Source: Acidobacteriota bacterium
GTDB lineage: Bacteria; Acidobacteriota; UBA6911; RPQK01; JAJDTT01
Assembly (NCBI GenBank): GCA_965209055.1
Contig: OZ242374.1
Coordinates: forward strand, 4,544,001 to 4,608,000
Direction of reading: 5' to 3'
DNA length: 64,000 bases
Shown here: positions 1-64,000 of the stretch, piece after piece
Numbering within the stretch: the stretch's first letter is position 1
Layout of the letters: each line of letters opens with the position of its first letter
Notes under the pieces: generated by a model
The model's database searches: none
Told to the model about the DNA's origin: nothing
What the model saw: the letters and a program-made list of their open reading frames with translations, nothing else
Position numbers and translations under genes: made by a program

Positions 1-711
1 GGCTTCATGCAACAGCGGGACTTGAGGGGAGCAGGCGCCAGGAGCCCCAACGTCCCCCGGGACGGGAGCGTTCCTCTGGTGGTGTCGGCACTGCGGATGG
101 ACGGGTTCCGGGATGAAATCCGGATCGAAGCCCTGGATCTGCCGCCCGGCGTCGGGTCCGAACCGGGAGCCATTCGCCGGGACGAGTTCCACACGACGCT
201 GGTTTTCACCGCGGACGCTTCAGCGCCTCCGGCACCACCGGATCACAGGCTCAAGATCCAAGGGCGCGCCCGAATCGGAGGTGTGGAGAGAATCCACGCG
301 GCGGTGGACCCGGACAGTGGGCTGAACCTGGTCACCGTGGTCCCTCCCCCCACCATCCGGCCTCTCGTCGAACCGGAACACCTGGTCCTGAAGCGGGGGT
401 CCCAGGGCCGCCTCCATGTCCGGATCGCCTGTCCGGATGACTTTGCTCATGAGGTGGGTATCGAAGTGAAAAATCGCCCCCCCGGCCTGTTCGTCGACGG
501 TCGGTCCACCAATGCGGGTCTGGTCATCAGCAAGGGCGAACACTCCCGCATCCTGAATATTCTGGCGGAGGAATCGCTGGAGCCCATGACCGTGCCCATC
601 TACGTCGTCACCCGGCACCGCAGCGAACGCACCGAGAAGATGCGAGGATTGGGAATCCTGGAAGAGTCGGTCGACTACGCCTCCCACCCTGTCCTGGTGA
701 CCATCGAATAG
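1..711 (+). CDS. C-terminal part of a large PPC/pre-peptidase-like Ig-fold protein (5' truncated by the window edge)
   Basis: Frame is open from base 1 to TAG at 709-711. Repeated 'R.DGF...I.IEALDLPPGV' and 'V.IEVKNRPPGL' beta-sandwich motifs resemble Planctomycete/Acidobacteria PPC-domain proteins. Confidence 0.55.
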   Translation, partial: GFMQQRDLRGAGARSPNVPRDGSVPLVVSALRMDGFRDEIRIEALDLPPGVGSEPGAIRRDEFHTTLVFTADASAPPAPPDHRLKIQGRARIGGVERIHAAVDPDSGLNLVTVVPPPTIRPLVEPEHLVLKRGSQGRLHVRIACPDDFAHEVGIEVKNRPPGLFVDGRSTNAGLVISKGEHSRILNILAEESLEPMTVPIYVVTRHRSERTEKMRGLGILEESVDYASHPVLVTIE

Positions 712-717
712 GGCGGT

Positions 718-739
718 TTCCCCTCCGCAGGAAGGGGAA
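718..739. terminator. Putative bidirectional hairpin between convergent genes
   Basis: TTCCCCT-ccgcagga-AGGGGAA inverted repeat between the stops at 711 and 751. Confidence 0.45.
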
Positions 740-750
740 GGCGGATCCAA

Positions 751-2268
751 CTATCGCGAATCCGCCTGAATCGGATCCCGCTCGACGTATGCGCGCCGCA
801 ACTTCCGGAGAGCGGAGGCCTCGATCTGCCGGATTCGCTCCCGCGTCAGGGAGAAAACGCGCCCGATCTGCTCCAGCGTATGCTCCCGGCCTTCTTCAAT
901 CCCGAACCTCAGGCGCAGCACTCGCTCCTCCCGGGAATCCAGGTTCTTGAGGATGCCTGAAGTCTCATCCGCCAGGCTCAGACGCAGGAACTCATCGGAC
1001 GGAGACTCGCTGCTGCAGTCCTCGAGGATATCCTGCAGCTTACCCTCCTCGTCACGGCCGATGGGGGCTTCCAGGGACACCGGTTTTCGCGCGATTTCCA
1101 GGATGCGCTGGACCCGGTCCGCCGGTAGTCCCACGGCTCCGGCGAGCTCTTCCGTACTTGGCTTGCGGCCATAGATCCGGGTCCACTCGCGTGCCGTTCG
1201 GACGGACTTGTAGACGACTTCGGAGATGTGGACGGGAAGTCGAATGGTTCTCCCCTTCTCGGAGATGGATCTTTGGATCGCCTGCCGGATCCACCAGTGG
1301 GCGTAGGTGGAGAACTTGAAGCCCAGACGGTAGTTGAAGCGGTCGACCGCCTTCATCAGGCCGATGTTCCCCTCCTGGATCAGATCCAGGAAAGCAAGCC
1401 CGCGGCCCCGGTATTTCTTGGCCACGGACACGACCAGCCGCAGGTTCGACTGCACCAGCTCCTGCTTGGCATCGGTCGCCCGGGCCTCCGCGTCGCAGAT
1501 GCGGCCGAAGGTTCGGCGCGCCTGTTCCCGGGTCACGCACTGGGACTGCTCCCACCGCTCCAGTTCGCTGCATACCTGCCGATATCTGCCCTGGTCCTCC
1601 GCCGCGGGACTCTCCCGGAGCCGCTCGCTCGTGTTGACCAGGTCCAGCATCGGTTCCAGAGAGGCCTTGAGCGACTTGAGCAGGCGGTCTCGTGCTTCCT
1701 CCTTCAGACCCAGAGTGCGAATCCGCCCGGCGATGGCGCGGCGGACGCGAGCCAATCCCAGCAGTTCCCGGAAGCCGGGCTCGCCCTCCTGCACAACCTG
1801 CCGCCATCGGCGCCAGAGCCGCCGGGCGCGTTGGTCCAAACGGGCGATGGCCCCCAGTTGGATCCGGAACCACTCCCCCGCCTTGACCCCGGAGGTAGCC
1901 TTGGCATCCGGGCGGGCGATCTCCCGAATCCGCATCTCTCCGACCTGCAGCCGCGGCCCCCAGGAAATCAGTTCTCCGACGGCCAGCGGACAACGGTAAA
2001 GACTATCAGCGAGCCGCTCCCTTCCTTTTGCCAACCGGCTGGCGATCTCGGTCTCCTGCCTGGCCGTCAACAGAGGGATCGATCCCATCTCCTTGAGGTA
2101 GGCAAAGATGGTGTCGTCCCCGTGGCTTCCCCGGTTCGCATCCGACGCCGTCCCCGGGACTTCGTCCTGACCCCATGGATTCGAGCCGGTATTCCGTCGC
2201 CAAACAGAGCCCGCGCTCCCGTAGCCGCCACGATTCGCGCCAAATCTCGATTTCATCATATCGGTCAC
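751..2268 (-). CDS. RNA polymerase sigma-70 factor, RpoD-like paralogue lacking region 1.1
   Basis: Region 1.2 [13 protein letters not shown], region 2 [46 protein letters not shown], region 4 [16 protein letters not shown]. Start may instead be ATG at 2259 or 2256. Confidence 0.9.
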
Positions 2269-2522
2269 CTGCCTTGAATGACGTCCTGTGTAGTAGACGG
2301 ATTCTCGGCAGAAAAGGTTTCGTTTCGATGGAGAAGGAGCGGTGACTTTCTTGTCGCCGAGGAGCGGCGACTTTCCTGTCGCCGGAAGGGGATTATCGCG
2401 GACGGCAGTCCCCCTTTACGGCTTCCGCCCTCGACGCTTCCCGGACGCCAAATCGCGCAACAACAGAGAATACGGGCGGACAGGCACGTCCCCCCACCCG
2501 GTCACCGGGATTTCGCCCCTCT

Positions 2523-2876
2523 CTACAGGAGCAGCCAGACGGCAGCCGCCGTCCCTGCAATGGCGGAACCGTAACAGAGGACCGAAATGGGCGTCTTGAC
2601 GGCTCCGCCTCCCAGGTCGATCAGGATGTGCCGGAGACGGTGGGCCGCGTGAAAGAGAGGCAATGAAATGACAACCAGCAGGTAGAGCCGAACCAACGGG
2701 TTCTCCAGGAGTTCCCGAACCCGTTCGTAGGAAAGCGTCTCGATTGGAATCCAGCCCAGGCCGATGCCCAAGCCGGTCACCAGGATGTGGACCGGGACCA
2801 GGAAGGCCGCCACCGTGCCGCCCGCCGAAAAGAGTCCCCACCAGATGGGGTCGGTTGTCTTGAGCCGGACCCCCAT
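2523..2876 (-). CDS. frdD: Fumarate reductase membrane anchor subunit D
   Basis: PIWWGLFSAGG and FHAAHRLRH motifs, 3 TM segments, last gene of the frd operon. Confidence 0.88.
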   Translation of the reverse strand: MGVRLKTTDPIWWGLFSAGGTVAAFLVPVHILVTGLGIGLGWIPIETLSYERVRELLENPLVRLYLLVVISLPLFHAAHRLRHILIDLGGGAVKTPISVLCYGSAIAGTAAAVWLLL

Positions 2877-2877
2877 C

Positions 2878-3282
2878 TCAGTTCACCACCAGGTACCAGA
2901 GGACCCCGGAAAGCAGGATCCAGACCAAATAATTCCCCGCCAGCACCAACTTGGCAGGGATCACCTTGCGGCCCATCCGAACCACCATCACGATGGGGGT
3001 CAGGTGGATCCAGGTCACCGTGTGAAGCAGGCAGAACGCCAGGGACACTCCCAGGAAGACGAGGACGGCCGGGTGGTGGAGCATGGCCAGGTACGCCTCA
3101 TAGCTGTCCTTCCCTTGGGACAGCCGGTACAGGCCCCCCAGGTAACTGAGCGCGTAGAGCGCTACGAACACCGCCGACAGCTCCCGGAGCATGAACAGAA
3201 AATACCGTCCGTTGCTCAGCCACCAGAGGGACGACCGCCGGGGCTGATGGCGGGGCGGACCTGGTGCCGGAGTCACGCTCAC
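2878..3282 (-). CDS. frdC: Fumarate reductase membrane anchor subunit C
   Basis: WW....Y..FMLRE and LLHTVTW motifs; GTG start at 3282 overlaps the frdB TGA. Confidence 0.88.
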   Translation of the reverse strand: MSVTPAPGPPRHQPRRSSLWWLSNGRYFLFMLRELSAVFVALYALSYLGGLYRLSQGKDSYEAYLAMLHHPAVLVFLGVSLAFCLLHTVTWIHLTPIVMVVRMGRKVIPAKLVLAGNYLVWILLSGVLWYLVVN

Positions 3283-4016
3283 GATTTCCCCCAGGGCCAG
3301 AGCAACCCAAGGATATGGTCCTTGGTCAACTGCACCTTGGAACGCTGAATCGCCGCCGCCGGGTCCACATGCTTGGGGCACACCACGGAGCACTCGCCGA
3401 CAAAGGAGCATTCCCAGATCCCCTCGTGGCTTCCGATGACCTCGGCCCGCTGGTCCTGGCCCTCCTCCCTGGAATCCATGTCATACCGGTGCGCCAAAGC
3501 GATGGCGGCAGGTCCGATGAAGCTCTTGTCAGCCGCGTAGACCGGGCAGGCCGCGTAGCAGAGACCGCAATTGATGCACATGCTGAACTGCCGAAAGAGC
3601 TGCAACTCCTCGGGAGACTGGAGATACTCCCCCTCTTCAACCGGCTTTTCCTGCTTACGAATCATCCAGGGCTTCACCGCCCGGAGCTTGTCCATGAAAT
3701 CGTCCATCTCGATGACCAGATCCCGGACCACCGGGAAATGGTCCATGGGACCCACCTGCACGCCCTGCGGATAGTCCTTCAGGAAGACAGCGCAGGTCAG
3801 CTTGGGAACTCCGTTGACCGTCATGCCGCAGCTTCCGCACACCCCCATGCGGCAGGACCAACGGTAGCTCAGGCTCCCGTCGACATGGTCCTTGATGTAG
3901 TTGAGGCCGTCCAGGACCACCATCTCATCGTCGTAGGGGATGGTGTAGGTCTGCTCGTACGGGGCGGGACTATTCTCCGGATCGTACCGGGTTACGGTGA
4001 TGTCGATGGTCTTCAT
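3279..4016 (-). CDS. frdB: Fumarate reductase/succinate dehydrogenase iron-sulfur subunit
   Basis: SCRMGVCGSC (2Fe-2S), CINCGLCYAACP and CSFVGECSVVCP clusters; true start MKTIDITV at 4016. Confidence 0.93.
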   Translation of the reverse strand: MKTIDITVTRYDPENSPAPYEQTYTIPYDDEMVVLDGLNYIKDHVDGSLSYRWSCRMGVCGSCGMTVNGVPKLTCAVFLKDYPQGVQVGPMDHFPVVRDLVIEMDDFMDKLRAVKPWMIRKQEKPVEEGEYLQSPEELQLFRQFSMCINCGLCYAACPVYAADKSFIGPAAIALAHRYDMDSREEGQDQRAEVIGSHEGIWECSFVGECSVVCPKHVDPAAAIQRSKVQLTKDHILGLLWPWGKS

Positions 4017-4036
4017 GCCGGAATCTCGCTCCTGGC

Positions 4037-5746
4037 TCAATATTTCCGCTCCTCGGGCGCCCAACGGGTGATGGGCACCGGCTGGGTCTCCAACCTTGGA
4101 CCTTCCTCGGAGATGAGGGACAGTTGGTGATGCAGGAACCGCTCGTCGTCGCGCTCGGGAAAGTCGACCCTGGCCTGAGCCCCGCGTGACTCCTCGCGAG
4201 TCAAGGCGGCGCCGGCAATGCAGCGGGCCACGTCCAGCATGAAGTCCAGCTCCAGGGCCGCCACCAGGTCGGTGTTGAAGACCTTGCCCCGGTCGTCGAT
4301 GCGCACGTTGGCGAATCGCTCTCTCAACTCCGCCAGCTCCCTGGTGGTCTCCAGCAGGCTCTCCCGGGTGCGGAAGACCCCGCAACCCTTTTCCATGGCC
4401 GTCTGCATCTCGCCCCGCAGACCGCTGATGCGCTCGGTCCCGTCTTGCCGACGGAGGAATCCCTGCTCGATCCGCTGTTCCTCCTTGCGGGCCGCCGCCC
4501 GGACCCGGCTCGGATCGACGAGGCCGGTGGACTGGGCGTGGCGGGCAGCCGCCTCGCCGGCGAATCCGCCGAAGACCAGGCATTCGGTCAGGGAATTCGA
4601 CCCCAGACGATTGGCGCCGTTGATGGTGACACAGGCGACTTCGCCGGCCGCGTAGAGGCCTGGCAGGGGTGTGCTCCCATCGTTTCCGGTACTCACGCCT
4701 CCCATCATATAGTGCACCACCGGCCGGACCGGAATGGGTTGATAGACCGGGTCGATCCCCACGTACTTGGACGCCAGCTCCCGGACGAAGGGAAGCTTCT
4801 CGTCGATGACCTTTTCACCCAGATGGGTGAGATCGAGATGGACGTACTCGCCGTGTCGGCCTTCAAAGGTCCGGCCCGCCTGGCGCTCGGAGATGATGGC
4901 GCGAGAGAGGATGTCCCTGGGTCCCAGTTCCATCTTCCCGGGGATATAGCGCTCCAGGAACCTCTCGCCCTCGCTGTTGAAGAGATATCCTCCTTCGCCG
5001 CGCGAGGCTTCCGTGATCAGGATCCCGGTCCCGGGCAGGCCTGTGGGATGGTATTGGACGAACTCCATGTCCTTCAACGGCGCTCCCGCCCGGTAGGCCA
5101 TGGCCATCCCGTCGCCGGTCTTGATGTTGCCGTTGGTGGTGAAGGGGAAGATCCGGCCGCCTCCGCCGGTGCAGAGCATGACGGACCTGGCCAGGATAGG
5201 TTGGATCCGTCCGGTGGCCAGATCCAAGCCGGTCACCCCCACGCATTCGCCGTCGTCCACCAGCAGAGACGTGACGAACCACTCGTCGTACCGGCGGATC
5301 CTGGCAAAACGCAGCGAGTGCTGGAAGAGGCTGTGGAGCATGTGGAACCCGGTCTTGTCCGAGGCGAACACGGTCCGCTTGACGCTCATGCCCCCGAACG
5401 CCCGAACGCTGATGCGCCCGTCCCGGTCCCGGCTCCACGGACAGCCCCAGTGCTCCAGTTGAAGGACCTCTTTCGGAGCGGTGTCCACGAAAAGCTCCAC
5501 GGCGTCCTGGTCCGCCAGGTAGTCGCTTCCGCGAATCGTGTCGAAGCAATGCAGGTCGTGGCTGTCGTAATCGCGCAGCACGGCCGCCGTGCCGCCCTCG
5601 GCCGACACGGTATGGCTGCGCATGGGGTAGACCTTGGAGACCACGACGATGTCCAGGTCCGGCTGGATCTCGACCGCCGCCACCGCCGCCCGCAGCCCGG
5701 CCGCCCCGCCACCCACGATCAGAAGATCACACTTCAATGCGTCCAT
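4037..5746 (-). CDS. frdA: Fumarate reductase flavoprotein subunit
   Basis: GGGAAG FAD motif, [10 protein letters not shown] covalent-FAD His, [23 protein letters not shown]; start MDALKCD at 5746. Confidence 0.94.
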
Positions 5747-5955
5747 ATTCGGGCGCGAATCTTGCCACATTTCGCGGGCCGAATTCAAGGCGCGGATGAG
5801 GATGGGAGCGGCGGTTTCCTAACCGACGAACTCCTGTGTGACAACTTGGCGACGCAGACCGGGCGATTGGAAATCGCCCTTCCGTACAGTATCTTTCGAC
5901 CACGACCAGGTGAACTGGTTGGAACGAGAGGCGGCGTTGCGGATGGAAGGAAACG

Positions 5956-6378
5956 ATGAGTCTTCTCCATCTTATGGACATCTTCTTCCTCCTCTTCCAC
6001 TCCCTCTGGATCCTCCTGGTGATCCTGGGTTGGATCTGGTCCCGGACCCGCCGCCTGTGCCTGGCGGCGCTGGCGCTGACCACGATTTCGTGGTTCGGAT
6101 TCGGCTACTGGCGGGGGTGGGGCTACTGCATCTGCACCGACTGGCACTGGCAGGTGCGGCGGTCGCTGGGTGACCTCAACCTGCCCCACAACTACATCGG
6201 CTTTCTGATCAGGGAAGGGACCGGTCTGGAGGTCCCGGATCCGGTTCTGGAACCGGTCATCCTGGGCGCCTTCCTGGCGTCCGTAGCCGGGGGCGTTGGT
6301 CTCAGCCTGCGGGACCGCTCCCTGAAAGCCGGCACCGAAGACGGCGACAAGAACGTCGCCGCTTGTCTGTTTAAATAA
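5956..6378 (+). CDS. DUF2784-like membrane protein
   Basis: FH..W..L..LGW and GWGYCICTDWHW.VR..LG motifs; GGAAGG RBS. Confidence 0.7.
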   Translation: MSLLHLMDIFFLLFHSLWILLVILGWIWSRTRRLCLAALALTTISWFGFGYWRGWGYCICTDWHWQVRRSLGDLNLPHNYIGFLIREGTGLEVPDPVLEPVILGAFLASVAGGVGLSLRDRSLKAGTEDGDKNVAACLFK

Positions 6379-6382
6379 GTCT

Positions 6383-6410
6383 GCCCGGGCCGCTCATGAG
6401 CGGCCCGGGC
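6383..6410. repeat. Perfect 28-bp palindrome (terminator or REP-like)
   Basis: GCCCGGGCCGCTCATGAGCGGCCCGGGC is its own reverse complement and begins 4 nt after the stop at 6378. Confidence 0.75.
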
Positions 6411-6473
6411 GGCGGTGGCTGGACCGTGTCGCCGCTGACCGTTAGATCCGGATGTGGAGTAAGGTCGGCCACC

Positions 6474-6545
6474 GTCTTTCCCGATGTCCTGAATGGATAC
6501 GAGGGCATCAAGGCCCGAATGACAAGCACAGGAGACCGGAAAGAT
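6474..6545 (+). ncRNA. Putative bridge/seek RNA donor-binding loop in the IS110 left end
   Basis: Nested stems GTCTTTCC/GGAAAGAT, TCCTG/CAGGA and GGGC/GCCC enclose an internal loop. The loop holds ATGGATAC (identical to right end 7795-7802) and ACAAG (reverse complement of junction CTTGT). Confidence 0.6.
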
Positions 6546-7491
6546 GAAACAGCATACCGTAGGCATCGACATCTCGAAAGCGCACCTGGACGCCCACCGG
6601 CTGGCCGACGGCCGATCCGCCCGGTTCGACAATGACCCGGCCGGCTTCCGGGCGCTGATCGATTGGATCGGAACTCCGGTCGAGTGCGTCGCCTACGAGG
6701 CCACCGGCCCCTATCACCGGAACCTCGAGGAAGCGCTGTGGAAAGCGAAGCTGCCGCTGTCGAGAGTGAATCCCTGGCAGGCCCGGTGTTTTGCTCAGGC
6801 GACCGGGAGCCGCGCGAAGACCGACACCGTAGACGCCCGGATGCTGGCCCAGATGGGGGCCAGCCTGGATCCGCGCCGGACCCCGGCGCCGTCCAAGACG
6901 CAACGCCGGCTCCAGGAACTGCAGGGGTGCCGGGACGCGCTGATGCGCCAGCGCACGGCCGCGCTGAACCGCCGCGCCCATTTGCGCGATCCCCTGCCCA
7001 AGCGGCAGAACCAGACCCAGATCAACCTGTTCGAGCGCCAGGCGAAGGCCATTGACCGAAAAATGCAGCAACTGATCGCGGCCGATCCGGAGCGGGCGCG
7101 CAAGTTGGAGATCCTGACCTCCATTCCCGGGATCGCGGCCACCACCGCCGCGGGTCTACTGGCCGAGATGCCGGAGCTGGGCACCCTGAGCGGTAAGGCC
7201 GTCGCCAGTCTGGCCGGGTTGGCCGCCGTTCCTCGCGAGTCGGGGGCTTGGCAGGGACGGGCCTTCATCCGGGGCGGACGAGCGCGGGCGCGACGGCTCC
7301 TGTACATGCCGGCGGTGGCCGCCCTGCGCTGGAACCGCGACCTGGCCGAGGTCTATGGGAGACTGACCGGGCGTGGCAAGCCCGGCAAGGTGGCCCTGGT
7401 CGCCGTCATGCGCAAGCTCATCGTCCTAGCCAACACCCTGGTGAGTCAGGACCGCACCTGGTTGCCCGAAGCGCCCCGTGTGGTCTGCTGA
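6544..7491 (+). CDS. IS110 family transposase/recombinase
   Basis: GIDISK, YEATG, KTDTVDA (DEDD), SIPGIA, RESG catalytic Ser, GK..KVALVAVMRKL. Confidence 0.95.
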   Translation: MKQHTVGIDISKAHLDAHRLADGRSARFDNDPAGFRALIDWIGTPVECVAYEATGPYHRNLEEALWKAKLPLSRVNPWQARCFAQATGSRAKTDTVDARMLAQMGASLDPRRTPAPSKTQRRLQELQGCRDALMRQRTAALNRRAHLRDPLPKRQNQTQINLFERQAKAIDRKMQQLIAADPERARKLEILTSIPGIAATTAAGLLAEMPELGTLSGKAVASLAGLAAVPRESGAWQGRAFIRGGRARARRLLYMPAVAALRWNRDLAEVYGRLTGRGKPGKVALVAVMRKLIVLANTLVSQDRTWLPEAPRVVC

Positions 7492-7605
7492 AGCGACGGA
7501 GCGAGATGAGGAGGAAAGGGGGCGTGACGGGTCCCCCGAGGAATGATCTGTAGAACTTCCGGTCAGGCCTGGCCGGAAGCTTGCTTACGGCCTTGAAAGC
7601 TCTTC

Positions 7606-7755
7606 ACGCCCTGGGGAGCGTCGGGTCACCCGAAGGGCCGCAGCGAAGCGGAGGAGCCGTAGGCTTGACCCGAGGCTCCCCAGGGCGTACCCGCGCCCAG
7701 TGGACCGGACAGATCACGTGCCAACAGGAAACCGGACACCTCACTGACTAACGAC
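7606..7755. repeat. Long hairpin plus tandem CCGGACA-x-TCAC boxes resembling a transposon end or MITE remnant inside the IS110 3' region
   Basis: ~23-bp stem ACGCCCTGGGGAGCgTCGGGTCA...TGACCCGAgGCTCCCCAGGGCGT (7606-7688); CCGGACAGATCAC (7705) and CCGGACACCTCAC (7732). Confidence 0.5.
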
Positions 7756-7837
7756 CCGGGATGGAATCACCGATGAGAACCCACCCCTTGCAACATGGAT
7801 ACTCCCGAGTCCCCCACCGGAGAGCAGGAGGACCTCC

Positions 7838-9361
7838 ATGAATAGTCCGGGCGGCGGACTCGCAGCCGTGGACTGGGCGATCATCGTCCTCTACGCGCTG
7901 GGCACGGTCGCCTTGGGATATTTCTACGGGCGCCGTCAGAACAGCCTCAAGGAGTATTTCACCGGCGGCGGACGCATGAATTCCATCGTGGTGGGGTTCT
8001 CCATCTTCGCCACCGGCCTGAGCACCATCTCCTACCTGGCGGTCCCCGGCGAGGCCATCGGCAAGGGTCCGGGCGCCATGTTCAACAACTTCATGGTCTA
8101 TCCCATCCTCTACCTGGTCATCGGCTACGTCTTCCTGCCCCTCTACATGCGCCGGCGCGTCACCAGTGCCTACGAATACCTGGAAGAGACCCTGGGTTTG
8201 CGGATCCGGCTCCTGGGAGCCGTCATATTCATCTTTTCGCGTCTGATCTGGATGTCACTTCTCGTCTACCTGTCCGCCCGGGCCATGGTCGTCATGCTGG
8301 GCGTGGACGAATCGTGGGTGCCCGTCGTTATTCTGGTCACGGGATTCGTCGCCGTGCTCTACACGTCGGTGGGGGGGCTGAGAACCGTCGTCATTACGGA
8401 CACCCTCCAACTGACCCTCATGCTGGGGGGAGCCTGGCTCGTGATCGGGATCGTGACCTACCAACTGGGGGGCGTCACCTGGGTCCCAACCTCCTGGCAG
8501 CCTCATTGGGACCACCAGCCGTGGTTCAGCCTCGACCCGGCAGTCCGGGTCACCGTCTTCGGATCGGTGATTTACGTCGCCCTCGAGGGCATCTGTGGAG
8601 CCGCCTCCGACCAGACCCATGTCCAGAGATACATGGCCACGGGGAGCCTGAAGGCCGCCCGGCGCTCCATGATCGCCAATATTCTTGCGGGCCTCGCCGT
8701 CGTCCTCACTCTCTGGATCACCGGGCTCGCCCTTCTGGGGTACGTGCAGCAGGCGGCTCAGACGCTTCCTTCCCACATCAACGTCGGTCAGGGGGCCGAC
8801 AGTGTCTTTCCCTATTTCATTGCCTACGTGCTGCCTCCCGGCATCTCGGGTCTCGTGGTGTCGGCGATGTTCGCCGCCGGCATGTCCAGCGTCGACTCGG
8901 GCGTGAACTCCATTACCGCCGTGGTCAGCCGCGATTTCCTGCACCGTTTCGGGAGATTGCCGGCCAGCCGGCGCGCCCGGACCCGCCTGGCCAAGATCAT
9001 TGCGTTCTCCGTCGGGACGATCGTGGTGGTGGTCGGCTCCCTCATAGACAACGTGCCGGGAAACATCTGGGCGGTCGGCCAGAAGACGTCCGGGTTGCTC
9101 TCGACTCCCCTGTTCGGTCTCTTTTGTTTCGCCTTTTTCGTCCGCTTCGCGACCACTCTGGGAGTGGTCTTCGGCACCGTGACCGGCATCACGACGGCGG
9201 TCCTGGTGGCCTACTCCGGACCGATCTTCGGATTCGACCCGGAAACCGGATACGACCCGGTGAGTTTCATCTGGATCGGGCCATTCGCCTTGGCGGCGAA
9301 TCTGCTCGTGGGAATCCTGGTGAGCACCCTTCACCGGAAGCTCCGCCGGTCTGACGGTTGA
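7838..9361 (+). CDS. Sodium:solute symporter (SSS) family transporter
   Basis: EYFTGGG, STISYLAVPGE, SAYEYLE, YTSVGGLRTVVITD, DQ..VQRY, FAAGMSSVDSGVNS; many TM helices; GGAGG RBS. Confidence 0.92.
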   Translation: MNSPGGGLAAVDWAIIVLYALGTVALGYFYGRRQNSLKEYFTGGGRMNSIVVGFSIFATGLSTISYLAVPGEAIGKGPGAMFNNFMVYPILYLVIGYVFLPLYMRRRVTSAYEYLEETLGLRIRLLGAVIFIFSRLIWMSLLVYLSARAMVVMLGVDESWVPVVILVTGFVAVLYTSVGGLRTVVITDTLQLTLMLGGAWLVIGIVTYQLGGVTWVPTSWQPHWDHQPWFSLDPAVRVTVFGSVIYVALEGICGAASDQTHVQRYMATGSLKAARRSMIANILAGLAVVLTLWITGLALLGYVQQAAQTLPSHINVGQGADSVFPYFIAYVLPPGISGLVVSAMFAAGMSSVDSGVNSITAVVSRDFLHRFGRLPASRRARTRLAKIIAFSVGTIVVVVGSLIDNVPGNIWAVGQKTSGLLSTPLFGLFCFAFFVRFATTLGVVFGTVTGITTAVLVAYSGPIFGFDPETGYDPVSFIWIGPFALAANLLVGILVSTLHRKLRRSDG

Positions 9362-9456
9362 CACGGGTCGCGGGAGCAGGACTCTGGTAGACTTGGCGAA
9401 TATTGTCCGGGTCCGATTTGTCGACATCCGGACCCGATTCCGGAGAGAGGAAGAAC

Positions 9457-10614
9457 ATGAGAAAACACATGCGAATCTTGTTGGCGGCTCTACTGTTTTC
9501 CGGAGCCGCGCTGGTGGCCAACCACGGGACTCCGACGACCGAAGCGCTCATGCGTGATGCGGCGCAGGTCCTGACCCAGTCCCTGGACCGGGTCCAGCGG
9601 TCCTATACCCTGTTCCCCTTCGAGGCGGATCACCGGGCCGACTGGCATTACTTTCCCGAAGGAGGATTTACCCGGGTCCACGGCTACACCCGCAACGGCA
9701 TCACCTTCGGACAGATGAACCCCATGCAGAAACACCTGGCCAGCGGCCTGCTGGCTTCGGGATTGAGCCGCAGCGGTTTCGCCAAGGCGACCCGGGTCAT
9801 GAGCATGGAGGAGATCATCCGCGCCATCGAGGACGATCACACGGGGCACCGGGACGCCGAGAGTTTCCATTTCTCCATCTTCGGAACTCCTGGGGACGAG
9901 GGCAACTGGGGCTGGCGGGTGGAGGGACATCATCTCTCGCTGCACTACACGCTCAAGGACGGCAAGCTCATCTCGTCCAGTCCCACCTTCTTCGGAGCCA
10001 ATCCTCACGAAGTGGCCCAGGGAGCCCACAAGGGGATGAGAGTGCTGGAACGGGAGGAGGATCTGGCGGTCGCCTTTCTCAAGAGCCTGGATCCTGAGCA
10101 GCAGAGTCAGGCCATCTACCAGGAGGTGGCGCCCGAGGACATCCTGACCTTGGCCGACCGCCGGGCCGAGATAGAGGGCGACCTCAAGGGGCTGCCGGCA
10201 TCCAAGATGACGGAGGCGCAATATGAGGGTCTGATGGAGCTGATCGGTGAATACGCTGGCAACATGCCCCAGGAAGTGGCGGCCCGCCGCATGAAGACCG
10301 CTCGGGAAACGCCCCGTGATCAGCTCTACTTCGCCTGGGCCGGACAGATTGGACGGCCCAAACCGGAGGCCGTTCCCATCGGCGGCAGGACCACCGGGAA
10401 TCGGCACGCCAGGGGCAACTACTACCGGGTCCAGGCCCCGACCTTCCTCATCGAGTACGACAACACCCAGAACCTGAGCAACCACAGCCACTCGGTCTGG
10501 CGGGACTACGAGAACGATTTCGGCTTCGACGTCCTGGCGGATCACTACCGGAAATACGATCACGGGACCGGTGGAATCCACTGGGCTGTCCTGGATCGGA
10601 GTGACATCCCGTAG
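9457..10614 (+). CDS. DUF3500 domain secreted protein
   Basis: W.Y.P, WGWRVEGHHLSL, PTFFGANP, YYRVQAPTFLIEYDN, NHSHSVWRD..NDFG. Confidence 0.85.
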   Translation: MRKHMRILLAALLFSGAALVANHGTPTTEALMRDAAQVLTQSLDRVQRSYTLFPFEADHRADWHYFPEGGFTRVHGYTRNGITFGQMNPMQKHLASGLLASGLSRSGFAKATRVMSMEEIIRAIEDDHTGHRDAESFHFSIFGTPGDEGNWGWRVEGHHLSLHYTLKDGKLISSSPTFFGANPHEVAQGAHKGMRVLEREEDLAVAFLKSLDPEQQSQAIYQEVAPEDILTLADRRAEIEGDLKGLPASKMTEAQYEGLMELIGEYAGNMPQEVAARRMKTARETPRDQLYFAWAGQIGRPKPEAVPIGGRTTGNRHARGNYYRVQAPTFLIEYDNTQNLSNHSHSVWRDYENDFGFDVLADHYRKYDHGTGGIHWAVLDRSDIP

Positions 10615-10651
10615 TAGAAGCGAAACTTCGAATCAAAGAGGAAGGACGGAA

Positions 10652-12109
10652 ATGTACAGAAGGACCGCAGTTCTGCTGTGTCTCTGGTCCGGAATGGCGG
10701 CGGCCGCTCCGCTGTCGGCCGCGGGCATCATCGGCGTCACTCGGGGTGGCGCCGATTTAAAGGTGCCGCCAACCGAGCCTGCCGACGCCACCTGGCGATA
10801 CGGCCTCGGCACCGCCCATCAGATCGGGCCTCGCCAGGCGGCTCTGTTTTGCGGCATCCGCCGCGAATACGGTCCCGGAGTCGATTTCGAGATCGGCACC
10901 GACGCGGTCCTGTTCGACGACCTCTCCGACGTGCGGGCCGAACGGGCCGTCGTCCTCTCTCGAAATCACCTCGAACCCAATCCCAACTCCGATCCTCCCG
11001 GAAGGCCGGCCGTCATGGTGAAGTATCCGGTCCAAGGCGGATTCATTCCCCTGGGGGCGAGGCGGGCAAACGGGTCCCCGTATGAACAAGGGGGAACCGG
11101 GTTCGGAGTGGCCAGCGCCATCGGCTGGCCGGCAGCCGATTCAGATGCGTCCGGCGACAAAGTCTGGCGCTTCGAGAATCCTCGGGGGGTCGAACCCTTC
11201 GGGGCAAACGAACAACACAGGTATTTCGAGGTTCAACAATACGCGTTCGACGGCGAGGCGTTCCGGGTGGTCGAGACCCGCAAGGTGGGCGAGACCGAGC
11301 TCGTTTCCGGCTGGCGGGTCACCAACCGCGGTCTGGGCCCGGCCATCCTTGACGGAGAAGACCTGATCATGGGAATGGTGGGGGCGCCTCTGGCGGCGAC
11401 CGGTTCCGTGCCGTCGAAACCGACCGGAGCGGTCCTCGTACGTTGGGAGCATCGGAACGGAAAATGGGAAGCGTCGGACATCATCCCCGTGACCGGAGGG
11501 GACAACTCCTTCGAGCCCAGCGTGGCGCGCGACCGGGACGGGTCCCTCCTCTTCTGCGTGCGCGGCGGCAAGGAGCCGGACCACAACGACGTACGCATCT
11601 GGCGTTCCCGGGATCAGGGCCGGAATTGGGAACAGATCATCTACGTCCGGGGGATCATCGGCAGCACGCCCATCAACCTCAACCCGGCCACCGACGGCAG
11701 CCTCTACGTCGCGTCCAACCTCTACCAGGTTCACATGCACCCCTGGCCCCACACCTACCGTCTCCCCCGGGACCGCCGGGGGAATCAACGGGGCGGCGGT
11801 TGGTTGCGCGAGACCCTGGCGCTGTGGCCTTTGCGGCCGGACCGGACAGGTCTGGAGACACCCATCATCGCCCGCGACTGCCGGAGTGAGTTCGGCACTC
11901 CTCCCGGAGGCTCCACCTGGAACGTCGATCACCCCATCGCCGTGAACCTGAGACTGCGGGACGGCCGCTGGCACAACGTCATGGTGACCCGGATCGTGGA
12001 GTACGGAGAGATTGTCCGCCAATTGGGCCCGGCTCCCCAGTCCGGAGCCTATCTTGAGGAGGTCCACTCCTCGGGCAAACCGGTTCCCGCCTGGCGATTC
12101 GAAGACTAG
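10652..12109 (+). CDS. Secreted BNR/Asp-box (sialidase-like) beta-propeller protein
   Basis: Signal peptide, FEPSV..DRDGSLL...RG, Asp-box SRDQGRNW. Confidence 0.6.
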   Translation: MYRRTAVLLCLWSGMAAAAPLSAAGIIGVTRGGADLKVPPTEPADATWRYGLGTAHQIGPRQAALFCGIRREYGPGVDFEIGTDAVLFDDLSDVRAERAVVLSRNHLEPNPNSDPPGRPAVMVKYPVQGGFIPLGARRANGSPYEQGGTGFGVASAIGWPAADSDASGDKVWRFENPRGVEPFGANEQHRYFEVQQYAFDGEAFRVVETRKVGETELVSGWRVTNRGLGPAILDGEDLIMGMVGAPLAATGSVPSKPTGAVLVRWEHRNGKWEASDIIPVTGGDNSFEPSVARDRDGSLLFCVRGGKEPDHNDVRIWRSRDQGRNWEQIIYVRGIIGSTPINLNPATDGSLYVASNLYQVHMHPWPHTYRLPRDRRGNQRGGGWLRETLALWPLRPDRTGLETPIIARDCRSEFGTPPGGSTWNVDHPIAVNLRLRDGRWHNVMVTRIVEYGEIVRQLGPAPQSGAYLEEVHSSGKPVPAWRFED

Positions 12110-12125
12110 GAGCCTTGGTCGCGCC

Positions 12126-12186
12126 TAAGCAGCCCGCGGTAGAAGTCGTCACGGCAGTCGACCGTCCCTGCATCCCCGGCGGATTG
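12126..12186 (-). mobile_element. MITE fragment (one end), homologous to the reverse complement of ~37685-37744
   Basis: AAGTCGTCACGGCAGTCGACCGTCCCTGCATCCCCGGCGGATTG is nearly identical to the reverse complement of the intact MITE. Confidence 0.85.
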
Positions 12187-12461
12187 GTTCCGTGACGACC
12201 GTAAACAATGTATCATTAAAGGGATATGTATTTTGCAGCCACGCTATCCCCCCATTCTTTCCACCTGAACGAAACGGATGCCCTTGACCTTACGTGGCCG
12301 TGGATGCACGTAAGCCTTCAGTCAAGCCGTGGCGCCCGTCCCGTGCAGAATGTGTGTGAGGTCTGGCAAGGCGATCTGGAATGCACTATCTCCAAGGGCA
12401 TGGCAATACAGAACGGCAACGGACGCAAGGGCGTGGCGCTAGTCGAGGGGCCGGAGGAGCC

Positions 12462-12506
12462 TCGGAACTGAAAGTCCGTTGTTCTGCCCAACTGAGCTAC
12501 GGACTC
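12462..12506 (-). pseudogene. Degenerate tRNA 5' half (att-like remnant; Lys/Glu-like, identity uncertain)
   Basis: Minus strand reads GAGTCCG TA GCTC AGTTGGGCA GAAC A ACGGA CTTTCAGT TCCG: acceptor 5' strand, D arm and anticodon arm, but no T arm or CCA. Confidence 0.6.
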
Positions 12507-12526
12507 GATTCGATCTTTTCATCAGG

Positions 12527-12750
12527 TTATCCCAATTCTTCCCTCGAATCATTTCCCCTCGTTTCCTGTTGCATTTGTAACTCTTCGTTAGCCTGTGCCA
12601 CCCCAATGCTCTGAAGTGCATGGGAATTGACGTACCTGGCATATCGCGTCGTCGTGCTGGTCGCCGAGAGTCCGATTAGCTTCTGCACTGTCCTCATGCC
12701 CACCCCCTGCATCAACCACTAGCTGCAGCGGAATCGCCTCAGATCGTAGC
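12527..12750 (-). pseudogene. Tyrosine recombinase/integrase C-terminal remnant
   Basis: YDLRRFRCS*WLMQGVGMRTVQKLIGLSATSTTTRYA is a decayed HDLRH...V..VQ.LLGH....T.RYA; in-frame TAG at 12719-12721. Confidence 0.75.
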
Positions 12751-13038
12751 ACAGGGGAGCACGATCCAGTGACATACGGAGCGCTTGTACAGCTCGGCGG
12801 GCGGCGACCTGTGAAAAACCATCAGAGGGAAGAAATCTGGAGTCCTAGTCAGAATATTTGCAGATTTGGATGGGAAACGGGCTGCTGAAACGTTAACCGG
12901 CGGCAGAGACCAGATCGCCTGCACAAAGGAGCAGGGGGCGGGATGATAGTAGGGATGTTGGTCTCCGTCGTGGCGAACCCACTATGGGATCGAGCCGAAT
13001 AATATTTCGCTCACTTTCAGAAAGGAGCCAAAAAGACA

Positions 13039-13480
13039 ATGTACCTTCACGAGATCCTTCCGGTTTGTGAACCGAAAACATACAAGCTCCACTTCGCGGA
13101 GAACGACGGTTACGTAGCACCGGTCGATGTCTTTGCCAAGGATTGAACCGAATGGCAGGCTTGGCAAGAGTACCGGTGGTCGCCGGAACGCAACGAGTTC
13201 AACCGGCCCCTCATATTTGCTCTGGCCCACTTTTACTATTATTCACGTCCAGAAAAGGAGGCCTGGCTTTTTGGAGGCATCTTCCACGTCGTGGCACGTC
13301 ATGAAGCCAGCTACCAAGTCAAGTGGACGCGCCAAGCCGAGCCGTTCGTTGGCCGTCTCATACATCGACTCCCAGGCGGACACAATCTTTCCATACGCTC
13401 GAATCTCGAAACTTACTACCGACATTTTGAGGTTCTGGAAATTCTGAGGTAGCCGTACTCCGGGTAGCGCCTGTTTCCCC
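13039..13480 (+). pseudogene. Pseudogene resembling the N-terminal domain of a GIY-YIG nuclease family
   Basis: AAAGGAG RBS; MYLHEILP..YKLHFA..P.DVF..D*.EWQAWQEY..N.FNRPLIF..WLFGGIF.V..FVGRL..FEVLEILR*PYSG*..FP; stops at 13144, 13450, 13465. Confidence 0.6.
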
Positions 13481-13524
13481 CGCCCCCTCCGCTTAAAGAG
13501 CCAGCACACTGGACAAAGGCGTAT

Positions 13525-15001
13525 CAGCCCGTGGGAACACTCCGGGAATCAACGCCAGACCTCTGACATAAAATGACACTATGGTGAGGGATAGAAACCG
13601 TCTGGAGGACGGCAGCGAGGGATGTGCCTGGCGACTCAGAAACTGCCGCGGAGTCCGAGGCATCCCTTCTACAAGCGGTTGAACCAAGTGCTGGAGAATG
13701 CCGGTTTCGACCCCTTCGTGGAAGCGCGGTGCGCACGGTTTTACGCCGACGGGATCGGGCGACCGAGTCTGCGCCCGGGACGGTACTTCCGGATGCTGTT
13801 GGTAGGGTACTTTGAAGGACTGAATTCGGAACGGAGCATCGCTTGGCGAGTGGCGGACTCGATGAGCCTGCGCGCTTTTCTGGACTTGGATCCGGAGAAG
13901 ACGCCCCCGAATCACTCGACCGTGTCGTGCACCCGGCGACGGATCGATGTCGAGACGCACGGGGAGGTGTTCACCTGGGTGCTCAAGCAGTTGGCGCAAG
14001 CGGGACTGGTGCAGGGGAAGACGATCGGGGTCGACGCGACGACGTTGGAGGCGCACGCGGCGCTACGCACGCTGGTGCACCGGGACACGGGGCAGGACTA
14101 CGAGACGTTCGTGAAGGGACTGGCAAAAAGCTCGGGAGTCCCGACAACGACCCGGGAGGAGCTGGTTCGGTTCGACCGGAAGCGAAAGAAGAAGACGAGC
14201 AACCGGGAGGGGATGAATCCGCACGACTCGGACGCGAAGACCACGAAGCTCAAGGACGGGCGGACCCGTCTGGGGCACAAGGTGGAAGAGGCGGTGGACC
14301 TGGAGGCGGGAGCGGTGGTGGCGGTGACCGCACCGGAGGAGTTGGGCGATCCTCAGACTCTGGGGAAAACCCTCCGGATGGCGCGGGAGGAAGTGGGGGC
14401 GGTCGGGTCGGGCGCACAGGTCCGGGAAGTGGTGCCGGACAAGGGATACCACAGCAACGAGACGGTGCTGGAGTTGAAGGAACTGGGATTGCGAGGGTAT
14501 CTGTCGGAAACGGATCGGGACCGGCGCAACTGGAAGGGGAAGAACCGGAAGTACCAGGCGCCGGTGTACGCGAATCGGAGACGGATTCGTGGCCACCGGG
14601 GCCGCCGGATGCAGCGGTAGCGGAGCGAGTTGGTGGAGCGGCCGTTCGCGCATCGGATCAGGACGGGCGGGTTGCCCCGCATCTTCGTCCGGGGCCACGA
14701 CGATGTCCGGAAGCGATTGCTGATCCATGTGTGTGGTTTCAACCTGGGCCTGCTGATGGGCCATCTGACGGGGATCGGTACGCCCCGGAGTCTGCAGGAC
14801 CGCATCCGGGCGCGTCTTTTTTCGGTTCTTGGGGCGACAATGGGCTACTGGCTCGGCTGGAATCGACTCTCGGAGCGCTTCTGGGCGCCGACCGGGCCCG
14901 ATTCGCTGTTTAGGGCTCCTCGGACCCATCAACATACCATCTCCACGTCAGCTTGCCGAATGGACAATAGTCGGAGAAATCAGGACTTTTGCCACGGGCT
15001 G
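13525..15001 (+). mobile_element. IS1182/IS5-like insertion sequence (inactive)
   Basis: Imperfect TIRs CAGCCCGTGGGAACACTCC (13525) and GGACTTTTGCCACGGGCTG (14983-15001) around a DDE transposase. Confidence 0.8.
13622..15001 (+). pseudogene. IS1182-family DDE transposase interrupted by a nonsense codon
   Basis: HPFY.RLN, GRPSL.PGRYFRMLL.GYFEG, GVDATTLEA, DKGYHS. TAG at 14618-14620 splits it; the frame resumes with VERPFAH...VRKRLLIHVCGFNLGLLM. Confidence 0.88.
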
Positions 15002-15089
15002 TTAGCATGTCGGGCGGTGAGTAGCAGCTGGGACAAGTGCGGAGTCGATGATTGCACAGGACGGAGAACATAGTTGAGGTGGTCCAAAA

Positions 15090-16109
15090 ATGAGGAATAC
15101 CGAGACAACTGAAAACTTCACCGCTTTCTATACTTCGCGCCCCTTCTGGGCAGGTGATAAAATTGACTTTGGTACAGCTAGTGCAAACTTGCCATTCACC
15201 GAGCAAATGGCTCAGGTAGTCTTTTCATATGACACCAATCGTCTCCGTCTTCGAATCTGCAAAGACGGCATGGTGATGCCTCATGTTCCTAAGTTAGAGA
15301 CGCAAATCACGGGCGATGATCTCTCAATTGAGAATAAGGTTTCATGGTGGGGGCGGTATCTCGACTATCTTAATTGTCTGTACCTTCTATTGGACTCAGC
15401 TACAATTGAGGTGTCCAATCTCGCGTATTTTGAGCTATCGGAGATCACGAACAAAGACGCGTTCCGCGTCCGTTTTGAGGATGGCAGATGGGCAGGCGAG
15501 CAAATCGCCAGCGAGAGCCTTGCGTCCTATTATCAAATGGGAAGATTCCAAAGCCTTTATCCCGGAGGCCCGCGCACCGATCCGCGCATTCTCCGCCGGA
15601 TACCGTTAAGGAAAGAAATCTTCGACACTCTGTTTGCTAACGTTTCGATCGCAACAGAAAATACGTCCCTACTGAAGAGCTTGTCTTCTATTTCAAAGAG
15701 CATAGCGGAATACAAAGTGGGTAACTACGAGACCTCGCTAATGTTGAGTTGGTTTGTGTGTGAATCCAAATTGTCGACACAGTGGAGGATATTCCTAGAT
15801 GAGTCGAATAGAGACTATCCAGACGGATCTAAGCGCATTTCGAGTAGCCGTCGACAAACACTCACAGGGAGGGACTATCCGGTAAGCGTTGTTTCGAATG
15901 TATTAGAATTGTCAGGCAAAGTCCCATACAAGGCTTTCGAGCGCATCAATACCGTTCGACGCTATAGGAACAAAGTCGTACATCAGGACCCGGACTTTAC
16001 ATGTGGTCCGACACACTGCCAAGAAGCAGTGGAATTGGCGTTGAAGCTCGCATTGCAGGATAGTGGAATCCGGGTGCGACCAAATTTGAATTTCTCCGTC
16101 TCCACATGA
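15090..16109 (+). CDS. Low-GC HEPN-domain protein (ApeA-like architecture), candidate defence RNase
   Basis: Intact 339 aa with GAGGT RBS; helical C-terminal region with SLMLSWFVCE and R-x4-H motif RNKVVH (15966-15983). Confidence 0.6.
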   Translation: MRNTETTENFTAFYTSRPFWAGDKIDFGTASANLPFTEQMAQVVFSYDTNRLRLRICKDGMVMPHVPKLETQITGDDLSIENKVSWWGRYLDYLNCLYLLLDSATIEVSNLAYFELSEITNKDAFRVRFEDGRWAGEQIASESLASYYQMGRFQSLYPGGPRTDPRILRRIPLRKEIFDTLFANVSIATENTSLLKSLSSISKSIAEYKVGNYETSLMLSWFVCESKLSTQWRIFLDESNRDYPDGSKRISSSRRQTLTGRDYPVSVVSNVLELSGKVPYKAFERINTVRRYRNKVVHQDPDFTCGPTHCQEAVELALKLALQDSGIRVRPNLNFSVST

Positions 16110-16277
16110 GTACGGAGTGTTCTAATACGGTAACCACCTTACAGCTGCCCCCTAAGAAGGGGGCCGGTGGCCAACCAGCCCCCGAAGAGGTTAGTTGAGA
16201 GGTGCTCAACGACTCAACGACCACGCGAGAAGAGAATGACCACGGCCCAATCGGAAAAGATATACCGCCGGAACGTA

Positions 16278-16550
16278 GCCTGGGGGCGCGGCATCCGGCG
16301 GATCGTGGACATCTGCCGCGACGCCGGAAACCCGGCGCCGACCTGGCGGCTCGATACAGGCGGCGATGGACTGTGGGTGGAGTCCCCGTTTTCGGGGACC
16401 TATTAGGCCGCCGACTCCGGCGCGCGCTGGAACGCGGCGGGGGGCATTGCCCGGGACACAACCCAGAAAAGCCGCGCCACCACCCAGAAGACTACGTGGG
16501 ATTCCGCCGGTGACCGGATCGTGGACTGCCTGAGGGCCGAGCCTAGGCTG
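16278..16550 (+). pseudogene. C-terminal remnant of an AlbA_2/HATPase_c_4 (RecG-C-like)-wHTH protein
   Basis: AWGRGIRRIVDICRDAGNPAPTW...; TAG at 16404-16406; TTQK..TTQK linker and RIVDCLRAEPRLS HTH start. Confidence 0.6.
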
Positions 16551-16770
16551 AGCTGGAATGCTGAGGCTCGTCTCATCTGGCTAAAATTCGAACTACCCAA
16601 GAAGCCCACGCCGTGCCTCGAATACGTCGTCCACGAGATGGTTCATCTCGCCGGGCCGAGCCACAATGTGTGCTTCCATGAGATCCTGGACCGGGTGATT
16701 CTGGGCTGGCCTCTGCGCGCCTAAGAGTTGAACCGCGCCCATCCTGCCGATGAGAAATGGGACGAATCGA
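16551..16770 (+). pseudogene. C-terminal remnant of a YgjP/M48-like metallopeptidase
   Basis: SWNAEARLIWL.FELPKKP..CLEYVVHEMVHL...HN..F; HExxH motif; internal TAA at 16722-16724. Confidence 0.7.
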
Positions 16771-16772
16771 AG

Positions 16773-16889
16773 CCCAGCGGACTGCGTTGCGATTCGGGCA
16801 CATATTCCCAGTATGCACTCGAATCGCGCCTTGTCCGGCGGGCACAGGAACGGTTTCGGTGCTCGCGAGACTTTCACCACGGCCCCCTA
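16773..16889 (-). mobile_element. MITE fragment (other end), homologous to the reverse complement of ~37579-37696
   Basis: GCGGACTGCGTTGCGATTCGGGCACATA...GACTTTCACCAC is nearly identical to the intact MITE and ends at the hflC stop codon. Confidence 0.88.
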
Positions 16890-17816
16890 CTGGGCGCGTT
16901 GGATGTGCCTGAGCAGCTCGCCCCTGGTGGTGAGGATCAGGATGGTCTTGGCGTCCACGCCCCGCTCGTAGGTCTCCATGCTCTTCATGAAGGCGTAGAA
17001 CGAAGCGTCCCGGTTGTACGCCTCGGCGTAGATCTGGGTCGCCTCGCCGTCGGCCCGGCCGCGGGTTTCCTGAGCCGTCTTGTACGCTTCCGACTGAATC
17101 CGCTGCAGCTCCCTCTCCCGCTCGCCCCGGATCCGGGCAGCCTCGCCCTGACCTTCAGACCGGTAGCGCTCGGCGATCCGGTTGCGTTCGGCGATCATGC
17201 GGGCAAAGACGTCCTTCTGAACCTCTTCCACGTAGTTGATCCGCTTGAGCTGGAGATCGATGAGCTCGATCCCGAAGTCGGCCACCTTGGGCGTAGCGGT
17301 CTCCAGAATTTCCCGGGTGATGGCCTGACGCCCGGTCTCGATGGTCTCCAGCACCGAGGTCTCCTCTTCGGCTTGGTCCTGGGCATCCTGGGGCTCCCGG
17401 TTGCTGGTCCGGACCACCTCCACCAAGTCGTGGCGGGCGATGGCATTGCGGGTCTCGCCGTCCAGGATGTCGTCCAATCGGGACTGTGCCCTGGGTTCGT
17501 CCCGCATCCGCTCCAGGAATCGGAGCGGATCGCTGATGCGCCACCTGGCATAGGTGTCGACCCAGATGAACCGCTTGTCCTTGGTCGGCATCTGGTCCGC
17601 GTCTCCGTCCCACTCCAGAAAACGCTTGTCGAAATAGTTGGCCGTCTGGATGAAGGGAAGTTTGAAATGCAGACCCGGATCGGTGACCGGATTGCCCACC
17701 GGTCTGCCCAACTGGGTGATGATGACCTGCTCGGTTTCGTTCGTGACGTAGGTCCCGTTCACCACCAGGGCGAGGACGGCCACAACCAGGATCAGATAGA
17801 GCTGCCGGCCCTTCAT
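16887..17816 (-). CDS. hflC: Protease modulator HflC (SPFH)
   Basis: N-terminal TM, EQVIITQLG.P, PGLHFKLPF, TKDKR, RMIAERNRIAE.YRSEG, FYAFMKSMETY. Confidence 0.92.
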   Translation of the reverse strand: MKGRQLYLILVVAVLALVVNGTYVTNETEQVIITQLGRPVGNPVTDPGLHFKLPFIQTANYFDKRFLEWDGDADQMPTKDKRFIWVDTYARWRISDPLRFLERMRDEPRAQSRLDDILDGETRNAIARHDLVEVVRTSNREPQDAQDQAEEETSVLETIETGRQAITREILETATPKVADFGIELIDLQLKRINYVEEVQKDVFARMIAERNRIAERYRSEGQGEAARIRGERERELQRIQSEAYKTAQETRGRADGEATQIYAEAYNRDASFYAFMKSMETYERGVDAKTILILTTRGELLRHIQRAQ

Positions 17817-18823
17817 TGGTCCGTTCCCTCCGCCCGCGATCGGCCCGGGATCAACTTCTCCAGAGACTCCATGGGGAGCAGCGGGATGACACCGTCGGCA
17901 TCCTGGTCCAGAAACAGTTTGCGGCCTGATAGAGGCAGGATCTTCTGCATGGTCTCCAGGTACATCCGCCGCCGGGTGACCTCGGGCGCCCGGCGGTAGG
18001 CGTCGTGCAAGGACTTGAAGCGGGAGGCGTCCCCCTTGGCCTGGTTGACGCGTTCGAGGGCGTAGCCCTGAGCCTGCAGAACGGCCTGTTCCGCTTCACC
18101 CTTGGCCCGGGGGATCACCTTGTTGTACTCGGCGCGAGCCTCGTTGATGAGGCGGTCCATCTGTTGCTGGGCCTGGTTCACCTCGTCCCACGACGGTTTC
18201 ACGGGATCGGGGGGATTCACGTTCTGCAAGACGACCTGGTCCACGGTGATGCCGGTCTCATACTGCTTGCAGAGATTCTGAAGCTTCTGCTCCGCGCTGT
18301 CCTCGATTTCCTGGCGGCCCACGGTCAAGACCTCGGTGACGGTCCGGTCTCCCACCACCTCGCGCATCACCGCTTCGTTCATGTCCCGAAACGTCTCCTG
18401 GACGTTCCGGACCTTGAAGAGAAAAAGGTAGGGATCGGTGATCCGGTACTGGACGATCCACTCCACCACCGCCACGTTCAGATCTCCGGTGAGCATCAAC
18501 GACTCGTCCAGGAACCGCTTGGAGGCGTATCGCGTCCGGATCTCCGGCTGGGCGGTCCGAAACCCGAATTCCTGCTTGAGCTGACGCTGCACCGGGACTT
18601 TCAATACATCTTCCACGAAGGGGAGCTTGAAGCGAAGGCCCGGTTGGGCGGAGCGAACATGACGCCCGAAAAAAAGGACGACTCCGACCTCTTCCGGCTG
18701 CACCTGGTAGACGGTCCCGAAGGCCGTAATCGCCGCCAGAACGACCAGGATTCCTACTCGGACATACCTCCAATTGATTTTCGGAGGACGAAACTCGGGC
18801 ATGTCGAAAACTTGGTCAGCCAT
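17813..18823 (-). CDS. hflK: Protease modulator HflK (SPFH)
   Basis: EVGVVLFFG, MLTGDLN, VQYRI.DP..FLF, IPRAKGEA, P.VTR.RMYLETM; ATGA overlap with hflC. Confidence 0.92.
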   Translation of the reverse strand: MADQVFDMPEFRPPKINWRYVRVGILVVLAAITAFGTVYQVQPEEVGVVLFFGRHVRSAQPGLRFKLPFVEDVLKVPVQRQLKQEFGFRTAQPEIRTRYASKRFLDESLMLTGDLNVAVVEWIVQYRITDPYLFLFKVRNVQETFRDMNEAVMREVVGDRTVTEVLTVGRQEIEDSAEQKLQNLCKQYETGITVDQVVLQNVNPPDPVKPSWDEVNQAQQQMDRLINEARAEYNKVIPRAKGEAEQAVLQAQGYALERVNQAKGDASRFKSLHDAYRRAPEVTRRRMYLETMQKILPLSGRKLFLDQDADGVIPLLPMESLEKLIPGRSRAEGTDQ

Positions 18824-18919
18824 GTTGAAAGCTCTACCGAATCAAAGAAAAGGATAACAGAGATGGTCCCCGTCGGCAGAATGAATTCGAAAGCGGGTGC
18901 GCCATGAGGCCGAAGAGTG

Positions 18920-20203
18920 TCATGGGGAGCCGGCCGGCGATCCGTCGTATGCCCGGCTCACTTCGTCCACGATGATGTCGAGTCCGCATTCGATCCGGTC
19001 CCAGTCGTCGGCGTAACTGATGCGAATGCATTCCCGCTTGTGCCGCCAGTCGTCCTCCTCGAGTCCCGGAAAGAAGTAGTGGCCCGATACGACGATGACA
19101 CCGCGCGCTTTGAGCCGTTTGTAGAGCGTGGCGTTGGTCATGGGGAGGCCCGGCATCCAGAGCCAGAGAAAAAACGCGCCCTCCGGTTTGTGAATACGGA
19201 TCGGGTAGTCCTCCAGCCCGGCGCGGAGCCGGTTCACGGCGAGCTCCGCGCGATCCTGGTAGTGGGGCCGGATGACCTCCCGGACCAAAGCCAGGACCTC
19301 GCCGCTCTCGATGAGATCGGTGGCGAGGGCGGGTCCGAGCCTGCCGGGCGACAGGCAGAAGATGGCCGTGGCGGCGGCCAAAGCGGCGACGATCTCCTCG
19401 TTCGCGATGACGATCCCGGTGCGCAACCCGGGAAGTCCGAGTTTCGACAGACTCATGCAGACCACCATCTGCTCGTCCCATACCGGGGTGTCCTGATCGA
19501 AGACGATGCCCGGGAAGGGCGATCCGTAGGCCGTGTCCAGGATGAGGGGCACACCGCGGGAACGGGCGGCGGCGCGAAGCCGGTCGACCTCCAGGTCGGT
19601 GACCACGTTGCCGGTCGGATTGGACGGACGGGACACGCAGATTGCTCCAATGTCCTCGACACCGTCCATCTCCTCGAAGTCCACCCCGTATTTGAACAGC
19701 TTGCCGCCCAGCTCATGGATGGTCGAGCGGCAGGCGGTCAGCAGGCCGGGCGTGAGCCCCAGGTCCGCGTAGCCGATGTACTCCGGCGCCAGCGGCAGCA
19801 GGATGCGGCGCATGCTCCGGCCGGCATCCATGGGGCCGGCCAGGAGATTGAACAGGGGCAGGAAAGCGGATTGGCTCCCGTTGGTCAGGGCGATGTTTCG
19901 CTCACTGATATCCCAGCCCAGTTCTCTCCGCAGGAATCGGGCCAGAGCGCGGGCGAAATCCCGGTCTCCGTCCGGTCCGCCGTAAAAGCCGACCGCCTGC
20001 TCGAACGCCCCTTCGCGCTCCAGTAGCGCCTGCATCCGGCGGCGATACCGCGCGACGGCCGCCGGGACGAGGCTGGGATTGCCTCCTCCGAGATTCATAA
20101 TCGAGCCGCCGGACGCTGCAATTCCACCCAGGTCGTCCATCAGCGACCAGGTCCCCGAGTCACCCAACAGCCGCCGTCCGAACGCCGAAAAATCCATGCT
20201 CAC
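18920..20203 (-). CDS. avtA: Valine--pyruvate transaminase
   Basis: LMDDL, LGGGNP, NIALTNGSQSAF, LPLAPEYIGY, SRPSNPTGNV, SLSKLGLPG.RTG, HKPEGAFFLWLW. Confidence 0.9.
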   Translation of the reverse strand: MSMDFSAFGRRLLGDSGTWSLMDDLGGIAASGGSIMNLGGGNPSLVPAAVARYRRRMQALLEREGAFEQAVGFYGGPDGDRDFARALARFLRRELGWDISERNIALTNGSQSAFLPLFNLLAGPMDAGRSMRRILLPLAPEYIGYADLGLTPGLLTACRSTIHELGGKLFKYGVDFEEMDGVEDIGAICVSRPSNPTGNVVTDLEVDRLRAAARSRGVPLILDTAYGSPFPGIVFDQDTPVWDEQMVVCMSLSKLGLPGLRTGIVIANEEIVAALAAATAIFCLSPGRLGPALATDLIESGEVLALVREVIRPHYQDRAELAVNRLRAGLEDYPIRIHKPEGAFFLWLWMPGLPMTNATLYKRLKARGVIVVSGHYFFPGLEEDDWRHKRECIRISYADDWDRIECGLDIIVDEVSRAYDGSPAGSP

Positions 20204-20225
20204 CTTGAGTCGCGTCCTCCCCTGT

Positions 20226-21518
20226 CTAGTCCACGGCGTTGGCCACGAGCTTCAGGATCCCGTCGTAACGTCCCAGAGCGAGGCTTCCGTCTTCGGACAG
20301 AGCCAGGGCCAGGATGGAATCGGGCTCAGGATCCCAAGCCCCGACGCGAGACAGCGGATTCGAGTCCCAGATTTTGACGACCCGATCGGTTCCGCCGGTG
20401 ACGATCTTCCGGCCGTCCGCAGAGTAGACGATGTGCTCCGTCCCCCTCCGATGCGCCACAACAGAGCGTTTTACCTGCCACTCCTCTCCGTCCCGGACCC
20501 AGATCCGTATGGTCCCGTCGCCCCCCGCAGTCGCAATCTGGCCGCCTTCCGGATGGACGGCCACGCCGAATAGGGGACCCTCGGCTCCGGTCAAGGTGAA
20601 GAGCCGCCGGAGCGAGGCGACATCCCAGACCTTTACCGTTCCGTCCGCCGAAGCGGATACGAGTTCGTTTCCCGAAGGCAGGAAACCGATGGAATAGATG
20701 GGCCCGTTGTGCTCCTCCAAGGCGCCGATCTCGGCTCCAGTTCGGACGTCCCACAAACGAACCACGCGATCGTAGCTGGAACTGGCCAGAAGGCGGCCGT
20801 CGGGACTGAAATCCAATGCGTAGACACAGTCGGAGTGCCCCTTCAGCTCGACCTGGAGCTGGGGCCCGTTCAGATTCCATACTCGAATCTCCCCTTGCCG
20901 GGCGGGAGCTCCGCCTCCGGCCGCCAACAGCTTTCCGTCGCGGCTGAAGCTGAGGCTCCGGACCAGGTCCCGGGGACCTTCGAGACTGTGAAGGGTTCGG
21001 TTCTCAACCAGGTCCAGAAGCTCGACCTGCCGGAAACCTCCCCGCGCCAGCCACTTCTCACTGGGATGGAAAGCCAAAGCGGCGAGCGGGGGCTCCACGT
21101 CGACTTGGGGACGAATATCGGGAATGGGGACCTCATCGTCGGCGGCCGCCGGCGTCGCCGGAGGCCGGGCACTGGCGTCGATCCAGGCTCTCACCAGTTG
21201 GATCTGTTCGGCCGGCAACTGGCCGTTGAGGGGCATTCTGGGCTCGGCCGTTCCCTCCAGCATCCTCACCAGGAGGCTCTGATCTGCATGACCCGCCACC
21301 AAAGGGGTTCCCTGCTCTCCCCCCTTCATCAAGTCCTGGTAGCTCTCCAGGACCAATCCTCCCAGCTTCAGGGCCGAGCTGTGGCAACCCACGCACTCGC
21401 GCTGGAAGATGGGCAGGATATCCCGATTGAAATCAGGTTCGGGCGGCGACTGCACCGCCCCGAGGGTGGAAACCGGAATCAACAGGAGGAGAACCGGGAA
21501 ACAGGCCCGAAACCACAT
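20226..21518 (-). CDS. Planctomycete-type cytochrome c + WD40 repeat secreted protein
   Basis: Signal peptide, F.RDILPIF..CVGCH, RMP, multiple GH...WD repeats. Confidence 0.85.
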   Translation of the reverse strand: MWFRACFPVLLLLIPVSTLGAVQSPPEPDFNRDILPIFQRECVGCHSSALKLGGLVLESYQDLMKGGEQGTPLVAGHADQSLLVRMLEGTAEPRMPLNGQLPAEQIQLVRAWIDASARPPATPAAADDEVPIPDIRPQVDVEPPLAALAFHPSEKWLARGGFRQVELLDLVENRTLHSLEGPRDLVRSLSFSRDGKLLAAGGGAPARQGEIRVWNLNGPQLQVELKGHSDCVYALDFSPDGRLLASSSYDRVVRLWDVRTGAEIGALEEHNGPIYSIGFLPSGNELVSASADGTVKVWDVASLRRLFTLTGAEGPLFGVAVHPEGGQIATAGGDGTIRIWVRDGEEWQVKRSVVAHRRGTEHIVYSADGRKIVTGGTDRVVKIWDSNPLSRVGAWDPEPDSILALALSEDGSLALGRYDGILKLVANAVD

Positions 21519-21556
21519 CGAATCTCGTCTCTTCTCCCGGTCTCTCCCTGTTCCCT

Positions 21557-21853
21557 CTAACCCGCGATTGACCTTCTGACGATGGTTTCTTGAAGTCCTT
21601 TCAGAAGCCCCTCCAGGTGCGCTATGCGCTCGCGGACCGCGGCAATCTGACGGTCCATCTGCGATTGAAACTCATCGAAGCGAGATTCCAGGGCGTCGAT
21701 CCTCCGATCCAAGGCATCGATCCTGCCATCCAGACGCTTTTCCATTCCGGCCATATCCTGACGAAGACCCCGGTTCGTGGCGAGGATCAACCCCGCCAAC
21801 GCAATGCCAATCGCCGCCATCGCCACGAGGACACTGATCAATTCGACGCTCAT
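21557..21853 (-). CDS. Small membrane-anchored coiled-coil protein
   Basis: N-terminal TM then RLDGRIDALDRRIDALE heptads and ERIAHLEG; GGAGG RBS. Confidence 0.7.
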   Translation of the reverse strand: MSVELISVLVAMAAIGIALAGLILATNRGLRQDMAGMEKRLDGRIDALDRRIDALESRFDEFQSQMDRQIAAVRERIAHLEGLLKGLQETIVRRSIAG

Positions 21854-21867
21854 GTTTCCTCCAGTGG

Positions 21868-21896
21868 AACCTACTGACTCGCTCAGATCCTGTCAA
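21868..21896 (-). promoter_or_regulatory. Sigma70-type promoter for the 21853 gene
   Basis: Minus strand TTGACA-17 nt-TAGGTT upstream of GGAGG and ATG. Confidence 0.6.
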
Positions 21897-22000
21897 TTAA
21901 ACGACGGACTACCGTTTATCCATGAGATTTTTCCACCAACAAATTTCTTTCGGCGGCTTCAGATCCATCCCGGGCAAACCATGGCCGGCAGCGCGGTTCC

Positions 22001-22030
22001 TTGACACTGCCTGCGGCGACCGCATAGCCT
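22001..22030 (+). promoter_or_regulatory. Possible sigma70 promoter for the 22049 gene
   Basis: TTGACA-18 nt-TAGCCT. Confidence 0.4.
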
Positions 22031-22048
22031 CGTTTCCGCGAACCTCCC

Positions 22049-24901
22049 ATGACTCGACGCCTCTCGGCTGTGTTCATTCTGGCAATGGCGGCGGCCGCAG
22101 TGTTCCGTTTCGGATCCGGGTGGATCCCTTCCGCAGGAAAGACGACGCAGGCCTCATCTCCTGCGCCTGGCTTCGACCCGTCGCAGCTACACCTCACCGT
22201 GAAGGTCTCGCTTGGACTGAAGGACACGGAGCTGCAGGATTGGAACGGAATCGCCCACCTGAACCGGGGCGATTTCCACCGGATCCAGGGTTGGAACTTC
22301 GACGAGGAGAGGTCCGAGGTGGTTCAGGAACCGAAGATCGCCTGGCGGGTCCGGAGCAAGCGCCCCGACGTGGACACGAGCTGGACCGTCAAGGGACTCG
22401 GGAATTCACGTCCTCGCTACGGCTTCAAGCTCACCCGCCCCGTGGGCGTCTGGCTGCAACTGGACTCGGTCCCGGGAGCCCGGATGGACGTGAACACGGT
22501 GCAGGGAGATTTCCAGGTCGACCTGGACCAGCTTCCGGATACGGATCCCCTGTCGTTTCTGGACGGCGCCGCTTCAGTGGAGAGATCCCCGGCGGCTCTC
22601 CCCGTTTCCCGCTCGCCCGGAGAAGAAGACTACCCGTCCGTCGTGACCGGTCCCGACGGCCGGCTCCACGCGGCCTGGATCCAATACCAGGACGGGGCCG
22701 ATCACCTCTACCACAGCACGCTGGCCCGGAATGGCTGGGGGCCGCCCACCCGGATCCCTTCGGCCGGAGGGGAACCCATCTACGGATCGGTCCTGATCAC
22801 CGGTGGGCCCGGCGAGAGCCTCTGGCTCATCTACAATCAGCTTGCGCGAGACCAGTTCGACCTCTGGGCCCGCCAACTGAAACCCACTCTGGAAGATCCC
22901 ATCCAGTTGACCCGCCACCCGGGCAACGACATCAACCCGGTGACCGCTTCCGACGGCCGGGGGAGAAACTGGCTGGTCTGGCAGGGGCTGCGAGAAGGAA
23001 ACTCCGACATCTACGCCCTCTCCATCGCCGATTTCGGCCGGCTTCCGGACGAGATTCGCGTCACTGAGCATCCCGGGACCGACTGGCATCCGGCTGTCGC
23101 CGTCGACTCCAGGGGCGGGGCCGCCATCGTCTGGGACACCTACCGGAACGGCGACTACGACATCTATCTGAGAACCATCGGCCCCAGGGGCCGCCTGGGA
23201 AAGGTGGAACCGGTCTCGGCCACGCGGCATTTCGAAGCCAACGCGTCGGTGGTCTTCGACTCCCGGGACCGGCTCTGGGTCGCCTGGGAGGAATCGGGTC
23301 CCAAGTGGGGCAAGGACTACGCCCAGGAAAGCAACTTCGCGGCGACCCTGCTCCATTCCGACCGCAAGATTCGGATTCGCTGCCGCAGCCGGGGGAACTG
23401 GCACCGTATGGGACAGGACCCTGCAAGCCGCTTCCTGGACCTGCCTCTCAACTTCCAGGAACAGCCGCGGCTCCTGATGGGACGAAACGGCAACCTCTGG
23501 CTCATCTTCCGCCAATGGACCAGCCGCATGTACCCGGACGAGGTCTGGAACGTGTACGCCGTCCATTTCAACGGTGAGCAGTGGTCCAGACCGCGTGAGC
23601 TGGCCTTCAGCAGCGGCCGATTGACCCAGGAGTTTCCCGCGGCCGCACACCCGGACGGAAGCGTCTGGGTGCTCTATCCCACCGACTACCGCGCGGGCGG
23701 AAACCGGCGCCTGGGACAGTGGGACCTCTGGTCCTCGCGCCTGGCCGCGCCGCCGGCCACTGGCGAGGCCGTGGATCTGCGCCCGGTACCGGCCCCGGCG
23801 CCCGAGACGAGTTATTCGCCCACACCCAACAAGCTCTACGAGACAACGGTGGGGAGCAGGACCTATCGCCTCTATTACGGCGACCTGCACCGCCACACCG
23901 ATATCGTCGGTCACGGTTGGACCGACCTCTCTATCTCGGGTCAGTACCGTTACGCGCTGGACGGGGCGGAGCTGGATTTCATGGCCACGACGGACCACAA
24001 CCAGACCTACAACATGGTGGCGGGCGGGGAGAGGAAAGCCGGAAAGGAGGACGCGCTGGGCGAATATGGCTGGTGGCGGACCCAGAAGGTGGCGGACATG
24101 TACCTGTTTCCGGGCCGCTTCGTGTCCCTGTTCGGATACGAGCGGAGCATGGAATATCCGGGGGGACACCGCAATCTGATCTGGCCCGAGCGGCGCGGCG
24201 AACTGATCCCCGGCGACGTGGGCATCCCTTCGGACAACATTCCGCTGGGCCTCTGGGAAAGGCTCAAGGGGACCGACGGCATCTCCATCCCCCACTCTCC
24301 GTTGGGCCCGCGGGTGAGCTGGAAATGGCATGATCCGGTGAGCCAGCCGGTGCTGGAAATGTACCAGGGCTTCCGCCGCTCCTACGAGCACTCGGACGCA
24401 CTCCCCGAGGAGAGCCGGGGTCCGCTGGGAAACCGGCCCGAAGGACCCCACATGTTGTGGGACGCCCTGGCCCGGGGACACCGCATCGGCGTCATCGCCA
24501 GCTCCGACCATGAATCCACCCACATGTCCTACGCAGGCGTCTGGGCCACGGAGTTCACGCGGGAAGGAATCTTCCAGGGCCTGAAACAGCGCCACACCCT
24601 GGCCTCCACGGACAATATCGTCATCGACTTCCGTATCGGCGACGCCTTCATGGGGGACGAAACCACCGTCTCCGAGACCCCGAAGCTGGAAATCAAGGCC
24701 ATCGGGACCGGACCCATCCGCCAGATCGACGTGGTCAAGGACAACAGGTTCGTCTATCAGACCCGTCCCCACCAAAGGGAGGCATCGGTGACCTACCTGG
24801 ACCAGAACTCCGGACCGGGGACCAGCTACTACTACGTGAGGGTCATCCAGGAAGACGAAATGATGGCCTGGTCTTCAGCGATCTGGGTCACGCGACGGTA
24901 A
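22049..24901 (+). CDS. Secreted beta-propeller + PHP-fold (DUF3604/CehA-McbA-like) metallohydrolase
   Basis: Signal peptide, propeller repeats, YGDLHRHT, TDH, GHRN, IPH, ASSDH, YYYVRV.Q.D..MAWSS. Confidence 0.8.
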   Translation: MTRRLSAVFILAMAAAAVFRFGSGWIPSAGKTTQASSPAPGFDPSQLHLTVKVSLGLKDTELQDWNGIAHLNRGDFHRIQGWNFDEERSEVVQEPKIAWRVRSKRPDVDTSWTVKGLGNSRPRYGFKLTRPVGVWLQLDSVPGARMDVNTVQGDFQVDLDQLPDTDPLSFLDGAASVERSPAALPVSRSPGEEDYPSVVTGPDGRLHAAWIQYQDGADHLYHSTLARNGWGPPTRIPSAGGEPIYGSVLITGGPGESLWLIYNQLARDQFDLWARQLKPTLEDPIQLTRHPGNDINPVTASDGRGRNWLVWQGLREGNSDIYALSIADFGRLPDEIRVTEHPGTDWHPAVAVDSRGGAAIVWDTYRNGDYDIYLRTIGPRGRLGKVEPVSATRHFEANASVVFDSRDRLWVAWEESGPKWGKDYAQESNFAATLLHSDRKIRIRCRSRGNWHRMGQDPASRFLDLPLNFQEQPRLLMGRNGNLWLIFRQWTSRMYPDEVWNVYAVHFNGEQWSRPRELAFSSGRLTQEFPAAAHPDGSVWVLYPTDYRAGGNRRLGQWDLWSSRLAAPPATGEAVDLRPVPAPAPETSYSPTPNKLYETTVGSRTYRLYYGDLHRHTDIVGHGWTDLSISGQYRYALDGAELDFMATTDHNQTYNMVAGGERKAGKEDALGEYGWWRTQKVADMYLFPGRFVSLFGYERSMEYPGGHRNLIWPERRGELIPGDVGIPSDNIPLGLWERLKGTDGISIPHSPLGPRVSWKWHDPVSQPVLEMYQGFRRSYEHSDALPEESRGPLGNRPEGPHMLWDALARGHRIGVIASSDHESTHMSYAGVWATEFTREGIFQGLKQRHTLASTDNIVIDFRIGDAFMGDETTVSETPKLEIKAIGTGPIRQIDVVKDNRFVYQTRPHQREASVTYLDQNSGPGTSYYYVRVIQEDEMMAWSSAIWVTRR

Positions 24902-24956
24902 ACCGGACCCCTCTCACGGAATCTGCGCCCGTCCGGAGCCCCGCCGCCATCCCGGC

Positions 24957-25451
24957 TCAACGAGCCGCTGACGGAGGAATTTCCCCTCCCTCCAACCACC
25001 GGACCAAGGCCTTGCCCGGATCGGCGATCTCGTCAATGGACGTGTACCAGTAGGCCTCCCAGCCCGTCTCCGGCAAGCCGGCGAACAGCATCAGATTGAG
25101 CGGATAGGTTTCACTGTCCGTGCAGCGCCGAAAGTCGTCCCGGAATAGAAACACCGGCTTCTTCCAGGCGATCGCCAGCCCCAGCTCCACCATGACCCCT
25201 TCATCTGGCGGGCAACCGTTGACCACCCCGAAGAAGCCGTCCGCCTCCCTCACGTCTCTGACATCGGCCTGACCGACCCGGTAGGCCCACCCTGGACTTG
25301 AGACGTCCTCCTGCCCGTTTCGCGCGAAGGGTTCCCAGACCTCCGCCCCGATCCCTTCCAGAGCAGCGACCAGACCGGTCAGCGGCCCTTCCTGCAATTG
25401 CAGGGAAAAGCCGTACGGATTGGCCAGGTAAAGAATCTTCCTGAATGTCAT
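24957..25451 (-). CDS. Nucleoside 2-deoxyribosyltransferase family protein
   Basis: YLANPYGF, WEPF, PPDEGVMVELGLA.A..KP, PLNLML. Confidence 0.85.
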   Translation of the reverse strand: MTFRKILYLANPYGFSLQLQEGPLTGLVAALEGIGAEVWEPFARNGQEDVSSPGWAYRVGQADVRDVREADGFFGVVNGCPPDEGVMVELGLAIAWKKPVFLFRDDFRRCTDSETYPLNLMLFAGLPETGWEAYWYTSIDEIADPGKALVRWLEGGEIPPSAAR

Positions 25452-25506
25452 GTTGTTTCACCTGATTTTGGCTCGAGCCGGCCAGAGGACACCGGCTCAT
25501 GGGACG

Positions 25507-27915
<2,409 letters not shown>

Positions 27916-27990
27916 GTCGAAACCAGATCAAGCACCGAAGTGTTCACATCGCGAGGCCCGGCGATGCTTCCACACATATCTTTAAGATCA

Positions 27991-28464
27991 CTAACGCCCC
28001 ACATCCCGAATCGACTTCCCAAATTCGTTTTCCCAGTCGCTGACCATCTCGAAATCGCTCTGGGTCACCCTCCAGGATCCGAACTCCCGCTCCAACAGGA
28101 AGGACTGGCGGGTGTTGCGGTCGTTGTAGACCGTCTCGGTCAGGACGCGGACCTGATCCGGACTCAGTTCCTCCTGGCCCAGAATGGCCAGACCCTTGAC
28201 GGCGCTTCCGCGCCTCCGGAGCCACTCCGACAGCCAGGGCGCCGAGTCCCGCGCCAGCAGGTCTTCCAGGCGCCTTCTCAGGTCTCCGCCGAAGCACTCC
28301 TTGAGCGCCGCGACGTCACCGCGCTCCATGGCCTGAACCATGGCGATCAGGACGTCGTCCGGATTCTCTTCCCTCTCCGTGTCCTTGACGGGGGTCTCGC
28401 GTGTGACGAAATAGAGGAAACAGCCGAGGATCGCCAGCAGGGAGAACCATTTCCTGGGTTCCAT
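27991..28464 (-). CDS. Hypothetical membrane-anchored protein (possible NTF2-like fold), last gene of the ATPase-SPFH operon
   Basis: N-terminal TM, AMERGDVAALKECF, LEREFGSWRV; GGAGA RBS. Confidence 0.6.
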   Translation of the reverse strand: MEPRKWFSLLAILGCFLYFVTRETPVKDTEREENPDDVLIAMVQAMERGDVAALKECFGGDLRRRLEDLLARDSAPWLSEWLRRRGSAVKGLAILGQEELSPDQVRVLTETVYNDRNTRQSFLLEREFGSWRVTQSDFEMVSDWENEFGKSIRDVGR

Positions 28465-28500
28465 CTCCGTCTCCCCGAGGGTCCGCTTCGCCGGCGTCCC

Positions 28501-29424
28501 TCACTCCTCCACGGCGAAGATATCCAGGTCCAGGCCCTGCCGGCTTCCGGCATCGTCCAAAATGACCTTGCGGGTGCGGGGCAGGATCTCCTCCATGGCC
28601 TCCAGGAAGAGGCGCGCCGTGGTGACGGTGGGATGGCGCCGGTATTCTCCCCACAGGCTCAGGAAGTGCTGCGACTCGCCCTGGGACCGGTCCACCACCT
28701 CCCGGCCGTAGATTCGGGCCTGCTGGAGGTTTTCCTGAGCCTGGCCGCGGGTTCGAGGCAACAATTCGCTGGCGTATCCCCGGGCCTCCTGCACGATCCG
28801 GTTCCGGTCCTCCCTGGCGTTGGCCACCTCCAGGAAAGCATCGCGGACCTGTTCGGGAGGACGGACCTGTTCCAGGGCCAGGGCGGTTACGGCCACGCCC
28901 AACGCCAAGCGGTCCGCCTCCTGCTGGAGATCCTCCCGGACACGATTCTGGATCTCGATGCGGCCCGTGGTGAGCACGTCGTCGACCCCCCGGATCGCCA
29001 CGGCTCGAGAGAGGGAACGATAGAGCAGGACCTCCAGGACCCGGGGAAGATCGCGGGATCGATACAGATACCGTCCCGGATCCTGGATGTAGTACTGAAT
29101 GGAGGCCCGGAACTGGACCAGGTTCTGGTCGCCGCTCAACAGGGAGTCGTCCTCCGTCAGGACCCGGACTCCCAAGGCCCGGTCCAGATCGGTGCCCCCG
29201 ACGGTGAGACGCTGGGCCTCATTCGTCTTCAACAGGATCACCTCTTCCAGAGGGTACGGAACCGCGTACTGCAGACCCGGTTGGATCCGCTCCGGAAGCA
29301 GCCGGCCCAACCGCAACTTCACCGCCTGCCGATCGGTGGGGACATAGTAGATCCCGGACGCCACGTACAGGGCGACCAACACGGACGACAGCAGCAGGCT
29401 GTTCCGCCGCAACCAGTTTCTCAC
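28501..29424 (-). CDS. HflK-like SPFH protein (second paralogue)
   Basis: TM + SGIYYV, PGLQY..PYP, LLSGDQN, PPEQVRDAF.EV..ARED, LPRTRGQA, RLFLEAME. Confidence 0.85.
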   Translation of the reverse strand: MRNWLRRNSLLLSSVLVALYVASGIYYVPTDRQAVKLRLGRLLPERIQPGLQYAVPYPLEEVILLKTNEAQRLTVGGTDLDRALGVRVLTEDDSLLSGDQNLVQFRASIQYYIQDPGRYLYRSRDLPRVLEVLLYRSLSRAVAIRGVDDVLTTGRIEIQNRVREDLQQEADRLALGVAVTALALEQVRPPEQVRDAFLEVANAREDRNRIVQEARGYASELLPRTRGQAQENLQQARIYGREVVDRSQGESQHFLSLWGEYRRHPTVTTARLFLEAMEEILPRTRKVILDDAGSRQGLDLDIFAVEE

Positions 29425-30368
29425 CGGGCCAACCTTCCGTTACGCCCTTCGGTCAGCAACTTGAGCAACTCCGAGTCGGCCGAGAGGACCGCGGTGGTCT
29501 TGTCGTCCAGGATCCGCTGGTACGCTTCCAGCGTCCTGACCATCTGGTAGAACTCGGGATCCCGCGAATAGGCCCTTCCGTAGATCCGGGCGGCCTGCGC
29601 GTCCGCCTCGCCCCGGATGATCTCCGTCTGCTTGTAGGCCGCCGACAGCAGTTCCTCGGCCTGGCGGTCCGCCTCGGCCCGGATCTTGCGGGCCTCCTCC
29701 TCTCCTTCAGCCCGGTATTTCTTGGCGATGCGGTCCCGTTCCGCCCGCATCCGGGCATAGACGCTCTCCCGGTTCTGGGTCGGCAGGTTGATCCGCTTCA
29801 CGTCCACTGACGCGATCCGAATTCCGTAACGTTGGCGGGAGACTTCATCGCACTCGCGCGTGAGTTTCTCCATCAAGGGTTCCAGGCGCACCTGTTCCGG
29901 GTCCGTGGCCACCAGCTCGGAGAGCTCGGTCCGGCCCAGATCGGCGGAGACCGACGACCACACGATGTCGTGCAGGCGCATCTCGGCCCCGGAGCGATCC
30001 CCGACGGCCCGCAGATACCGGAGCGGCTCCTGGACCTGCCAGATCACGTAGGTCTCCACCAGGAGATTCTTCTTGTCCCGGGTCAGATACTCGGAAGGCC
30101 GGGGATTGTAGAGATGCAACCGTTTGTCGATGCGCGTGAGCCCCTGGAAGAACCATTTGAACCGGAGTCCCGCCTCCTTGTACTCGGCAACGGGGCGTCC
30201 GAACTGGGTCACCAGGACCATCTCCTCCTCGTTCACCGTGAACAGGCTCCGGTACGCCAGAATCAACAGGACCACGATCCAGAAGACCTTGCTTCGGATC
30301 ACCCTTCCGGTTCCGACCGATTGCCTGCTTTTCTCGCCGTCCGCGGGCGCCTTCACTGGGTAGTGCAT
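29421..30368 (-). CDS. HflC-like SPFH protein (second paralogue)
   Basis: FTVNEEE..LVTQFG.P, LTRDKKN, RMRAERDRIAKKYRAEGEE, DPEFY...RTLEAY; start ATG at 30368. Confidence 0.88.
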   Translation of the reverse strand: MHYPVKAPADGEKSRQSVGTGRVIRSKVFWIVVLLILAYRSLFTVNEEEMVLVTQFGRPVAEYKEAGLRFKWFFQGLTRIDKRLHLYNPRPSEYLTRDKKNLLVETYVIWQVQEPLRYLRAVGDRSGAEMRLHDIVWSSVSADLGRTELSELVATDPEQVRLEPLMEKLTRECDEVSRQRYGIRIASVDVKRINLPTQNRESVYARMRAERDRIAKKYRAEGEEEARKIRAEADRQAEELLSAAYKQTEIIRGEADAQAARIYGRAYSRDPEFYQMVRTLEAYQRILDDKTTAVLSADSELLKLLTEGRNGRLAR

Positions 30369-30375
30369 CTCCGGG

Positions 30376-33300
30376 TCATCTCCCACTGGCGGAGACCGCC
30401 TTCTCCAGGTCTCCCAAATTGAACACCGAGTTACGGAACAGCAGCATCTTCCGGCGTCCCGAGCTCTGGTCCAGGATGTACTTCTTTTTCCCTGCCAAAC
30501 CCGCCTCGACCGCCTCCAGGTAGACACGGATCCGGGTCGTCTCGGGCGACATGCGATACGCGCCGTAGCGCAGATCGAAGCGGCGGGACTCGCCTTCGGA
30601 ACGTTGGACCCGGGAGACCGCATAGGCCCGGGCCTGGATCTGGCGCCCCTGGGCCTCACCCGCCGCGATGGGGACCCGCTCGTTGGCGTAGGCATGAGCC
30701 TCGTTGATCATGCGGCTCTTCTGCTCCAGGGCGCTGGCCACGTCCCGGAACGCCCCCACCACCTCCAGCGCGGGATGCACGTCCTGGAGCTGGAACGCCT
30801 GGATTCGAACGCCCAAGCCCAGACGATCCGCCTCCGATCGGACCATCTCCATCGCCGCGCTCTCGATGGTGCGCCGGTCGAGGGCCAGAATCCGGTCCAG
30901 CTCCATGGTGGCCGCCACCTGGCGCAAGGCGCTCTCGCACAGGAACTGCAAGGTGGATTCCAGGCTCGAGCTGGCGAAGAGGTATTGATGGAAGTCGGCG
31001 ATGGTGTAGTGGACGACCGCGTTCACCTCCACCAGGTACTCGTCTCCCGTGAGCATGAGCGCCTCGTCTTCCCTCCGCAGATAGCGTCCCTGCCGATGCT
31101 GAATGTTCCACTCGTAGGCGGCCGGCCCCCCTTCGACCTCGGCCGCCGAGTCGGAGATCCGGAAACCCAGCTCCACGGTGCGTACCTGCGCCGGCCGGAG
31201 CCGGTGGAGGGTCTCCACGGGCCAAGGCGCCACGTAGTGAAGGCCCGATCCCAATGAACCCTCGACCAGCCGGCCCAGTCGCTGGACCACTCCCACCTCT
31301 TCGGGCGCCAGGATCCGGATCCCGGAGAGCAGGTACGCCAGGACGGCAGCCGCCCCGGCCCAACGCAGCAGGGACCCTTTGCGATGGCCTGCCCAGTGAA
31401 GGGAGTGCCTGAAGAGATGGGCTGGATTCCGATGGTGCAACCAATGGAGCACATCGTGCTGGAGATGGTGGACCTCGTGGCGGAAGTGGTGGTACCGGTG
31501 GCCCAGGTGGTGCAACCGGTGGCGAAGCCGGTGGGGAAGAAAGTCCGACGGCCGGCGATCCAGCAGCTTGAGGGAATTCATCAGGACCAGGAACGAGGAA
31601 CCCTGGTGGACGACGGCGGCGCCCACGGCGCTCAGGTACCCCCAGAAGGCGGCCATGACCGCGGCCAGGTTGAAGACCAGACCGAACCAGAAGATGTTGT
31701 CGTGAATGGTCTTGACGGCGCGGCGGCTCATGCGGATCAACGGTTTCAGGCGGTCGAGCCCCCCATCCCCGACCAGAACCACCCCCGACGCTTCGGCTGC
31801 GATGTCGGTCCCCGTGTCCCCCATGGCGATGCCGACGTGGGCGGCGGCCAGGGACGGCGAGTCGTTGACGCCGTCTCCCACCATGGCCACCCGGAGGCCC
31901 TGGAGCTTGAGATCCTCCAGCTGGGCCAGCTTCTCCTCGGGAAGCAGGCCGGCATGCACCTGGGCGATCCCCACCTCGCGGCCCACCCGAAGGGCCGCCT
32001 TTTCGTTGTCTCCCGTCAAGAGCAGAGACTTCCGGATCCCCAATTCGCGCAACTCGGCCACCGCCTGGTTGGCCTCTTGCCGGGGCTGATCCTGCAGGAG
32101 GAGGACGCCGGCGGCCCGCTCTTCCCATCCCACCAGGACGGCGATGCCTCCTTCGGACGCGGCCTGATCCAGGACCTCCCGTTCCGGCTTGGAAAGGGCG
32201 ACTCCCTGCTGTTCCAGGAAGCGGGCGCTGCCGACGAGTACGGTCGGACCCGCCTCATCGCCGGTGGAAGGCAGTGTTCCTTCCAGTCCCAGACCCGCGT
32301 GCCTTTGGACCGACTCCCCCGGCGAGACGTCGAGCCCGCGGCTCTCGGCCGCCTCCCGAATGGCCTTGGCCAGCAGATGCTCGGAGAAGAATTCCAGGGA
32401 GGCTGCCCAACCCAGGATCGCATCGGGACGGAACTCTCCGAAGGGAATCACCCGGACCAGCTCGGGCCGGCCCCGGGTGAGGGTGCCGGTCTTGTCGAAG
32501 GCGAAGCAGTCGATCTTGGAGAGCTCCTCGATCTGGACCCCGCCCCGAACCACGATCCCCTTCCGGGCCAGGGCGCTGATGGTGGCCAGCACCGCCGCCG
32601 GCGTGGCCAGGACCATGGCGCAGGGACAGGCCACGATGAGGATCGCCACGGAGCGCATCCAGTCGCCCGTCACCACGTAACAGAGAACCGCGATTCCCAG
32701 CACCAGGGGCAGGAACCATTGGGCGTAGCGGTCCGCGGTCCGCTGGATGGGAGCCTTGCTCTCCCGGGCCTGGCGCACCAGCTCCATGATCCGGTTCAAC
32801 ACCGTGGTTTCGCCCACCTGGCGGGCGCGGACCAGGAGCCGGGCGGTCTGGTTCACGCTGCCGGCATAGACCTGGTCGCGGACCGACCGCTCCCGGGGCA
32901 CCGACTCGCCCGTGATGGAGCTCTCGTCCAGGAGCGATTCCCCTTCCAGGATGGCGCCGTCCACCGGGACCCTCTCGCCGGGATAGACCACCACCCGGTC
33001 CTCCGGCCGGAGTTCTCCCAGAGCCACCTGCTCCTCGCCGTCGTCTCCCCAGCGGTGGGCCTCCTGGGGCAACATCGAGAGAAGCTGCGTCAGGTCGGTG
33101 TGGAACCTTTGGGAGGCGTAGGCTTCCAACGTCTCGCCCACGAGCATGATGTAGACCACCTCGGCGGCGGCCAGGTACTCGCCCACGTAGAGGGCGGCCA
33201 GAGCCGCCAGAGTCACCGCCTGATCGGCGCTGATCCGCCGGTAGATCACGTCCTGGAACGCCCGGTGGAAGGTGCTGTACCCGTAGAGGAAGGTCAGGAC

Positions 33301-33447
33301 GATGCCCAGGTCCCAGGGGAAAGGCGAAACGACCCACTCCTGCCAGTAGGCCACCAGGAGCAGGCCGCCCAGGACCAGTCCCGCAAAGCGCCAGCGGAAG
33401 ACGGCCCCTTCGTCCAGATGGAACGTGTGTCCGAGGGGAGGGATCAT
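30376..33447 (-). CDS. P1B-type heavy-metal ATPase fused via a His-rich linker to an HflK-like SPFH domain
   Basis: ITGES, ACPCAM, FDKTGT, SEH, LTGDN, GDGVND, HQGSS; then the His-rich segment, a TM, EVGVVQRLG, MLTGDE, DVHP..VV.AFRDVASA, R.YLE, all in one frame. Confidence 0.92.
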   Translation of the reverse strand: MIPPLGHTFHLDEGAVFRWRFAGLVLGGLLLVAYWQEWVVSPFPWDLGIVLTFLYGYSTFHRAFQDVIYRRISADQAVTLAALAALYVGEYLAAAEVVYIMLVGETLEAYASQRFHTDLTQLLSMLPQEAHRWGDDGEEQVALGELRPEDRVVVYPGERVPVDGAILEGESLLDESSITGESVPRERSVRDQVYAGSVNQTARLLVRARQVGETTVLNRIMELVRQARESKAPIQRTADRYAQWFLPLVLGIAVLCYVVTGDWMRSVAILIVACPCAMVLATPAAVLATISALARKGIVVRGGVQIEELSKIDCFAFDKTGTLTRGRPELVRVIPFGEFRPDAILGWAASLEFFSEHLLAKAIREAAESRGLDVSPGESVQRHAGLGLEGTLPSTGDEAGPTVLVGSARFLEQQGVALSKPEREVLDQAASEGGIAVLVGWEERAAGVLLLQDQPRQEANQAVAELRELGIRKSLLLTGDNEKAALRVGREVGIAQVHAGLLPEEKLAQLEDLKLQGLRVAMVGDGVNDSPSLAAAHVGIAMGDTGTDIAAEASGVVLVGDGGLDRLKPLIRMSRRAVKTIHDNIFWFGLVFNLAAVMAAFWGYLSAVGAAVVHQGSSFLVLMNSLKLLDRRPSDFLPHRLRHRLHHLGHRYHHFRHEVHHLQHDVLHWLHHRNPAHLFRHSLHWAGHRKGSLLRWAGAAAVLAYLLSGIRILAPEEVGVVQRLGRLVEGSLGSGLHYVAPWPVETLHRLRPAQVRTVELGFRISDSAAEVEGGPAAYEWNIQHRQGRYLRREDEALMLTGDEYLVEVNAVVHYTIADFHQYLFASSSLESTLQFLCESALRQVAATMELDRILALDRRTIESAAMEMVRSEADRLGLGVRIQAFQLQDVHPALEVVGAFRDVASALEQKSRMINEAHAYANERVPIAAGEAQGRQIQARAYAVSRVQRSEGESRRFDLRYGAYRMSPETTRIRVYLEAVEAGLAGKKKYILDQSSGRRKMLLFRNSVFNLGDLEKAVSASGR

Positions 33448-33460
33448 GATGGCGCCGTCC

Positions 33461-33527
33461 ACTATACAAGCCGTTCTGGCCGGTTCAAAGAGACCGCTTG
33501 ATCCCCCTGAGCGGGGCTGGATACAAT
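33461..33527. promoter_or_regulatory. Divergent sigma70-like promoters
   Basis: Minus strand TTGAAC-16-TATAGT (33488-33461); plus strand TTGATC-18-TACAAT (33498-33527). Confidence 0.45.
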
Positions 33528-33577
33528 CCCCCTCCCAAGGGGGACCCCCATAGCCGGCGCCTCCCGGAGCCCAGCCC

Positions 33578-35371
33578 ATGCTCGATCGATTCCAGAGGCG
33601 GAACGAACCTGTCTACCGGGCCGATCTGGACCGCTGTCAGCCGGCGAGCGCCCTCAGCCGGACGGCTCGCCGATTCGCCTGGCGAATGCTGGACTTCGAG
33701 ACCGACAAGGCCGCCGGAACGCTCCTTTTCGCCGGCGAGGAGACGGAAGCCGCCGAGATCACCTATCCCCTTGAAGTCCAAGGATGGCACGACATTTATA
33801 TCGGCCTCTTCAACAACGCATGGCGCCCCTATGAGGCTCAACGGGTCTTCGCCCGGCTCAGCGGAGATCCGGCGTTCTCGCTCGTCTATCTTCCGATCCC
33901 CAGCGAACGCGCCTGGGGTGTTCCGGGCGACGATCAGAAACAGGGCCCCAGAATCCAGGACGTCTTCTGGAAGACCGCCGACCTGACAGGCCAGACCGTG
34001 GCGTTCCGCCAACCGTGCCAGCGGGCGGTGCCCGACGAACAGGCTTTCGGCAACATCAGCGGCAAGGTCTGGCTCGCCTACATCAAGCTGGTCCCCCTCA
34101 CCGGCGAAGAGGTCGAAGACCTGGAACTCGACAGGTCCGACCCGGCCAATCGCCGGCTGTTCGCCTACAACGACTCCTGGTTCGACGGCGACCGGGGTTC
34201 CCGAATGCCGGGAGGCCGGTCCGAAGAGACGGCCATCCAGGCCCAACTGGAACCCTACCGGAACACCGATTTCGGGCGCATCTACTGGGACGGCGCTCAC
34301 GGGGACATCTGCAACTACCTGACGCGCATCGGGCGGGTCTGGGACGGCCGGGGCATCCGGACCCAGGATCCCCCCAGGCGTTACGACCGCCTGGCCCGGG
34401 AAGCCTGGGACGACTACGTGGAACGCGGAATCTATCCCTTCCGCGTCGCCGCAGACTTCGCTCACGAACTCGACATGGAGTTCCACGCCTGTTACCGAAT
34501 CGGGTGGCGACCCTTCTACTGGCCGCCGCCGTTCGACGAATTCAATCGCGGCGGACTCTACGACCAGTGCCCCGAGCTCCGTTGCGTGGGCCGCGACGGA
34601 CGGCCCTCCCTCGGCCTGTCGTTTGCCTTTCCCGAAACCCGCCGCTACGTCCTCTCATTGATCCGGGAGATGACCGGCTATCCCATCGACGGCGTCGCCA
34701 TTCTCTACAACCGTCAGCCCCCCTTCCTCGAATACGAATGGCCGTTGGTGGAGGGCTTCCAGGAGGAGTTCGGAGTGGACCCCCGCCGCCTGCCCGAAAC
34801 GGATCCACGCTGGCTGGCCTACAAGAGCCGGATTCTCACCGGTTTCATGGAAGACCTGAAGGCCGAACTGGCTGAGGCCGCCCGGGAGCAGGGCCGGTCC
34901 GCACCGTATCCGGTCACCGCCTGGCTGTTCGGCTCCCGCGAGGAGAACCTGCTTTACGGGATCGACGTGGAGCGGTGGGTTCGGGAGGGCTTGGTGGACA
35001 CCCTGATCCCCTACACCTCGGCCCGGAGCCTGTTCAGCTTCGAGACCGCCTGGGAAGACGCAGCCGACGTCACCTATTGGGTTCGCATGGCCCGTGCGGG
35101 AAATTGCCGGTTGGCGCTCAATGTGATGCCCCGAAACATGGACGCCACACAGTATCGGAACAAGGCCGGCCAGCTCTACTCCCTGGGAGTCGAACACCTG
35201 GCCTTCTGGGACACCGCCATTGCCGGGGGCCGGGCCTCGGAGACACTTGCCCGTCTGGGTCACCATGAGGAGATCGCCGGCTGGATCATGGCCGGCCGTC
35301 CCGAACCCCAGTCGACTTCCAGTCCGCTATGGAAGTTGGGAGAGTGGGACCTGAGCTATTTCCCCGAATGA
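33578..35371 (+). CDS. Hypothetical GHL10/DUF187-like TIM-barrel glycoside hydrolase
   Basis: AHELDMEFHACYR, LSFAFPETR, Y.IDGV, GIDVERWVREGLVD.L. Confidence 0.6.
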   Translation: MLDRFQRRNEPVYRADLDRCQPASALSRTARRFAWRMLDFETDKAAGTLLFAGEETEAAEITYPLEVQGWHDIYIGLFNNAWRPYEAQRVFARLSGDPAFSLVYLPIPSERAWGVPGDDQKQGPRIQDVFWKTADLTGQTVAFRQPCQRAVPDEQAFGNISGKVWLAYIKLVPLTGEEVEDLELDRSDPANRRLFAYNDSWFDGDRGSRMPGGRSEETAIQAQLEPYRNTDFGRIYWDGAHGDICNYLTRIGRVWDGRGIRTQDPPRRYDRLAREAWDDYVERGIYPFRVAADFAHELDMEFHACYRIGWRPFYWPPPFDEFNRGGLYDQCPELRCVGRDGRPSLGLSFAFPETRRYVLSLIREMTGYPIDGVAILYNRQPPFLEYEWPLVEGFQEEFGVDPRRLPETDPRWLAYKSRILTGFMEDLKAELAEAAREQGRSAPYPVTAWLFGSREENLLYGIDVERWVREGLVDTLIPYTSARSLFSFETAWEDAADVTYWVRMARAGNCRLALNVMPRNMDATQYRNKAGQLYSLGVEHLAFWDTAIAGGRASETLARLGHHEEIAGWIMAGRPEPQSTSSPLWKLGEWDLSYFPE

Positions 35372-35405
35372 GCTTCCAACCGCTCGAACGAAGAAGGAGC
35401 ATCCC

Positions 35406-37559
35406 TTGAATCGGCGGCCCTGGGCTCAACTCGCGATTCTGTCAGTCCTTCTGCCGGCAAGTCTTCCGGCTCAGTCGGGAGAGCCGTTCTTCAATCCCTA
35501 CGGCCTGACCGAAGATACCCTCGACGGCCTGCAAATGCGGAACCCCCGCCACCGGCTCTTCGTCGAGTTCTTCTCGGCGATGCTTCTGAACCAGCGGGTG
35601 GATCGGGAGGCGGCCTTCGCCGTCTACGGGCAGGTCCGGCCTCTCACTCTCCTGCAGAGGAACGTCTACGGAGACCAAGCCGTCTTCGCGGCCGCAAACG
35701 TGAGGGCTCAAATCAGCGCGGGTCTCTGGAATCTCTCTTCGCCGGAACTGCTCAAGGTCGACGTAAACCCTCCGGTAGTCCTGGTCCAACCGTCGCGCCT
35801 GCAATTCACCCGGGGATTGGAGAATCGGGCGTTGGTCCTGGTTCGGAATCGATCCCAAGTCCAGCAGAACGCGAGCCTGGAACCGGCGGAGGGTCCGTTG
35901 TATTTCCGGCCTCGGCAAGTCCGGTTGGCCCCCGGGGAAGTCCATCCTCTCATTGTCCGAGTCTGGGGTGAGGACGGAGAGAGCCTGGATCTCAATGTCC
36001 GATCCGGACGCCGCCTTCTTCGGGTGAGTCTTCCCCTGGCATGGAATCCCGCCGGTCGCCTCCAGATCCGGGTCTTGGACGAGTCCGGCCGGCATGTCCC
36101 GGCCCGGGTGGAGGTGGTGGGTTCCGACGGCCTGGGACGGGCCCCCTCGGGAACCTATCTCCGCTATACGCCGATGCGGGCGGGCCCCTACTTTCACACC
36201 CGAGGAATCAGCAGCCTGGTCCTGCCGGTGGGAAAGACCCGAATCCGTGTCGCGAGGGGATTCGAGCACCGCTACCAGGAACGGATCGTCGACCTGCAGC
36301 CTGGCGGACGCGGCACACTGGAATTTCGCTTGGAGCGCTTCCACGACGCCGCCGCCCGCGGCTGGTACTCGGGAGACATCCACATCCACCCCAACCTGGT
36401 CCACAAGACCATGGACCAGGTCATCAATCCCGTCGACATCCGCCTCCAGACGGTGGCGGAGGACCTGAACGTAGCCAACCTCCTGGTCTGCAATTCGCAG
36501 GGCGCGGTCCTCTACGACCGCCAGCACTTCACCGGCGCTCCCCACCCCCTGAGTACACCGCGGCATATCCTCTACTGGAGCCAGGAGCTCCGTCCGGCCC
36601 TCTACGGCCACATCGGCGTCCTGAACCTGAAGCGCTTTCTGGAGCCCCCGTATAACGGATTCCCCGCCAGCTTCTTCCCTTTCGACTACCCGTCCAACGC
36701 CACCGCCGTCAGGGAAGTTCGCAAGGAAGGGGCCGCCGTCTTCTACGTTCACCCTTCCCTGGGGCGACAGCGCTGGATCCCGGTCGACGCCGCGCTCGGA
36801 ACCGTCGACGGCATGGAGATCCTCGGCTTGTCCAACACCCAGAGTTCCAACACCCTCTACCGCCTGCTGCTCGACTGCGGCTGGCGCCTCAGCGCCGTGG
36901 CCGGCACCGACGCCTTCAACAACGTCCGCCGGCACAAGGTCCTGGGCGGGGATCGCGTCTACGCCTACACGGGGGACAAGCTGTCTTACGAGGACTGGGT
37001 TCGCGCACTGCAGCAAGGGAGGACGTTCGTCAGCAACGGACCTCTGCTTTACTTCCGCGTCCAGGGCCGGCTTCCCGGAAGCGAGATCGCCCTGGACGAA
37101 CCCGGACCTGTGGAGTTGGAGGTGGAGGCGTATTCCCAGGTCCCCATGGAGAAGGTGGAAATCCTCTTCAACAGCGAGGTCCTGCAGGAGATTCCCCTGC
37201 AAGACGGCACCAAATTGAATCATCGGGGGACGATCCGGGTTCCGTCCAGCGGCTGGATGGCCGCCCGGATTTGGGGAGAAGAGCATCCATTGGTGGTCAA
37301 CAACCCGGAACTCTTCGCCCACACGACGCCGGTCTATCTCACGGTGGGAGGGCGGCCCTACGCGGATCCCGAAGCCCTCGAATTCTTCCTGGAGAGGTTC
37401 CAGGAAATGCGCCGGACCTCCCTCGCCGGAGGCTCTTTCGAGAGCCTCCATCAGCAGCGCGAGGTTCTGGGCCAGTTGGCGGAAGCGGAGAAAATCTACC
37501 GGGAGCGGCTGAAATGGTCCCGCAATACTCCTGCCGACGCTGCGGACTCCGGTCCATGA
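35406..37559 (+). CDS. CehA/McbA family metallohydrolase (PHP domain), secreted
   Basis: GWYSGDIHIH, YGH, YVHP, AGTD, GRTFVSNGP, FAHTTPVY. Confidence 0.82.
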   Translation: MNRRPWAQLAILSVLLPASLPAQSGEPFFNPYGLTEDTLDGLQMRNPRHRLFVEFFSAMLLNQRVDREAAFAVYGQVRPLTLLQRNVYGDQAVFAAANVRAQISAGLWNLSSPELLKVDVNPPVVLVQPSRLQFTRGLENRALVLVRNRSQVQQNASLEPAEGPLYFRPRQVRLAPGEVHPLIVRVWGEDGESLDLNVRSGRRLLRVSLPLAWNPAGRLQIRVLDESGRHVPARVEVVGSDGLGRAPSGTYLRYTPMRAGPYFHTRGISSLVLPVGKTRIRVARGFEHRYQERIVDLQPGGRGTLEFRLERFHDAAARGWYSGDIHIHPNLVHKTMDQVINPVDIRLQTVAEDLNVANLLVCNSQGAVLYDRQHFTGAPHPLSTPRHILYWSQELRPALYGHIGVLNLKRFLEPPYNGFPASFFPFDYPSNATAVREVRKEGAAVFYVHPSLGRQRWIPVDAALGTVDGMEILGLSNTQSSNTLYRLLLDCGWRLSAVAGTDAFNNVRRHKVLGGDRVYAYTGDKLSYEDWVRALQQGRTFVSNGPLLYFRVQGRLPGSEIALDEPGPVELEVEAYSQVPMEKVEILFNSEVLQEIPLQDGTKLNHRGTIRVPSSGWMAARIWGEEHPLVVNNPELFAHTTPVYLTVGGRPYADPEALEFFLERFQEMRRTSLAGGSFESLHQQREVLGQLAEAEKIYRERLKWSRNTPADAADSGP

Positions 37560-37578
37560 CAAGAGTCGCCGACGGCTG

Positions 37579-37744
37579 TTAACGGTTCATGGTGAAAGTC
37601 CCGCGAGCACCGAGACCGTTCCTGCGCCCGCCGGACAAGGCGCGATTCGGGTGCATACCAGGAGTATGTGCCCGAATCGCAACACAGTCCGCCGGGATGC
37701 AGGGACGGTCGAATGCCGTGACGACTTTCACCATGAACTGTTAA
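37579..37744. mobile_element. Intact 166-bp MITE
   Basis: TTAACGGTTCATGGTGAAAGTC ... GACTTTCACCATGAACTGTTAA (22-nt inverted repeat, 1 mismatch, TTAA at both ends); internal hairpin GCGATTCGGG..CCCGAATCGC. Confidence 0.88.
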
Positions 37745-37772
37745 GATCCAAGGCATTCGATCGGATCGAGCC

Positions 37773-40430
37773 GTGACCCATTGGCATCCCATCTCCGCCC
37801 CGTCAGGACGCTGCCTCCGGGTGGCCGTGGCCGTAGCGACCCTCAGTTGGGGAGCGGCCTGGCCGAGTTCCCCCGCGTCCCGCCCTGCCGATCGGGCCTC
37901 CGAGATCCTCAAGCACGAGTGTCTGAGTTGCCATGGCTCCATCCGCGCCTCGGGCCTGGATCTCCGGTCCCGGGAGGGCATGCTCCGCGGCGGCAACCGC
38001 GGTCCGGCGGTGGACCCGGGCCGGCCCGATTCCAGCCTGCTCTACCAGGCCGTCGCCCACGCGGGCGATCTGGCCATGCCTCCTGGAGAGAAACGGCTCC
38101 CCGACCGGGACGTGGAAACCCTCAAGGCCTGGATCGAGGCCGGGGCTTCCTGGCCCGAATCTGCCGGCGATGACGGCGGCGGCCCGGCCTGGTGGTCCTT
38201 TCGCCCACCGGTCCGCCCCGAGCCTCCCCAAGTCCTCGGGGCAGCACACCGGGTGCGCAATCCCATCGACAACTTCGTGCTGGCCCGGCTCCATGCCCAG
38301 GGCCTGAAACCGGCTCCCGAAGCGGCCCGGCCGGAGCTGGTCCGCAGAGTCTACATCGACCTGATCGGACTGCCGCCCACCCCGGAACAAGTGGAGTCCT
38401 TCCTCCGGGACGAGTCTCCCAAGGCGTTCGAAAAGCTGGTGGACCAGTTGCTGGAGTCGCCCGCCTACGGCGAGCGCTGGGCCCGGCACTGGCTCGACGT
38501 GGTCCGGTACGCCGACAGCGGCGGGTTCGAGACGGACGAGTATTATCCCAACGCCTGGCGCTACCGGGACTACGTGATCAAGTCCTTCAACGAAGACAAG
38601 CCATACGACCGCTTCATCCAGGAACAGATCGCGGCCGACGAGCTTTGGCCCGACAACCTGGACCTCTTCGACACCAGCTACGCCATTCGCCCGGAAAAGG
38701 TGGCCCACATGGAGGCCCGCGTCGCCACCAGCCTCTACGGGTTCGGGCCTTCCATCGGCGAATCCACCCTGGACGCCCCCAAGCTCCGTTACGAGCGCCT
38801 GACCGATTGGGTGGACATGACGGGAGCGGCCTTCATGGGCCTGACCCTGGCCTGCGCCCGCTGTCATGACCACAAGTTCGATCCCATCACCCAAGAGGAC
38901 TACTTCCGGATGCAGGCCATCTTCGCGCCCTCCCATCCGGTGACGCTCCCGGTGGTCACGGCCATGAGCATGTTTCACCGGAACGAGCACTACCCCCGGA
39001 CCATCGCCCTGGACGAACGGCGCCGGGCCCACGAAATGTTCGAGTCCAAGGTCCGGGGCCGTTTGACCGAGGAACAGAAGGCGGGTTTCTCACCGGAGGC
39101 GCGCCGGGCCTACGAAAAACCGGAGAAGGAACGGACGAAAGAGGAGCGGATGCTGGCGGCTCCGGTCCAGGACGCCGTGGCGGACTTTTTCAATCGAAAT
39201 ACCTTCAAGCTCAAGGACCACCTGACGCCGGAAGAGAAGGCGGAACGGTCCCGGCTGCTCCTGGCCATCGCCGAGAAGGTCTTGGAGGTCCCCGTCTCCG
39301 ACGGCTCCCACGCCATCCGATGGGATGGATTTTACGACACGCCCTCGGCCACGGTCCTGGGCCACATCCAGGGAGAGCTGATCCCGGAGACCCGCATTCT
39401 GGAGCGGGGCGATCTGGACCGTCCGGGGGAGCGGGTGGGAGCCGGATTGCCCCGGATCCTGGGGGAAGACGTGGACTTCCGCACCAACCAGGGCCATGGG
39501 CCCCGTCACCGGAAACACCTGGCCCTGTGGCTGACTCGTCCCGATCATCCGCTCACTGCCCGTGTCATGGTCAACCGCCTCTGGCAGTGGCATTTCGGGC
39601 GGGGCCTCGTGTCCACGTCCAACGATTTCGGCCTCCAGGGGCAGCCCCCGTCCCACCCCGAGCTTCTGGACTGGCTCGCCACCGAATTCGTCCGCCAGGG
39701 CTGGAGCCTCAAGGCGATGCACCGGCTGATCGTCCAATCCTCGGCTTACCGGCTCAGCAGCCGGTTCGACGACCCTGGCAACACCGCCGCCGACCCGGAC
39801 AATGCCTACCTCTGGAGGGCCAATCGGAGACGGGTCGAGGCCGAGGTCCTGTGGGACAGCATTCATGCCGTGGCCGGCACCCTGAACTCCAAGATGTACG
39901 GGCGGCCGTTCGTGCCGCCGCTGTCGGAGGATGAACTGGCCGGCTTCCGGCTCAAGTGGGCCTGGACCGTGCCGGCGGATCCCGCAGAGCACAGCCGAAG
40001 AGGCATCTACATCCTCTCGCGGCGGAACTTCGTCTTCCCTATGTTCGAGAAATTCGATACTCCCGATCCGGCCGTCAGTTGTCCCGAGCGCTCCGTGACT
40101 ACCGTGGCCCCCCAGTCCCTCTGGCTCCTCAACAACGATGCCGTCTTCCGGCAGGCCCTGGCGTTTGCCGGACGCCTGGTGCGGGAAGGGGGTTCCGAGC
40201 CGGGCCAGTGGGTGGACCGGGCCTGGCGGACTGCGTTGGGGCGTCCGCCCACCGGTCAGGAGACCCGGGACGCGCTGGAGACTCTGGCGTCTGCCGCGGG
40301 CGAACGGTGGGCGGAGTTGCCGGAGGGCGCTCCCCCGGAGTTGAAGACCATCGAGCGGAATCAGGCCCAGGGACTGACGGAACTCTGCCTGGCCGTGTTC
40401 AACCTCAATGAGTTTCTCTTTGTTGATTGA
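37773..40430 (+). CDS. PSD1/PSCyt (DUF1549 + DUF1553) planctomycete cytochrome c domain protein
   Basis: [73 protein letters not shown]. Confidence 0.92.
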
Positions 40431-40455
40431 AGCGCATACTTGTGGATCCGGAATT

Positions 40456-40508
40456 GGGGGACAGGAATGTCCACTTTCCCGGTGGGGGACAGGAATGTCC
40501 CCCCTCCT
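40456..40508. repeat. Tandem REP-like palindromes
   Basis: GGGGGACAGGAATGTCC twice; the second is the full hairpin GGGGGACAggaaTGTCCCCC. Confidence 0.7.
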
Positions 40509-40565
40509 GTTGACGTTGCCACGTTGGCGGGGCTTCAATAGGAGCACTCATTCAAGGAGTGGAAT

Positions 40566-42038
40566 GTGATTTCCAACACTTGCCAGGGCGCCGTTCAGGT
40601 CGGTTCCAGGCGGGAGTTTCTGAAGGCGTCCTCCTTCGGTTTCGGCTCCCTCGCTCTGGGCGGCCTCTTGGAGCGGGAGGGCCGGCTCCTGGCCTCCAAC
40701 GACGCCGGTGTCTCGCCCTTGGCTCCCAGGGAACCCCATTTTCCGGCCCAGGCCAGGAGCGTCATCTTCCTGTTCATGCAGGGCGGATTGAGCCAGGTGG
40801 ACAGCTTCGACCCCAAGCCGGCTCTGGCGCGGTACGACGGGCAACCGTTGCCTTCCAGTTTCCGCACCGATCTGGAGTTGGCCCAGATCAACCCCTATGA
40901 GTCCAAGCTCATGGCCAGCCGCCGCACCTTCAAGCAGAGGGGCCGGTCCGGCATCGAGATCTCGGATCTCTTCGAAGGGCTCGCCAGGCATGCGGACGAC
41001 ATGGCCGTCATCCGGTCCTGTTACCACGAGTCGTTCATCCACGGTCCCGCCCTCACCTACCTGCACACGGGAAGCCTGCAGTTGGGGAGTCCCAGCATGG
41101 GTTCCTGGATCCTTTACGGGCTGGGGAGCGAGACGGACAACCTCCCCTCCTACATCGTGATGACCGACAGCATCTTCCGGTCCAGCACTTCCAATTTCAG
41201 CACCGGCTTCCTTCCGGCCATCTACCAGGGGACGCTCATCAACACCGAGGGCCAGCCCTTTCAGAACCTGAAGCCCCCGTCCCGGATGGACCTGGACCGG
41301 CAGCGCGCCCTGCTCCAGCGGATCGAAGGCTGGAACCGGAGCCATCTCGAAACCCGTCCCGGAGACAGCCGCCTGGAGGCCAGAATCCGAAACTACGAGC
41401 TGGCGTTCCGAATGCAGATGGCGGCGCCCGAACTCATCGATCTTTCCGGGGAACCGGAGCACGTGAAGCGGATGTACGGCCTGGATCGGGATCAGACCCG
41501 CAAGTTCGGCCGCATGTGCCTGCTGGCGCGGCGAATGGTGGAGAGAGGCGTCCGCTTCGTGCATCTTTACAGCGGCGGTTGGGACGCTCACGGCGAGTGC
41601 GACAAGAACCACATGAAGAACTCGTGGAAGACGGACCAGCCCATGGCCGCTCTGCTGGAAGACCTCAAACAGCGGGGCCTGCTGGAGAGCACTCTGGTCA
41701 TCTCCACGGGCGAGTTCGGCCGAACTCCGGTCATGCAGGGCAAGGAGGGGCGCGACCACAATCCCTTCGGTTTCAGCGCCTGGATGGCGGGAGGCGGTGT
41801 TCGCGGCGGCCAGGCCATCGGCGCTACCGACGATCTGGGTTTCGTGGCCGTGGAAGACAAGATGCACGTCAACGACCTCCATGCCTCCATGCTGGGATTG
41901 ATGGGCCTGGACCACCGCCGCCTGACCTACTTCTTCCAGGGGCTGGACCGGCGCCTCAGTGGAGTCGGCGAAGCAGGCGAGGCCGGCGAGGACCTGTACC
42001 GGAAGCTGACTGGGAGGTCCATTGGCCATTCGTCCTGA
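40566..42038 (+). CDS. DUF1501 domain protein with Tat signal
   Basis: SRREFLK, VIFLFMQGG.SQVDSFDPKP, YELAFRMQ, CLLARRMVERGVRFV, GEFGRTP, GRDHNP. Confidence 0.92.
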   Translation: MISNTCQGAVQVGSRREFLKASSFGFGSLALGGLLEREGRLLASNDAGVSPLAPREPHFPAQARSVIFLFMQGGLSQVDSFDPKPALARYDGQPLPSSFRTDLELAQINPYESKLMASRRTFKQRGRSGIEISDLFEGLARHADDMAVIRSCYHESFIHGPALTYLHTGSLQLGSPSMGSWILYGLGSETDNLPSYIVMTDSIFRSSTSNFSTGFLPAIYQGTLINTEGQPFQNLKPPSRMDLDRQRALLQRIEGWNRSHLETRPGDSRLEARIRNYELAFRMQMAAPELIDLSGEPEHVKRMYGLDRDQTRKFGRMCLLARRMVERGVRFVHLYSGGWDAHGECDKNHMKNSWKTDQPMAALLEDLKQRGLLESTLVISTGEFGRTPVMQGKEGRDHNPFGFSAWMAGGGVRGGQAIGATDDLGFVAVEDKMHVNDLHASMLGLMGLDHRRLTYFFQGLDRRLSGVGEAGEAGEDLYRKLTGRSIGHSS

Positions 42039-42558
42039 GAAGGCTTGGCGGGCGATCGCCTTCCTGAGCCTGATCTCCGCCACAGCCGCGGGTCCCCTGC
42101 CCCAAAGCGGCGCTCCCTTCGTCGGCAAGGTCCGATTGCCGGTGAATCTTCGAACCGCTGAGGGGACCGTTCTGGCGAAGGGGCCCTTCGACGTGGAGGT
42201 GCGGTCAGAGGACGGCAGCATCTGGCTGCGCTTCCTCTCCCCATCGGCCGGGCCGGTCTCTCTCCAGGGTGTGCCCGTGGACCCGAAGGATTGGACCGCC
42301 GCCGCCGGATGGCCCCTGGCGGGAACCGTGCATCTTCACCCCGTGTCCATCCCCATCGGCACCGATGCCGAGCGCCACAAGAGCAGGACCGGCATGCCCC
42401 AATACCTGGAAACGCCGCGAGTCTGGAACGCCACGCTTCGCCTGTACCGTAGCGAGGACCCGGCCGGAGCGGTTTCGGTCCTCTTCCACGAGAACCATCC
42501 CGGCGGCCCGATCCGGGCTCGGTTCAAGCTGTATGCCGCCGCCGATGGGAAACCCTGA
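42022..42558 (+). CDS. Hypothetical secreted protein
   Basis: Signal-peptide-like N-terminus, co-oriented and overlapping the DUF1501 stop; start uncertain. Confidence 0.5.
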   Translation: MAIRPEKAWRAIAFLSLISATAAGPLPQSGAPFVGKVRLPVNLRTAEGTVLAKGPFDVEVRSEDGSIWLRFLSPSAGPVSLQGVPVDPKDWTAAAGWPLAGTVHLHPVSIPIGTDAERHKSRTGMPQYLETPRVWNATLRLYRSEDPAGAVSVLFHENHPGGPIRARFKLYAAADGKP

Positions 42559-42571
42559 GGAGTATTCCCCT

Positions 42572-44053
42572 TTGAGATTTCGATTCATACGCCCGTTCCT
42601 CGTCCTGATCCTGATCTCGCTTCCCGCCCTCGAAGGCGGCCGGCACGACCAGACGGTTCACTCCGAAGTCCGGGATGTCGACTCCCGGCTGGAGCTCTTT
42701 GTCGACGACTACCTCATCGACTCTCTCGACGGTCTGGAACTCAAGCTCCACACCCCGCGGCGCGCCGGAAAGGTCATGGTCTTCGACCGGCCCTGGGAGG
42801 GAGTGACCAGTGGAAGCACGGCCGTCGTCTTCCAGGACGGCGACCTCTTCCGCATGTACTACCGGGGCAGCAGTCACGCCGGGTACGTCTTGGAGTCGCT
42901 CCTGGAACCGGGTGAGGAGGTGATCCCCGAACACCCCTACACCGCGTGCTACGCCGAGAGTCGAGATGGGATCCACTGGTCCCGGCCCTCGTTGGGGCTA
43001 TACGAGTACGAAGGATCCAGGGACAACAACATCGTCTGGAGGGGAAAAGGCACGGGGGCCTTTCTTCCCTTCAAGGACTCGAACCCAAACGCCCCCGCGT
43101 CCGAACTCTACAAAGCCGTGGGGCCGGACAGCCGGAAGCTGTACGCCTTCATATCGCCGGATGGGATCCACTGGAAGGAAATGAGAGAGGACCCCATCAT
43201 CACCGACGGTGCATTTGACTCTCCCAATCTGGCCTTCTGGGACGAGGTCCACGGGCGCTACGTTGCGGTCTACCGGGATTTCCAGCTCGGCGTCCGAACC
43301 ATCAAGATCGCCACCTCCACCGACTTCAGGAACTGGACGCCGGGCAAGTTTGGAGATTTCGGGGACGCGCCGGCCGAGCACCTCTACACCAACGCGACCC
43401 GGCCATATTTCCGGGCGCCCCACATCTACTTGGCCTTTCCCCGGCGTTTCCACCCCTGGAAGACACGTGTTCCCTTCGATCAAGCACGCTCCGGCGGTTG
43501 TTCCGACGCCATCTTCATGTCCAGCCGCGACGCGATCCAATGGAACCGCCAATTGGATGCGTTCATTCGTCCGGGGACCGAGATACGCAACTGGTCCCAT
43601 CGCTCCAACACCCCCGCCTGGGGCCTGCTGGCCACGGCGCCGGATGAGATCTCCCTGTTCGTCCAGCGCCACTACACGTTCCCCACCAACTACCTGGAAC
43701 GGATGGTGATCCGGACCGACGGATTCATGTCGGTCCATGCCGGCTCGTCGGAAGGCGAACTGATCACCCGGCCGCTGACCTTCACGGGCGAGAACCTCGT
43801 GTTGAACTTCGCAACCTCGGCGGCGTGGAGCATCCGGCTGGAGATCCAGGACGCCGGGGGACAGCCGCTGGCCGGATTCGCCCTGGAGGAGTCTCCGCTG
43901 ATCTGGGGGGACGAGATCGAGCACACGGTGCGGTGGAAACGGAGTCACGCCCGGGCGGGCACGTCCAAGCCCCTGGCGCGAATCTCGGGGAAACCGGTGC
44001 GCTTGCGTTTCGTGATGAAGGACGCGGACCTCTACTCGATACGGTTCCGCTGA
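42572..44053 (+). CDS. Secreted GH32/GH130-like five-bladed propeller hypothetical protein
   Basis: RLELFVDDYLI, DRPWEG, YAESRDGIHWSRP.LG, FDS.N..FWD, RTDGFMSV.A, DADLYS; TTG start after GAGGAG. Confidence 0.7.
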   Translation: MRFRFIRPFLVLILISLPALEGGRHDQTVHSEVRDVDSRLELFVDDYLIDSLDGLELKLHTPRRAGKVMVFDRPWEGVTSGSTAVVFQDGDLFRMYYRGSSHAGYVLESLLEPGEEVIPEHPYTACYAESRDGIHWSRPSLGLYEYEGSRDNNIVWRGKGTGAFLPFKDSNPNAPASELYKAVGPDSRKLYAFISPDGIHWKEMREDPIITDGAFDSPNLAFWDEVHGRYVAVYRDFQLGVRTIKIATSTDFRNWTPGKFGDFGDAPAEHLYTNATRPYFRAPHIYLAFPRRFHPWKTRVPFDQARSGGCSDAIFMSSRDAIQWNRQLDAFIRPGTEIRNWSHRSNTPAWGLLATAPDEISLFVQRHYTFPTNYLERMVIRTDGFMSVHAGSSEGELITRPLTFTGENLVLNFATSAAWSIRLEIQDAGGQPLAGFALEESPLIWGDEIEHTVRWKRSHARAGTSKPLARISGKPVRLRFVMKDADLYSIRFR

Positions 44054-44136
44054 CCGGCCGGAATCAGGATTTCGCCGCTATTTTGAACAGGCGCCGGACT
44101 TCCGTGCCATCTCGGAGGCATCCAGAATCTTCTGAT

Positions 44137-44796
44137 TTGACATTCTTTGGGTCAGGTAGCGGCGGCGACAGGTCTCCGACCCACTCTCACCGCCGAACCA
44201 CATCGAGTGACAACCCGCGCTTCTTCCCCACCCCGGCCGATCTGCGCGCCTGGTTCGTGGAGCACCACGACACCGCCGCCGAGTTGTGGGTCGGCTACTA
44301 CAAGAAGGCCACCGGACTGCCCAGCATCACCTGGCCCGAGTCGGTGGACGAAGCGCTCTGCTTCGGCTGGATCGATGGAATCAGGAAGTCCGTCGACGAC
44401 GAGAGCTACAAGATACGTTTCACCCCGCGCAGGAAGAGCAGCCGCTGGAGCGCCCGCAACCTCGGCCGCATGAAGGACCTGATCGAGGCGGGGCTGGTCA
44501 CCGGAGCGGGGTTGGCCGCCTACCGGGCCCGCGACCCCGAGAACGAGAAGCGTGCGGCGCACGAACAGGGCGAAGTCAGCCTGCCGCCCGCGTATGAGCG
44601 GCAGCTCAGGGCCGTGCCCGCTGCGTGGAAGTACTGGGACGAGGAACGGCCCTGGTACCGCAGGCAGGTCACTTGGTGGGTGGTGAGCGCGAAACGCGAA
44701 GAAACCCGCCTGCGCCGCCTGGCGATTCTGATCGATTCCTGCGCCAGGGGCGACGTGGTCCCGCCGATGCGCGCGGCGGCGCGGAGGAGGAAATAG
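44137..44796 (+). CDS. YdeI/OmpD-associated (bacteriocin-protection) family protein
   Basis: F......RAWF..HH, LWVGYYKK, SITW.ESVDEALCFGWIDG, RFTPR, SAKREETR.RRL; start uncertain. Confidence 0.85.
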   Translation: MTFFGSGSGGDRSPTHSHRRTTSSDNPRFFPTPADLRAWFVEHHDTAAELWVGYYKKATGLPSITWPESVDEALCFGWIDGIRKSVDDESYKIRFTPRRKSSRWSARNLGRMKDLIEAGLVTGAGLAAYRARDPENEKRAAHEQGEVSLPPAYERQLRAVPAAWKYWDEERPWYRRQVTWWVVSAKREETRLRRLAILIDSCARGDVVPPMRAAARRRK

Positions 44797-44968
44797 CCGA
44801 CTCTTGCCCGTGCGGATCCGGTCCACGGCTTCTCAGGGGGCGGGCGCTTTCCGGGGCCGGTGCGGGTCGCTTGGAGCCCCCCATCCTCCCGCCAGCCAAC
44901 GCTCCGACGCCACCGCCCTCTGTCGCTCGCGCGCGCTGGTTGAACCCGAAGATGAACCGGGATTTCGG

Positions 44969-46048
44969 CTAGCCGCCCAACCACTCCCGATGGAGGTCCA
45001 GGGCTTCGTCCAGAGCTTCGAAAGGCTTGTAGACGACTCTCATCCGGAAGCTGTAACGACGGCCCTCCTGCGGGTTCGGAACCACCGCCTGATAGTCCCA
45101 TGCGGGGCTGCCGACTCCACCGCCGCCGGCGTTGAAGGCGGGGCGGATCTCCAGCTCGTCCGAAGGGCGGAACAGGTAGGCCAGCAACATGCCGTGGACC
45201 TTGCCGGCCATCAGCGGCTCCACGTAGCGAACCGAGCCGAAACTGTAAAGCAGTCGCCTTCCCTGGCCCCGGAACGCGTCACCGACCGGACCCCGCTCGG
45301 CCTGGATCGCTCCCGATTCATACAGATCCAGGGCGTCGAAGATGCCGTGCCAGGCCGGGGCCTCGAAGCTGGACCGCCGGCCCCAGAGGTAGTAGCCCGG
45401 ATTTCGGGGCGCCTGGATGTAGCTGGCCCAGAACACGCCCAGATACCGGGTCCGTATCTTGTCCAGCCGTGTCGGTGTGAAGGCGTGCTCCACGTCCAGG
45501 AACCACGGTTTTACCAACTTGAACGTGGTCTCCACATGGACTCCCCATCGCTCGCCGGGTTCGATCTGGAGCCAGGCCTCCTGCCCGGAGATCCGCTTCA
45601 GGCTCGATGGTTGAGCCCGGAAGTTCTCCAGGTCGCTCCAGCGGGGTTCGAAGGTGCCCTCGGTCCCGTCGAAGAAGAACTCGCAGTTCAGACCCGAAGC
45701 GACCGGAAGAAAGGGGTGTGGAGAACCTCCGGAACTGAAACGCGCGATCCCGTTGTAGCCATTGTGTCGCCTCTCGAAGGGAACCGCGACGATCAGGCGT
45801 CCCAGTCCGCCGGCCACATGGGCAACCGAAGCCCGGCTGTGTTTCTGTTCCTCGCCGGCCAGTCCGTCGTGGTTGTCCACCACCAGGGCCTCCAGCTCCC
45901 CCGCCCTCAGCGCGAGACGGTGCGGACCCGGCGGTGGTTCGGAGGTCGCCTTCCGCGGGCCGGCGGCGACTGCCGTTACGCCGCCCAACGCGGCCAGTCC
46001 CATCCACTGACGGCGGGAGTAGGATGGATCTCCGGGTTCGTTTCCCAT
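44969..46048 (-). CDS. Hypothetical Tat-exported protein
   Basis: SRRQW twin-Arg signal; H.GYNGI, GLN.EFFFDG, FWASYI, PAWDYQ; GGAGG RBS. Confidence 0.65.
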   Translation of the reverse strand: MGNEPGDPSYSRRQWMGLAALGGVTAVAAGPRKATSEPPPGPHRLALRAGELEALVVDNHDGLAGEEQKHSRASVAHVAGGLGRLIVAVPFERRHNGYNGIARFSSGGSPHPFLPVASGLNCEFFFDGTEGTFEPRWSDLENFRAQPSSLKRISGQEAWLQIEPGERWGVHVETTFKLVKPWFLDVEHAFTPTRLDKIRTRYLGVFWASYIQAPRNPGYYLWGRRSSFEAPAWHGIFDALDLYESGAIQAERGPVGDAFRGQGRRLLYSFGSVRYVEPLMAGKVHGMLLAYLFRPSDELEIRPAFNAGGGGVGSPAWDYQAVVPNPQEGRRYSFRMRVVYKPFEALDEALDLHREWLGG

Positions 46049-46072
46049 CGTCCGCCTCCTATCCGGAACTTC

Positions 46073-46723
46073 TCATCGGGCCGCCACTTCCCTTTCGGAT
46101 TTCGGCGGCTCCATGAAGTCGGACCAGATGCTGTCCAGGCGTTTCTCGAATACGGTGAATGCATTGGCCCGAAAGAGGCGCCAGTCACCCCGGTCCAGTT
46201 CCGAATCCAACTGTCCCGGGGCCCAGCCTGAATGTCCGACGAAGAGGCGGAGCTGGTGGGAACCCCTCTCCTCTTCCAAAAGACGTTCCAGTGTGGTCTT
46301 GTCGCCTCCGAAATAGACGTCCCCCATTACATTGGTCGTCTGCTCCAGAGGTTCCTCGCTCCGGATCAGAAACATGAGCGTATCCATACCCACCGGACCG
46401 CCGTAGTAGAGGCGGGCTTTTCCTCCCGGTTTCTCGAGTTGAGGCAGGACTTCCTCCAGGGAGACGTCGGTCGCCCGGTTGACGATCACACCGAGCGTAC
46501 CGGACGGACCGTGGGCCACGAGCAGGACCACGGTGCGGCGAAACCGGGGGTCGAGCATCCCCTGCTTGGCCACCAGAAACACCCCCTTGCCCGGCTGGAC
46601 CGCCTGAAAGGGAATGCGGGGCCGCGGCTTGGGAATGGACCCGGCTTGGATCCCGACGCTCTGGCAGACCTGGAACAGAATGCCCAAGGCCAAGCAATGC
46701 TTCATGTTCCGGGTGACCCGCAT
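46073..46723 (-). CDS. YqgE/AlgH (DUF179) family protein
   Basis: FLVA...MLDPRF.RTVVLL..H, GVIVNR, GGPV, GHSGW.PGQL..EL..GDW. Confidence 0.88.
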   Translation of the reverse strand: MRVTRNMKHCLALGILFQVCQSVGIQAGSIPKPRPRIPFQAVQPGKGVFLVAKQGMLDPRFRRTVVLLVAHGPSGTLGVIVNRATDVSLEEVLPQLEKPGGKARLYYGGPVGMDTLMFLIRSEEPLEQTTNVMGDVYFGGDKTTLERLLEEERGSHQLRLFVGHSGWAPGQLDSELDRGDWRLFRANAFTVFEKRLDSIWSDFMEPPKSEREVAAR

Positions 46724-46740
46724 GGTTGCCGCCCAGTCTA

Positions 46741-48132
46741 CTACGACGGCGGGACCCGAGAAAGAAGCGATTGCCCGACGAAGGTGCCCTCCGGTTTGAG
46801 CATCAGCCAGAACAGAGCGGCCACCACGTAGACGCCGCAGAACACCCACAAGACGGGGGTCCAGTTATCGCCCGACGGACCCAGGAGCAGCGGGACGACG
46901 ACGGGAAATGTTGACGCTCCCAGGTTTCCGGCCATGTTCATGGTGCCGAAGATGGTCGCCACGTTGTTTCCGCCCATGGCAATGGTCAGCGAATTGACGA
47001 TAGGGCTGACGAAAGCGGCGAAGAAGCCACCGATCCCGATGAGAGAGACGGCAAGCAACGGATTGTGAACCAGACATCCGGACACCGTGAGCAGCACGCC
47101 GACCATGAGGCAGCCCAAGGCCATCCCCTTCCGGGCCATTGCCACGTTCCCGCTCCTGGAGTAGATCCAATCGGAGACGACGCCGCCCAACGGTCCTCCG
47201 AATAGAATCGCGATCAGGGGAACACTCGTCAGCAGTCCCGACTCGGCCACCGAGACACCCCGTGACTCCTGCAGATAGGTGGGAAACCAACTGGCGTAGA
47301 AGATGTACCCGGCGGCCCGGAAGTACTGCTGTCCGCATATGGCCCACATGGCCGGGCTCGCGGCCAGATGTTTCCACGGCGTCTTGACCGGCCGGCTCCG
47401 GTCCGGTTCTTCGTCCGGGTCCCCCTGCGAATCCTGCGCCGCCTTGGTTTCGGACAGTAGCAATTCCAATTCCCCGGGCGTAACGGAGGCGTGGTCCCGC
47501 GGGCGGTCCCGAAACCAGCGATAGAACAGGAGCGCCCAGACTCCCCCGGGGAGCGCGTAGAGGACGAAGAGCCAACGCCAGGTGAAGCCCCACTCCAGGA
47601 GGATCCCGGTCAGGAAGGCGACGAGGATGGCTCCGATCTGCATCCCGGCGCCGAGAGAGCCGCTCGAAACGGCCAACCGGTTCACCGGCATCCATCTCGA
47701 CAGCACGACCGCGGAACAGGGGAAGATGCCCGCCTGGGCCGCGCCGGAGAACATGCGGGGAACCAGCAACCAGAGGTAGGCCGCCAGAATCGCTCCACCC
47801 GGACCGGCCAGCCAGAGAGCCAACGCCGTACCCGCCACCGCCGAAGCCACGGTGCAGACCGACCAGACCACCGAGTAGAAAGGGAGGGTCCGCCGTGCGC
47901 CCCATCGATCTCCGAGCCAGCCGGCAGGCACCTGGAATCCGGCGTAGACCCAGAAGAAGCCGCTCAGGATCCACCCCATCTGCTCCTTGCTCAGACCTAG
48001 GTCGGTCCGGATGGTGCTCTCGGCCACCGAGAGGTAGTTGCGTTGGATGTAGGCGATGGCGGCCGCCACGCAGAGCCAGACCAGGACGGAGTAGCGGACC
48101 CGGCTCCGGGGAGGGGACGGGGTAGCGGTCAG
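46741..48132 (-). CDS. MFS transporter (ACS-like)
   Basis: RY.VL..L....IAYIQR, P.GWLGDRWGARR, WFRDRP..H, WFPTYL, GTMNMAGNLG; probable CTG start at 48132. Confidence 0.88.
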   Translation of the reverse strand: MTATPSPPRSRVRYSVLVWLCVAAAIAYIQRNYLSVAESTIRTDLGLSKEQMGWILSGFFWVYAGFQVPAGWLGDRWGARRTLPFYSVVWSVCTVASAVAGTALALWLAGPGGAILAAYLWLLVPRMFSGAAQAGIFPCSAVVLSRWMPVNRLAVSSGSLGAGMQIGAILVAFLTGILLEWGFTWRWLFVLYALPGGVWALLFYRWFRDRPRDHASVTPGELELLLSETKAAQDSQGDPDEEPDRSRPVKTPWKHLAASPAMWAICGQQYFRAAGYIFYASWFPTYLQESRGVSVAESGLLTSVPLIAILFGGPLGGVVSDWIYSRSGNVAMARKGMALGCLMVGVLLTVSGCLVHNPLLAVSLIGIGGFFAAFVSPIVNSLTIAMGGNNVATIFGTMNMAGNLGASTFPVVVPLLLGPSGDNWTPVLWVFCGVYVVAALFWLMLKPEGTFVGQSLLSRVPPS

Positions 48133-48161
48133 GGAGAACCTCCGGAGCTATTGCGAGCGCA

Positions 48162-49841
48162 CTACTGGAGAGATGCGGTCTTGTTCAGGCTGTCCGCCCC
48201 AGACGGCGCGCGCACCTGAAATACCTGGCCGGCGCTGACCTCCTGGTCGCTGATCTTGTCGTGGACCTTCACGTTCAGGTGGTACCGGCCGGGCTTCAGT
48301 TGCCGGATGGGAAGGCTCTTGACCAGGACCATGCGCTGGCCCGAGAAGTACTGGATCGACGCTCCCGTCTCGTCCACTTCTTCCATGAGGACCTTCTTAC
48401 CCTTGGAGATGCGGTAGCTGGCCTCAATGGACGGGACCAGAGTGGCCTGGTCGGCGTTCACGTTGTAGACCTGAAGATAGACGGCCAGGGGCGCCGAGGC
48501 GGCGAATTTGTGATCCAGGACGGGACGCACCTTCACGTTTCCCAGGACGAACATCTCGTCCTTTTCCATGTCCTCCAGTTGCCGAACCAGGTCCGTGAGG
48601 ATCAGGGAACTTGCTTTCAGGTTCTCGCCGCCAAAGGCCGGAGGGACGATGGCCGTCCGGCTGACTCCCACCTTGCCGCTGCGCAGGTCCTTGACCACCA
48701 GGTCCAGGCGGTAACGCAGCTTGCGGTCCAGGACCAGGATCTTCTGGTAGGTGGACCGGCCCTGTTTCCGGTTCTGGGCGGCGTAGGCCTCCGGAAGGTA
48801 GGTCTGCACCAGGTCGTAGTCGAACTCGTCCACGATCTCCCTGGTCATGCTGGTGACAGCGCCGTAGACCCCCACCTTGGCCACGTAACTTTGATTCTTT
48901 TCCAGCTTGTACGACAGTTCGTCGTTGTCGAGTTCCACCGTGACCGGCACCACCACCCGATCGTCGCCCAGCTTGAAGTAGTCGCGCCGGACCCGGAAGG
49001 GGAGCGACTCGTAGCCGATGGAAACATCCACGAGCCCTTTCAGATCGCCGTACTTGATGGGCTTCGGCGCCTTGATCCTGACGTAGCGCTCGTAGCGCTC
49101 GAACACGTCGTCCTGGGCCCGGGTGGCCATGTAAGGGAAGCTGTCCCGCATGCCCGGGGAGAAGAAGGGGCGGTCCTTCTTCTCGGCCAGGCCCATCTCC
49201 TCGGCCAGGGTCAGGCCGCCGCCTGGAAGATAGAGCAGCGCGTCCTTCTCATTGTGGTCCAGGCTGAGCCGGTACTCTCCACTCAGAGAAGCGTCCACGA
49301 ACTCCAGTTCGATCTCCTGTCCCAGACCCTCGATATAGCGGTAGCGCCAGGTTTCGAAGGGATAGGTGGAGGTCACCCCTCCCCCCTCGTGCATGGGCCG
49401 GGCGTAGAAGCCGCCTCCGGCACGGGAAGTGATCTGGTCCGGCGGCCCATGAATGATGTAGACCCGGCCCCGATCGGTCATCCAGCCCGGCTTTCCGCTG
49501 GGAAAGCGCTCGTTGGCATAGGCGATGCGCCGGTAATGCTCTTCCTTGTATTCGTTGATGGCGGTTCTCAGGTCCGGGTCGCGCCGGCGCCAGAACTGCT
49601 CGATGAACTGCTCCTTCTCCTCCATGGTGCCCAGGCCGTTGAACACGGCCAGCTCTTCATCGGTGATGATGTAGACGACATCCTCCTTGAGCCATTTCTT
49701 GTAGTAGTCCTGCTGCTCTTCCTGGAGGACGGCCTTGTCGTCCCGCTTCTTCTCCTTGGCCTGGACCGGGAGCAGAGCCAGAAACAAGGCAAGCAGAACG
49801 AACCTGATCTGCATGGGAGGACTTGCGAAGGTTCCAGACAT
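48162..49841 (-). CDS. GWxTD domain-containing protein
   Basis: YKKWLKEDVVYII, FIEQFWRRRDP, EEHYRRIAYANERF, GWMTDRGRVYIIHGPPD. Confidence 0.92.
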   Translation of the reverse strand: MSGTFASPPMQIRFVLLALFLALLPVQAKEKKRDDKAVLQEEQQDYYKKWLKEDVVYIITDEELAVFNGLGTMEEKEQFIEQFWRRRDPDLRTAINEYKEEHYRRIAYANERFPSGKPGWMTDRGRVYIIHGPPDQITSRAGGGFYARPMHEGGGVTSTYPFETWRYRYIEGLGQEIELEFVDASLSGEYRLSLDHNEKDALLYLPGGGLTLAEEMGLAEKKDRPFFSPGMRDSFPYMATRAQDDVFERYERYVRIKAPKPIKYGDLKGLVDVSIGYESLPFRVRRDYFKLGDDRVVVPVTVELDNDELSYKLEKNQSYVAKVGVYGAVTSMTREIVDEFDYDLVQTYLPEAYAAQNRKQGRSTYQKILVLDRKLRYRLDLVVKDLRSGKVGVSRTAIVPPAFGGENLKASSLILTDLVRQLEDMEKDEMFVLGNVKVRPVLDHKFAASAPLAVYLQVYNVNADQATLVPSIEASYRISKGKKVLMEEVDETGASIQYFSGQRMVLVKSLPIRQLKPGRYHLNVKVHDKISDQEVSAGQVFQVRAPSGADSLNKTASLQ

Positions 49842-49982
49842 GAGCACCTCGGAGATCCCGACCGGGTTAGACAGCCGACCCCATCCATTATACCCGCTGC
49901 TCCGTTCGGTACAACAAACGGGGCCGTCCGCTGGCGCCGGATCGCCTGGATGACGGCGGGTGGAACGGACCATGGGAGCGGA

Positions 49983-50354
49983 TCAGCGTCCGTCCTTGCG
50001 ATAGAACGGCTGGTAGAGCTGTACCCGCACGCCGCCGGGCATCTTGAAATAGGTCACGAGTCCGAAGCCCTGGTCGGTCACATCGCCGTCAAACTCCACG
50101 CCCCGGTGCGCCAGATCCTCCACGGTGGCCCGGATGTCGTCACAGTAGAAGGAGATGGCGTGGGTCCCGGCCGGACTGCCGTGCTTGCCCGTAGGGTCGG
50201 TGGGATGCACGCCCATGTCCGCCTCCGGCAGGTCGAAGATGAGCCAGCCCCCGCCGGTGTCGGTGTAGGAGTCGAAACCCAGAGTGTCGCGGAGGAATTC
50301 CCGCAACGCTTCCGGCTCCGACGAGTAGAACATGGTATGGACGCCCTTGATCAT
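49983..50354 (-). CDS. VOC/glyoxalase family protein
   Basis: MIKGVH..FYS, D.GGGWLIF.LP, FYCDDI.ATV, DQGFG, PGG..QLYQP. Confidence 0.85.
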   Translation of the reverse strand: MIKGVHTMFYSSEPEALREFLRDTLGFDSYTDTGGGWLIFDLPEADMGVHPTDPTGKHGSPAGTHAISFYCDDIRATVEDLAHRGVEFDGDVTDQGFGLVTYFKMPGGVRVQLYQPFYRKDGR

Positions 50355-50542
50355 GGTGTCGCTCCTTGCCCCCAGCGGGAATCGCCCGATCATCATATCA
50401 AGCCCAGACCCTTCAACCTTCGAGATGTCTCTATGCCGGTGGTCGACGTTAATGGATCCGGTAAAAAAGGAATGCGATCTGACAACCGTGTGCTACGCTG
50501 AGGGTGTCATCACGAAGGAGCATGCAATCGAGGTGTGAACCC

Positions 50543-50878
50543 ATGTTGACTCTTCATCCAGAAGAACAAACCTGGCTGGAAAAGTACCGGAAGGCCCTTA
50601 AAGAAAGGCACCGTGGCGCGGTGTTGCGCATGGTCATATACGGCTCCAAGGCACGCGGAGATGCCCACCAGGACAGCGATATCGACGTGCTCATCATCGT
50701 CAAGAACGAAGCGAACGGCCTCAAGCGCCCGCTACGGCGAATCGGTTACGATCTGGCTGCGACCTCTTGGGCAGTGCCCTCGATCATGGCTTACACGCAG
50801 GCCGAGTGGGAACGGCTGGCAACCCTCCAGTCAACATTCAGAGAAGCCGTCGAACGCGACGGGGTCCCCGTCCTGTGA
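50543..50878 (+). CDS. MNT minimal nucleotidyltransferase (antitoxin)
   Basis: IYGSKARGDAHQDSDIDVLI motif, 111 aa. Confidence 0.9.
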   Translation: MLTLHPEEQTWLEKYRKALKERHRGAVLRMVIYGSKARGDAHQDSDIDVLIIVKNEANGLKRPLRRIGYDLAATSWAVPSIMAYTQAEWERLATLQSTFREAVERDGVPVL

Positions 50879-51300
50879 ATCGAGAGTCCTCCATTGGGGA
50901 ATGGCAGCGCGCAGTGCAAGCGCTCGGATCGGCCAAGCTTCTGCTGCAGTCCGATTATCGAGCTGACTCCGTGTCTCGCTCCTATTATGCGATTCTTCAC
51001 GCTGCCAAATCTGCTCTGTTCGTACACGATATTGCCACATACAGTCATACCGCAGTGAGGAGCATGTTCGGCCTTCACCTTGTACGCACCGGTGAGATCG
51101 AACGAGAATGGGCAAGGGATCTTGCCGAGAGCTCGGATGATCGACTGATGGCGGATTAAAGTCTGCATACGCACTTCTCTCGAGACGAAACCAAACACGA
51201 GTATGAGCGAGCGAAAGCGTTCCTTGAACGGATACACAGGTACTTGACCGAGCGCGGATTGACCCGTCGGGAACTCGATTCGGAGCATGGCGGAGGTTAA
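50875..51300 (+). pseudogene. HEPN (UPF0332-like) protein with an internal nonsense codon
   Basis: GTGA overlap with MNT; SRSYYAILHAAK, SHTAV..FG, RLMAD* (TAA 51157-51159); the frame continues to AKAFLERI and TAA at 51300. Confidence 0.85.
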
Positions 51301-51305
51301 GTAAA

Positions 51306-54300
51306 TTATTCCCTCGGCCACAACTTGACCCGCCAGAACCAGCCGTCCACCTGGACGAAGAGGACGTTGGGCTCCACCTCGATGACGGTGGTGTAGGAGG
51401 ATCCCATCCTCTCCGCCAAGGTGACGGTTTCCCAGGTCTTCCCCTCGTCCTCGCTCAAGGCGAACCGCACCAGCGCCCCCCGCTCCCTGGGCTGGAGATG
51501 GGTGCCGGCCGGGAATCTCTGACCGTAGCTCAACAGCACCCTGCCGTCTCGAAGCTTGAGGAGTGTGGGATCGCAGCCCCGGTCCAGGCCGGTGTAGACC
51601 GGCTCGCTCCAGGTTTTGCCCCAATCCTCGCTCCAACTGGCGAACAGAGGCGTGAAGTGGCCCGTCCGCATGACGCAGAGGAGCCGGCCTTCGCCCAGAT
51701 GCAGGAGGGACGGCTCGGTGAATCCCTCGCCCACCGGGTCTCCCGGCTTGGGTGCGGCAACGGTGGAGAAGTAGTCCCAGGACCGTCCCTGGTCCTTGGA
51801 GATCAGCGTGAAGGTCCGCTGCTGGTAGTGGGTCTCCGACGAGCTGCGCCGGTCGGTGGGCGGCAGGTTGTCCGTTTCCAGGTTCCCCTCCATGGTGGTC
51901 ATGAGGGTCCCGTCCGGCATCTCCAGCATGTCCCGGTAGAAGTAGAGCCCGTACCACTCGCCCTCTTCCCGTGCCCTCGGCGGACCGCCGGGCACCCGAA
52001 TCACCGATTCCTCCTCCTGGAGGGTCGCCAGGTCGTCCCGCGAGCGCCAGGAGCGGACCGTATAGAGTCCCGGCGCCTGGAAGTCGGCGGCCCCGCCCAG
52101 TGCGAAGAAGTGACCTTTGCGGACGTAGAAGACCCGTTCCGGAATGCGGAGGACCTCCTGCAGGGAAGGTCCCTCGTGAGCCACGAAGGTCTTGCCGCCG
52201 TCGAGGCTTTTCTTGTCTCCGTAAAAATAGATGGTGCCGTCCGGCGCCTGGAAGGATCGGGCCCATCCCCCCTCTCCCCATCCTCCTCCAGGTCCGTAGC
52301 GCCGGATGGGCCCGATTTCCCGGATGATGCTCTGTCCACCTTCGGGTGGTCCCACCGCGCCGGAGGTTCGCCGGGTGACACGAACCTCGTCCATCAGGCC
52401 GACGAACTGATTCCCCGGATCGCTCGACCCCTCGTGGCGGTAGGTGATGAAGCGCCCTTCCAGGTCCTGTCCCACCCTCAGATCGGACGCCAGGTAGAGG
52501 CCCACGACCGGAGCTTTTTCGGAAGGGGTCAAGTGTCGGACGATCGAACGTTCGTAGTAGAGGTGGGAGGTCCCCGCCATGAGCTGTCCGTCGCCGACCA
52601 GTTCGCCGTCCAGGTAGAGGCGCACCCGGCCCTCGTCATAAGTGGCCTCCATGAGGTGAAACCGGTCGGTGAGGATGGAGACCGACCGTGACCGCACGGT
52701 CTGACCGTTGCAGACGAAACGAAGATCGCCGCCGTTGGGGTTGAAGTCGAAGATGAGCTCTCCGGTGGCCGGATCGCCTGTGCCGCGATAGTTGCTGAAC
52801 AGGCGCATGCGCCGTTTCAGGGCCGGCTTCACCCGGGCTGACAGGGTGAAACGGGTGCCCAGGTTCCGGGTTCCCAATATCTCCAAGGAGTCGTGGGTCT
52901 TCCCTTCCCCGTAGAACTCCGCCACTCCGCTGCCGGAGACGGCCCGCTCCCGATCCCGGACCAGTCGAACCGAATTGTGCAGTCGCACCTCCTGTCGACC
53001 GTCGTCAGTCTGGTTGTCCTGGACCGCGCTCTCCCGGTCTGCCTCGAAATCGAGCAGGACGTCCAAGAGAGGTGATTGGTCCGCCGGCTCCAAGGGCCCG
53101 GCCGTCCGGAAGGAGTAGAGCGAGGCGTTTTTCAGGTAGAACCGCAGGTGCGCGGGCCGCGCGGATACCGGCCACTGGTCGCGCCCCTGCCACCGGACAA
53201 CCTGATCGACGCCGTCGTCCGTCAGCGGGTCGCATTGATCCTTGCCGAAACCCGGGATGATGTTTCCGGATGAGTCCAGCAGTTCGACTCGCAACCAACC
53301 CCGGCCCGCGTCGGCGTTGACGCGCAGAGGCCCGGCAGGAGGACGCAGCCGGCGTGTCGTGATGGAACCCACTTCGTCCCCGGCATCCAGCGACGCGAAG
53401 CCGTCCTTGCGCAGGGTGGCCATGCCGATGGCGCAGTTGCCCCATCCGCCCGCCACCGGGCTCACGTGGGTCTGGTCCGAGGCTCCGTAGAAGAGCTTGA
53501 TCTCGTCCCCTTCCACCAACGGCTGACTCGGGGTGTGCAGCATGCCGTCGTCCCACTGGCCGGAGGTTCCCAGCTCCAGCAGAGGCGGGCGGTCGCCCTC
53601 TTCCCGTTTCCACTCGATCCCGTCCCGGCTGCTCACCAGCTCCACGTGGATGGTCCCGTCGTTGTGCCCGTCGTCGATCCGGAACACCCAGAGGAAACCC
53701 AGGTACATGGATTCGTAGGCGAAGGCGGAGAGACCGTAGAAATCGGTGTGTTGCCGGTCGGCGGTGACCCACCGGTCGTCCACGGCGTCCGGCGCCAGGA
53801 CCAGTTGGGTCGGAGGCCAGTTGAGGAAATCGGTGGTGGCGGTCAGGCCGATGGCCCGCCGCCGGTGCCCCCCGTTGGGCACGAATATCTTCGCGTAGCC
53901 CAGATAGCGGCCTTGGTGGGGGTCCCAGACGAAATTGCCCACGTCTCCGGGATCCGCCAACAGGGGTTCCTCCCGAATCGGGCTCCAGTGGATGCCGTCG
54001 CTGGACCAAGCCCCGTAGTAGCCGCTGACCCGGTGATGGGGATCGGTGCGCCCGTAGTCGTAGTAGACCAGCTTGTATTCCTTGTCGGGGTCCGGGTCCC
54101 AGGGGGTGTGGATCACCAGCGGGATGTGGCTCTCCCGCATCCGGTCCAGGAAGATGTTGTTGGCTCCTGAACCCCGATACCGGACGATGTCCAGATCCGG
54201 CTTCGTCCACTGGACGCCGTCCCGGCTCTCGGCGTAGAGGTTGCGGTACTGCTCGTTCGGGTCGGCGTCCGGATTGGCGGTGTGGTACCACATCCGGTAA

Positions 54301-54575
54301 CCCTTGCCTTCGGGCGACGGGAGGACGGTTCCCAGCAGGTAGGCCACCTGTCCTTCCCAGGGACGATCGGGTTTCAGGACCGGGTTGGCCGCGTGCTTTT
54401 GAAACGGATGGTAGCGCCGGACCAGCCCCTGCTTCTGCTGGATCAGGTGATCGTCCACCACCAGTTCCCAGGGGCCGGTCAGGTCGCCCAATGAACGCGG
54501 TTTCGATTCCGGGGTGGAGCCCCATACTGATCCCGTGAACAGCAGGAAAGAAACGATGAAACCGATTCCAATCAT
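51306..54575 (-). CDS. Large secreted multidomain protein: GH32-like propeller + LamG-like + BNR/sialidase-like domain
   Basis: Signal peptide; NPVL.PDRPWE, YAESRDG..W.KP, LRKDGFASL.AG; ATYDEGRVRLYLDG and GLMDEVRV (LamG); Asp-boxes SKDQGRSW, SEDWGKTW, SEDEGKTW. Confidence 0.75.
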   Translation of the reverse strand: MIGIGFIVSFLLFTGSVWGSTPESKPRSLGDLTGPWELVVDDHLIQQKQGLVRRYHPFQKHAANPVLKPDRPWEGQVAYLLGTVLPSPEGKGYRMWYHTANPDADPNEQYRNLYAESRDGVQWTKPDLDIVRYRGSGANNIFLDRMRESHIPLVIHTPWDPDPDKEYKLVYYDYGRTDPHHRVSGYYGAWSSDGIHWSPIREEPLLADPGDVGNFVWDPHQGRYLGYAKIFVPNGGHRRRAIGLTATTDFLNWPPTQLVLAPDAVDDRWVTADRQHTDFYGLSAFAYESMYLGFLWVFRIDDGHNDGTIHVELVSSRDGIEWKREEGDRPPLLELGTSGQWDDGMLHTPSQPLVEGDEIKLFYGASDQTHVSPVAGGWGNCAIGMATLRKDGFASLDAGDEVGSITTRRLRPPAGPLRVNADAGRGWLRVELLDSSGNIIPGFGKDQCDPLTDDGVDQVVRWQGRDQWPVSARPAHLRFYLKNASLYSFRTAGPLEPADQSPLLDVLLDFEADRESAVQDNQTDDGRQEVRLHNSVRLVRDRERAVSGSGVAEFYGEGKTHDSLEILGTRNLGTRFTLSARVKPALKRRMRLFSNYRGTGDPATGELIFDFNPNGGDLRFVCNGQTVRSRSVSILTDRFHLMEATYDEGRVRLYLDGELVGDGQLMAGTSHLYYERSIVRHLTPSEKAPVVGLYLASDLRVGQDLEGRFITYRHEGSSDPGNQFVGLMDEVRVTRRTSGAVGPPEGGQSIIREIGPIRRYGPGGGWGEGGWARSFQAPDGTIYFYGDKKSLDGGKTFVAHEGPSLQEVLRIPERVFYVRKGHFFALGGAADFQAPGLYTVRSWRSRDDLATLQEEESVIRVPGGPPRAREEGEWYGLYFYRDMLEMPDGTLMTTMEGNLETDNLPPTDRRSSSETHYQQRTFTLISKDQGRSWDYFSTVAAPKPGDPVGEGFTEPSLLHLGEGRLLCVMRTGHFTPLFASWSEDWGKTWSEPVYTGLDRGCDPTLLKLRDGRVLLSYGQRFPAGTHLQPRERGALVRFALSEDEGKTWETVTLAERMGSSYTTVIEVEPNVLFVQVDGWFWRVKLWPRE

Positions 54576-54613
54576 TCTATGTAGTCCCTCGCAAGCTCCG
54601 GGTCGGTTTCGAA

Positions 54614-54642
54614 GAGGGGGACAAGACTGTCCCCCCTCCTAC
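54614..54642 (-). repeat. REP-like element with GTAG tetranucleotide
   Basis: Minus strand GTAG-GAGGGGGGACAgtctTGTCCCCCTC, same family as 40456-40508; overlaps the SDR stop codon. Confidence 0.65.
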
Positions 54643-55409
54643 GACATCACCTCTCCCGCCGAGATGTCCACCGCCTGTCCCGTGATGGCCGCCCCCGAGG
54701 GCGACACCAGGAAGTGCACCAGATTGGCGACCTCTTCGGGACGGATCATGGTTCCCAAGGGAATTCCGTCCAGGATACGCTGCCGCATTGCATCGACGCT
54801 CACGCCCTCGAGGCGGGCGGTCTCCCGGAGGTCCTTGCGGGCCATGGGAGTCCGGACCCAGCCGGGACAGACGGCGTTGACCGTGATCCCGCGAGGAGCC
54901 AGCTCCAGGGCCAGCGCCCGGGTCAGGCCGATCACCCCATGCTTGGAAGCGCAGTAGGCGCTGTACCCGGCCGTTCCCACCTTCCCCGAAATGGACGAGA
55001 TGTGGACGATTCGGCCGCCGTCCTGGAAATGGGGCAGCGCCCGGTGGGTGCAGTAGTAGACGCCGGTCAGATTCGTGGCCAGCACCTCGTGCCAGGTCTC
55101 GTCGCCCGGTTCCAGAATGGGATTCCGTTTCGAGATCCCGGCGTTGTTCACCAGGATCCGGATCCGGCCCCATTCCCCGGTGACGGCAGAGATGGAATCC
55201 TCCACCTGCCGGCTGTCGCTGACGTCGCAGACCCGGGCCAGGACCCGGATGCCGCCGGCCGCCATTGCTCCGGCGGCGGCCTCGAGCCCCTCCCGGTTGC
55301 GATCGCAGATAGCGACCCGGGCGCCCTCGCTGCCGAGCTTCCAGGCGATGGCCCGGCCCATGCCCTCCGCCGCCCCCGTGACCACCGCCACCGCCGATTT
55401 CAGGGACAT
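54639..55409 (-). CDS. SDR family NAD(P)-dependent oxidoreductase
   Basis: TGAAEGMG, NNAGI, YCASK, NAVCPGWV.T. Confidence 0.92.
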   Translation of the reverse strand: MSLKSAVAVVTGAAEGMGRAIAWKLGSEGARVAICDRNREGLEAAAGAMAAGGIRVLARVCDVSDSRQVEDSISAVTGEWGRIRILVNNAGISKRNPILEPGDETWHEVLATNLTGVYYCTHRALPHFQDGGRIVHISSISGKVGTAGYSAYCASKHGVIGLTRALALELAPRGITVNAVCPGWVRTPMARKDLRETARLEGVSVDAMRQRILDGIPLGTMIRPEEVANLVHFLVSPSGAAITGQAVDISAGEVMS

Positions 55410-55530
55410 CCCGTAGCTCGACCCCTTCGTCTCTACGCGCCCGATCACTTGACAGACCGGCCCTCAGAGGGCACAAGTAACAAGGTGTTCGGAAGCTATC
55501 AACGGAAAGGAAACGATTCAAGGTAACGCC

Positions 55531-56865
55531 ATGACTGTCCTCGAAACCATTCGCTCCAAGTCCGCTCAGGTGCTGGATTTCAATGAACGCTACATCCCCG
55601 GCGGAGTGGTCTCCATCGTACGCAAGGCGGAGCCTGACCTGGCCTTCGCCCGGGGCCGGGGGGCCTACATCTGGGATGTGGACGGCAACCGTTACCTGGA
55701 CTACCACGCGGCCTTCGCCCCCATCGTGCTGGGCCACAACGACCCCTACGTGAATGAGGCGGTCCGCAAGGCCATCGACGCCGGGGCCAGCCTTTACGGC
55801 AGCGGGACCAACGAGTTGGAGGGCCGTCTGGCCGAAATGCTCTGCACCCACGTTCCGGCGGTGGAAATGGTGGAGTTCCTAAACACCGGCACCGAGGCCT
55901 CCATGGCTTCTGTGCGCCTGGCCCGCGCCGCCACCGGCCGCGACCATGTCATCGTCACGCAGGGAGGCTTCAACGGTTCCCACAACGACGTGGCCTGCAA
56001 CGTACTCACGCCTCTGGACCAGATCGGACCCCGCGTCTCGCCCGGCGAGTACCGTTACATTCCGCTGGGACCCGGGGTCCCCGACGCTCACGCCCAACTG
56101 GTGCACGTCATCAACTTCAACGACCTGGATTCGGTCCGCTATGTCTGTGAGCGTCACGAAGTGGCCGCCCTGGTGACCGAGCCCATCCTGCAGAACATCG
56201 GCATCATGAAGCCGGTCCCCGGATACCTGGAAGGGCTCCGGGAGCTGGCCGACGAGTACGGCTTCGTGCTCATCTTCGACGAAGTGAAGACCGGATTCCG
56301 ATACTCGGTGGGCGGCTACAGCGAGGTCAGCGGCGTGACACCCGATCTGGTCTACTTCGCCAAGGCGGTGGCCAACGGCTATCCCTTCTCGGCACTGGGC
56401 GGGAAGAGGGAGCTTCTGGAGCATTTCGCCCATCCCGATCCCTCCAAGCGGCCCATCGTCTCCGGGACCTACAACGGCCATCCCGTCTCGGTGAGCGCCG
56501 CCATCGCCACCATCGAGCGGCTGCTGGAAGGCGGCGGACAGGTGTACCGGCACATCGACCGGCTGGGACAACGCTGCCAGGCCGGGATCGAGTCGATCCT
56601 GAGTTCCCGGGGGATCACCGGGACCGTGGCCCGCCAGGGATCCGCTTTCTGCCTCTACCTGATGGACCACGAGCCGGTGGACTGGCACGACTTGGCCGGA
56701 AACCACGATTTCAACCAGGACCTGGCCATGCGGCGCGCCCTGATTGAGCGCGGAATCTACTTCTTCCCGGTGGCCACCAAGCAATGCTCCATCTCGGCGG
56801 CCCACACCGACTCGGACATCGACCGCACGCTGGATGCCCTGGACGAAGTCCTGTCAGAACTCTAG
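55531..56865 (+). CDS. Class III PLP aminotransferase (glutamate-1-semialdehyde aminomutase-like)
   Basis: GAYIWDVDGNRYLD, NTGTEA, LIFDEVKTGFR, FAKAVANG, GTYNGHP. Confidence 0.88.
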   Translation: MTVLETIRSKSAQVLDFNERYIPGGVVSIVRKAEPDLAFARGRGAYIWDVDGNRYLDYHAAFAPIVLGHNDPYVNEAVRKAIDAGASLYGSGTNELEGRLAEMLCTHVPAVEMVEFLNTGTEASMASVRLARAATGRDHVIVTQGGFNGSHNDVACNVLTPLDQIGPRVSPGEYRYIPLGPGVPDAHAQLVHVINFNDLDSVRYVCERHEVAALVTEPILQNIGIMKPVPGYLEGLRELADEYGFVLIFDEVKTGFRYSVGGYSEVSGVTPDLVYFAKAVANGYPFSALGGKRELLEHFAHPDPSKRPIVSGTYNGHPVSVSAAIATIERLLEGGGQVYRHIDRLGQRCQAGIESILSSRGITGTVARQGSAFCLYLMDHEPVDWHDLAGNHDFNQDLAMRRALIERGIYFFPVATKQCSISAAHTDSDIDRTLDALDEVLSEL

Positions 56866-56891
56866 CTGCCGGGGCGGACTCGACGTCATTC

Positions 56892-59045
56892 ATGGATGTT
56901 CGCCACCGCTTCGCCGTTTGGTGCTGCCACCTGGTCCTCCTCTCCCTCCCTGTCCATTCCCAGGGAGGCTCGAGTGAAGACTGCCGTTCCTGCCACCTGG
57001 AGATCTACGACTCCCACCAGACCACCGGGATGGGCCGCGCCTTCTCGCTCCCTGATCCCACCAACACGATGGGAGAAGACCAGGAGGAGGCGACCTACTA
57101 CCACCGGGCCTCCGACCGGCACTACACGGTCGCCCGCAGGAACGGCTCGTACTATTTGAGCCGGCACCAGTTGAACGAGAAGGGGAAGACCGTCAACCGG
57201 GTGGAAAAGGAGATCCACTACGTCCTGGGGTCCGGGAACCGGGGCCGGACCTATCTCCACCGGACCGCTTGGGGCGCCCTTTACCAGTTGCCGTTGGCCT
57301 GGTATTCGGAAGAGGGAGGACACTGGGGCATGAGTCCCGGTTACGACCGCCCCGACCACAAGGGTTTCAGCCGGCGGATCGACTATGCCTGCATGTTCTG
57401 CCACAACGCCTACCCGCAACTGCCGCCGGGAGACGACGCCAACGGCAAGGACCCCCTCTTCCCGGAAGAACTCCCCAACGGCATCGATTGCCAGCGCTGC
57501 CACGGGCCCGGGAACGCCCACTTGAAGGCGGTTCGCAGGCGCGCCTCCAAGGACGCCATCCGCGCATCCATCGTGAATCCGGCCCGGCTGGATCCCGTCC
57601 GGCAGATGGAAGTCTGCCTCCAGTGCCACCTGGAGTCCACCACCAAGGGCCTCCCGGCGATGATTCGAAACTACGACCGGGAGGTCTTCTCATACCGGCC
57701 GGGGGAGCCGCTGGCGGACTACATCCTCCACTTCGACGCTTCTGATCAGAAAGAGGCGGAGGAACGGTTCGAGGTGAATCACGCCGGGTACCGGTTCCTG
57801 AGGTCGGCCTGCTTCCAGGAGAGCGAAGGCCGGTTCACCTGCGTGACCTGCCACGACCCCCACCGGCCGGCCTCGGCACCCGAGTCGCGGACCGCGTCGC
57901 GGGATGCCTGCAATCGTTGCCATGCGAGCCACGTGGAATCTCTGGTGGCTGCGGGAGAGCACCCGGCGGACGAGGACTGCCTGCTCTGCCACATGCCCCG
58001 GCGCAGGACCCAGGACGTGGTCCACGCCGTCATGACCGATCACCGGATTGCCCGCCGTCCGCCCGAAGGCGACCTCTTGGCGGCGCTGGCCGAATCCCAC
58101 CAGGAAGTGATCCTGGGAGAGGTCATCCGCTACTATCCGCCGGGTCCCGCCGAATCAGGCCGGATCGAGCTCTACGACGCGCTGGCTCAAGTCAAACAGG
58201 ACGCCAACCTGAAGTCCGGAATTCCCAGGCTGGAAAAAGCCCTGGAGGTCCAACGTCCTCTCCACGCAGGCTTTTACTTCGAGCTGGGGGACGCCTACTT
58301 GGCGGAGGGCAGATTCAAGGACGCCGTCCGCCTCCACCAGGATGCACTTCGCCGGCAACGAGACTACCTGCCGGCCCTGCGCAACCAGTGGCTGGCGCTG
58401 TCGGGGCAAGGATCCCTGGAACAGGGTCTGGCCATGCTTCGAAACACCCTTGCGGTCAAGCCGGACGACACGGTCAGCCTGACGCAACTGGGCTATGCCT
58501 TGTTGGAATCGGGTCGGCTGACAGAGGCCACACAGGTCTTGCAATCCAGCTTGCGCCTGGACCCGGATCTTCCCGATGCCTACAACAACCTGGGCTTGGC
58601 CCTGTCCCGGCAGAATCTCGGACCACAAGCCACGAAGGCTTTCCAGGAAGCGATCCGTCTTGAGCCCAATTTCGCCAGCGCCCACTACAATCTGGGGCTT
58701 CAACACTACGCAGCGAGGGCGGCCGGACCGGCCATCGCTTCTTTCCGCAGGGCCATTGCGCTGGCTCCCGAAATGGCGACCGCCCACACCAACCTGGGGG
58801 CGACGCTGGCGGCCACGGGAAAGGTGGAAGAGGCGGTCGAGGCCTTTCGCCGCGCGCTGGAGATCGAACCGGGTCTGCTGGCGGCTCAAGTCAACTTGGG
58901 CCTGTCACTCGCTTCTCTGGGACATCTCCGGGAAGCCCTGGATGCCATCCGGGCGGCCTTGAAGTTGAAGCCCGGCGACGAATTCCTGATGGAGCAGATC
59001 AAGCAACTCGAAGCGAAGCTCGGAAAGGAGCCCGAATCCCCATGA
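56892..59045 (+). CDS. Multiheme cytochrome c + TPR protein
   Basis: Seven CxxCH motifs (CRSCH, CMFCH, CQRCH, CLQCH, CVTCH, CNRCH, CLLCH), TDHRI, C-terminal TPRs (AYNNLG, AHYNLG). Confidence 0.88.
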   Translation: MDVRHRFAVWCCHLVLLSLPVHSQGGSSEDCRSCHLEIYDSHQTTGMGRAFSLPDPTNTMGEDQEEATYYHRASDRHYTVARRNGSYYLSRHQLNEKGKTVNRVEKEIHYVLGSGNRGRTYLHRTAWGALYQLPLAWYSEEGGHWGMSPGYDRPDHKGFSRRIDYACMFCHNAYPQLPPGDDANGKDPLFPEELPNGIDCQRCHGPGNAHLKAVRRRASKDAIRASIVNPARLDPVRQMEVCLQCHLESTTKGLPAMIRNYDREVFSYRPGEPLADYILHFDASDQKEAEERFEVNHAGYRFLRSACFQESEGRFTCVTCHDPHRPASAPESRTASRDACNRCHASHVESLVAAGEHPADEDCLLCHMPRRRTQDVVHAVMTDHRIARRPPEGDLLAALAESHQEVILGEVIRYYPPGPAESGRIELYDALAQVKQDANLKSGIPRLEKALEVQRPLHAGFYFELGDAYLAEGRFKDAVRLHQDALRRQRDYLPALRNQWLALSGQGSLEQGLAMLRNTLAVKPDDTVSLTQLGYALLESGRLTEATQVLQSSLRLDPDLPDAYNNLGLALSRQNLGPQATKAFQEAIRLEPNFASAHYNLGLQHYAARAAGPAIASFRRAIALAPEMATAHTNLGATLAATGKVEEAVEAFRRALEIEPGLLAAQVNLGLSLASLGHLREALDAIRAALKLKPGDEFLMEQIKQLEAKLGKEPESP

Positions 59046-59956
59046 AAGAAAGATTGCAGGGCGTGATCGCCAACATTCCCATGTGCTTCAACGTCGACTG
59101 GAGCATGGACGAGACCGCCCTCCGGAACAATATTCGCGCCTACCGCGGCGAGGGCCTCGAGGCCATGTACCTCTTGGGCACCAGCGGTGAGCTCTTCAAC
59201 GTTTCTCCGGACGAGTACCGGCGAGCCGTGAGGATCTTCGTCGAGGAGGCGGGACCGGAGACGCTCAAGGTGGTGGGGGCGACCTCGGTTCGATTGGGCG
59301 GAATCCTGGAGACTGTCCAGTGGCTGGCCGAGGCCGGCGCCGACGCGGTCCTGGCCATCCCGCCCCACTTCATTCCCTTGAGCGCCGAGGAACGCGGCGG
59401 TGCGTTGCGCGCCATCGCCAACGCCTGTCCTTCCCTGGGAATCGTCCACTACAACACCAGCTACGCCCCGGAGGTGAAATTCGAGCCTCACGAATACGCG
59501 TCGTTGCTGGACGTGCCCAACCTCTGGGGCACGAAGCAGGGGCAGTTGTCACAAGAATTCTGGGACGGGCTGCAGGAGCATTCCGCTTCCTTGAGGCACC
59601 TCAGCCTGGACGACTGGATGGTCCGCTCCATGAAGTTGGGCGGCTACGGGGCCTTCTCCCTCCTGACCAGCCTGGCGCCCCGTTTCGCCCAAACCTGGCA
59701 CCAGGCCTGCAAGGCCCAAGAATGGGAACGGGCCGAAGCGATGCAGGTGGAGTTCGACCGCTGCATGGACCAGATCTACTGGCCCCTGAGCCGGCGCGGC
59801 TACACCGACGTGGCCGTGGACAAGGCGCTGATCGAAGCTTTCGGCTTCCTCCAGTCCAGCGCTCCCCGGCCGCCGCTGAAGCCGGTCTCGGAACCGGAGA
59901 AGGAGTGGGCCCGAGACGTGATCCAGAGTGAAGGGTATTTCCGAAACTTGATCTGA
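59042..59956 (+). CDS. DHDPS/NAL family aldolase-lyase
   Basis: LGTSGE, HYN, GTK Schiff-base Lys, PRPPL; ATGA overlap with the upstream gene. Confidence 0.82.
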   Translation: MKERLQGVIANIPMCFNVDWSMDETALRNNIRAYRGEGLEAMYLLGTSGELFNVSPDEYRRAVRIFVEEAGPETLKVVGATSVRLGGILETVQWLAEAGADAVLAIPPHFIPLSAEERGGALRAIANACPSLGIVHYNTSYAPEVKFEPHEYASLLDVPNLWGTKQGQLSQEFWDGLQEHSASLRHLSLDDWMVRSMKLGGYGAFSLLTSLAPRFAQTWHQACKAQEWERAEAMQVEFDRCMDQIYWPLSRRGYTDVAVDKALIEAFGFLQSSAPRPPLKPVSEPEKEWARDVIQSEGYFRNLI

Positions 59957-59999
59957 TTTATCAGAAAATACAGCGCATCTGACCTTCAGGACAGACTAA

Positions 60000-61526
60000 A
60001 TGAATCTCAACCCCATCGATATCCTGGTCATCATCGCCTACATGGGATGCCTCTCGCTCATCGGAATCTATTTTTCGCGCCGCCAGAAATCCCGTGACGA
60101 GTATTTCCTGGGCGACCGGAAAGTCTTCTGGTTTCTGGCCGGCGGCAGCGTCCTGGCCACCATCCTCTCCACCATCAGCTACCTCTCGGTTCCCGGAGAA
60201 GTGATCCGTTACGGCTTCGCCTACTGTTTCGGCCTGATCGTGGCGCCGCTGGTGATCCCCATCGTGAACCGGATCCTGATCCCCACCATCAAGGGGCTCG
60301 AGATCACCAGCGCCTACGAATACGTGGGCCGGCGATTCGACCGGGGCACCGGCACCCTGGCCTCCACCCTGTTCGTCTTCCGGACCCTGATCTGGTCCGG
60401 GATCATCATCTACACGGCCAGCTTCGCCTTCTCCGAGATCTCCGGCCTGGGCCTGTTCACCACCATCATCCTGCTGGGGATCATCACCACCTTCTACACC
60501 AGCGTGGGGGGTTTTCGGACCGTCATCTGGACCGACAACCTGCAGCTCTGGATCCTGCTGGCAGGCGCGCTCTCCATCCCCATCTACGTCTACTACCTGG
60601 TGGGGACGGGTCCCATGGGATGGTGGGAGACCTTCTCGGAAGCGGGACGGGGCGAGATGCAGGTCTTCAGCTTCGATCCCACGGTCCGCATCACCATCGT
60701 CGGCATCATGCTCAACATCCTGTTCTGGAACATCTGCGCCAACGGCGGCGACCAAGTGGCGATCCAGCGCTATCTTTCGACTCCCTCCATCAAGGCGGCG
60801 CGTCGCTCCGTCTGGGTCTACGCCTGGTCCAACGTCGTCCTCTACACGACCCTGGCGATCTGCGGCCTGGCCCTGTTCGCCTTCTACGCCCACATCTCCA
60901 ACCTTCCGGTAGCAGAGTTCCAGGCCAAGATCGCTCCTGAGGGCGACCGGCTCATGCCGCGCTTCATCGCCCAGCAGTTGCCCACCGGGGTGTCCGGCCT
61001 GGTCATGGCGGCTCTGCTGTCGGCGGCCATGTCCAGCCTCAGCTCGGCCATCAACTCCATCTCCGGCGTCCTGACGACCCATTTCGGCGGCCGTCGCAAA
61101 GGCTCCCGGCGGGGCCTACTGCTGGACAAGGGAGTCGCCGCCGGGGCCGGCGTCTTGGGAATCGGAGTGGCCGTCATCATCGCCGTGGTCATGAGCCGGA
61201 CCGACTGGAACATCCTGGACCTGAGCGGCCGGGTCAACGATGTCTTCGTGGGTCCCATCGCCGTCCTCTTTTTCGGAGGCATCCTGTTTCGCAGGGTCGG
61301 ACCGCAGGCGATCCTGCTGGGCTTTTTCCTGGCGGCGTCCGTCTCAATTTTCGTGAGCTTCAGCAAAGAATGGTTCGGGATGGAAAGGGCCATCTCCTGG
61401 ATGTGGGGAATTCCCTTCTCATTCACCTTGGGCATGATCGTGGCGGGACTGGGCGGTTTTCTCTTCCGTCGGCCCGCGCCTGACCAGATTCAAGGTCTCA
61501 CTTTCGGGGACCGAAAGGAGACATGA
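60000..61526 (+). CDS. Sodium:solute symporter (SSS) family transporter
   Basis: EYFLG, STISYLSVPGE, SAYEY, YTSVGGFRTVIWTD, DQVAIQRY, AAMSSLSSAINS. Confidence 0.92.
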   Translation: MNLNPIDILVIIAYMGCLSLIGIYFSRRQKSRDEYFLGDRKVFWFLAGGSVLATILSTISYLSVPGEVIRYGFAYCFGLIVAPLVIPIVNRILIPTIKGLEITSAYEYVGRRFDRGTGTLASTLFVFRTLIWSGIIIYTASFAFSEISGLGLFTTIILLGIITTFYTSVGGFRTVIWTDNLQLWILLAGALSIPIYVYYLVGTGPMGWWETFSEAGRGEMQVFSFDPTVRITIVGIMLNILFWNICANGGDQVAIQRYLSTPSIKAARRSVWVYAWSNVVLYTTLAICGLALFAFYAHISNLPVAEFQAKIAPEGDRLMPRFIAQQLPTGVSGLVMAALLSAAMSSLSSAINSISGVLTTHFGGRRKGSRRGLLLDKGVAAGAGVLGIGVAVIIAVVMSRTDWNILDLSGRVNDVFVGPIAVLFFGGILFRRVGPQAILLGFFLAASVSIFVSFSKEWFGMERAISWMWGIPFSFTLGMIVAGLGGFLFRRPAPDQIQGLTFGDRKET

Positions 61527-63178
61527 GAATCGGCCCCTGCCTCCTGATCCTCTCCCTGGTTCCGTCCGGAGACGGCCTGGCCAACGCGGAGACCCAGGGG
61601 GGTGTTCCCCGGTTTACGGACCGGACGCGGGAGGCCGGAATCGACTTCCAACACCACAACGGAGCCCGGGGGGGCTACCATCTCTTGGAGATCATGGGAT
61701 CCGGCGGCGCCCTGCTGGACTTCGACGGAGACGGCTACCTGGACCTTTTTGTCGTCGCCGGAAGCAGTATCCCTCCACGAAACAATGAAGAATCCCGCAG
61801 CCGACTCTACCGGAACCGGGGGGACGGCACGTTTCGGGACGTCACGCAGTCGTCCGGCCTGCTGATTCGAACCTACGGGATGGGGGCGGCGGCCGGAGAC
61901 TACGACAACGACGGCGACCCCGACCTCTACGTCACCGGGTATCCCCGGAGCTACCTGTTCCGGAACCAGGGAGACGGCCGTTTCCGGGACGTCTCCCGAG
62001 AGGCGGGCGTCGAAAATGCGGGGCACTGGGGCTCCAGCGCCGGATTCTTCGACTACGACCGGGACGGACTCCTGGATCTGTTCGTCTGCAACTACGTCGG
62101 CTACGATCCCGGCGACGAAACTCCCTGTCACACCGCCGGCCGCAGGAACTACTGCCACCCCACGACCTTCGAGACCGATGCCAGCGTGCTGTACCGGAAC
62201 CAGGGGAACGGCAGGTTTCAGGACCGGAGCAAGAGCAGCGGCATTGGCCACGCGCAAGGGAAAGCCTTGGGCGTGGCCTTCACCGACTTGGAGCCGGACG
62301 GATATCCGGACGTCTTCGTGGCCAACGACACGGTGGCGGACTTCCTGTTTCGGAACAACCGCGACGGCACGTTTCAGGAGGTGGGCTTCGACCAGGGGGT
62401 GGCTCTGGACGAGAACGGCCATCCCCGGGCCGGAATGGGGGTCGACTTCGGCGACTACGACGGAGATGGCCGGATGGATCTCCTGGTGACCAATTTCGCT
62501 GACGAGGGGAACGCCCTCTTCCGCAGGGCCGGGGCCTACTTCAACGAGGTCACCTACCAGTCGGGCATCCTGGAGAAAAGCTACGTCAAGGTGGGATTCG
62601 GGGCCCGTTTCTTCGACTACGACAACGACGGAGACCTGGATGCGTTCGTCGCCAACGGCCACATCGATCCCACCATCAACCAGCTCCGCGATTACGTCTT
62701 TTTTCGCCAGGAGAACCTGCTGTACGAGAATCGGGAGCGCAGTTTCCGGGAACGCTCCGGCGAGGCCGGCTCCTGGTCGCAGGTGCGGGACCTGAGCCGG
62801 GGCGCCGTCTTCGGAGACCTGGACAACGACGGCGACATAGACATCGTGGTCACGAACAACGGGGGGCCCGTCAACCTGCTGCGAAACGATTCAGTCAACC
62901 GGAACCATTGGCTCCTGATCCGGCTGGAAGGAGTCGACAGCAATCGGGACGGGCTGGGGGCCCGGATTCGGGTCCGTGTCGGGGGCCGGGAACTGCACCG
63001 GGAGGTCCAACGGGCGGCCAGCTACCTTTCCAGCCACGACCCCAGGGTGCATCTGGGACTCGGCCACTCGGACGTCGCGGAGCTGGTGGAAATTCACTGG
63101 CCCTCGGGGAACCTGCAGAGTCTCCACAACGTCACGGCCAATCAGATCCTGACGGTTCGGGAGAAAACCGTCCCATGA
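61523..63178 (+). CDS. CRTAC1-family (FG-GAP repeats + ASPIC/UnbV) protein
   Basis: DFDGDGYLDLF repeats, LYRN.GDGTF.DVT, SRGAVFGDLDNDGDID, SNRDGLGA, SYLS..DPRVHLGLG, WPSG. Confidence 0.92.
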   Translation: MRIGPCLLILSLVPSGDGLANAETQGGVPRFTDRTREAGIDFQHHNGARGGYHLLEIMGSGGALLDFDGDGYLDLFVVAGSSIPPRNNEESRSRLYRNRGDGTFRDVTQSSGLLIRTYGMGAAAGDYDNDGDPDLYVTGYPRSYLFRNQGDGRFRDVSREAGVENAGHWGSSAGFFDYDRDGLLDLFVCNYVGYDPGDETPCHTAGRRNYCHPTTFETDASVLYRNQGNGRFQDRSKSSGIGHAQGKALGVAFTDLEPDGYPDVFVANDTVADFLFRNNRDGTFQEVGFDQGVALDENGHPRAGMGVDFGDYDGDGRMDLLVTNFADEGNALFRRAGAYFNEVTYQSGILEKSYVKVGFGARFFDYDNDGDLDAFVANGHIDPTINQLRDYVFFRQENLLYENRERSFRERSGEAGSWSQVRDLSRGAVFGDLDNDGDIDIVVTNNGGPVNLLRNDSVNRNHWLLIRLEGVDSNRDGLGARIRVRVGGRELHREVQRAASYLSSHDPRVHLGLGHSDVAELVEIHWPSGNLQSLHNVTANQILTVREKTVP

Positions 63179-63278
63179 GTTGTGGAGCGACGGTTTCCTA
63201 ACCGCCGACCGGGACCGGCGGCTTTCTTGCCGCCGGACTCCGATGAAACAATAGACCACACAAGAAACGGCCGCCGAA

Positions 63279-64000
63279 ATGAAGAGGTTGCTCCAAAAAT
63301 CCGATCTGGTGAGTTTTCTCCGTGCAGGGGGCGTGGACCAGACCCGCCTCCTGATGATGCACAGCTCTCTTCATAGTCTGGGCCGGGTCGACGGCGGCGC
63401 CGAGACCGTGATCGATTCCGTGCTGGAGGTCCTGGGAGAGGACGGCACTCTGATGGTCCCCACCTTCAACTACGTCCTGGAGATGGACGTTTTCGATCCC
63501 GCGACCGTACATTCCCAGACGGGCCTGGTCACCAACACGCTGCGCAAGCGCCCGGACTCCGTTCGGAGCCTCCATCCCACCTATTCGGTGGCCGCCATCG
63601 GCCGCCAGGCCGAAGAGTTCACCCGGGAGCACTGGAAGGCGGAATCCACGGGCATCGACTCCCCCATCGACCGGATCGCCCGGGCCGGTGGTTTCATCCT
63701 GCTGCTGGGGGTCAAGCACGACACCGACTCCACCATGCACGTGGGAGAGGCTTACGCCCAAGTTCCCTACCGGGGAGTTCCCTACGACCCCGACTTTCCC
63801 CGAACATCCCAGGTGAGGACGCCCTCCGGCGAGGTGGTGAACGTGGACCTGAACGACGAGCCGGGCTGCAGCACCGGATTCGGCGTCATCGAGATGCCCC
63901 TCAGACAGAAGGGTTTGATCCGGGACTTCAAGATCGAGGCCTCGAAGTGCCAGTTGGTGAGAGGCCTGGACGTCATCGAGACCACGGTGGAAGTCCTCAG
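63279..64000 (+). CDS. AAC(3) family N-acetyltransferase-like protein (3' truncated; absent from the ORF track)
   Basis: MKRLLQKSDL..MHSSLHSLG.VDGGAETVI..GTLMVPTF..RSLHPTYSVAAIG..SP....GG.ILLLGV...STMHVGE; open to the window end. Confidence 0.85.
   Translation, partial: MKRLLQKSDLVSFLRAGGVDQTRLLMMHSSLHSLGRVDGGAETVIDSVLEVLGEDGTLMVPTFNYVLEMDVFDPATVHSQTGLVTNTLRKRPDSVRSLHPTYSVAAIGRQAEEFTREHWKAESTGIDSPIDRIARAGGFILLLGVKHDTDSTMHVGEAYAQVPYRGVPYDPDFPRTSQVRTPSGEVVNVDLNDEPGCSTGFGVIEMPLRQKGLIRDFKIEASKCQLVRGLDVIETTVEVL

Follow-up and report, generated by a model that had tools for sequence, protein, structure and literature searches.

IS621 carries in its left end a 177-nt RNA that comprises a 5' stem-loop plus two internal loops, of which the first is variable and the second conserved (PMC11208160). 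As described there, its left target guide spans 9 nt and its right target guide 4 nt, longer in some orthologues, each including the CT core (PMC11208160). Handshake guides have been described for the same element (PMC11208158), and its junction promoter is composed of a -35 box in the right end and a -10 box in the left end (PMC11208160; PMC13626964). Elements of the IS1111 group, for which seekRNAs have been reported (PMC11187229), place their RNA downstream of the gene, in the right end, according to PMC11208160. In the account given in PMC8450116, the structured 5'-UTR of ISPpu9 from Pseudomonas putida hides the ribosome-binding site (RBS) and lowers translation.

The 64,000-nt stretch of DNA analyzed here (the window) contains what is very probably an insertion sequence of the IS110 group, similar to IS621, that measures 1438 bp not counting its CT core, occupies a REP element, and is equipped with an ordinary two-loop bridge RNA (Table 1). 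There is little doubt that it belongs to the known IS621-type bridge RNA system, an assignment supported by its boundaries, the fold of its RNA, guide-DNA matches with covariation, and intact catalytic residues. Like IS621 as described (PMC11208160), it combines a left-end RNA, in which a 5' stem-loop is followed by a target loop and then a donor loop, with a CT core, a 9-nt left target guide, a minimal 4-nt right target guide, and a REP target. Handshake positions after each core-binding AG (PMC11208158), a candidate -35 in the right end with a candidate -10 in the left end, and a DEDD+Ser recombinase are further likenesses. Unlike IS621, to which its protein is only distantly homologous, it has other guide sequences and another REP target, a 310-nt right end with a variable hairpin, many relatives whose right target guides extend to 6 to 9 nt, and uncultured Acidobacteriota-like or Gemmatimonadota-like hosts. 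With the IS1111 group and its seekRNAs (PMC11187229) it shares the recombinase family and, presumably, an RNA-guided choice of target and donor; in contrast to that group, the RNA of the window element is encoded upstream of the gene, in the left end, as in the IS110 group, and its right end carries no guides. ISPpu9, as presented in PMC8450116, is likewise an IS110-family element in REPs with a long structured 5'-UTR that includes the RBS, and it too has extra sequence downstream of the transposase gene, which in ISPpu9 encodes an RNA (Ssr9).

Table 1. Coordinates of the features of the element (window positions unless C1 or a locus is named)
Feature	Position	Strand	Remarks
Left half of REP target	6343..6363	+	hairpin GGCGACAAGAACGTCGCC 6343-6360; left target GTCGCCG 6355-6361; core CT 6362-6363
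True non-coding left end	6364..6543	+	starts TGTCTG (right donor); three copies versus intact REPs
Candidate -10 hexamer TTAAAT	6371..6376	+	putative; preceded by TGT at 6368-6370 (extended -10)
5' stem-loop of bridge RNA	6383..6410	+	12-bp perfect stem; predicted fold
Target-binding loop domain	6411..6476	+	outer stem 6411-6425 with 6463-6476; inner stem-loop 6439-6451
Left target guide GUCGCCGCU	6428..6436	+	identical to left target + core (6355-6363)
Right target guide GGAG and handshake UA	6456..6461	+	guide 6456-6459, reverse complement of CT + CC; handshake 6460-6461
Donor-binding loop domain	6475..6545	+	basal stem, middle stem UCCUG/CAGGA, apical stem-loop 6503-6516; helices 4-6
Left donor guide AUGGAUAC	6493..6500	+	identical to right-end terminus + first core base
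Right donor guide GACAAG and handshake CA	6521..6528	+	guide is reverse complement of CT + TGTC; handshake 6527-6528
Shine-Dalgarno AGGAG	6530..6534	+	inside 3' strand of donor-loop middle stem
IS110-family DEDD + Ser recombinase, 315 aa	6544..7491	+	Pfam PF01548, PF02371
Non-coding right end, 310 nt	7492..7801	+	imperfect long hairpin ~7598-7695, indel among close relatives
Candidate -35 hexamer TTGCAA of junction promoter	7788..7793	+	putative
Left donor ATGGATA, core CT, right target CC	7795..7805	+	7795-7801, 7802-7803, and 7804-7805, respectively
Nested IS5-like insertion in third copy	C1 ~1171727-1172915 (locus L004 ~312-1500)		equivalent to window 6442-6445

The recombinase matched PF01548, the DEDD RuvC-like domain (E 8.5e-22), and PF02371, the C-terminal domain with the conserved Ser (E 7.8e-19), the pair of domains that characterizes IS110-family proteins. 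Homologs in the PDB were IS621 (8wt6; E 2.6e-36) and ISCro4 (9t56; E 1.8e-37), and the IS110-family assignment proposed in an earlier note, made from the sequence of the window alone, was thereby confirmed. A HMMER match of 128 bits to the IS621 chain, covering query residues 3-297, indicates distant homology. Residues D9, E52, D94, D97, and S233 were invariant in an alignment of 24 homologs (A1), and binding of the bridge RNA by the recombinase would be expected by analogy with IS621. The same genome encodes a second, distant IS110-family recombinase with 43% identity (C1:2084638-2085542), the match to which falls into two pieces, apparently in different frames.

Element boundaries were determined by comparing three copies in the same genome with intact REPs. 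All copies were common from the REP hairpin (from 6343) to ...ATGGATACTCCC, and the hairpin that precedes each of them, GGCGACA.GAA.GTCGCC, is that of a REP. Searching for this hairpin pattern with up to three mismatches returned 174 matches genome-wide, the majority continuing GCTCC. Because intact REPs read GTCGCC-GCTCC, the CT core can be placed at both junctions: The three occupied sites read GTCGCCG-CT and then TGTCTGTTTAAAT, and at the other end of the element ATGGATA-CT is followed by CC. The element therefore spans 6364-7801, with the core at 6362-63 and 7802-03, and the insertion site of the window copy comprises 11 nt within the REP (GTCGCCG + CT + CC), of which GTCGCCGCT at 6355-6363 is the left target plus core. 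No terminal inverted repeats were present, insertion was site specific, and a short core was repeated at both junctions, as in other members of the family. The CT / TGTCTG left junction recurred in most related loci. Sequence 6383-6445 was confined to the three copies genome-wide, as expected of element rather than target sequence. The earlier note had assumed a left end of about 90 nt beginning at 6453; the true start lies 89 nt further upstream, giving a non-coding left end of 180 nt that begins TGTCTG.

The three copies all occupy GTCGCCG-CT-CC REP sites, and the 62 intact 11-nt target sites found in the genome (versus 12.5 expected) are all unoccupied. REPs of this family are abundant, reading GGCGACAGGAAAGTCGCC and then GCTCC, and often form tandem arrays with variants, for example of the GGCGGTAGGAAAACCGCC type; the left target guides of close relatives in other metagenome-assembled genomes (MAGs) match those other variants. 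A diverged fragment at C1:1111403-1111595 looks like the recombinase gene's 3' end together with the terminus of the right end (...TTGCAAC ATGGATACT CCC); no full gene corresponds to it, and it is probably what is left of a related element.

The window copy and a copy at C1:218 kb shared 100% DNA identity over 1432 aligned bases, with identical proteins and right ends. The third copy (C1 ~1170365-1172981) encodes a 99.4% identical protein with two amino-acid changes, and its right end is 99.0% identical. It is interrupted by a nested IS5-like insertion of ~1.19 kb, with a DDE_Tnp_1 + DUF772 transposase, inverted repeats, and a TTAG duplication, that sits in the inner loop of the target-binding domain and splits that bridge RNA. 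A left boundary at 6442, derived from this copy, was rejected, the break being the edge of the nested insertion, upstream of which the same sequence as in the other two copies resumes. Taken by itself, the interrupted and mutated third copy would fit an element that has decayed to a relic, with neither RNA nor recombinase still working. We consider this very unlikely, as the window and C1:218 kb copies, identical to one another, retain the DEDD+Ser residues and an intact RNA, and identical copies at different REP sites argue for recent movement.

We are highly confident that a canonical bridge RNA, ~160 to 165 nt long (roughly 6383-6545) and composed of a 5' stem-loop, a target loop, and a donor loop, is encoded in the left end. 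Using ViennaRNA, the 171 nt at 6380-6550 adopted a three-domain fold with an energy of -85.8 kcal/mol (z = -5.3), and none of 200 shuffles folded as well. The 93 nt at 6453-6545, the portion to which the earlier note had restricted the RNA, are unremarkable in stability when folded alone (z = -1.17; 21 of 200 shuffles equally good). The stems and motifs listed in that note nevertheless all exist, including ACAAG at 6522-6526, AGGAG at 6530-6534, and the ATG at 6544, and ViennaRNA returned the same fold for them. In this fold, the basal stem pairs GTCTTTCC (6474-6481) with GGAAAGAT (6538-6545), the middle stem TCCTG (6487-6491) with CAGGA (6529-6533), and the apical stem GGGC (6503-6506) with GCCC (6513-6516). 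We also scanned 6200-8000 against Rfam 15 (E up to 10), in which no family reached its gathering score. Matches below that threshold were at chance level; most resembled miRNAs and most fell on the right-end hairpin, and no bridge RNA family was among them, so the scan supplied no independent curated model.

The additional sequence changes the reading of the element's targeting. Extending the left end by 6364-6452 adds the 5' stem-loop and a target loop whose guides match the REP, and the target loop previously thought to be missing was an artifact of the left boundary having been misplaced by 89 nt. Its left guide forms the 5' strand of the first internal loop and GGAG the 3' strand. The left guide matched the flank at 9 of 9 positions in all three copies, and the right guide matched at 4 of 4 positions at all three insertion sites. 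Were the right guide extended to GUGGAG, it would favor CTCCAC; the occupied sites read CTCCCG or CTCCCA, leaving 4 nt paired. By this arrangement, the left guide (9 nt) would read the bottom strand of the REP left target plus core, and the right guide (4 nt) would read the core plus CC.

The part of the fold at 6475-6545 is, as had been proposed, the donor-binding loop, with left and right donor guides arranged around a CT core. ATGGATAC at 6493-6500 is indeed identical to the right-end terminus at 7795-7802, and with one further site in the window this makes three matches versus 0.61 expected. Facing the second core base, the left donor guide has G rather than U as its ninth position, which is variable across the family. 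ACAAG was rightly taken as the right donor guide, and the left end TGTGG against which it had been matched was not the true one: With the start corrected to TGTC, the match grows from 5 to 6 nt (GACAAG, 6521-6526). The donor guides of the window element thus match by 8 nt on the left and 6 nt on the right around the same CT core, and the donor loop would read the joined right-end and left-end termini. Corresponding changes were seen in relatives, in which ACGGATAC pairs up with an ACGGATA / CT terminus (L090, L094, L095, and L096), GATAAG accompanies a left end starting TATC (L025), and AACAAG accompanies a left end starting TGTT (L056, L084, L086, and the six-copy L032 family).

Handshake positions were likewise in place. 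In IS621-type systems, each core-binding AG is followed by a base that pairs with the non-cognate DNA at position 7, and the same relation was found here. In the window, the target-loop UA complements donor positions 6-7 (TA), and the donor-loop C at 6527 complements G at target position 7. All 46 sequences had U directly after the target-loop AG, facing donor A7, which is invariant; all 46 likewise had C after the donor-loop AG, with G at target position 7 in 44 of 46 distinct flanks.

We scrutinized relatives of the element for both structure and guides. A protein search retrieved 2505 homologs of the recombinase, and scanning representative genomes yielded 80 loci with 51 to 88% identity, mostly in MAGs labelled as Acidobacteriota, Vicinamibacterales, and Longimicrobiales. 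Across 46 aligned left ends (A2), the donor loop was nearly invariant and both strands of the first loop were hypervariable between conserved stems. RNAalifold recovered the first loop's outer stem and the second loop's inner stems; of its 22 pairs, 10 showed compensatory changes. A covariance model of the three-domain structure, with 168 positions and 44 pairs, scored the window at 146 bits, had three matches in its own genome, and placed the RNA upstream of the gene in related loci (62 matches from 60 sources). In the model-fitted alignment, which is biased toward the model by construction, 91.6% of cells were paired versus 34 to 49% in slid controls, 28 of 44 pairs changed on both sides, and none of 500 shuffles reached the observed values; the RNAalifold result is free of that bias. 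Among individual helices of the relatives, all 12 pairs of helix 1 (the 5' stem-loop) changed on both sides, and helix 2 (the target-loop outer stem) had 98.7% of cells paired and five pairs changed on both sides.

Guides were then scored as exact runs within an anchor-free window, comparing an element's own flanks with the flanks of other elements. The set comprised 82 loci (the 80 fetched, the window, and one further copy from the same genome), of which 77 could be parsed; L027, L063, L066, L072, and L093 were disrupted or offset. The parsed set held 47 distinct first loops, with 34 left and 41 right flanks usable. Mean run length was 6.03 against own left flanks versus 3.15 against those of others, and 5.44 versus 2.64 for right flanks, and in neither case did any of 10000 permutations reach the observed value. 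Most loci showed the typical junctions, with the left target followed by CT-TGTCTG and ATGGATA-CT by the right target. Examples include CGCCGGAG against CTCCGGCG in L032, GCACGAG against CTCGTGC in L041, TGGCTGCT and CTACCAG in L067, and TTCTCTGGC and CTCTAG in L090. Eight of 34 left flanks gave poor runs (2 or fewer). Judged by eye, a G-U wobble or a one-base offset explains some of these (L025, L036, L039, L041, L045, and L096), and those in L059 and L082 look like insertions into poor sites. Both loops track the flanks and ends of their own elements across relatives, in line with the covariation between loops and junctions that the earlier note had put forward as a check. Recombinases 86 to 88% identical to that of the window (L017-L024) came with left target guides of other sequence, matched to other REP variants, a well-resolved case of natural guide reprogramming, and such variation between sequences is consistent with programmable guides. 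The clade, drawn from uncultured Acidobacteriota-like and Gemmatimonadota-like bacteria and including long right target guides, enlarges the pool of bridge recombinase orthologs.

These data bear directly on the alternative that the RNA is a single-loop molecule (6453-6545) with donor guides only, and that targeting is supplied by the right end, by a trans RNA, or by a mechanism without a guide. Had it held, a bridge RNA lacking a target loop would have meant that targeting works by a new mechanism; the boundary error closes that route. In favor of the idea, the right end of the window element is unusually long for the IS110 group and strongly structured, and IS1111-group relatives are described in PMC11208160 as encoding their RNA in the right end. 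We give it almost no credence, even though the right end exceeds the left end (310 versus 180 nt), the reverse of the usual IS110-group pattern as given in PMC11208160. The element begins at 6364 rather than 6453, and the loop at 6411-6476 has guides that match the target and covary with flanks across the family. A left end that is longer and contains a target loop was the very observation that the earlier note had named as fatal to its proposal. Nor does the right end offer a substitute: On neither strand did its interior have a stretch of 8 nt or more in common with target or donor, and the energy of the left-end/right-end duplex (-145.7) was unremarkable, ~1.7 sd from the mean of shuffles (-133.4; sd 7.3; minimum -158.5). 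With no common 8-mers and pairing within the range of shuffles, a split guide RNA in the right end finds no support. In addition, the same RNA occurs in L026 and L090, the right ends of which are only ~15 to 20 nt, and the long right-end hairpin (~7598-7695) is missing in L017 and L024.

The right end was conserved only among the closest relatives (~86 to 92% identity over aligned blocks), and elsewhere in the family right ends ranged from ~15 nt to >700 nt. Lengths of ~600 to 730 nt were found in L028-L031, L036, and L039 (Vicinamibacterales) and in the L057 family. The left end of the L032 family is 301 nt, and both non-coding ends of the clade expand and contract considerably. A 66-nt piece 86% similar to the right-end hairpin lies at C1:2368165-2368230, possibly a small mobile palindromic module. 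Ssr9, downstream of the ISPpu9 transposase gene (PMC8450116), is a possible analogy for the right end, and by that analogy the variable structured right end could add a second RNA layer. Compared with ISPpu9 and its small RNAs Asr9 and Ssr9 as reported there, the right and left ends of the window element have no notable complementarity.

Candidate promoter hexamers are found at the two ends of the element. Across the junction of a circular form, TTGCAA and TTAAAT would be spaced by 17 nt, so this candidate promoter appears to be complete only once the right end joins the left end. [quoted passage not shown] From work on IS621, excision to a circle would join the right-end -35 to the left-end -10, the junction promoter would then drive transcription of the bridge RNA, and RNA-guided insertion into GTCGCCG-CT-CC sites would follow.

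RNA libraries of two studies yielded contigs over parts of the left end, and one 60-nt contig is identical to 6471-6530. Some match along the conserved stems but differ within the guide loops, the pattern expected of relatives whose guides differ. Such contigs, which show no strand, ends, or level and may contain DNA, are a weak hint of a left-end RNA. Summed depth over 6478-6534 exceeded that over the gene, and some bins had no cover; neither is usable to rank expression, and 6478-6534, being also the family's most conserved part, collects reads of relatives. No circle junction or empty-site joint occurred among the RNA-library contigs, an absence that carries no weight.

The donor-binding domain overlaps the translation signals of the recombinase gene. 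As the earlier note had recognized, AGGAG is buried in the stem, and the basal stem extends into the start of the ATG; helices 4 and 5, which bring this about, are conserved with compensatory changes. From this overlap, the whole left-end structure might be regarded as mainly a translational control leader that sequesters the RBS as in ISPpu9, where the 5'-UTR folds over the RBS and weakening the structure raises translation (PMC8450116), the guide matches then being incidental. This is extremely unlikely, since it leaves unexplained why both loop strands track their own flanks and ends, and why the handshake positions are present. Leader and guide roles are not exclusive, and on the bridge RNA reading the donor-binding domain could double as a leader of the recombinase mRNA, with RNA folding or cis binding of recombinase shutting translation off. 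We think this possible but rather doubtful; the donor-loop stems belong to a functional RNA, and RBS occlusion may be a by-product. If true, an autoregulatory switch would set whether a transcript serves as guide RNA or as mRNA, and the overlap of RBS and donor loop poses a simple testable question about the balance of the two. A literature search, which covered titles only and is no proof of absence, gave no paper with translational control by bridge RNAs in its title.

Neighboring the element are an ORF for a DUF2784 membrane protein (5956-6378) and a sodium:solute symporter gene (7838-9361). The mechanically derived frame of the DUF2784 ORF crosses the REP and terminates inside the element; without the insertion, it would reach a stop overlapping the symporter start codon.

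Follow-up and report, generated by a model that had tools for sequence, protein, structure and literature searches.

A predicted two-loop bridge RNA in the left end of an IS110-group element inserted at a REP-like hairpin in an Acidobacteriota genome

The closest described counterpart of the locus considered here is IS621 of E. coli. In the IS621 scheme, as given in the available text of its structural description (Hiraizumi 2024, PMC11208158), a 9-nt left target guide is identical to positions 1-9 of the left flank, including the CT core, and the right target guide, 4 nt long, is complementary to positions 8-11, with two handshake bases after it. The donor-binding part follows a similar plan, with an 8-nt left donor guide placed before the right donor guide and, after it, two further handshake bases. 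A promoter is formed at the junction of the IS621 circle, according to the accessible part of a companion report (Durrant 2024, PMC11208160). The same source describes the IS1111 group as carrying the bridge RNA in the right end, together with long subterminal inverted repeats.

The window analyzed here is a 64,000-nt stretch of an Acidobacteriota genome (contig OZ242374.1); positions below refer to it, and the features discussed lie on its forward strand unless noted otherwise. The original prediction for this locus placed the left end of an IS110 element at 6453 and assigned to it a compact bridge RNA with a single, donor-binding loop. Had the bridge RNA really been limited to one loop, it would have implied a novel mode of target choice, but this is not the case here. 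We consider it very probable that 6364-7803 is an intact IS110-group element whose insertion site is a CT core within a REP-like hairpin, and that its left end specifies a canonical bridge RNA with two loops, about 165 nt in length. The boundaries, the fold, the identity or complementarity of the guides to flanks and ends, and the covariation of guides, stems, and position-7 handshake bases are observed directly. All defining features of an IS621-type element that can be examined in silico appear to be present; RNA production, recombinase binding, and recombination are predictions.

Element boundaries, insertion site, and recombinase

Three copies of the element are present in its own genome, and a sister genome (G170) retains the empty orthologous site. 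Base-by-base alignment shows that the copies are alike from 6343 to 7806, that is, from about 110 nt to the left of 6453. In G170, window segments 5600-6363 and 7802-8600 match adjacent DNA with a 2-base overlap, and the order at the empty site is hairpin, GCCGCCG, CT, and CCCGAGG, with a single CT. The inserted element has the CT core at both junctions (6362-6363 and 7802-7803). Because the empty site joins 6363 to 7802, the element corresponds to the CT-bounded segment 6364-7803, 1440 bp in length including the right-hand CT. Thus the true left end starts with TGTCTG at 6364, 89 nt upstream of 6453. The flanks abutting at CT in G170 exclude a left end at 6453, and the TGTGG found there is internal, belonging to the 3' strand of the target-binding loop described below.

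The insertion site is a REP-like hairpin of the form GGCGAC-N6-GTCGCC-G-CT-CC. Its left half (6343-6363) consists of GGCGAC (6343-6348), a loop (6349-6354), GTCGCC (6355-6360), G (6361), and the CT core (6362-6363); it is common to the three copies and runs straight into the right flank at the empty site of G170. The right half is CCCGA (7804-7808), and CTCC at 7802-7805 pairs with the right target guide. The uninterrupted target 11-mer GTCGCCGCTCC has 62 exact matches in the genome, compared with 14.7 expected; GGCGAC-N6 stands before 34 of these matches, and the genome holds 34 perfect unoccupied REP targets. A looser REP pattern is found in 260 copies.

Several observations concern the surroundings of the element and of its copies. 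About 4 kb from the element, on the minus strand, window positions 2336-2371 contain two tandem REP units, one of them with a perfect unoccupied GTCGCCGCTCC. Another repeat of about 80 nt, composed of two inverted REP-like units, lies at 5799-5884; dozens of copies with 85-95% identity occur in the own and sister genomes, a head-to-tail array with an 80-nt period is found at G000:C1:3248844-3249403, and the repeat folded as RNA has a z-score of -1.98. On each side of copy 2 of the element (G000:C1:218200-219900) lies one and the same ~50-nt block with two other REP-like hairpins, and this copy is thus situated inside a REP array. Copy 3 carries an IS5-family element of about 1.19 kb (L004:309-1503; G000:C1 ~1171727-1172915) inserted at TTAG in the target-binding loop, at the equivalent of 6442-6445. 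The inserted element has a 318-aa ORF (DDE_Tnp_1, 1.7e-28; DUF772, 3e-20), and its 27-nt inverted repeats show 85% complementarity; as it splits the target-binding loop, the bridge RNA of copy 3 is broken. A solo 3' remnant of a related element at G000:C1:1111403-1111595 retains the last part of the coding region together with a short right end; it terminates in the same ATGGATA-CT-CCC and adjoins a REP unit.

The gene at 6544-7491 encodes a 315-aa bridge recombinase with DEDD RuvC-like and Tnp domains, as indicated by Pfam matches to PF01548 (DEDD_Tnp_IS110, 8.5e-22) and PF02371 (Transposase_20, 7.8e-19). Its homologues in PDB are the transposases of ISCro4 (1.8e-37) and IS621 (2.6e-36). These matches confirm the initial assignment of the element to the IS110 family. 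The GID, EAT, TDxVDA, and ESG motifs of the protein, which we take to be the catalytic motifs, align with those of ISCro4.

Fold and guides of the left end and their covariation in relatives

The left end is 180 nt long (6364-6543). Folding of 6378-6550 yields a z-score of -5.46, with none of 200 shuffles as good, and a centroid structure with three domains; 6453-6546 folded alone gives a modest value (z -1.92, 6/200 shuffles as good). The 5' stem-loop (6379-6413) is present in both the minimum-energy and the centroid folds, and RNA-library contigs lie on 6385-6427. It is followed by a target-binding loop (6414-6473), seen in the centroid fold and upheld by stem covariation and by guides that follow the flanks in relatives. 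The stem of this loop pairs 6414-6425 with 6463-6473, leaving one A unpaired, and encloses the left target guide (6428-6436), the right target guide GGAG (6456-6459), and the handshake bases TA (6460-6461). The third domain, the donor-binding loop (6474-6545), is the structure recognized from the start. Its stems are present exactly as described then: GTCTTTCC (6474-6481) with GGAAAGAT (6538-6545), TCCTG (6487-6491) with CAGGA (6529-6533), and GGGC (6503-6506) with GCCC (6513-6516), the last forming the inner hairpin (6503-6516). The left donor guide (6493-6500) precedes this hairpin, and the right donor guide GACAAG (6521-6526) follows it, with CA (6527-6528) as handshake bases. The arrangement of a 5' stem-loop and two loops is found in the centroid, in a consensus fold of 14 sequences, and in the pair counts. 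An Rfam scan of 6200-8000 (E up to 1) gave no match to a bridge-RNA family.

The guides fit the DNA at the boundaries of the element. The left target guide GTCGCCGCT is identical to the left flank 6355-6363 at 9/9 positions, and the right target guide pairs with CTCC (7802-7805) over four contiguous bases in the window copy. For this copy a 7-nt right target guide was rejected, as only 5/7 positions fit its own flank and a chance 7-mer match in the right end reaches 6/7. The target-loop handshake bases complement donor positions 6-7 (TA, 7800-7801). In the donor loop, the left donor guide ATGGATAC is identical to the right-end terminus 7795-7802 at all eight positions, as had been noted originally, and the right donor guide is complementary to CTTGTC (6362-6367) at 6/6. 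One of the two donor-loop handshake bases fits: only C pairs, with target position 7 (G, 6361).

The donor-loop logic of the original prediction was right, as both donor guides fit the element ends by the IS621 scheme and covary with these ends in relatives. Fold and guide matches agree with a left end that encodes a bridge RNA, with 6474-6545 as its donor-binding loop. The identification of ACAAG (6522-6526) as the right donor guide holds for its position and complementarity, but not for its partner, assumed to be a junction with TGTGG at 6453; since the true left end is at 6364, the partner is the native CTTGTC at 6362-6367. The single-loop reading itself is refuted, because the left end extends further upstream and contains a target loop, an outcome that the prediction had named in advance as fatal to it.

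By analogy with IS621, a natural scenario for transposition may be proposed. The 315-aa DEDD/Ser recombinase would bind the bridge RNA, the target loop of which would pair with GTCGCCG-CT-CC of REP copies. The donor loop would pair with the circle junction, formed by the right-end terminus ATGGATA, the CT core, and the left-end start TGTC. Strand exchange at CT would then insert the element.

Relatives were collected in two ways. Nineteen loci come from three Acidobacteriota assemblies and encode proteins with 81-88% identity. A search of 301 genomes of the phylum gave matches at E up to 1e-40 in 12 genomes; seven further loci with full-length relatives (35-88% identity) were added, and one partial copy from the own genome was left out. 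Both flanks are available for 21 of the 25 loci examined. The flank tests exclude L038, with no recognizable left boundary within 420 nt, and L018, L023, and L024, with no right-end terminus within the DNA searched. L030 and L031, in which the ORF starts at ~1942, were excluded from the tables.

All four guides and both position-7 handshake bases covary with their DNA partners across relatives with 34-88% protein identity. At first pass, the left target guide matched its own flank at 7-9 of nine positions in 18 of the 21 loci. The other three (L033, L034, and L037) gave six, five, and five matches, respectively, and 7/9 after the left boundaries of L033 and L034 had been moved and the search window of L037 widened. 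In L033 and L034, a boundary with a GT core (locus ~709) was dropped, as it gave no match to the left target guide, and CT-TGTAT about 80 nt upstream was used instead; the target-guide matches of these two loci are not fully independent, because their left ends were reassigned after a first wrong boundary. The ends of single-copy distant relatives were placed using the donor guides.

Among the close relatives (81-88% protein identity), the donor loop is invariant and the left target guide occurs in three forms, GTCGCCGC, ACCGCCGC, and ACCGACGC, each adjoining a flank of the matching form. Among the distant lineages, the donor guides also change. The left donor guide is ATGGATAC in the window element and L032, ACGGATGC in L033 and L034, ACAGTTGC in L035 and L036, and ACAGTCGC in L037. 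Each of these four variants is found exactly once in about 900 nt searched downstream, where it is followed by T and preceded by a -35 box. The right donor guide also has four variants, and the variants of both donor guides fit their own element ends. Paired with the left-end start, the right-donor variants are GACAAG/CTTGTC, AACAAG/CTTGTA (5/6), TACAAG/CTTGTA (6/6), and CGCAAG/CTTGTA, the last including a G-T pair, as in IS621.

The right target guide fits at 7/7 positions in L014, L032, L034, L035, L036, and L037, and does not fit the own flank in L022. A cross-locus control with 10 lineages gave means of 7.5/9 (left target guide) and 6.2/7 (right target guide) for own flanks versus 5.37 and 4.64 for foreign ones. 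Own flanks were the unique best in eight lineages, the failures being L022 and L033. The handshake bases change as well. The window element and L032 have A at donor position 7 and T as the first handshake base of the target loop; L033-L037 have G and C at these places, respectively. In the donor loop, the first handshake base is C with a G at target position 7, and in L037 it is G with a C there. Position 6 pairs in some lineages only. The consensus fold of 14 sequences from 10 lineages recovers both loops, with 9 of 21 pairs changed on both sides. Pairing is retained in 93.7% of cells, compared with 84.9% in shuffles (0/500 as good) and 24-45% with the partner slid, these values referring to a consensus structure derived from the very sequences used to test covariation.

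A composite left end was noted in two sister genomes. In L030:1112-1945 and L031:1182-1945 (G088) and in L038 (G200), the left end is about 830 nt long and contains two bridge-RNA-like units in tandem. The left target guide of the proximal unit, CACGCCGCT, is identical to the flank at 9/9, and its right donor guide fits the start of the outer left end. The distal unit (~1340-1470) has a different target loop and donor guides ATGGAGAC and GACCAG, each one mismatch away from the real ends; it is followed, as judged by eye, by what appear to be the first ~50 codons of another IS110 recombinase. Presence at two sites in G088 indicates that the element with the composite left end moves as a unit.

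RNA evidence, right end, and ribosome-binding site

A promoter is predicted to form at the circular right-end/left-end junction, from the -35-like TTGCAA (7788-7793) of the right end, a 17-nt spacer, and the -10-like TTAAAT (6371-6376) of the left end, and only there. For the window element, 21 of 500 shuffles score as high. Judged by consensus match only, a sigma-70-like junction promoter with a 17-nt spacer is seen in all eight lineages. It matches the consensus at 8-9 of 12 positions, and between 1 and 21 of 500 shuffles score as well. From such a promoter, the RNA would start near 6380.

RNA-library contigs from two studies lie on 6385-6440 and 6456-6530, and thus the sequence in these libraries reaches upstream of 6453. 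In a size-fractionated study, the word depth is 416-1909 on bridge-RNA contigs versus about 55 for contigs running into the coding sequence. This cover is a hint only, because contigs do not reveal RNA ends, strand, or level, and DNA may occur in RNA libraries. By the same token, parts of 6300-7850 without contig cover are not evidence of silence, and the fact that no joints of the circle-junction type are reported in four RNA runs carries no weight either way. The loose contig ends at 6440 and 6456 switch to other target-loop sequences, for example GATTGGGAG in the region of the right target guide. These switches indicate that further target-loop variants of the element family coexist in the communities sampled.

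The right end (7492-7803) is 312 nt long and includes a hairpin module at ~7598-7695, the -35-like TTGCAA, the left-donor segment (7795-7801), and the CT core (7802-7803). The window element, L014, and L019 have a hairpin of about 78 nt within 7598-7695, which L022 and L026 cleanly lack. A further ~115 nt is found in the right end of other relatives, and 7479-7682 is missing from a right-end remnant in the own genome. The right end is built of dispensable pieces, with clean insertions and deletions among relatives. Pieces of the hairpin match elsewhere in the own genome with 81-87% identity (C1:2368165, 5448770, and 5095394), and at 7618-7693 there are RNA-library contigs that end loosely on either side, a pattern expected of a dispersed repeat. 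Two sub-threshold matches of the hairpin to the Rfam family mir-939 (29 and 24 bits; gathering score, 84) were taken as chance.

The possibility that a functional guide RNA, or half of a split one, is encoded in the right end, as in the IS1111 group, deserves consideration, as the right end contains a strong hairpin at 7598-7695 and exceeds the left end in length (312 against 180 nt), which is unusual for the IS110 group by the accessible account (Durrant 2024, PMC11208160). But this hairpin belongs to the module that is cleanly absent from two relatives, and the own-genome remnant is devoid of 7479-7682. A search of the 312 nt for the left target, left donor, and right donor guides gave at best 6/9, 6/8, and 5/6, respectively, versus full matches in the left end, which holds the complete guide set. 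On balance, nothing speaks in favor of a split RNA or of a right-end RNA, and we regard this explanation as extremely improbable. The original model, in which a left end starting at 6453 carries only a donor-binding loop and targeting comes from a right-end RNA, from an RNA in trans, or from a mechanism without a guide, shares the difficulty that the right end is variable and yields none of these three guides. It is understandable, given that the donor loop is real and that TGTGG at 6453 resembles the true start TGTCTG. It is contradicted by the joint between 6363 and 7802 in G170, by the presence of 6364-6452 in all three copies, by the target loop at 6414-6473 with its 9/9 left target guide covarying with flanks, and by the RNA-library contigs on 6385-6440, and it retains next to no probability.

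Yet another explanation would see in the left-end structure primarily a translational leader, in which the Shine-Dalgarno sequence and the start codon are concealed and the guide matches are secondary. The overlap noticed at the outset is indeed there in the sequence: AGGAG (6530-6534) and the A and T (6544-6545) of the ATG at 6544-6546 belong to the 3' strands of the stems that form the donor loop. When 30 nt of the coding sequence are included in the folding, the Shine-Dalgarno sequence is predicted to be paired with a probability of 0.79 in the window and 0.51-0.85 in seven of eight lineages, falling to 0.21 in L037; the pairing recurs through partly different stems. The start codon reaches 0.92 in the window, but 0.15-0.70 in other lineages, and is weakly paired in several of them (0.15-0.58). 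A leader as such leaves unexplained four guide segments that covary with flanks and ends, and a leader role is compatible with a bridge-RNA function rather than an alternative to it; as the main explanation it is very improbable. Pairing of the ribosome-binding site appears to be real and recurrent in these models and is compatible with a translational role. A tentative and rather unlikely extension of the bridge-RNA reading is that the donor-binding loop doubles as a translational operator. In that case, folding of the bridge RNA on the transcript from the junction promoter, or binding of the recombinase, would throttle recombinase synthesis, and the dosage of the recombinase would be coupled to that of the bridge RNA. 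In the available literature on bridge RNAs and ribosome-binding sites in IS110 elements, supplements aside, we found no treatment of occlusion, and the accessible text of PMC13626964 and of the preprint 10.1101/2025.10.25.684509 holds nothing relevant on the RBS, Shine-Dalgarno sequence, translation, or start codon.

Comparison with known systems

As a two-loop bridge-RNA element, the locus opens no new question. It provides a cleanly delimited and apparently intact bridge-recombinase element in an Acidobacteriota genome, with ends proven by an empty site, and possibly an extra orthologue for engineering. Since sibling elements share the donor loop but have different target loops, the element, with its empty-site ends and REP targets, is a natural illustration of modular retargeting. 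What remains of interest is that the donor loop recurrently occludes the ribosome-binding site and that two sister genomes have a composite left end.

The best homologue among solved proteins is the ISCro4 transposase (PDB 9t56; E 1.8e-37), with residues 3-297 of the query aligned to 8-310, a comparison that concerns the protein only. With the IS1111 group, as described in the text available to us (Durrant 2024, PMC11208160), the element shares a DEDD recombinase and RNA-guided target choice, but its RNA is placed in the left end. Judged on two points, the guides located in the left end and a right end variable by insertions and deletions, it is not a member of that group. ISPpu9 of Pseudomonas putida, by the accessible part of its description (PMC12288879), is likewise an IS110-family element inserted into REP sequences. 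An accessory module for a small RNA lies downstream of its transposase gene and is also found elsewhere in the genome, and the hairpin module in the right end of the window element is similar by description.

The closest parallel is with IS621, to the extent covered by the available texts (PMC11208160, PMC11208158). The differences are the length of the bridge RNA (177 nt in IS621 versus about 165 nt here), the guide sequences, the REP family, the Acidobacteriota host, and a right end (312 nt) that exceeds the left end (180 nt). The two elements are alike in a left-end RNA with a 5' stem-loop and two internal-loop hairpins, in a 9-nt left target guide, a 4-nt right target guide with two handshake bases, an 8-nt left donor guide, and a right donor guide with its handshake bases, and in the CT core, the predicted junction promoter, the REP target, and a homologous recombinase (E 2.6e-36).

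Follow-up and report, generated by a model that had tools for sequence, protein, structure and literature searches.

A P1B-type metal ATPase fused to an HflK-type SPFH subunit: a conserved four-gene cassette and a candidate ring-tethered metal exporter

The effect of SPFH rings (HflK/C, prohibitins, stomatins, flotillins) on the proteins that they surround is a long-standing question, and most SPFH clients are transient, which makes them difficult to pin down. One locus of an Acidobacteriota genome raises this question in a concrete form. Within the window, that is, the whole stretch of 64,000 nucleotides that was analysed, a single gene joins a P1B-type metal ATPase to an HflK-type SPFH protein, and it is followed by genes for an HflC-type subunit (HflC2), an unfused HflK-type subunit (HflK2) and a small fourth protein. 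Why would a metal pump be built covalently into such a subunit, and what would the four products form together? A literature search for the fusion or the cassette architecture found no description of either.

The fusion gene and its cassette

All four cassette genes are located on the minus strand (Table 1). The longest open frame at the fusion gene extends over 30376..33579 (1067 aa), but the ATG at 33447 is read as the true start, giving 1023 aa, because relatives align from residue 1 and the 45 nt upstream of this ATG are invariant. The invariance of these 45 nt holds in eight genus-level relatives; the DNA upstream of the 45 nt cannot be aligned. The predicted promoter lies within this conserved segment, and with its end only 14 nt from the ATG the mRNA would be almost devoid of a leader.

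The first-pass annotation had described one 1023-aa frame composed of a complete P1B ATPase and an HflK-type SPFH protein, a description borne out by the ORF analysis, Pfam and NCBIfam. In the Pfam search, residues 124-296 match E1-E2_ATPase, 312-537 match Hydrolase and 714-920 match Band_7, with no HMA domain found. The heavy-metal P1B ATPase model TIGR01525 matches residues 77-628 with 543.3 bits (cut-off 346.25), and the hflK model TIGR01933 matches residues 710-1001 with 178.5 bits (cut-off 159.4). The frameshift or assembly artefact against which the first-pass annotation had cautioned was not seen: a 10,953-nt contig from one run of a different study spans 27991-33600 with the fusion frame intact, differing from the window over that span by 56 substitutions and a sole indel, at 33544, which is intergenic.

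The gene order and spacings given in the first-pass annotation also agree with the ORF coordinates: a 7-nt gap (30369-30375) separates the fusion from HflC2, a GTGA start/stop overlap (29421-29424) links HflC2 to HflK2, and 36 nt (28465-28500) precede the fourth gene. The fused part, HflK2 and HflC2 all score over the cut-offs of the NCBI equivalog models for HflK or HflC. The fourth gene matched no family in Pfam or NCBIfam; the AF2 model of its product (pLDDT 81) consists of three helices and a curved five-stranded sheet. Foldseek matches it to structures of the NTF2-like, SgcJ and DUF4783 types (E 3e-5 to 1e-3, TM 0.4-0.6), its atlas neighbours are DUF4864 and DUF4878, and its product is accordingly predicted to be a membrane-anchored NTF2-like protein.

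Table 1. Coordinates of the cassette and of related features in the window
Feature	Coordinates	Strand	Description
Predicted sigma-70-like promoter of cassette	33461..33488	-	TTGAAC, 16 nt, TATAGT; consensus scan
Fusion gene	30376..33447	-	1023 aa: P1B ATPase, cytoplasmic linker, TM helix, HflK-type SPFH protein (ORF, Pfam, NCBIfam, AF2)
P1B ATPase part	31564..33447	-	fusion residues 1-628; eight predicted TM helices, no HMA domain
Cytoplasmic linker (predicted)	31369..31563	-	residues 629-693 (65 aa, of which 18 His); helical in the AF2 model
Ninth TM helix	31303..31380	-	residues ~690-715; hydropathy scan, AF2 helix 690-707
HflK-type periplasmic part (predicted)	30379..31320	-	residues 710-1023; SPFH domains, helix 894-966, helix 968-983, C-terminal strands (AF2)
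Clade-specific loop	31084..31125	-	P775-x-A-Y-E-W-N-x-Q-H-R-x-G-R788 within SPFH1, where E. coli HflK has its R141/E142 loop
HflC2 (HflC-type subunit)	29421..30368	-	315 aa, N-terminal TM helix; TIGR01932 198.3 bits (cut-off 134.4)
HflK2 (unfused HflK-type)	28501..29424	-	307 aa, N-terminal TM helix, without W[EN]xxH; TIGR01933 196.4 bits (cut-off 159.4)
Fourth gene	27991..28464	-	157 aa; N-terminal TM anchor and NTF2-like cone domain, probably periplasmic
Canonical hflK	17813..18823		TIGR01933 281 bits
Canonical hflC	16887..17816		264 bits

The pump and its metal site

The pump presents TGE179-181, C274-P-C276 in M4, D318KTGT, GDGxND524-529, N593 in M5 and H614-Q615-x-S-S in M6, and the four motifs named beforehand (TGES, CPC, DKTGT and GDGVND), together with the lack of an HMA domain, can be read directly in the translation. 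Across 59 sequences there is no variation at residues D318-T322, T179-E181, G524-D529 and C274-C276. With a full catalytic motif set and a conserved membrane metal site, the protein is predicted to be a metal exporter. AF2 places the pump helices at residues 15-35, 47-68, 74-88, 91-123, 233-260, 263-295, 563-601 and 607-626, with a concordant hydropathy scan; the model thus gives eight TM helices (MA, MB, M1-M6), and the C-terminus of the pump would be cytoplasmic.

Which metal is exported is less directly read from the scores. The pump exceeds the cut-off of both TIGR01512 (Cd family; 460 bits vs 313.5) and TIGR01511 (Cu; 405 bits vs 397), and its PDB relatives score about equally (CopA 3rfu 320 bits, sCoaT 7qbz 303, ZntA 4umv 288). 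CPC in M4 is typical of P1B-1 and P1B-2, and HEGST is the M6 motif of P1B-4. The cassette pump, which pairs CPC with H-Q-x-S-S in M6, fully fits none of the P1B-1, P1B-2, P1B-4 or P1B-6 signatures. Its alignments to sCoaT (P1B-4; 7qbz, 7qc0) and ZntA (P1B-2; 4umv) take in almost the entire pump, and it shares CPC with P1B-2 and the His that opens the M6 motif with P1B-4. It differs from P1B-4 in having CPC rather than SPC and H-Q-x-S-S rather than H-E-G-S-T, from ZntA in lacking, as judged by eye, the D/K pair, and from both sCoaT and ZntA in being devoid of an HMA domain and carrying HflK at the C-terminus.

CDF transporters, which are found in sister fusions (see below), carry divalent metals. 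Since the site combines CPC, N and H-Q-x-S-S, the closest unfused relative has H-E-x-S, and the sister fusions are of CDF type, the pump probably exports a divalent metal (Zn, Co or Cd class). In the available text of PMC13460109, the P1B-6 hallmark is N-X18-H-N-X-(S/T) with SCA, which is not matched by the N-X20-H-Q-X-S with CPC of the pump. In the same text mycobacterial CtpC has CPC and N-X18-H-N-X-(S/T), to which the cassette pump comes close at the level of motifs.

SPFH subunits, paralogy and spread of the module

The linker that follows the pump is rich in His, a trait stressed in the first-pass annotation, but the emphasis did not hold across the family: only 29 of 109 members have at least five His (median 1), so this is a trait of the lineage. 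The ninth TM helix, which aligns weakly to the E. coli HflK TM segment 78-123, is regarded as the equivalent of the single HflK TM helix. The modelled topology fits a passage of the SPFH part from the cytoplasmic end of the pump to the periplasm, as in HflK. The fused part finds E. coli HflK as its top PDB match (7vhp_E, E 1e-28), and AF2 models it with the HflK build of SPFH domains, long coiled-coil helix and C-terminal strands, the coiled-coil region at pLDDT 50-68. The alignment of HflK2 to 7vhp_E spans residues 85-349.

A separate canonical hflKC pair at 16.9-18.8 kb, as well as the idea that the downstream SPFH genes were probably specialised paralogues, had been put forward in the first-pass annotation. 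The pair is confirmed by the scores of both genes (Table 1), and the SPFH tree places HflC2 and HflK2 outside the canonical clades. Its HflK side (support 99) comprises canonical HflK (99), HflK2 (93) and a transporter-fused clade (94), while on the HflC side (99) canonical HflC (99) is sister to HflC2 (90). The tree thus presents fused HflK and HflK2 as paralogues, not orthologues, of canonical HflK.

The fused clade is marked by a loop within SPFH1 that keeps Y778, E779, W780, Q783 and H784 in all of 59 sequences. Its W[EN]xxH motif is found in 58/59 ATPase fusions and 21/31 CDF fusions, in none of 22 HflK2 and 18 HflC2 sequences, and was not seen in the single ArsP fusion. In the monomer AF2 model the loop has pLDDT <50.

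The conserved fusion and operon that the first-pass annotation had wished to see sought elsewhere do recur. Matches at E <= 1e-3 comprised 182 long proteins in public data, and the set of E1-E2_ATPase, Hydrolase and Band_7 was confirmed in the 120 listed, hence in at least 120 long public proteins. The fusion was present in 43 of 48 fetched loci, assigned by record titles to Acidobacteriota, Armatimonadota, Verrucomicrobiota, Planctomycetota and other phyla, and the four-gene order is recurrent. HflC2 lies downstream of the fusion in 40/43 loci and HflK2 is present in 37/43, the three and six misses, respectively, all lying at contig ends; a homologue of the fourth gene occurs in 34 of the 35 loci having DNA past HflK2. 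In a sample of the phylum, the match of relative G398 contains a TGA and that of G191 covers profile positions 423-981 only; therefore broken copies of the fusion exist in other genomes.

When long relatives of the SPFH part were collected (n=71), 40 were CDF+Band_7, 19 ATPase+Band_7, one ArsP_1+Band_7 and 11 Band_7 only. Downstream of CDF::HflK, 10/10 loci have an HflC2-like gene and 9/10 a third SPFH gene, of K-type. The fourth gene was found in 0/10 of these CDF-type loci and is therefore no core part of the module. The fusion of CDF and ArsP-type exporters to the same scaffold module is the strongest argument for a functional link between scaffold and metal export. These fusions were absent from the first-pass annotation; the fused HflK clade common to P1B, CDF and ArsP-type exporters, the W[EN]xxH loop, the NTF2-like nature of the fourth protein, as predicted, and the CPC, N and HQxSS membrane site of the pump, with the divalent metal to which it points, are new. 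A verrucomicrobial SPFH trio adjoins an unfused P-type ATPase with 37% identity to the pump of the window.

A candidate ring-tethered exporter and its alternatives

The reading that we favour, with rather more confidence than doubt, is that the four genes specify one membrane machine, a dedicated HflK/HflC-type SPFH ring of the inner membrane with a covalently tethered P1B pump. Ring assembly, stoichiometry and the placement of the pump with respect to the ring would follow from homology to E. coli HflK/C. As HflC does in the E. coli ring, HflC2 would alternate with HflK-type positions, which would be taken by either the fused subunit or HflK2; HflK2 may act as a spacer so that the bulky pumps occupy some positions only. 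Such a ring would enclose a membrane patch with a periplasmic vault above it, and export would take place inside. The W[EN]xxH loop would face the ring interior near the membrane, because it occupies the position where E. coli HflK touches FtsH. As the loop is common to fusions with unrelated transporters, its partner should be common too, and most simply may be a protein that they share or the metal ion that is exported. An accessory periplasmic role in the ATPase-type cassette would fall to the anchored NTF2-like protein. A broader proposal, which we offer tentatively and hold to be possible rather than probable, is that Exporter::HflK, HflC and HflK form a portable module, an SPFH nanocompartment around three unrelated exporter families, in which the W[EN]xxH loops, set along the interior wall close above the membrane, take up or pass on the exported metal ion.

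In an alternative that we regard as unlikely, a variant HflK/C cage still holds FtsH and the fusion puts the pump beside the protease, with proteolysis controlling pump abundance or damaged pumps. In the available text of PMC13220708, residues R141, E142 and R185 of E. coli HflK contact FtsH, FtsH joins the E. coli assembly through HflK only, and FtsH substrates are said to include MgtA, a P-type ATPase. The clade-specific loop coincides with this contact site, and the R185-equivalent column is R in 16/18 ATPase-fused and 10/10 CDF-fused domains, so the cassette ring could still bind FtsH. However, the E. coli 141/142 loop cannot be aligned to the fused clade, where a different, invariant motif, the W[EN]xxH insertion, replaces it; the fused copy of the window carries Q in the R185 column, and HflK2 shows a mix of residues in that column (R5, E4, A4, S2, G2, T1). 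Two full FtsH genes are encoded in the source genome, in keeping with this alternative, but they lie at 0.02 and 0.63 Mb, with the cassette at 4.57 Mb, and no FtsH gene was found within the window or among 43 flanking ORFs of 12 diverse loci. Moreover, canonical hflK or hflKC accompanies the cassette in 8 of 11 genomes examined, which would keep HflKC available for FtsH and argues for a separate role of the cassette; in the other three (G003, G004, G226) no separate canonical hflK was seen, and in these genomes the canonical function could fall to the cassette as well. In addition, a permanent cage tether between substrate and protease has no obvious rationale in three exporter families.

Stomatin-type proteins modulate channels, and by analogy the SPFH part and its two partners might form no closed cage and instead act as a regulatory appendage, assembled as small oligomers or arcs, that adjusts the activity of the pump or the order of nearby lipids. 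The low confidence of the modelled coiled-coil part would agree with this, as would the variety of SPFH assemblies, with open, nautilus-like and doubly open HflK/C forms reported in the available text of PMC13220708. We consider such an appendage improbable, since all three subunits have full HflK/HflC length, including the long helix and the C-terminal strands that close the E. coli cage, and one C-type and two K-type subunits are strictly retained in ATPase and CDF cassettes, which suggests a defined hetero-oligomer. Finally, that the long frame is an assembly or annotation artefact or a decaying gene is scarcely credible and was rejected, as nothing was found in its support and the identical frame in the independent contig, the long homologues in public data, the full-length frame in 20/401 sampled genomes of the phylum, the conserved loci, and catalytic and SPFH columns invariant over 59 sequences at ~40% identity all oppose it.

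For the favoured tethered ring, the interest lies in a client that is fixed by fusion, in three exporter families and several phyla, which allows direct measurement of stoichiometry, of client position in or out of the ring and of the effect of the ring on transport. If the nanocompartment proposal were true, the SPFH cage would be a periplasmic metal-handling chamber and not a protease regulator, and the first SPFH assembly with both a defined covalent client and a defined small-molecule cargo.

Compared with E. coli HflK/HflC-FtsH (PDB 7vhp, 7wi3, 9cz1, 9cz2, 9paw), the cassette is alike in its equivalog scores and best PDB match, and in type II topology (as predicted), SPFH domains, long helix, C-terminal strands and adjoining K/C genes. 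It differs in carrying a whole transporter on the N-terminus of one K-type subunit, in having two K-type subunits per C-type subunit, in the new invariant loop of the fused clade in place of the FtsH-contact R141/E142, and in standing without evident FtsH linkage, mostly beside a canonical pair.

For metal biology, the cassette adds a scaffolded efflux design, and a P1B pump whose metal site fits none of the four subclasses compared, beside the mycobacterial PacL 'effluxosomes' (CtpC/PacL1, CtpG/PacL2, CtpV/PacL3), which likewise combine P1B exporters with a dedicated scaffold. As described in the available text of the review PMC13460109, where the words 'SPFH' and 'flotillin' do not occur, PacL are small scaffold proteins co-expressed with P1B exporters and forming membrane efflux platforms; these scaffolds are separate proteins, whereas that of the cassette is fused and belongs to a three-subunit HflK/C-type set.

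The pairing of SPFH genes with a small membrane-anchored partner is also seen in SPFH-NfeD operons such as QmcA/YbbJ, and QmcA (PDB 8z5g) is a weak PDB match of the fused part (E 2e-7). The NfeD domain is an OB-fold, whereas the small protein of the cassette is predicted to be NTF2-like.

The cassette and its fusion protein

A complete pump and a complete HflK-type subunit share one chain in this cassette and are accompanied by two obligatory partner subunits, the unfused HflC2 and HflK2. With the fourth, 157-aa gene included, we lean towards viewing the cassette as a dedicated scaffolded-efflux assembly. In the fusion, Pfam placed E1-E2_ATPase at residues 124-296, Hydrolase at 312-537 and Band_7 at 714-920 and detected no HMA domain, while the NCBIfam heavy-metal P1B model covered residues 77-628 (543 bits) and the NCBIfam HflK equivalog residues 710-1001 (178.5 bits, for a cut-off of 159.4). 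This bears out the first-pass annotation, which had described a P1B ATPase and an HflK-type SPFH domain in a single 1023-aa frame without HMA; the spacings that it gave between the genes (a 7-nt gap, a GTGA overlap and a 36-nt gap) hold as well. The canonical hflK-hflC pair of the window (16887-18823) scored 281 and 264 bits, much above the cassette copies on the same models.

Coordinates of the cassette features and of related ORFs (window positions, or positions in fetched loci where prefixed with L)
Feature	Position	Strand	Remark
Fusion gene, 1023 aa, ATG at 33447	30376-33447	minus	start is that used by relatives
HflC-type protein (HflC2)	29421-30368	minus	TIGR01932, 198 bits
HflK-type protein (HflK2)	28501-29424	minus	TIGR01933, 196 bits
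Fourth gene, 157-aa protein, no family	27991-28464	minus	
Sigma-70-like promoter, TTGAAC / 16 nt / TATAGT	33488-33461	minus	inside invariant 45 nt
Zinc-ribbon-like ORFs of CDF cassettes	L080:8663-9100, L082:7819-8253, L083:4056-4448, L087:8675-9100		

On the minus strand, no stop codon interrupts the frame between 33579 and 30376. Eight genus-level relatives align in tblastn from residue 1 of the 1023-aa protein, and the 45 nt ahead of its ATG (33448-33492) are invariant in them, with DNA farther upstream failing to align. A 1067-aa reading from the first ATG was ruled out by the relatives' start, this invariant segment and the position of the promoter. The end of the promoter-like element lies 14 nt from the fusion ATG, meaning that the message has almost no leader and that the cassette possesses its own promoter. 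A CCGG-N-CAG-N-ACGG stretch between the hexamers, within the same 45 nt, could be an operator.

In the AF2 model of the fusion (pLDDT 78) the pump has eight membrane helices and is followed by linker helices at 639-670 and 675-688 (pLDDT 53-71), a ninth membrane helix at 690-707, SPFH domains at 710-892, a 73-residue helix at 894-966, a second helix at 968-983 and C-terminal strands. As modelled, the portion after the linker has the build of HflK. Because the last helix of the pump ends on the cytoplasmic side and one more crossing follows, the SPFH part would be periplasmic, as in HflK. The His-rich linker noticed earlier is real in the window (18 His in 65 residues), but with a family median of one His, and at least five in 29 of 109 members, the stretch is seen to have been added in particular lineages and plausibly acts as a metal-binding tail in the cytoplasm.

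The PDB relatives of the pump score about equally (CopA 3rfu, 320 bits; sCoaT 7qbz, 303; ZntA 4umv, 288). Its conserved membrane site is made up of CPC (helix M4), N593 (M5) and H614-Q615-x-S-S (M6), so that M5 and M6 together read N-X20-H-Q-X-S, and it fully matches no P1B subclass signature. The M6 motif resembles HEGST, the motif of P1B-4. The site also resembles N-X18-H-N-X-(S/T), given in the available text of a review (PMC13460109) as the hallmark of P1B-6 and as present too in the CPC-bearing zinc exporter CtpC. Together with the existence of CDF sister fusions, these motifs make a divalent metal of the Zn, Co or Cd class more likely as the exported ion than Cu(I). The genome of the window has one other P1B ATPase.

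Conservation and origin of the scaffold module

The order fusion-HflC2-HflK2-small gene recurs across genomes. Among 48 loci fetched from species-representative genomes, 43 carried the fusion, the remainder being three plain ATPases and two plain hflKC. Downstream of the fusion, HflC2 is present in 40 of the 43 loci and HflK2 in 37, each miss corresponding to a contig end, and a homologue of the small gene occurs in 34 of the 35 loci with DNA beyond HflK2 (upstream in L022, on the opposite strand in L020, not detected in L038). By their titles, the records belong to Acidobacteriota (several orders), Armatimonadota and Abditibacteriales, Verrucomicrobiia, Lentisphaeria, Planctomycetota, one 'Clostridia' MAG and Candidatus Zipacnadia. 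In its own phylum the fusion is patchy, with a full-length one-frame match in 20 of 401 sampled genomes, from four of the listed families, and partial or interrupted copies in two more; three unpublished genomes (G029, G054, G157) count towards the 401, and none of them is among the 20.

The flanks of the cassette are unconserved. Among 12 diverse loci, large DUF3604 proteins flank it in only two, both from acidobacterial lineages (L023:2790-5354, L035:3321-5927 and L035:11423-14038). In the window, a secreted-looking 717-aa protein without Pfam family is encoded at a distance of two genes, on the strand opposite to the cassette (35406-37559), and its GDIHIHPN stretch is by eye reminiscent of metal-dependent PHP-type hydrolases. 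BLASTP of this protein against the DUF3604 flanking proteins gave no significant similarity (best E 1.0 for the L023 protein; E 0.004 for an L035 protein over a 47-residue segment, not significant).

An SPFH tree of 78 rows (LG+C20, SH-aLRT supports) divided its HflC side (99) into canonical HflC (99) and HflC2 (90), and its HflK side (99) into canonical HflK (99), HflK2 (93) and a single clade that gathers every transporter-fused domain (94). Within this clade the fusions to ATPase, CDF and ArsP intermingle, their branching being weakly resolved. The separation of HflC2, HflK2 and fused clades from canonical HflK/HflC shows the cassette subunits to be old paralogues, specialised as the first-pass annotation had supposed. 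The single clade of fused domains likewise shows one origin of the scaffold part, the transporter having been exchanged. A separate canonical hflK or hflKC is present in eight of the 11 cassette genomes examined (G000, the window's own, G001, G002, G005, G201, G241, G301 and G386); a canonical hflK was not seen in G003, G004 and G226, the completeness of G003 and G004 not being given.

Three families of exporter have this scaffold module in common. When residues 691-1023, the SPFH part by itself, served as phmmer query against the full library, 567 representatives matched at E <= 1e-30, many of about 550-620 aa and matching at their C-terminal end. Pfam was run on 71 of the 150 hits listed, namely all of 440-900 aa and five of the seven above 1040 aa: 40 were Cation_efflux (CDF) + Band_7, 19 P-type ATPase + Band_7 (14 of them fragments), one ArsP_1 + Band_7 and 11 Band_7 only. 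In metagenome loci found with a single protein as query, an HflC2-like gene adjoins the full-length CDF::HflK fusion in all ten cases and a third, K-type SPFH gene is present in nine, the tenth stopping at a contig edge.

The verrucomicrobial genome G005, which has the ATPase fusion, holds a second SPFH trio on contig 57 (L079:2314-8101; 615, 322 and 360 aa), and Pfam assigns no family to the 300 N-terminal residues of its first member. After the trio comes an unfused P-type ATPase that shares 37% identity with the pump of the window and has I-H-E-F-S and no CPC. An unfused P1B ATPase with CPC (L127:1886-4060; L136, about 2461-4048) also stands directly upstream of a CDF::HflK cassette, which places two exporter types beside one scaffold set.

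The proposed assembly and its alternatives

The fused clade carries an insertion between two SPFH1 strands, P775-x-A-Y-E-W-N-x-Q-H-R-x-G-R788, in which all of 59 sequences agree on Y778, E779, W780, Q783 and H784; no other stretch of the SPFH part is as conserved. Its core, W[EN]xxH, occurs in 58 of 59 ATPase fusions and 21 of 31 CDF fusions, and is absent from the single ArsP fusion and from all 22 HflK2 and 18 HflC2 sequences. The insertion aligns to the E. coli HflK loop bearing R141/E142, and the available text of PMC13220708 names R141, E142 and R185 as the residues mutated to disrupt FtsH binding. Since FtsH lies inside the E. coli assembly, the W[EN]xxH loop should, by analogy, face the ring interior near the membrane. 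Its pLDDT is below 50 in the monomer model, which is what a loop that needs a partner to become ordered should show. As the motif is common to fusions with unrelated transporters, that partner is probably not the transporter itself, the simplest candidates being a metal ion, with Glu and His as ligands, or a common protein.

Modelled at pLDDT 81, the 157-aa protein opens with a membrane helix (4-21), after which comes a domain built from three helices and a curved sheet of five strands. Foldseek retrieved NTF2-like matches (SgcJ 4ovm, SgcE6 4i4k and several of unknown function; E 3e-5 to 1e-3, TM 0.4-0.6), and in the Atlas the protein lies near DUF4864/DUF4878 and acidobacterial clusters without a name. 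Basic residues before the helix indicate that the NTF2-like domain is probably periplasmic, and a conserved (I/V)PYG(T/A)P motif ends the distant homologues. A lipoprotein reading was rejected, the Cys of the N-terminal helix not being conserved. Complex predictions with the SPFH parts of the three subunits scored 0.02 and 0.15 (mark 0.32). No homologue was found in the ten CDF loci, the fourth gene being specific to the ATPase-type cassette; in four of these loci its place after the third SPFH gene is taken by a conserved ORF of 130-145 aa, zinc-ribbon-like in having two CxxC pairs.

In the scaffolded-efflux assembly, modelled on E. coli HflC/HflK, HflC2 would alternate with K-type positions split between the fused subunit and HflK2, which would explain the constant retention of a second, unfused K-type gene. 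The E. coli HflK/C ring has about 24 subunits and measures about 20 nm, and on such geometry a pump at each K position would be crowded. Such an assembly would fence off a patch of membrane around the tethered exporters, with W[EN]xxH loops lining the interior wall, and the ATPase type would add the anchored NTF2-like protein. The cassette is of the HflK/C kind, with a covalently attached client, and a functional parallel is found in the PacL-scaffolded P1B pumps of mycobacteria.

A device for turnover of the pump by FtsH, to be weighed with the alignment of the loop to FtsH-binding residues, seems unlikely. The two full-length FtsH genes of the window's genome lie far from the cassette (C1:20686-22437, 904.4 bits; C1:625951-627702, 904.9 bits), and no FtsH, metal regulator or chaperone is encoded among the 43 flanking ORFs of 12 diverse cassettes. 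A non-caging regulatory appendage is a slightly poorer candidate again. No description of a transporter::HflK fusion or of such an operon was found in the full-text literature, a coverage that extends to journals outside subscription, and public annotation names these proteins 'HflK' or 'cadmium-translocating P-type ATPase'.

Authenticity of the fusion and its source organism

That the fusion could be a frameshift or assembly artefact is exceedingly improbable, as a contig of 10,953 nt, taken from a sequencing run in another study, covers 27991-33600 with 56 substitutions and keeps the fusion frame, its sole indel being an inserted base at an intergenic position (33544). When only proteins of 562-1791 aa were searched, 182 matched the SPFH part at E <= 1e-3; the matches listed (120 of 182) combine Hydrolase with Band_7, and nearly all of them also have E1-E2_ATPase and are about 1000 aa long. 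In an alignment of 59 fusions that are about 40% identical, no substitution occurs at the catalytic residues, and many columns of the SPFH part are likewise invariant.

Each of the four genes is matched in part by contigs from two sponge metatranscriptome libraries; their likeness of 90-95% points to an origin in relatives, and none of these contigs bridges the pump/HflK junction (31365-31563). They were set aside as expression evidence for both reasons, and because such libraries can hold DNA. Short 'joints' among the contig matches, with sides of 20-26 letters at conserved ATPase motifs, were attributed to genes of other organisms. Runs containing window 27991-33600 or close relatives carry the sponge metagenome label in several studies, and the organism is therefore probably a sponge-associated acidobacterium.
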